From positions 1 to 16,733 of the forward strand of contig JBDLKA010000081.1 of assembly GCA_039714075.1 (NCBI GenBank): a stretch of 16,733 nucleotides of DNA, given 5' to 3'. The notes under the pieces were generated by a model that was not told where the DNA came from, did no database searches, and saw only the letters and a list, made by a program, of their open reading frames with translations. This DNA is from Candidatus Krumholzibacteriota bacterium (GTDB taxonomy: Bacteria > Krumholzibacteriota > Krumholzibacteriia > LZORAL124-64-63). Below are positions 1 through 16,733 of the stretch, in pieces. Position 1 is the stretch's first letter. Every line of letters starts with the position of its first letter. Position numbers and translations under genes: made by a program.

Positions 1-740
1 TCATAGGTGTCGGCGGTAATCGGTTCGGTGGTGAAATCGAAGAAGCTGTCTTCAGCGTCGGGGGTGGTCAGGGTGTCGGGTGAATCGGTGGCCACGACCA
101 TGGCGGCCAGGTCGCTGATGGGGCCCAGGGGCGGGAAGCGTCCGTCCGGCCCGGTTTCCACGCTGGTGACGATCCCCGAGTTTTCAGGAATTAAGTCCGG
201 CTCCATCAGGCGCACCGTCATGCCCGGGATGGGAGAGGTGGTGTCGTCACGGACCAGACCCTCCACCGTGAAAGGCGCTGTCGGACGGTGGCTGATGACC
301 GTTCCGACCGGTCCCAGATCACCGTTTTCGTAGACGGGCCTGACCGCGAAGGATTCGGTGGCGCCCGGTACGATCCCCGCGTCCTCGTGATCGAATTTCC
401 CAAAAAAACCGATTTTGTCGCCGGAGGGGAGGGTTCCCAGCACGGGCAGGGTGCACCAGTTCTCTTCGGTGATGGTCCCGCCGGTTTGGTGAACCCGGAT
501 TTCGAATTTTTCCACGGCCAGGTCGGCGGGATTGGGCAGGGGAGACTGCCAGCTCAGGGTCACCGTGGCGTGAACGATGGGGTCGTCCGTGATGGCCAGG
601 TTTTCCACCGGAGTCAGACCTTCCACCGTGGGAACCGGGCAGCCCGTTGGAGTGGGGTCGTCTTCGGTGCAGCCGCCTGTGATGGTCAGTACGGCAATGA
701 TCAACAGGACAAATAAGTGGGATTTTCTATTCATGTACAT
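1..740 (-). CDS. Lipoprotein, tandem paralog of the 899..2281 metzincin protease (5' part only; runs off the left edge)
   Basis: Not in the ORF track because it has no stop in the window. Manual translation from the ATG at 740 (AGGAGG at 749-754) gives MYMNRKSHLFVLLIIAVLTITGGCTEDDPTPTGCPVPTVEGLTPVENLAITDDP...DSFFDFTTEPITADTY, open to base 1 and colinear with residues ~1-245 of the 899..2281 protein. It has a lipobox-like TGGC. Confidence 0.9.
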   Translation of the reverse strand, partial: MYMNRKSHLFVLLIIAVLTITGGCTEDDPTPTGCPVPTVEGLTPVENLAITDDPIVHATVTLSWQSPLPNPADLAVEKFEIRVHQTGGTITEENWCTLPVLGTLPSGDKIGFFGKFDHEDAGIVPGATESFAVRPVYENGDLGPVGTVISHRPTAPFTVEGLVRDDTTSPIPGMTVRLMEPDLIPENSGIVTSVETGPDGRFPPLGPISDLAAMVVATDSPDTLTTPDAEDSFFDFTTEPITADTY

Positions 741-764
741 GATACAAACCTCCTGATGAGGCCC

Positions 765-794
765 ATTTTACCCCATAAGGCAACCCGTTTTCAA
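765..794 (-). promoter_or_regulatory. Putative sigma70-type promoter for the 1..740 gene
   Basis: The minus strand reads TTGAAA-N18-TAAAAT. The TAAAAT is conserved at the equivalent position upstream of the paralog. Confidence 0.5.
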
Positions 795-835
795 CGTCTT
801 GCCCAAAAAAAGGCCCCGGGTTTCGTGGAGGAATT

Positions 836-858
836 CGCCCGCCTGTGCAGGGCGGGCG
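836..858. terminator. GC-rich hairpin downstream of the 899..2281 gene (possible terminator or mRNA-stabilising stem)
   Basis: cgcccgcc-N7-ggcgggcg forms an 8-bp stem. There is no clear U-tract. Confidence 0.3.
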
Positions 859-898
859 GTTCGCTGGTGGAGTTCGTCTGCGAGGCCATCGGCCAGCC

Positions 899-2281
899 CT
901 ATTGAGGACCCGGCGGCCAGGGCCAGGGCATCGCCTTCTCGAAATTGCTCGTCAAACAGTTCTGGGGCAGGTTCATGATGGTGTGGACGAGCCGTATCTC
1001 ATCCTGGCCCAGGCAGCAGGATCCCGCCGTGCTCATGAGATGGTTCGGGTTCCCGCTGTGGCTGTAGATGCCAAGCGTATGGCCGAATTCATGCAGGATG
1101 ACCCCTGAGGCGTTGTTATGATTGATAATGGGGTCCAACTGGAGCAGGGCTCGCTCGGGAATGACCCACCCATTAAAAGTATGTCCCGCGGGAAGGTCCA
1201 ACATGATCCGTCCGTAGGCTTGGCGCAAATCAAGATACTGGACCTCGATCTTCGCGTCGGCGGGGTCGGTTGTTTCGGTGAACACCGTCAGTCCCAGGGC
1301 CGTGTTCCAGGTTTCCATGGCCTGGCGGCATTCGGCGGCCAGATCGATGGTCCCATCTTCATTCATTCCTTCGGGCACATAGACCCGCAGGTCGTAATCA
1401 TCCCATTTCCTCAACCTGTAGCCGCCACCAGCATAGTTGGTGTAGGTCATCAATTGCACCCAACCGACAAAGTACTCGGCAAGCCAGCCGCCGGGCGGGA
1501 ATTCGTATGTGTAGCGGGTAATGAGGGTGATGGTGATGTCGCCTTCATAGGTGTCGGCGGTGATCGGTTCGGTGGTGAAATCGAAGAAGCTGTCTTCGGC
1601 GTCGGGAGTGGTCAGGGTGTCGGGCGAATCGGTGGCCACCACCATGGCGGCCAGGTCGCTGATGGGACCCAGCGGCGGGAAGCGTCCGTCCGGGCCGGTT
1701 TCCACGCTGGTGACGATGTCCGCCGCCTCGGGAAATTCGAACGGCTCCATCAGGCGCACCGTCATGCCGGGGATCGGGGCGGTGGTGTCGTCGCGGACCA
1801 GGCCTTCGACCGTGAAAGGCGCCGTCGGGCGGTGGCTGACGACCGTTCCGACAGGACCCGGGTCACCGTTTTCGTAGACGGGCCGGACGGCGAAGGATTC
1901 GGTGACGCCCGGCACGATGCCCTTGTCCCGGTGGTCGAACGTCATGAAATACCCGAGCTTGTTTCCGGAAGGCATGGATCCCAGCACGGGCAGGGTGCAC
2001 CAGTTCTCCGCGGTGATGGACCCACCGGATTTGTGCACCCGGACTTCGAACTTTTCCACGGCCAGATCGGCGGGATTGGGCAAGGGCGATTCCCAGGTCA
2101 CCGTCACCCTGGCGTGAAGAAAGGGATCGTCGGTGATCGTCAGGTTCTGGACGGGAGTCAGGTCTTCCACGGTCGGACCGGGGCAGGTCACCGAAACGGG
2201 ATCGTCATCGCCGCAGCCGGCGAGGACAGCCAGGATGATCACAGCCAGAAGGGAAATACCTTTGAGGGAATTAAAGCACAT
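899..2281 (-). CDS. Lipoprotein zinc metalloprotease: FN3-like + carboxypeptidase-regulatory-like + matrixin/M10-like metzincin domain
   Basis: 460 aa with GGAGGT RBS at 2291-2296 and a signal peptide ending in lipobox LAGC. FN3-like pattern (PVQNL..VTVTW..FAVRPVYENG), then TVEGLVRD..PIPGMTV..TGPDGRF. Zinc motif HEFGHTLGIYSH is followed by a Met-turn (NHLMS). Confidence 0.85.
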   Translation of the reverse strand: MCFNSLKGISLLAVIILAVLAGCGDDDPVSVTCPGPTVEDLTPVQNLTITDDPFLHARVTVTWESPLPNPADLAVEKFEVRVHKSGGSITAENWCTLPVLGSMPSGNKLGYFMTFDHRDKGIVPGVTESFAVRPVYENGDPGPVGTVVSHRPTAPFTVEGLVRDDTTAPIPGMTVRLMEPFEFPEAADIVTSVETGPDGRFPPLGPISDLAAMVVATDSPDTLTTPDAEDSFFDFTTEPITADTYEGDITITLITRYTYEFPPGGWLAEYFVGWVQLMTYTNYAGGGYRLRKWDDYDLRVYVPEGMNEDGTIDLAAECRQAMETWNTALGLTVFTETTDPADAKIEVQYLDLRQAYGRIMLDLPAGHTFNGWVIPERALLQLDPIINHNNASGVILHEFGHTLGIYSHSGNPNHLMSTAGSCCLGQDEIRLVHTIMNLPQNCLTSNFEKAMPWPWPPGPQ

Positions 2282-2311
2282 GATATTGAAACCTCCAGAT
2301 GGGGAGGATTC

Positions 2312-2340
2312 ATTTTACACGACGCGCCCCACGGTATCCA
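2312..2340 (-). promoter_or_regulatory. Putative sigma70-type promoter for the 899..2281 gene
   Basis: The minus strand reads TGGATA-N17-TAAAAT, just downstream of the 2351-2389 terminator. Confidence 0.45.
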
Positions 2341-2350
2341 TGGTCTTGTC

Positions 2351-2389
2351 ACAAAAAACGGCCCCGGGGTTCTGTATCCCCGGGGCCGT
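2351..2389 (-). terminator. Intrinsic terminator of the OB-fold/FlgD-tail gene
   Basis: Perfect 12-bp stem acggccccgggg (2358-2369)/ccccggggccgt (2378-2389) with an 8-nt loop, followed on the minus strand by a T-tract. Confidence 0.85.
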
Positions 2390-2462
2390 CATCGCGCTCT
2401 CCGTGTAACCGGTGGTGACACCGGCCAGACGCGATTCCAATCAACTGAACAATTACTTCACT

Positions 2463-4433
2463 CTACTTCACCAGGGTCATCTGCTTGACCTGGACGACCT
2501 CGGCGCCGATGCGCAGGCGGGCGAAGTAGGCGCCGCTGGCCACGGTCTGGCCGGCGTCGTTGGTGCCGTCCCACACGGGACTGTACTCGTTGGCCGGCAG
2601 GCTGCCCTGCACCAGGGTCTTAACCTTCTGGCCGCGGATGTTGTAGATGTTCAGCTGCACCAGGTTCTCCCGGTTGACCACGAATTTGATGGTGGTCTTC
2701 GGGTTGAACGGATTCGGCGCGATGGACTTCAAACCGCCGGCCGCAACGACGTTCGGCAGGTTCTCCACCGGGGTGGCGCCGGTCTGGATGATGAACTCGT
2801 CGGCGATCGGCACGATGCGCCGGGAACCGTACGAGTAGTCCATGTAGCTGGTGACCTTGATGACGTCACCCAGGGTCGGCACGTAGGTCAGCTGGGTCAA
2901 AGGATCGACCACCAGGCTGTCCGCACGGGCGCCGGTATCGGTGATGATGTACTCGCCGAAGCCGAGGGTGTCTTCCACGGCCGCGGGCCAGGTCTGCACC
3001 CAGACGCTTTCCCAGGCTTCACCCATGTTGCCGTTGCCGTCGACGGCGATGCCTTCGTCGTCGGACAGGGTCCGGGTGTCCACGCGGGCGGGAGCCGGCA
3101 GATCGTTACCGAAGCCCAGCAGGTACACGGCGTTGCCGTTGTGGGGGATCATCTCGGTCAGGCCGAAGTACTCGTCGACCTCGCCGCCGATGGCCACCAT
3201 GTCGCCCTGGTAGTATTCGAAGGCCGCGGTGGTCTCGTAGACCAGGATGCCGCTGAACTTGAAGTCTTCCGTGGCGGGATTCACTTCAGGTTCCTGGACG
3301 ATGAACTTGGTGGGCGAACCGACATGGCTGGTGCCTGCGGTCACGACGCCCTGGATGTTCACGAACTGGCCGTTCATGGCCGCGGACTGCGAACTGCTGT
3401 CCGGGTGGGCGTACTGCACGTCCCAGATGGGCGTGAAGCCGACCGCGACGGTCAGGAAGGACGTGGGTGCGGCACCGGGCAGGGTCACGGTCTGGGCGCC
3501 GGTGTCGGTCGCTTCGATGTAGTAGTCGATCTGGGTGCTGCTGTGGCCGCCGGGAATGACGCCGGAGTAGACGTCACCCACGTTGCTCATGGCCACGGAG
3601 CCCCAGGCGCCGGGCGTGACGCCGTCGCTGTCGCGGTAGTACAGCAGGGCGCTGGTAACCCCGATGTCATCAACGATGTTCGCGCTGATGGTGACCGGGT
3701 CGGCGGCTTCGGGCGTCCAGTTGTCGCTGTCGACAGCCGTAATGACGGGCAGTGTGTCGCCACCGGGGTTCTCGACCAGATCGCTCTGGAAGCGGGGCTT
3801 CATCTCGATTTCGCCCAGGTCGGTGGTGATGGGGGAAGTAATGGCGTAAAGGTCGTCGACGGCTACGGCGGTGATGTCGATACCGGTCGTACTATCGATA
3901 TAGACCTTGATCGTGTCACCGATGGCGTCGGAAACGAAGAACTCATTGCCGACGACAGAAGTAACCGTACCAATGACCCGTCCCATCTTGCCGACGTTTT
4001 CATAGGTCGACTTGACAAAGTTGATGGAATAGTCAGTCACGGGAACGACCGGCGTGCCGCCGGTCTCCACGAGCGTGACGGTTCCGGTGAGCTGGATCTG
4101 GTCGCGGTAGGTGCCGACCGTACCGGTGACCTCGATTTCCTGACCAAGGGTGGTGGCAAAGGGGTTACTACCGTGGTAGATGGCGATTCCCTGTCCGGTG
4201 GCATCGACCACGTGGGCGGAACCGCTGCTGAACTGGTGGAGCTCAACGACAGTACCGGTCACAGTTACGATGGCACCCAGCAGATCGGTGCCGCCGCCAT
4301 TGGGGTTGCCGGGCTCGGGAAGACCAGTACCGGCATTGTAGAACTGAATCTCATCAATGGTCTGGGCAGAGGCCGCGCCACTGATCATCACAAGGCACGC
4401 AATAAGCGCCATGCCAAAAAGATGCTTTTTCAT
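2463..4433 (-). CDS. Secreted protein with repeated OB-fold-like modules, an Ig-like domain and a C-terminal FlgD Ig-like/T9SS type A-like sorting tail
   Basis: Start reassigned from 4502 to the ATG at 4433 (AAGGAGG at 4442-4448; Sec signal MKKHLFGMALIACLVMISGAASA), giving 656 aa. OB-like repeats (VTVTGTVV..GQEIEVTGTVGTYRDQIQL; VNIQGVVTA..SGILVY..GDMVAIGGEVDEYFGLTEM). Tail PNPFNPKTTIKF..IYNIRGQKVKTL..WDGTNDAGQTVASGAYF..MTLVK. Confidence 0.85.
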   Translation of the reverse strand: MKKHLFGMALIACLVMISGAASAQTIDEIQFYNAGTGLPEPGNPNGGGTDLLGAIVTVTGTVVELHQFSSGSAHVVDATGQGIAIYHGSNPFATTLGQEIEVTGTVGTYRDQIQLTGTVTLVETGGTPVVPVTDYSINFVKSTYENVGKMGRVIGTVTSVVGNEFFVSDAIGDTIKVYIDSTTGIDITAVAVDDLYAITSPITTDLGEIEMKPRFQSDLVENPGGDTLPVITAVDSDNWTPEAADPVTISANIVDDIGVTSALLYYRDSDGVTPGAWGSVAMSNVGDVYSGVIPGGHSSTQIDYYIEATDTGAQTVTLPGAAPTSFLTVAVGFTPIWDVQYAHPDSSSQSAAMNGQFVNIQGVVTAGTSHVGSPTKFIVQEPEVNPATEDFKFSGILVYETTAAFEYYQGDMVAIGGEVDEYFGLTEMIPHNGNAVYLLGFGNDLPAPARVDTRTLSDDEGIAVDGNGNMGEAWESVWVQTWPAAVEDTLGFGEYIITDTGARADSLVVDPLTQLTYVPTLGDVIKVTSYMDYSYGSRRIVPIADEFIIQTGATPVENLPNVVAAGGLKSIAPNPFNPKTTIKFVVNRENLVQLNIYNIRGQKVKTLVQGSLPANEYSPVWDGTNDAGQTVASGAYFARLRIGAEVVQVKQMTLVK

Positions 4434-4668
4434 CCTTTCGGCCTCCTTAAAATGGGGGTTATTGAGGGCTACTCTCTTGTCACTCGAGACGTGTTTTGTC
4501 AAGCGAATGGACCCGAAGTGGAAAGTGAGCTTATTGCCTACGAGACTGTCTAACCCATTATCCGAACCAATCCCCCCTTATCGGGTAATCCAGCTCGAAT
4601 TCAGTCTCCTCAGCCACCTTGGCGAAAGGGGATGGCATCCATCCCGCTTAAGCCGCCGGTGGCCGTCC

Positions 4669-4697
4669 ATAGTAACACATGGTTTGGAAAATGGTAA
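4669..4697 (-). promoter_or_regulatory. Putative extended -10 promoter for the OB-fold/FlgD-tail gene
   Basis: The minus strand reads TTACCA-N17-TACTAT with TG-N before the -10. This would give a ~230-nt leader. Confidence 0.45.
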
Positions 4698-4724
4698 TGA
4701 TCTTATGTCAATTTTTTATCAAGG

Positions 4725-6332
4725 CTATGATTGAACATCATTTTCAATGATGCATCGTCCTGTCATCTCACCAGGCTGCGGAATTTCCAGCAGATACAGC
4801 AGGGTGGGAGCGATATCCGCTAATCCGAACGTACCATCTTTCAAAATGCCGACTCTGTTTTCGAAGGCCTTGGCCGCGACCACGAAGGGCACGTGGTTGA
4901 GGGAGTGCTGGGTCAGGACCGAGCCGTCGGGACCGATCATTTCATCGCAGTTGCCGTGGTCGGCGGTCACCAGCCAGACCGTGCCCTGTTCCAGGCTCGG
5001 GGGCATGATTTCCGCCAGGAGGCGGTCCAGGGTCCCGAAGGCTTTCACCGCCGCATCGTAGTTGCCCGTATGGCCGACCATGTCGCCGTTGGCGAAATTG
5101 ACGATCACCACGTCGTAGTCGGACCCTTCGCAGGCTTTTTTGACCACGGCGGCCACCTCGGGCGCGCTCATTTCGGGCTGCAGATCGTAGGTGGCGACCT
5201 TGGGCGAGGGGATAAGGGTGCGCTTTTCGTGGGGATAGGGTTCTTCCCGGCCCCCGTTGAAGAAATAGGTGACGTGGGCGTATTTCTCGGTCTCGGCGGT
5301 GCGCAGGTTGCGGATGCCTTGGGCGGCGAACAACTCGGCCAGGCCGTTGCGCGGCGCTTCGGGGGTGAACATCACCGGCAGGTCCAGCGACTGGTCATAA
5401 GGGGTCATGCACAGGTAGTTCACCGCGGGTCGATGGCTCAGCGGGAATCCGTCGAACCCGTCCTGCTTGAAGGCCCAGGTCAGTTCGCGGGCCCGGTCGG
5501 CGCGGAAATTCCAGAAGAAAACACTGTCGCCGTCGCCGATGACGGCGGTGGGCCCGCCGTCCGGTCCGGTGATGATGGTCGGTTCGACGAACTCGTCGGT
5601 GATTCCGCCGGCATAGGAAGCGCCGACGGCCTCCACCGGGTCGGCGGCGGTGACGCCTTTTTCATCAACCCGGCCGTCCACCAGCATGGACCAGGCGCGG
5701 GCCAGGCGGTCCCATCGCTTGTCCCGATCCATGGCCCAATACCGGCCGCAGACCGAGGCGACGGTTCCCGCACCGATGTCGTCCATTTTTTCCACCAGCT
5801 CGCGCACGTAGCCCTGGCCGCTGTTGGGGTCGGTGTCCCGTCCGTCCAGGAAGGCGTGCACAAAGATTTCGGAAATGCCCGCCCGTTTGGCGGCGGCGAT
5901 GATGCCATAGAGATGTTCCGTGTGGGAATGCACGCCACCCGGCGAGACCAGCCCCAGCAGATGGAGGCGGCCCGATCCGGCCCGGGCCCGGTCGAGGAAA
6001 TCCCCCCAGGCGGGCAACCGGTCGAATTCTCCCTCGGCGATGCTTTTGCCGATGCGCACGAGTTCCTGGTTCACGACCCGGCCGGCCCCGATGGTCAGGT
6101 GCCCGACCTCGCTGTTGCCCATCTGCCCGGCGGGAAGTCCGACGGCCAGGCCGCCCGCTTCCAGCGTGGTGAAGGGGTAGCGTTCGAACAGGGAATTGTA
6201 GAAGGCGGGGCTGGCACCGATAACCGCGTTGCCCACTTCGCTGCCGGGGCCGGTACGGTAGCCGACTCCGTCGAGAATGCAGAGCACGACGCGGGGGTGG
6301 CCGGAGCCGGGGCGGGGGGACGAATCGGACAT
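4725..6332 (-). CDS. gpmI: 2,3-bisphosphoglycerate-independent phosphoglycerate mutase
   Basis: 535 aa with hallmark motifs ILDG, GQMGNSEVGH, GGVHSH, DGRD, GRYWAMDRDKRW, NFRADRARE, AETEKYAHVTYFFNGG, NGDMVGHTG and TADHGN. A GAGGAG RBS lies upstream. Confidence 0.98.
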   Translation of the reverse strand: MSDSSPRPGSGHPRVVLCILDGVGYRTGPGSEVGNAVIGASPAFYNSLFERYPFTTLEAGGLAVGLPAGQMGNSEVGHLTIGAGRVVNQELVRIGKSIAEGEFDRLPAWGDFLDRARAGSGRLHLLGLVSPGGVHSHTEHLYGIIAAAKRAGISEIFVHAFLDGRDTDPNSGQGYVRELVEKMDDIGAGTVASVCGRYWAMDRDKRWDRLARAWSMLVDGRVDEKGVTAADPVEAVGASYAGGITDEFVEPTIITGPDGGPTAVIGDGDSVFFWNFRADRARELTWAFKQDGFDGFPLSHRPAVNYLCMTPYDQSLDLPVMFTPEAPRNGLAELFAAQGIRNLRTAETEKYAHVTYFFNGGREEPYPHEKRTLIPSPKVATYDLQPEMSAPEVAAVVKKACEGSDYDVVIVNFANGDMVGHTGNYDAAVKAFGTLDRLLAEIMPPSLEQGTVWLVTADHGNCDEMIGPDGSVLTQHSLNHVPFVVAAKAFENRVGILKDGTFGLADIAPTLLYLLEIPQPGEMTGRCIIENDVQS

Positions 6333-6364
6333 CTAAGGTGCTCCTCGGTCGGTCGGGTGACGGG

Positions 6365-6751
6365 TCATCCCTTTTTCAGGCCTTCGTTCAGGGCGGTAAT
6401 GGGAAGGGCCCACAGCTTTGCTTCGCCCAGGGCCATGAAAACCATTTCGGATAGATAATAAACATCCGCGGCGGGATCAGCTTCCACCCGGGAAATATCT
6501 TCGACCTTCAGCAGGGATCCCGCCTGCAGGACGGCCCGGGTCACCTCGGCTCCCTTGGGCAGGAACTGGGTGACCCGCAGTTTGCCCAACCTGACGATGT
6601 AGGCCGTCGCGGGCTCGGGGTGCAGCAGCTGGTCGGGGGCCAGGAGGATGCGCCGGCCGGCCGGCTTCAGTTTTTCAACCAGCTGGGGCCGCGAGGCGAA
6701 CAGATGGACATCCCGGCGGATGGTCACCGATTGCCGGGGTGTTTCGGTCAT
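6365..6751 (-). CDS. Small stand-alone cyclic-nucleotide-binding (Crp effector domain-like) protein with no HTH
   Basis: Start reassigned to the ATG at 6751, which overlaps the upstream TGA (ATGA), giving 128 aa. AYIVRLGKLRV..GAEVTRAVLQAGSL fits the cNMP beta-barrel pattern Y.I..G.V.V...G.E....L..G, and ALGEAKLWALP fits the final strands. Confidence 0.65.
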   Translation of the reverse strand: MTETPRQSVTIRRDVHLFASRPQLVEKLKPAGRRILLAPDQLLHPEPATAYIVRLGKLRVTQFLPKGAEVTRAVLQAGSLLKVEDISRVEADPAADVYYLSEMVFMALGEAKLWALPITALNEGLKKG

Positions 6752-8316
6752 CGGTCTTCCCTTTCGGCCATGTAGTCCAGGATCTTGCTGGCCGGCAACC
6801 GGCGGGTGCTGGGGCCCAGGCGGATGAAGAATTTTTCCTCGTCGCCGTTGCGGAGAAACACCGGGTCGGGACAGCGGTCGCAATTGATCAGGAAGAGGCG
6901 CCCGGCCGGGGCGGAACGGAAATTCCCGCTGATGTAGCCGGCGAATTCCAGCCCCACGTGCTGTTTGATCAGGTTATCGAAGTGGAGCAGGAATTTGTCG
7001 TCGTTGGCGAACTTGTCGGCTTCCAGACCCAGGACCTCTCCGTCGTCGTCGACGCCGATCAACAGGAAGCCGCCGTCGGTATTCAGATAGGCCACCACGG
7101 ATTTCAGCCAGGCGAGTTCGATTTCCTTGCCGGGCTTGTCCGCGCGCAGGTTCCAGCGCATGGTGGACTTGAATTCGACCTGGGATGTTTCGCCGCCGGC
7201 GATGAGCGCCGCGACCGCTGCTTCATCGGCCGGGGCCCGTCGTTTGCGGCGGGCGAACCGCTGCCACTTGTTGCGGTAGTCGAAGGCGAGCGCGACGACC
7301 GCGACCATCGCCAGGGCCAGCAGTCCCGCGAAAAGCAGGGTCACCTTGCCGGTCACGGTTTCCAGGCGGCGGCTCAGGTCGTCCGCGGGGGCGATCAGGC
7401 CCAGCTGCCCGGGATCGGTGCCCTCCTCCGAGGTGAAAAAGGTGGCCCACCAGGTCTGTCCCGCCTGCCGGAAGCGGAACGGGGTCCGGAAGGGCCGGTC
7501 GCGTTTTCCCCATTCGATCAGGGCCGAACTGATGACCGCGTGTTCCGGCAGTCCGGACACCAGAAGCTCGCCGGTGCTGGCGGTGTCGAGGGCATGACCG
7601 CCCCGGGGCGAAAGCCAGATGATGCGCCCTTCCTCGGTGCGGCGCACCAGGATACCGTTTTCGGTGATCGGAGCGGTGGCCGCAAACCGGTCCAGATCGT
7701 TTTTGAGCAGGCCCAAGGCCACCACGGTGCCGCCTGCGGCCCGGGCGGCGACCAGACCACTGCGCCCATCGCCGGGCAGCGGTCCGTATTCCGACCAGTG
7801 GACCGGGTCGCGGCCCGTTCCCGCCCGGGCCGCGGCATACCATTCCTGATCCCGGCACCCCTGACCCGTGGAGTCCGCCCGGCCCGCCACCCAGCCGTCG
7901 CCGGATCTGACCTGGCGGAACACCGGTCCGGTTGCGGGAATCACGTAGACGGTGGCGGCCTGGCCAGTGGGGTCCACCAGGGGAATCAGCAGGGATCGCA
8001 GCCGGGCGGGGTCGGCGGGATCGAGCAGACCCGCCTCCTGCCAGGTTTCCATGGTGGCCAGATGGTTCCCGAAGGGCGCCAGATAGGCGCGGAACTGGTT
8101 GCGCGTGGCCTCGAGTTTCTCCTGCAGGATCCGGGCGTAGACCGACCGCTGGACCTGAAGCTCGCGGATGGTGACATAACCGGTGGCGGCCACGCCGAGA
8201 ATGATCAGGATGGTGACCGCGGCGACCAGGGGCCGGGCCGCACGGCGTTTGGGCTTCCTGGTGGTGGCTGGTTGTCCGTCAGACAAGGCATCTGTTCCTT
8301 CGTTCGCGATCCGCAT
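6748..8316 (-). CDS. Transmembrane sensor: TM - Cache-like extracytoplasmic domain - TM - Schlafen/AlbA_2 domain
   Basis: 522 aa (alternative TTG start at 8286 with AAGGA 9 nt upstream). TM1 is LVAAVTILIILGVAATGYVTI. Cache-like segment RDQEWYAAA..WSEY..GLVAARA. TM2 is VTLLFAGLLALAMVAVVALAF. AlbA_2 signature GETSQVEFKS..VVAYLNTDGGFLLIGVDDDG..FFIRLGPSTRRL. Confidence 0.85.
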   Translation of the reverse strand: MRIANEGTDALSDGQPATTRKPKRRAARPLVAAVTILIILGVAATGYVTIRELQVQRSVYARILQEKLEATRNQFRAYLAPFGNHLATMETWQEAGLLDPADPARLRSLLIPLVDPTGQAATVYVIPATGPVFRQVRSGDGWVAGRADSTGQGCRDQEWYAAARAGTGRDPVHWSEYGPLPGDGRSGLVAARAAGGTVVALGLLKNDLDRFAATAPITENGILVRRTEEGRIIWLSPRGGHALDTASTGELLVSGLPEHAVISSALIEWGKRDRPFRTPFRFRQAGQTWWATFFTSEEGTDPGQLGLIAPADDLSRRLETVTGKVTLLFAGLLALAMVAVVALAFDYRNKWQRFARRKRRAPADEAAVAALIAGGETSQVEFKSTMRWNLRADKPGKEIELAWLKSVVAYLNTDGGFLLIGVDDDGEVLGLEADKFANDDKFLLHFDNLIKQHVGLEFAGYISGNFRSAPAGRLFLINCDRCPDPVFLRNGDEEKFFIRLGPSTRRLPASKILDYMAEREDR

Positions 8317-8336
8317 AAGATGGTGATTCCGGGACG

Positions 8337-8365
8337 ATACTATTTTCCGGCCCCGCTGGGCACAA
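8337..8365 (-). promoter_or_regulatory. Putative promoter for the sensor-Schlafen unit
   Basis: The minus strand reads TTGTGC-N17-TAGTAT immediately after the 8365-8396 terminator. Confidence 0.35.
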
Positions 8366-8396
8366 AAAAGCCCCGGGTTTCCGCCCGGGGCTTTTT
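8365..8396 (-). terminator. Intrinsic terminator of the S9 peptidase gene (symmetrical, potentially bidirectional)
   Basis: aaaaagccccggg-tttccg-cccggggcttttt, ~20 nt past the stop at 8416. Confidence 0.9.
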
Positions 8397-8415
8397 CTGT
8401 TCCGTGGCAGTCCGG

Positions 8416-10881
8416 TCAGGAACCCTCGACCTCCTTGGCCTCCAGCGTGCGCGGCCCGGCGTTCTTCACGTAGCGGTCCAGCCAGGTGGTGGTTTCCCAG
8501 AGCAGGTGCATCAGCGATTCCCGCGCCCGGTAGCCGTGGCTTTCGTGGGGCAGCATCACCAGCCGCGCCGTGGCGCCGTGGCCTTTCAGGGCGCCGTACA
8601 TGCGCTCGCTCTGCATGGGGTAGGTGCCGGCGTTGTTGTCGGCCTCGCCGTGCACCAGCAGGATCGGTTCGTTGATCTTGTCGGCGTGCATGAAGGGCGA
8701 CATCGCGAAATAGATTTTGGGCACTTCCCACAAAGAGCGCTCTTCGGCCTGGAAACCGAAGGGCGTCAGGGTGCGGTTGTAGGCACCGCTGCGGGGCAGA
8801 CCCAGCCGGAACAGATCGCTGTGGGCCAGCAGGTTGGCGGCCATGAAGGCTCCGTAGCTGTGGCCACCGATGGCGATCCGGTCGCGGTCCGCCACCCCGC
8901 GCTCGACCACCAGGTCGACCGCGGCCTGGGCGCTGGCGACCAGCTGCTCGATGAAGGTGTCGTTGGACTCCTCGTCACCCTCGCCCACGATGGGCATGGT
9001 CGGGTCGTCGAACACGGCGTAACCCTGGGTCAGGTAGAGCATGGGCGATCCCCACCAGACACGCGTGAAGCGGTAGGGGGAATCGGTCACCTGGCCCGCG
9101 TCCTTCTTGCTCTTGAACTCGGTGGGGTAGGCCCACATCAAGGTCGGCAGGGGTCCGTCGCGGTCCTTGTCGTAGCCCGCGGGCAGGTACAGGGTGCCCG
9201 TCAGTGAAACACCATCGGCGCGCTCGTAGGTGATCATTTCCTTGCTGGCGCCGGCCAGCTGGGGGTTGGGGTCGGGAAAGAAGGTCTTCTGCTCCAGCGC
9301 ATCCTTTTTCAGGTCGCGCAGCCAGTAGTTGGGCGGGTCGGTCTGCGATTCGCGCCGGGTCAGGACCTGGCGCCCCTTGACGTTGACCAGTTCCACGGGA
9401 CGCTCGAAAAAGGGCGCCTCGCTGCGGAACAGTCGGGCGGTCTCGCCGGTCGACAGGCTGTAGGCGTCCAGGAAGGGGCGGTCGCCTTCCTCGCTGGCGC
9501 CGTCGCCGATCAGGAAGATGGTGTCGCCGCCGTCGGCGGTCAGGATCACGTTCCGGCCGAATTTCCCATAATGCATGATGGGCTGGCCGGGGTCGGCGTA
9601 CCGGTCCTGCCACGACCGGTCCTGGATCTTGGCGGGGGCAAAACCTCGGTCGTCGGGCTTGACGTGCCAGACCTTCACATTGCGGGTCTTCCACCACCAG
9701 CTGACCACGAAGGCCAGGTCGCCGTCGCCCCAGGTGACGCCGCCGTAGCGCTGGGCCAGGGTCATCATCGGTTCGGGCTCGCCGTTGAAGGGGGCTTTCA
9801 GGGTGAAGACGCGGTCGCGTTCGGCCGCTTCCACACCGCCATCGCCGCCGTCGAGGGCCTCGACCCAGCACAACTCGGCCGCCGCGTCGGCGCGCCAGGT
9901 GAACGAGCGCCGACCGGTGGGCACCGAGCCGAAACTGATCGGCACCTGATCCTGCAGCGGCAGGTCGGCCACCAGGTAGACCAGTTCGCCCTTCAGGTTC
10001 CAGATTTCGACCTTCTTGGGAAAGTCGTCCTCCTGCAGGGAGTAGGAGTAGGGGCGCCGGACCATCTGGACCATGACGTATTTGCCGTCGGGGGAAGGGC
10101 TTACGGACCTGAAAATGGCCGGGTCACCCAGGTTGTCGACCTTTCCTTTCAGGTCCAGACGCACCAGCTGGCTGGTCGTGTAGTAGTCGTAGAGGGATTC
10201 GTCGTAGGGATTCTGCAGCAGATCCTGCAGGGTGCGCGCGGGAGCTTTCTTGCCCAGGTTTTCCTGGATGACCGGTCCGACGGGGGTGGCCGGTTCGGCG
10301 GGAGCGTCGCCGCGTCCGGCGGGAAGGGTCCGGGCCACGAAACTCTTTCCGTCCGCCAACCAGTTGTAGGGCCGGCCGTAGACCCCGTTGAGAGTCATGT
10401 CCTCGGGAGTCACGCGCACGGCCTGACCGTTCTTCAGCTCAGCGTACCAAAGGGTCAGTTTGTCCGCGGAGGTCACCACGAAGGCGATGCGTTTTCCGTC
10501 GGGGGCCCAGCTGACGCTGGTGATGCGGGCTTCGTCAGGCAACCCGGTGACTTCGATCTCCTCGCCGTCGGACAGCTTCCGGAAGGTCAGGCCGCTGAGG
10601 CTGCGCTCACGGCTGGGTCCGTTGCTGCGGGGGTTGATGCGCAACCCCGCCAGGCGCAGTTCGGGCTGGGCCACTTCGGAAATGGGCGGGTACCCGGGAC
10701 GTTCGAGGAGCAGCAGCCATTCGTTGTCGGGGCTGAGGTAGACGCCAGGTGTGGGCGGTGCATCGATGATGTCGGCCAGCACCTGGTCCGGCATCTGGTA
10801 GGCGAGGGCGTCGCCTTCGGCCAGGGCGGGGGTCGTGGCCGACAGCAACAACAGCGGAATCAGAAGGACGGATCGACGCAT
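8416..10881 (-). CDS. Secreted/periplasmic S9 (prolyl oligopeptidase family) serine peptidase, glutamyl-endopeptidase-like
   Basis: 821 aa with a signal peptide and an N-terminal propeller region (WAPDGKR, SPSPDGKY). Catalytic triad motifs are GGHSYGAFM, HGEADNN and PHESHGY. GAGGAG RBS upstream. Confidence 0.92.
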   Translation of the reverse strand: MRRSVLLIPLLLLSATTPALAEGDALAYQMPDQVLADIIDAPPTPGVYLSPDNEWLLLLERPGYPPISEVAQPELRLAGLRINPRSNGPSRERSLSGLTFRKLSDGEEIEVTGLPDEARITSVSWAPDGKRIAFVVTSADKLTLWYAELKNGQAVRVTPEDMTLNGVYGRPYNWLADGKSFVARTLPAGRGDAPAEPATPVGPVIQENLGKKAPARTLQDLLQNPYDESLYDYYTTSQLVRLDLKGKVDNLGDPAIFRSVSPSPDGKYVMVQMVRRPYSYSLQEDDFPKKVEIWNLKGELVYLVADLPLQDQVPISFGSVPTGRRSFTWRADAAAELCWVEALDGGDGGVEAAERDRVFTLKAPFNGEPEPMMTLAQRYGGVTWGDGDLAFVVSWWWKTRNVKVWHVKPDDRGFAPAKIQDRSWQDRYADPGQPIMHYGKFGRNVILTADGGDTIFLIGDGASEEGDRPFLDAYSLSTGETARLFRSEAPFFERPVELVNVKGRQVLTRRESQTDPPNYWLRDLKKDALEQKTFFPDPNPQLAGASKEMITYERADGVSLTGTLYLPAGYDKDRDGPLPTLMWAYPTEFKSKKDAGQVTDSPYRFTRVWWGSPMLYLTQGYAVFDDPTMPIVGEGDEESNDTFIEQLVASAQAAVDLVVERGVADRDRIAIGGHSYGAFMAANLLAHSDLFRLGLPRSGAYNRTLTPFGFQAEERSLWEVPKIYFAMSPFMHADKINEPILLVHGEADNNAGTYPMQSERMYGALKGHGATARLVMLPHESHGYRARESLMHLLWETTTWLDRYVKNAGPRTLEAKEVEGS

Positions 10882-11280
10882 CGCAAAACTCCTCGTTTCA
10901 GGGAAGAGAGTGGGAAGATGTCAGCATAGCCGTTCGCACATACAAAGGGAATCTACGAATCTCCGCACGGATCGTTTCGGGAATGGTTCCGAAATCGGAT
11001 TAATTACCTGATGACCATGCCGGGTTTCTGAACCGGGTTGGGGCAAAACACACCGCGAGGGGTGTCTGGCGACAATATATTTATGGTCAAAACACTGGAA
11101 GTCCTCGATGGAAAACTTAACACGTTGAAAACAAAGGAATTGAGTTGAAAAAGTGCCCCCGGGGACACTTCTACCGATCAAACCTGTTGAAAATAAACGA
11201 GATTCATTTCAAGCCCAGGTATCTCCACTCCAGGTATATTCACTTGCTGATATCCGGAAAGATTACGAATACCAATTTAA

Positions 11281-11313
11281 ATATTGCGGATCAATATCCC
11301 ACAATGTTAGTAT
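11281..11313 (+). promoter_or_regulatory. Putative promoter of the oxidase operon with an overlapping inverted repeat
   Basis: TTGCGG (11284-11289)-N18-TAGTAT (11308-11313) with a TG-N extension. ATATTG-N5-CAATAT (11281-11297) overlaps the -35. Confidence 0.4.
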
Positions 11314-11510
11314 GAGTTGAAATTCAATTGAATCCCATTCTCACTTGAATGGTTCTACGGTTTCGCGAACCGAAAACCGCGAATTTCCAACGAATCCAGA
11401 AATCTCCGGCAAAACCCGCCGGACCGGTTCGGCCCCAGGGGGCCCTCCGCCACGGTGTGTGGCGGACGAATGACGACAAGGCGAGCGAGGAAAGGACCGG
11501 TGTGGAAGTG

Positions 11511-12323
11511 ATGATGAAGATGAAGACGACGGCCAAAACAACGGTGACGGCGGCGGTGCTGGCTGTCCTTTTCGCCGGCCCGGCAGCCGCCCAGCTCAAC
11601 GAGGACGCGGTCGAATTCACCGAACACCTGGGCGAGTACGTTCCCGGCGACATCACCCTGCGTGATGAAACCGGGCAGCCGGTCGTTCTGTCCGAGTTCG
11701 TGGACCGGCCGACCATCGTGTCGATGGTCTATTTCGAATGTCCGGGCATCTGCACGCCGCTTCTGAACGAGGTGGCGGACATTCTGGGCAAGAGCAACCT
11801 CGATCCCGACAAGCAGCCGTTCCAGTTGGTGAGTATCAGCTTCGAGCCCAAGGACACGCCCGAGATGGCGCGGCTGAAGCAGGAAAACTACCTGAATCTG
11901 GTCGGCCGCGAGCTGCCCAAGGACACCTGGCGGTTTTTCACCGCCGACCAGGAAAACATCGACAAGATGACCACCGCCCTCGGTTTCGCCTACAAGCGCG
12001 CGGGTAAGGAATACACGCATCCGGGCGGCCTGGTGATCCTGTCGCCGGACCGGAAGATCGTGCGCTATCTGTACGGTCTGCAGTTTCTGCCTTTCGATTT
12101 CCAGATGGGCGTCTACGAAGCGTCCCAGGGCAAGGTGCGGCCCACCACCGCCCGGCTGCTGAACTTCTGCTTCAGCTACGACCCGGAGGGGCGCACCTAC
12201 GTCTTCAATCTGGCGCGGGTGATCGGCACCGTGATGCTGATCTCCATCGTCTTCTTCATTGGATTCCTCGTTTTCACCACCCGCGGCAAACGCGGGAAGG
12301 AGGCTTTGCCCGATGGCCGATAG
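11511..12323 (+). CDS. sco: SCO1/SenC family copper chaperone
   Basis: Signal peptide (..AAVLAVLFAGPAAA), CPGIC (CxxxC), conserved His in YTHPGG and a C-terminal TM helix. The start is uncertain between GTG 11502, GTG 11508 and ATG 11511-11520; the 11349 start in the ORF track is unlikely. Confidence 0.92.
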   Translation: MMKMKTTAKTTVTAAVLAVLFAGPAAAQLNEDAVEFTEHLGEYVPGDITLRDETGQPVVLSEFVDRPTIVSMVYFECPGICTPLLNEVADILGKSNLDPDKQPFQLVSISFEPKDTPEMARLKQENYLNLVGRELPKDTWRFFTADQENIDKMTTALGFAYKRAGKEYTHPGGLVILSPDRKIVRYLYGLQFLPFDFQMGVYEASQGKVRPTTARLLNFCFSYDPEGRTYVFNLARVIGTVMLISIVFFIGFLVFTTRGKRGKEALPDGR

Positions 12324-13971
12324 CACCGCTACCGCCACGGGGGCTTACGGCACCACCGGAAGCTACCTGGACACACCCGCAGGCGGCGGCCTGAAGAGCT
12401 GGCTGACCACCGTGGACCACAAGAAGATCGGCCTGATGTACGCCGCGGCCATGTTCACCTTTTTTCTGGTGGGCATTTCGCTGGGTTTCCTGATCCGCCT
12501 CGAACTACTGGAACCGGGCACCCAGTTCGTCAGCGCCCGGGCCTACAACTCGATCTTCACCCTGCACGGCGTGATCATGATCTTCCTGTTCATCGTGCCC
12601 GGGATTCCGGCCATTCTGGGCAACTTCGTTTTGCCGCTGCAACTGGGAGCCGACGACGTGGCCATGCCCCGGCTGAACCTGATGAGCTGGTACGTGTACA
12701 TGATCGGGGCGGTGATGGCCCTGCTCTCGCTGGTGACCGGCGGCGGGGTTGCGGACACGGGCTGGACCTTCTACGCGCCGTATTCGCTGAACACCAACAC
12801 CAACGTATCGCTGGCGGTGCTGGCGGCGTTCGTCCTGGGCTTCAGCTCCATCATGACGGGCATGAATTTCATCACCACCATCCACCGGCTGCGCGCCCCG
12901 GGCATGGGCTTTTTCCGGATGCCCCTGTTCTGCTGGGGACTGTACGCCACCAGCTGGATCCAGGTCATCGCCACGCCGGTGGTCGGCATCACCCTGCTGC
13001 TGGTGTTCATGGAGCGCACCCTGGGCATCGGGTTCTTCGATCCCGCCCGCGGCGGCGACCCCATCCTGTACCAGCACCTGTTCTGGATCTACTCGCACCC
13101 GGTGGTGTACGTGATGATCCTGCCCGCGATGGGCATCATCTCCGAGATCCTGCCCGCGTTCGCCCGGCGGACGATCTTCGGCTACAGGGCCATCGCCATT
13201 TCGTCCATGGCCATCGCGGTCGTGGGCTACCTGGTCTGGGGCCATCACATGTACACCGCCGGGATGAGCGACACCGCGCGGTGGATCTTCAGCATCCTGA
13301 CCTTCTTCGTGGCCATTCCCACGGGGGTGAAGGTCTTCAACTGGATCGCCACCCTGTACCGGGGTTCGATCGAGATCCGGGTGCCGCTGTTGTACGCGTG
13401 CGGCTGGATCTTCCTGTTTTCCATCGGCGGTTTGACCGGGCTGGCCAACGGCGCCCTGTCGACGGACATCCACCTGCACGACACCGCCTACATCGTGGGT
13501 CACTTCCACTACACGATGTTCGGCGGTGCGGCCATCGGCATGTTCGCCGGGCTGCACTTCTGGTGGCCCAAGATCTGGGGCCGCATGTACAACGAGAAGG
13601 TTGCGACCTGGGCCTGGATCCTGATCATGGTCGGCTTCAACCTGACGTATTTTTCGATGCTGATCGTGGGCATCATGGGCATGCCGCGGCGCTACCAGGA
13701 CTACCTGCCCCAGTTCAGCGACCTGAACATGTTGTCGACCGTAGGTTCCTGGATCCTGGTGGCCGGCCTGCTGACGATGATCTTCAACCTGGTGAGAGCC
13801 ATCCGCAACGGAAGTCCCGCGCCCGCCAATCCCTGGGGCGCCACCACCCTCGAGTGGCAGACCACCTCGCCGCCGCCGCTGTTGAACTTCGCGTCGCCGC
13901 CGACGGTGGACACCGGTCCCTACGATTTCACGGAGATCCTCAGGCAGAATAATGTCCAGGAGGGAACGTAA
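12313..13971 (+). CDS. coxA: Cytochrome c oxidase subunit I (A2-type heme-copper oxidase)
   Basis: ATG at 12313 with a GAAGGAGG RBS; 552 aa. Motifs TVDHKKIG, TLHG, GWTFYAP, FWIYSHPVVY, WGHHM, PTGVK, GHFHY and GMPRRY. Confidence 0.97.
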   Translation: MADSTATATGAYGTTGSYLDTPAGGGLKSWLTTVDHKKIGLMYAAAMFTFFLVGISLGFLIRLELLEPGTQFVSARAYNSIFTLHGVIMIFLFIVPGIPAILGNFVLPLQLGADDVAMPRLNLMSWYVYMIGAVMALLSLVTGGGVADTGWTFYAPYSLNTNTNVSLAVLAAFVLGFSSIMTGMNFITTIHRLRAPGMGFFRMPLFCWGLYATSWIQVIATPVVGITLLLVFMERTLGIGFFDPARGGDPILYQHLFWIYSHPVVYVMILPAMGIISEILPAFARRTIFGYRAIAISSMAIAVVGYLVWGHHMYTAGMSDTARWIFSILTFFVAIPTGVKVFNWIATLYRGSIEIRVPLLYACGWIFLFSIGGLTGLANGALSTDIHLHDTAYIVGHFHYTMFGGAAIGMFAGLHFWWPKIWGRMYNEKVATWAWILIMVGFNLTYFSMLIVGIMGMPRRYQDYLPQFSDLNMLSTVGSWILVAGLLTMIFNLVRAIRNGSPAPANPWGATTLEWQTTSPPPLLNFASPPTVDTGPYDFTEILRQNNVQEGT

Positions 13972-14621
13972 TGAGTTCCGAATCAGCTCACGCCATTGAT
14001 CAGGCAATTGACCAGGCGCCGGGCCACGTGGTCCACGCCGACCCTGAAGCCGGCAAAACCGGCATGTGGCTGTTCCTGTTCACGGAACTGCTGCTGTTCG
14101 GCGGGCTGTTCCTGATCTACGGGGTCTACCGCTCCATGCACGAAGGCGCCTTCCACCACGCGGCCGCCGAACTGAACGTGGCCATGGGCGTGACCAACAC
14201 CATCGTGCTTCTGACCAGCAGCCTGACCATGGTCATGGCGGTCAGTTCTTTGCAGCGGAACCAGGCCAAGCGCAGCCTGGGCTTTTTGACCGCCACCCTG
14301 GCGTTGTCGGCGACCTTCCTGGTGATCAAGTACTTCGAGTGGAGCGCCAAACATCACCACGGCATCTTTCCGGGCATGGATCACCTGCACGAGCTGCCGC
14401 ACGGGGAAGGGCTGTTCTTCAACCTGTATTTCATGATGACCGGACTGCACGGCGTCCATGTGGTCATCGGCATGATCGTGATGCTGGTCGTGCTGGCCAA
14501 GATCCGTTCCGGCGCCGTGCACGGGGGCAGCTACGGCATCCTCGAGTACACCGGGCTCTACTGGCATCTGGTGGATCTGATCTGGATCTTTTTGCTGCCG
14601 CTGTTCTACCTGACCACCTAA
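13971..14621 (+). CDS. coxC: Cytochrome c oxidase subunit III
   Basis: 216 aa with a TAATG overlap with coxA. Motifs GMWLFLFTE, NTIVLLTSS, TGLHGVHV and YWHLVDLIWIF. Confidence 0.95.
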   Translation: MSSESAHAIDQAIDQAPGHVVHADPEAGKTGMWLFLFTELLLFGGLFLIYGVYRSMHEGAFHHAAAELNVAMGVTNTIVLLTSSLTMVMAVSSLQRNQAKRSLGFLTATLALSATFLVIKYFEWSAKHHHGIFPGMDHLHELPHGEGLFFNLYFMMTGLHGVHVVIGMIVMLVVLAKIRSGAVHGGSYGILEYTGLYWHLVDLIWIFLLPLFYLTT

Positions 14622-14645
14622 CCGGGGTTCGAGAGAGGATTTGAG

Positions 14646-14945
14646 ATGAGCAACTCCAACGCAGCCGCGGCCAAACCCCATGTCCTGCCGGACGGCCTCT
14701 TTGTCATGGTCTGGGTCGCATTGTTGGTCCTGACCGCCATTACGGTGGGCGGGTCGGTTTTCTTTCCGGGAAAAATCGGGATCCTGGTGGCCATGATCGT
14801 CACGCCGATCAAGGCTGCCCTTATTCTCATGTACTTCATGCACCTGAAGTACGAGAAGGCGGGGTTCGTGGCCATGTTCCTGGTGGCGGTGGGGATCCTG
14901 AGCATCTTCATCGGATTGACATTCTTCGATTACCTTCTTCGATAA
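14646..14945 (+). CDS. coxD: Cytochrome c oxidase subunit IV (prokaryotic CtaF/CoxD)
   Basis: 99 aa with three TM helices and KAALILMYFMHLKYE. Confidence 0.9.
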   Translation: MSNSNAAAAKPHVLPDGLFVMVWVALLVLTAITVGGSVFFPGKIGILVAMIVTPIKAALILMYFMHLKYEKAGFVAMFLVAVGILSIFIGLTFFDYLLR

Positions 14946-14954
14946 GGGCTGAAA

Positions 14955-15848
14955 ATGAACGGTGCTTCTAGCTATTCCGGCCTGGTCGACAAGGCCTTCA
15001 TCTTCATCCTGGGCACGTCGGTCCTGCTGCTGGTGGGACTGACCGCGGTGATGATCTACTTTCTGGTGCGTTACCGCCGGTCGAAGAATCCGAACCCCGC
15101 CCAGATCGCCGACAACACCACCCTGGAAACCCTGTGGACGGTGCTGCCGACCATCCTGGTGCTGGTGATGTTCTATTACGGCTGGGCCGGGTTCAAGGTC
15201 ATGCGGGACATTCCCGAAAACGCCATGCCGGTCACGGTGAAGGCGCAGATGTGGTCGTGGGTTTTCGAATATGAAAACGGCAAGCAGTCCACCGAGTTGA
15301 TCGTGCCGGCCGGCAGGCCGGTTAAGCTCAACCTGACTTCGTCGGATGTGATCCACAGTTTCTTCGTACCGGCCTTCCGCCTGAAGGAAGACTGCGTGCC
15401 CGGGCGCACCAACCACGCCTGGTTCGAGGCCACCCGCGAAGGAGAGTTCAACCTGTTCTGCGCCGAATACTGCGGCGAGCGGCACAGCGCCATGCTGTCG
15501 CTGGTCAAGTCCATCCCGGGCAAGGAGTTCGATGAATGGCTGGGCGTTGATACGGGCCCGCCGGCAGGCACCCAGCTGCTGACGCTCAAGGGCTGCGTGG
15601 CCTGTCACACCATCGACGGTTCCAAGTTGATCGCGCCCACCTTCAAGGGCATGTTCGGAAGCACGGAAACCGTGGTGACCGATGGTGTCAGCCGCCAGGT
15701 AACCGTGGACGAGGAGTACATCCGCAATTCGATTCTCGACCCCAACGCCGATCTGGTCGAGGGCTACCAGGCGCTCATGCCGCCGCAGCGTGATTTGTTG
15801 ACGGACGAGGAGATCGACGCCATCATCGAGGTTCTGAAGGAACTGTAG
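14955..15848 (+). CDS. coxB: Cytochrome c oxidase subunit II with fused C-terminal cytochrome c
   Basis: 297 aa with two TM helices, WSWVFEY, CuA ligands DVIHSF and CAEYCGERHSAM, heme c motif CVACH and a distal Met (ALMPP). Confidence 0.96.
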   Translation: MNGASSYSGLVDKAFIFILGTSVLLLVGLTAVMIYFLVRYRRSKNPNPAQIADNTTLETLWTVLPTILVLVMFYYGWAGFKVMRDIPENAMPVTVKAQMWSWVFEYENGKQSTELIVPAGRPVKLNLTSSDVIHSFFVPAFRLKEDCVPGRTNHAWFEATREGEFNLFCAEYCGERHSAMLSLVKSIPGKEFDEWLGVDTGPPAGTQLLTLKGCVACHTIDGSKLIAPTFKGMFGSTETVVTDGVSRQVTVDEEYIRNSILDPNADLVEGYQALMPPQRDLLTDEEIDAIIEVLKEL

Positions 15849-15876
15849 AAGGGACTTCGAACCCGAGAGCGGCGCG

Positions 15877-16733
15877 ATGAAACCCTGGCTGGAACTGCTG
15901 AAACTCCGCATCACGGTGGCCTCGACCGTGACCACTTTCGTGGGTTACGTGATGGCGCGGGGGCAGGTGGATATGCCGCTGGTGCCCGTCCTGGCCGGCA
16001 TCATGCTGCAGGCCTGCGGCGCGGCCGCGCTGAACCAGGTGCAGGACGCGGCCGTCGACGCCAGGATGCCCCGCACCGCCGGGCGTCCCATCCCTTCGGG
16101 ACGCGTGAACCGGACCGCTGCCTTTTTCTACTCCCTGTTTTTGCTGGCTGCCGGATCGGCCCTGCTGTGGACGGTGTCCGGAACGGCCGCGCTGCTGGGT
16201 CTGGCCGCGGGCGTGGTCTACAACGGCGTCTACACTCCCCTGAAACGCGTTACCCCTTTTGCGGCCTTGCCGGGTTCGTTCATCGGCGCCTTGCCGCCGG
16301 TGGTGGGTTGGGTTGCCGCCGGTGGATACCTTTCGGATCCCACCATGCACCTGGTCGCGTTCTTTTTCTTCCTGTGGCAGATTCCCCACTTCTGGCTATT
16401 GCTGCTGTTCTATGAAAAGGATTACGCCGACGGCGGGATGCCTTCGATGTTCGACCGCTTCGACCGGAAGCAGATCGTCCGGCTGACCTTCCTGTGGATC
16501 GCCGCGGTGTGTGTGGCCGCCCTGATGATTCCCATGGCCGCGATGTTCGATCACAAGCCCGCCGCCTGGGTGATCGCGGCGGCCGGATTGTTGGTCGTGG
16601 CGCGGGCTGCAAGCCTGTTGAGGGTGGATGCCGGTAACCTGGCGCGGTTCGTGCGCAGCTGCCGCATCCGCTTCATGGAGATCAACACTTTCGCCCTGTT
16701 GGTGTCGACGGTTCTGGTAGTCGATTCCCTGGT
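15877..16733 (+). CDS. ctaB: Protoheme IX farnesyltransferase (heme O synthase), 3' end beyond the window
   Basis: Not in the ORF track because it has no stop. Manual translation gives MKPWLELLKLRI..ALNQVQDAAVDARMPRTAGRPIPSGR..VYTPLKR..GALPPVVGW..LWQIPHFW, open to the window end. Confidence 0.93.
   Translation, partial: MKPWLELLKLRITVASTVTTFVGYVMARGQVDMPLVPVLAGIMLQACGAAALNQVQDAAVDARMPRTAGRPIPSGRVNRTAAFFYSLFLLAAGSALLWTVSGTAALLGLAAGVVYNGVYTPLKRVTPFAALPGSFIGALPPVVGWVAAGGYLSDPTMHLVAFFFFLWQIPHFWLLLLFYEKDYADGGMPSMFDRFDRKQIVRLTFLWIAAVCVAALMIPMAAMFDHKPAAWVIAAAGLLVVARAASLLRVDAGNLARFVRSCRIRFMEINTFALLVSTVLVVDSL

Follow-up and report, generated by a model that had tools for sequence, protein, structure and literature searches.

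The window analysed here is a stretch of 16,733 nucleotides of contig JBDLKA010000081.1 from a Candidatus Krumholzibacteriota bacterium. At 6748..8316 on the minus strand lies the gene of a dCache-TM-Schlafen receptor, an open reading frame of 522 aa plus stop that starts with ATG at 8316; these coordinates are exactly those of an earlier sequence-only reading of the same DNA, and the sequence confirms them together with the start and the length. Which start codon is used is not certain: translation could also begin at a TTG at 8286 (residue 11), 9 nt downstream of GAAGGA, which would give a protein of 512 aa, the length of the database copy; the numbering used here, which counts from ATG 8316, would then move by -10. 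A plus-strand open reading frame overlapping the receptor gene (6739-9207) has no family match; we regard it as an antisense artefact that the high G+C content has produced.

In the window, the receptor gene neighbours cytochrome oxidase genes, iPGM and an S9 peptidase gene. The peptidase gene lies upstream and is followed, at 8362..8400 (minus strand), by a G+C-rich hairpin with a U-tract behind it, found by eye and by folding; the 66-nt stretch that contains it (8350-8415) has a minimum free energy of -35.4 kcal/mol (z -3.3), and the consensus terminator scan does not list it. The position of the hairpin and U-tract after the peptidase gene implies that the receptor gene begins its own transcript. 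On the other side, the ATG of a small open reading frame of 128 aa (6365..6751, minus strand), which encodes a cNMP-binding-like beta-barrel, overlaps the receptor TGA in the sequence ATGA.

Membrane topology and tether

By a Kyte-Doolittle scan, the receptor has exactly two hydrophobic segments, within residues 25-51 and 320-348. The first, TM1 (residues ~29-49; 8170..8232, minus strand), is defined by hydropathy, charge counts and a helix in the model; the second, TM2 (residues ~325-345; 7282..7344, minus strand), is defined by hydropathy and lies inside one continuous modelled helix spanning residues 311-357. The N-terminal cytoplasmic tail before TM1 is basic, with 7 K/R in residues 1-28, and residues 347-362 contain 8 K/R and zero acidic residues; the charge distribution is positive-inside on both cytoplasmic flanks. 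Hydropathy and charge pattern thereby match the two-TM receptor topology proposed earlier (TM1 ~8170-8230, TM2 ~7285-7345), and the short basic linker RNKWQRFARRKRR is present after TM2 as printed there.

By sequence, Pfam and model, the basic juxtamembrane tether (residues 347-364; 7225..7278, minus strand) contains no HAMP or other transmitter domain. Pfam finds no HAMP, kinase, cyclase or MCP domain in the query; PF04326 is the only domain after TM2, as had been claimed. Longer forms of the Cache architecture with extra domains were not found either, the 14 longer matches being TPR or methyltransferase fusions. In the conservation set, which comprises the 225 relatives of at least 440 aa, TM2 is present in 224, and the family spacing from TM2 to the catalytic Glu has a median of 27 aa (IQR 25-28). 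We count this near-fixed spacing, together with the continuous modelled helix, in favour of a tight coupling between sensor and nuclease.

The external sensor domain

Between the two TM helices lies an external domain of roughly 275 aa (residues ~50-323; 7348..8169, minus strand), which was assigned as a double-Cache (PDC) sensor by Foldseek fold, family profile and motif alignment. Its model has a pLDDT of 87, and the Foldseek matches are the ligand-binding domains of Tlp3, TlpC and Mlp24 at E ~1e-8 to 1e-6 (Tlp3 1.6e-8), with target-normalised TM scores of 0.6-0.72 (Mlp24 up to 0.72) over ~270 columns. The family profile, compared with the PDB, finds the chemoreceptor dCache 7w0w (E 2.5e-12) and PctA (4.6e-10). 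The modelled fold thus supports a double-Cache/PDC domain between the two TM helices, in agreement with the Cache type suggested earlier. The dCache_1 or Cache-clan profile match expected on residues ~55-325 did not appear: Pfam places no Cache family on the query at E<=1, and NCBIfam likewise shows no Cache domain, so the assignment rests on fold and family profile. PF02743 and/or PF22673 are present in 26 of the 120 relatives among the matches listed. Pfam and NCBIfam also gave chance-level matches to HemY_N and PRK10920 where the TM and linker lie; these were discarded.

Relative to dCache_1-bearing relatives, the external domain of the query has a deletion of ~30 aa. The amino-acid motif of dCache_1AA domains consists of Y121, R126, W128, Y144 and D173 in PctA numbering; at these sites the query has Q152, Q157 (against R126), W159 (the equivalent of W128, kept), G178 and G202 (against D173). 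R126 and D173 occur together in none of the 65 members of the Krumholzibacteriia clade to which the query belongs, and the complete motif is kept in 64/160 distant relatives (~40%). The clade has lost the amino-acid-binding motif. With the motif gone, the deletion and no recognition by Pfam, the Cache pocket of the query could be vestigial. Within the clade, W159 is invariant and several other Trp of the external domain are nearly so, with an external-domain identity of 44-75% among the loci scored. In all ten clade loci scored for both parts, conservation is higher in Slfn than in Cache (80 vs 73% in one and 68 vs 44% in another, for example); we take this as a sign of a sensor under selection and count it in favour of the receptor reading.

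The cytoplasmic Schlafen domain

Residues 365-522 (6751..7224, minus strand) form a cytoplasmic, single-lobe Schlafen/AlbA_2 domain of nuclease type, recognised by Pfam, the model, Foldseek and the profile comparison with the PDB. PF04326 (SLFN_AlbA_2) covers residues 376-507 and profile positions 1-117 of 118 with 66.2 bits against a cut-off of 25.3 (E 4.8e-18), which bears out the AlbA_2 domain with ETSQVEFK that had been read from the letters. The model of this domain has a pLDDT of 93.5, and its Foldseek matches are DIP2311, the SAMD9 tRNase and SLFN5/11/12/13/14.

The catalytic motif E376-x4-E381-x-K383 (ETSQVEFK, residues 376-383; 7168..7191, minus strand) and the third residue of the catalytic triad, D424 (7045..7047, minus strand), are supported both by conservation and by alignment to the SLFN13 chain 5yd0. 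E376, E381, K383 and D424 are each invariant in 225/225 relatives, so the conservation predicted for the first three holds. The acidic GVDD loop was also correctly picked out, and a conserved Asp does lie there; it is the second Asp of GVDD, D424, rather than D423 as first proposed, which is variable and kept in 62/225 relatives. In the family profile against 5yd0, E376, E381 and D424 align with E205, E210 and D248 of rat SLFN13, D248 being assigned by spacing; D424 stands 38 residues past the second Glu, as in SLFN13. In SLFN13, E205 and E210 have been shown to be essential. The query also carries the active-site motif of prokaryotic Schlafen (pSlfn) tRNases, Ex4(E/D)xK (PMC13056530). Judged by its residues, the domain appears catalytically intact and of nuclease type.

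The two-lobe pseudo-dimeric core of eukaryotic SLFN5/11/12/13/14 is absent from the query, which has one PF04326 stretch in a domain of 158 aa; query-normalised TM scores to SLFN chains are 0.42-0.47 with an rmsd of at least 9 (Foldseek). The domain would work like a SLFN C-lobe, and the protein does not belong to the eukaryotic family.

The small downstream gene

The small open reading frame is found in 12 of the 13 clade loci that have downstream sequence, and it is missing from L005; its start overlaps the receptor stop in 11 of these 12 loci and in the window, by 1 or 4 nt. An HMM search found it in none of 66 loci outside the clade. Its absence there and from L005 means that it is not essential to the family mechanism, and its distribution points to a gain of the Krumholzibacteriia clade. 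Against PF00027 (cNMP_binding) the window copy scores 16.6 bits, under the cut-off of 27.5; 33 of its 35 relatives match the cNMP superfamily at E<=0.01, and its profile finds 2pqq in the PDB (E 1.3e-3). In our own reading of that profile alignment, the Arg of the phosphate-binding cassette has no counterpart, which makes nucleotide binding doubtful. From its sequence and position, the protein is probably a stoichiometric partner of the receptor, a modulator or an inhibitor. An atlas look-up of the small protein returned, besides unnamed clusters, a single cNMP cluster (0.94), a weak lead.

Family distribution and genomic context

The architecture survey proposed earlier yields 403 clusters at E<=1e-30 and at least 529 loci in species genomes; cultured carriers include Desulfosarcina, Desulfopila and Rhabdochromatium. 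The order peptidase-receptor-small ORF-iPGM is kept among relatives down to ~50% identity. When 2786 ORFs from 80 loci were clustered all against all, only lineage-specific synteny emerged, with no conserved partner or defence neighbour family-wide. The family looks vertically inherited in conserved housekeeping neighbourhoods. Desulfocapsa-type loci have MlaE, ABC, MlaD and auxiliary lipoprotein genes plus NhaA upstream and a xylose-isomerase-like TIM-barrel gene downstream.

The claim that no characterised protein has this architecture holds in the literature searched, where no enzymatic, ligand-binding or genetic data on any family member were found; the architecture itself, though, is already catalogued. 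The word 'cache' in the Tiamat preprint refers to computing. The pSlfns published so far number 5,930. Perez Taboada et al. (Nat Microbiol 2026, PMC13056530) list in their Supplementary Table 2 a group pSlfn12, defined as Cache-pSlfn, with 25 members. It appears in the supplementary table alone, with no experiment, and the main text mentions Cache 0 times. Since L052, the D. widdelii homologue and a true member of the family, is filed in the same table as 'unannotated_fusion_cluster228', the catalogue undercounts the family, which exceeds the 25 recorded members.

Discussion

We propose that the receptor is a ligand-gated, membrane-tethered endonuclease of tRNA or other RNA that serves as a physiological regulator of translation and, in the Krumholzibacteriia clade, works with a partner protein; we give this reading a probability of about 0.55. 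It would be a one-component transmembrane receptor whose periplasmic double-Cache domain senses a small molecule. The sensor would continue as a single helix through TM2 to the cytoplasmic side, where about seven unstructured residues would connect it to the pSlfn domain at the inner face of the membrane. A ligand-driven movement of TM2 would re-orient the Schlafen domains in a receptor dimer or oligomer and thereby turn cleavage on or off; such an oligomer switch is suggested by analogy with the alignment of Schlafen domains in cA4-activated Cash and in the SLFN11 dimer. The most likely output would be metal-dependent endonucleolytic cleavage of tRNA or another structured RNA. An external chemical cue may thus control translation, rather than trigger an anti-phage action. 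The precedent of sensor-gated pSlfn tRNases, RorSlfn5 and the cA4-activated Cash, counts by analogy in favour of this reading.

The alternative that has most to be weighed is an abortive-infection pSlfn, in which the Cache domain would detect an envelope or periplasmic sign of phage and the nuclease would cut tRNA to stop phage production. The pSlfns that have been tested do defend by tRNA cleavage, with their fused domains as sensors, and 69.6% of pSlfn genes have defence genes nearby (PMC13056530). The Cache part evolves faster than the nuclease, a pattern also reported for the pSlfn5 sensor. Among Slfn domains without Cache, the nearest ones belong to fusions with methyltransferases of restriction-modification type. 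A defence gene lies within 10 kb of 9 of the 25 pSlfn12 members (PMC13056530), and L052 lies ~5 kb from a strong SoFic match. The locus itself argues the other way. The receptor matches no known defence model and does not lie in a defence island: PADLOC returns 0 families for the receptor and matches 0/12 window genes, and on 14 diverse loci (128 ORFs) it gives only scattered generic matches besides that one strong SoFic match. The pSlfn12 group has a defence score of 0.36, under the 0.5 threshold for candidates (PMC13056530), and the complete amino-acid motif of the distant relatives points to a nutrient rather than a phage signal. The stable housekeeping synteny and the apparent vertical inheritance lead us to read the family as a physiological regulator, and we regard an anti-phage role as unlikely.

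Second, the Cache domain of the clade may be a vestigial anchor, and the two genes a toxin-antitoxin-like pair in which the small cNMP-like protein restrains a membrane RNase until an intracellular signal arrives. Loss of the amino-acid motif and shortening of the sensor would fit this, as would the conserved gene overlap and the kinship of the small protein with a ligand-binding superfamily. We consider it quite improbable, as the external domain with its invariant W159 is still conserved in the clade, L005 dispenses with the small gene, and the comparison with 2pqq speaks against nucleotide binding. Less probable still is a non-catalytic, nucleic-acid-binding AlbA_2 domain, which would make the protein a ToxR- or CadC-like regulator that binds DNA or RNA from the membrane, or an RNA localiser: the top folds include the SAMD9 AlbA_2 crystallised with DNA and regulator-like proteins of the DIP2311 type, one database name reads 'putative DNA binding domain-containing protein', and catalytic residues are missing from some mammalian Schlafens, but the invariance of all four motif residues is hard to explain without catalysis, and the SAMD9 domain is also in the PDB as a tRNase (9o0d).

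The ligand-gated regulator can be taken a step further, in a form that we offer as tentative. An extracellular nutrient signal read by the dCache domain would gate tRNA cleavage at the membrane, with neither a phosphorelay nor a second messenger in between. The ~40% of distant relatives with the complete motif would respond to amino acids, and the Krumholzibacteriia clade would have been rewired to a new ligand and a cNMP-like partner. This may represent a non-immune, ancestral-type use of Schlafens.

Schlafen nucleases, both human and bacterial, are currently seen as antiviral effectors triggered by intracellular cues. If our reading is true, it would add a physiological, non-immune role for these enzymes and, for transmembrane signalling in bacteria, a new class of output that cuts RNA instead of phosphorylating, methylating or making cyclic nucleotides. 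The relatives with a recognisable amino-acid motif, a Desulfosarcina-type homologue among them, offer a directly testable ligand.

Comparison with known systems

Classical transmembrane receptors (histidine kinases, MCPs, GGDEF proteins and cyclases) have a transmitter module and a canonical output, and the query has neither. The dCache_1 sensors of chemoreceptors and kinases (PctA, Tlp3, Mlp24, TlpC) have the same double-PDC fold between two TM helices; in contrast to them, the query has a nuclease-type domain as its output, lacks equivalents of R126 and D173 and bears the ~30-aa deletion. With the nuclease core of mammalian SLFN11/12/13/14 the query shares the fold and the Glu-Glu-Asp plus Lys residues. 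In mammals the core is a pseudo-dimer of two lobes within a single chain, with linker and helicase domains added, whereas the query is single-lobed, so that any clamp must arise by oligomerisation. RNase Y and RNase E are membrane-anchored endoribonucleases, and inner-membrane tethering is thus compatible with cytoplasmic RNA substrates; their catalytic folds are unrelated to Schlafen, and they have no extracytoplasmic sensor.

The pSlfn12 group has the same composition, Cache.Cache.pSlfn by structural homology, and genes of ~1.46-1.61 kb, equal to 487-536 aa. The query is likened to it by domain composition, not by member sequences, and differs in that its clade lacks the amino-acid motif and has a partner gene. 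RorSlfn5 (Ig-like-pSlfn) and EcoSlfn7 (DUF262-pSlfn) are anti-phage tRNases by experiment and share with the query the single lobe, Ex4(E/D)xK, the direct fusion to a sensor and a sensor more variable than the nuclease. They are soluble, cytoplasmic proteins, are encoded in defence islands and respond to a phage protein, and RorSlfn5 is a hexamer; the query, in contrast, crosses the membrane twice, carries an extracytoplasmic sensor of small-molecule type and has a housekeeping context. CbCash, the Schlafen-Csx15 protein of type III CRISPR, is a cA4-activated tRNase in which the small ligand, bound to a dimeric sensor, repositions the Schlafen domains so that the active site is exposed and tRNA is bound (PMC13462974). 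Unlike the query, CbCash responds to an intracellular second messenger, undergoes a dodecamer-to-filament transition and is not membrane-bound; by analogy, it would be the best mechanistic template for how a ligand may gate the receptor.

A membrane receptor with a double Cache domain

The receptor gene (6748-8316, minus strand; 522 codons and a stop) encodes a protein with exactly two hydrophobic segments in a hydropathy scan, within residues 25-51 (TM1) and 320-348 (TM2). Because of these two segments and the clustering of lysine and arginine before TM1 (seven in residues 1-28) and after TM2 (eight, with no acidic residue, in 347-362), the topology is N-in, with an external domain of about 275 residues and a cytoplasmic C-terminus, as the sequence-only reading had drawn it. 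Residues are numbered from the ATG at 8316; codon 11, a TTG (8284-8286, minus strand) with GAAGGA 9 nt upstream, is an alternative start, and the 512-aa database copy uses this start at 8286, thus the numbers may be 10 too high. A plus-strand ORF of 822 aa overlapping the gene is without any family match, and we regard it as an antisense artefact of the genome's G+C content (~65%).

Pfam finds a single domain in the receptor, PF04326 (SLFN_AlbA_2), at residues 376-507 (E 4.8e-18; 66.2 bits against a cut-off of 25.3), the family predicted earlier from the sequence. The absence of a HAMP, kinase, cyclase or MCP output, also read from the sequence, agrees with the Pfam search, which matched no such module; an NCBIfam search of the receptor returned nothing beyond Pfam.

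Three lines agree that the external domain is of the double Cache type. First, PF02743 (dCache_1) and/or PF22673 are present in 26 of the 120 full-length relatives listed, at an identity of ~30%. Second, a profile of 44 family members matches chemoreceptor dCache ligand-binding domains (7w0w, 2.5e-12; PctA, 4.6e-10). Third, an AlphaFold2 model of the receptor built on the 44-member family alignment (mean pLDDT 87.2) has an external domain with a predicted dCache fold like that of Tlp3, TlpC, Mlp24 and McpH, matching these and other dCache domains over ~270 columns (E ~1e-8 to 1e-6; target-normalised TM 0.6-0.72). The Cache-like sensor proposed earlier is therefore upheld by fold and family profile, but not by a Pfam match, as the query's own sequence has none to a Cache domain.

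The Schlafen domain and its coupling to the sensor

A separate model of residues 353-522 (pLDDT 93.5, pTM 0.89) has 34 structural matches at E<=1e-3, the best being DIP2311, the SAMD9 AlbA_2 domain and SLFN12, 14, 11, 13 and 5. A profile of 64 cytoplasmic fragments matches SLFN12 and the SLFN13 chain 5yd0 (~2e-6 to 4e-6); in the profile alignment, E376, E381 and K383 align with the Glu-x4-Glu-x-Lys of 5yd0, and D424 falls on the latter Asp in the GVDD of that chain. By their spacing, from Glu to Glu and then 38 residues on to the Asp, these acidic residues of 5yd0 correspond to E205, E210 and D248 in rat SLFN13, whose mutation is reported to abolish cleavage (PMC5862951). Residues were counted in those 225 of 261 proteins of the family that reach 440 aa. 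All 225 keep E376, E381, K383 and D424, and also R387, N412, D440 and R499. The Glu-Glu-Lys motif of the sequence-only reading is thus conserved, but its choice of D423 as the conserved acidic residue of GVDD has to be replaced by D424, since D423 is kept in only 62 of the 225. By sequence and model, the Schlafen-type nuclease domain on the cytoplasmic side is intact, with predicted activity.

TM2 lies ahead of the nuclease domain in 224 of the 225 relatives, and the stretch from its end to the catalytic Glu is short and varies little in length (median 27 residues, IQR 25-28). In the AlphaFold2 model, one helix spans residues 311-357 through TM2, and about seven non-helical residues (358-364) are the sole gap before the nuclease domain's first helix. 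With this topology and both folds, the proposed sensor-to-Schlafen architecture stands. No protein that extends the Cache architecture by a further output domain turned up. The closest Slfn domains outside the Cache family belong to 14 longer proteins (P0381-P0394), namely 1069-aa TPR-repeat fusions (44-46% identity) and restriction-type (Eco57I/N6-MTase-type) methyltransferase fusions of ~1320-1420 aa (35-39%).

The family is large. A search of all representatives of 1.84 billion clusters gave 5170 matches at E<=1e-3, 2962 at <=1e-10 and 403 at <=1e-30; the best 150 are mostly 480-560 aa, with a shorter, probably partial minority. At least 529 stretches (one genome per species) encode a relative. 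Among the best 80 of these loci, the closest are from Krumholzibacteriia (identity up to 77%), most likely the window's own class; the others are from Desulfobacterota (Desulfocapsa, Desulfosarcina, Desulfopila), Gammaproteobacteria (including Methylococcales and Chromatiales), Verrucomicrobiota, Calditrichia, Aminicenantes, Latescibacterota, Planctomycetota and Bacteroidales, and some carriers are cultured strains.

Genomic context

The window holds, in order, an S9 peptidase gene, a strong hairpin with a U-tract, the receptor gene, a 128-aa ORF and an iPGM gene. The G+C-rich hairpin (8362-8400, minus strand), directly after the peptidase gene, was found by eye and folding; the 66-nt stretch containing it (8350-8415) gives -35.4 kcal/mol (z -3.3), and the hairpin escaped a consensus terminator scan. 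Further out, three consecutive genes (3-4502, minus strand) encode probable secreted proteins: one with a carboxypeptidase-regulatory-like domain, one M10 (matrixin)-like, and one of 679 aa that combines FlgD-Ig with a type IX secretion C-terminal sorting domain. Cytochrome c oxidase genes form a cluster at 11349-16731 (plus strand), in the order SCO1/SenC, COX1, COX3, a COX2-cytochrome c fusion and a UbiA-family, heme O synthase-like gene cut by the window end. Between COX3 and COX2 there is an ORF of 99 aa (14646-14945). G+C dips to ~0.54-0.56 at 10900-11350, between the divergent S9 peptidase and SCO1 genes, and this gap is probably their shared promoter region.

The foremost rival reading is anti-phage defence, and 69.6% of prokaryotic Schlafen (pSlfn) genes lie near defence genes according to PMC13056530. 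In that paper's Supplementary Table 2, the class pSlfn12 ('Cache.Cache.pSlfn', 'Cache.pSlfn' and 'Cache.Cache.Cache.pSlfn'; 25 members, assigned by structural homology) has a defence score of 0.36, under the 0.5 threshold for a candidate defence system. PADLOC at E<=1e-5 matched none of the 12 window genes, the receptor included; in 14 diverse loci (128 ORFs), it gave one strong match, to SoFic at the Desulfosarcina widdelii locus L052, and scattered partial matches to generic domains (PLD-like, sigma-54 activator, methyltransferase-like, TatD-like). Clustering of 2786 ORFs from the best 80 of at least 529 loci revealed no neighbour common to the whole family; the peptidase-receptor-small ORF-iPGM order of Krumholzibacteriia is lineage-specific, as are the Mla transporter genes and NhaA upstream of the receptor in Desulfocapsa-type loci. 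Within the clade of Krumholzibacteriia close to the query, receptor identity to the window drops in step with the flanking genes (peptidase, receptor and iPGM: 89, 77 and 80% at locus L001; 74, 54 and 70% at L015), and the Cache part is always more diverged than the Slfn part. This defence-search, synteny and identity pattern is what vertical inheritance of a chromosomal gene whose sensor evolves faster would give, rather than a mobile defence island, and a role in immunity is unlikely.

At two loci, L044 (4165-5955, plus strand; Verrucomicrobiota) and L057 (7638-9449, plus strand; Planctomycetota), a ~600-aa protein with partial PLD-like (DrmC model) and MkoB-model matches adjoins the receptor gene; at L057 the query matched the TM2-Slfn part only, and the N-terminal sensor may differ.

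Ligand pocket and putative partner

The amino-acid motif of dCache_1 is Y121, R126, W128, Y144 and D173 in PctA numbering, as given in PMC8915833, and PctA was placed on the family profile by profile-search alignment to score these columns. The complete motif is found in 64 of the 160 members that are less than 45% identical to the query, eight rows gapped at the R126 column being scored as lacking it, and in 0 of the 65 members at or above 45%; R126 and D173 occur together in 85 distant members versus no close one. The query has Q157 and G202 at the R126 and D173 positions, retains only W159 of the motif, and carries a ~30-aa deletion relative to dCache_1-bearing relatives. Given this distribution, many distant relatives look like amino-acid sensors, whereas the window's protein, with its lost residues and deletion, almost certainly senses something other than amino acids, or nothing. 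The motif-complete relatives (P0080-P0121 and others) are predicted to be amino-acid-sensing Schlafen receptors. A bolder reading, in which a nutrient sensor is linked directly to a tRNase, is somewhat doubtful.

The 128-aa ORF (6365-6751, minus strand) overlaps the receptor TGA with its ATG (ATGA). Among the best 80 of at least 529 loci, homologues lie directly downstream of the receptor at 12 of the 13 clade loci with downstream sequence, 11 of them with a start/stop overlap of 1 or 4 nt; L005 has a convergent gene instead, and L016 was left out because its sequence ends inside the receptor gene. The family HMM found none at the 66 other loci, and the ORF may be a clade-specific partner of the receptor. 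Its family has 188 detectable members, none characterised; the sources of some call them CRP-like or cyclic-nucleotide-binding. PF00027 matches 33 of 35 sampled members at E<=0.01 and the window's ORF at 16.6 bits, under the gathering score, and the alignment of the family profile to the 2pqq cNMP domain is weak. Because no equivalent of the phosphate-binding Arg is seen in that alignment, we call the product cNMP-binding-like only. A toxin-antitoxin-like pair, with a sensor vestigial in the Krumholzibacteriia clade, would have the overlapping genes and the lost motif on its side; we regard it as distinctly improbable.

Proposed mechanism and comparison with known Schlafens

We propose, at a probability of roughly 0.55, that the protein is a one-component receptor with a non-immune role. 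A ligand would move TM2 within a receptor dimer or oligomer, and this movement would change the mutual arrangement of the membrane-apposed Schlafen domains; the rearrangement would turn tRNA/RNA cleavage on or off, thus adjusting translation to an external chemical cue. For the SAMD9 AlbA_2 domain there are deposited structures with DNA and others labelled 'tRNase domain', and a purely non-catalytic nucleic-acid binder is, beside the invariant catalytic residues, highly improbable here.

Two 2026 papers (PMC13056530, PMC13462974) establish prokaryotic Schlafens as sensor-fused tRNases. The first describes 5,930 pSlfns in 55 domain compositions with an Ex4(E/D)xK motif, and gives experimental proof for two fusions, Ig-like and DUF262; its main text mentions neither Cache nor membranes. 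It files the L052 homologue (NZ_AP021875.1, 3536045-3537613) as 'unannotated_fusion_cluster228'; therefore, its count of 25 undercounts the Cache-pSlfn architecture. In the second, whose survey does not mention Cache, cA4 on a dimeric sensor repositions the Schlafen domains to a tRNA-binding 'open' state. Full-text literature searches found no published study of a Cache- or membrane-linked Schlafen. The novelty seen in the sequence-only reading holds in that no characterised example was found, but must be lowered because the architecture is already catalogued as pSlfn12, though uncharacterised. Mammalian Schlafens have a two-lobe core, whereas the receptor has one AlbA_2 lobe; because of this difference, the receptor would work like the catalytic C-lobe and stands outside the eukaryotic Schlafen family.
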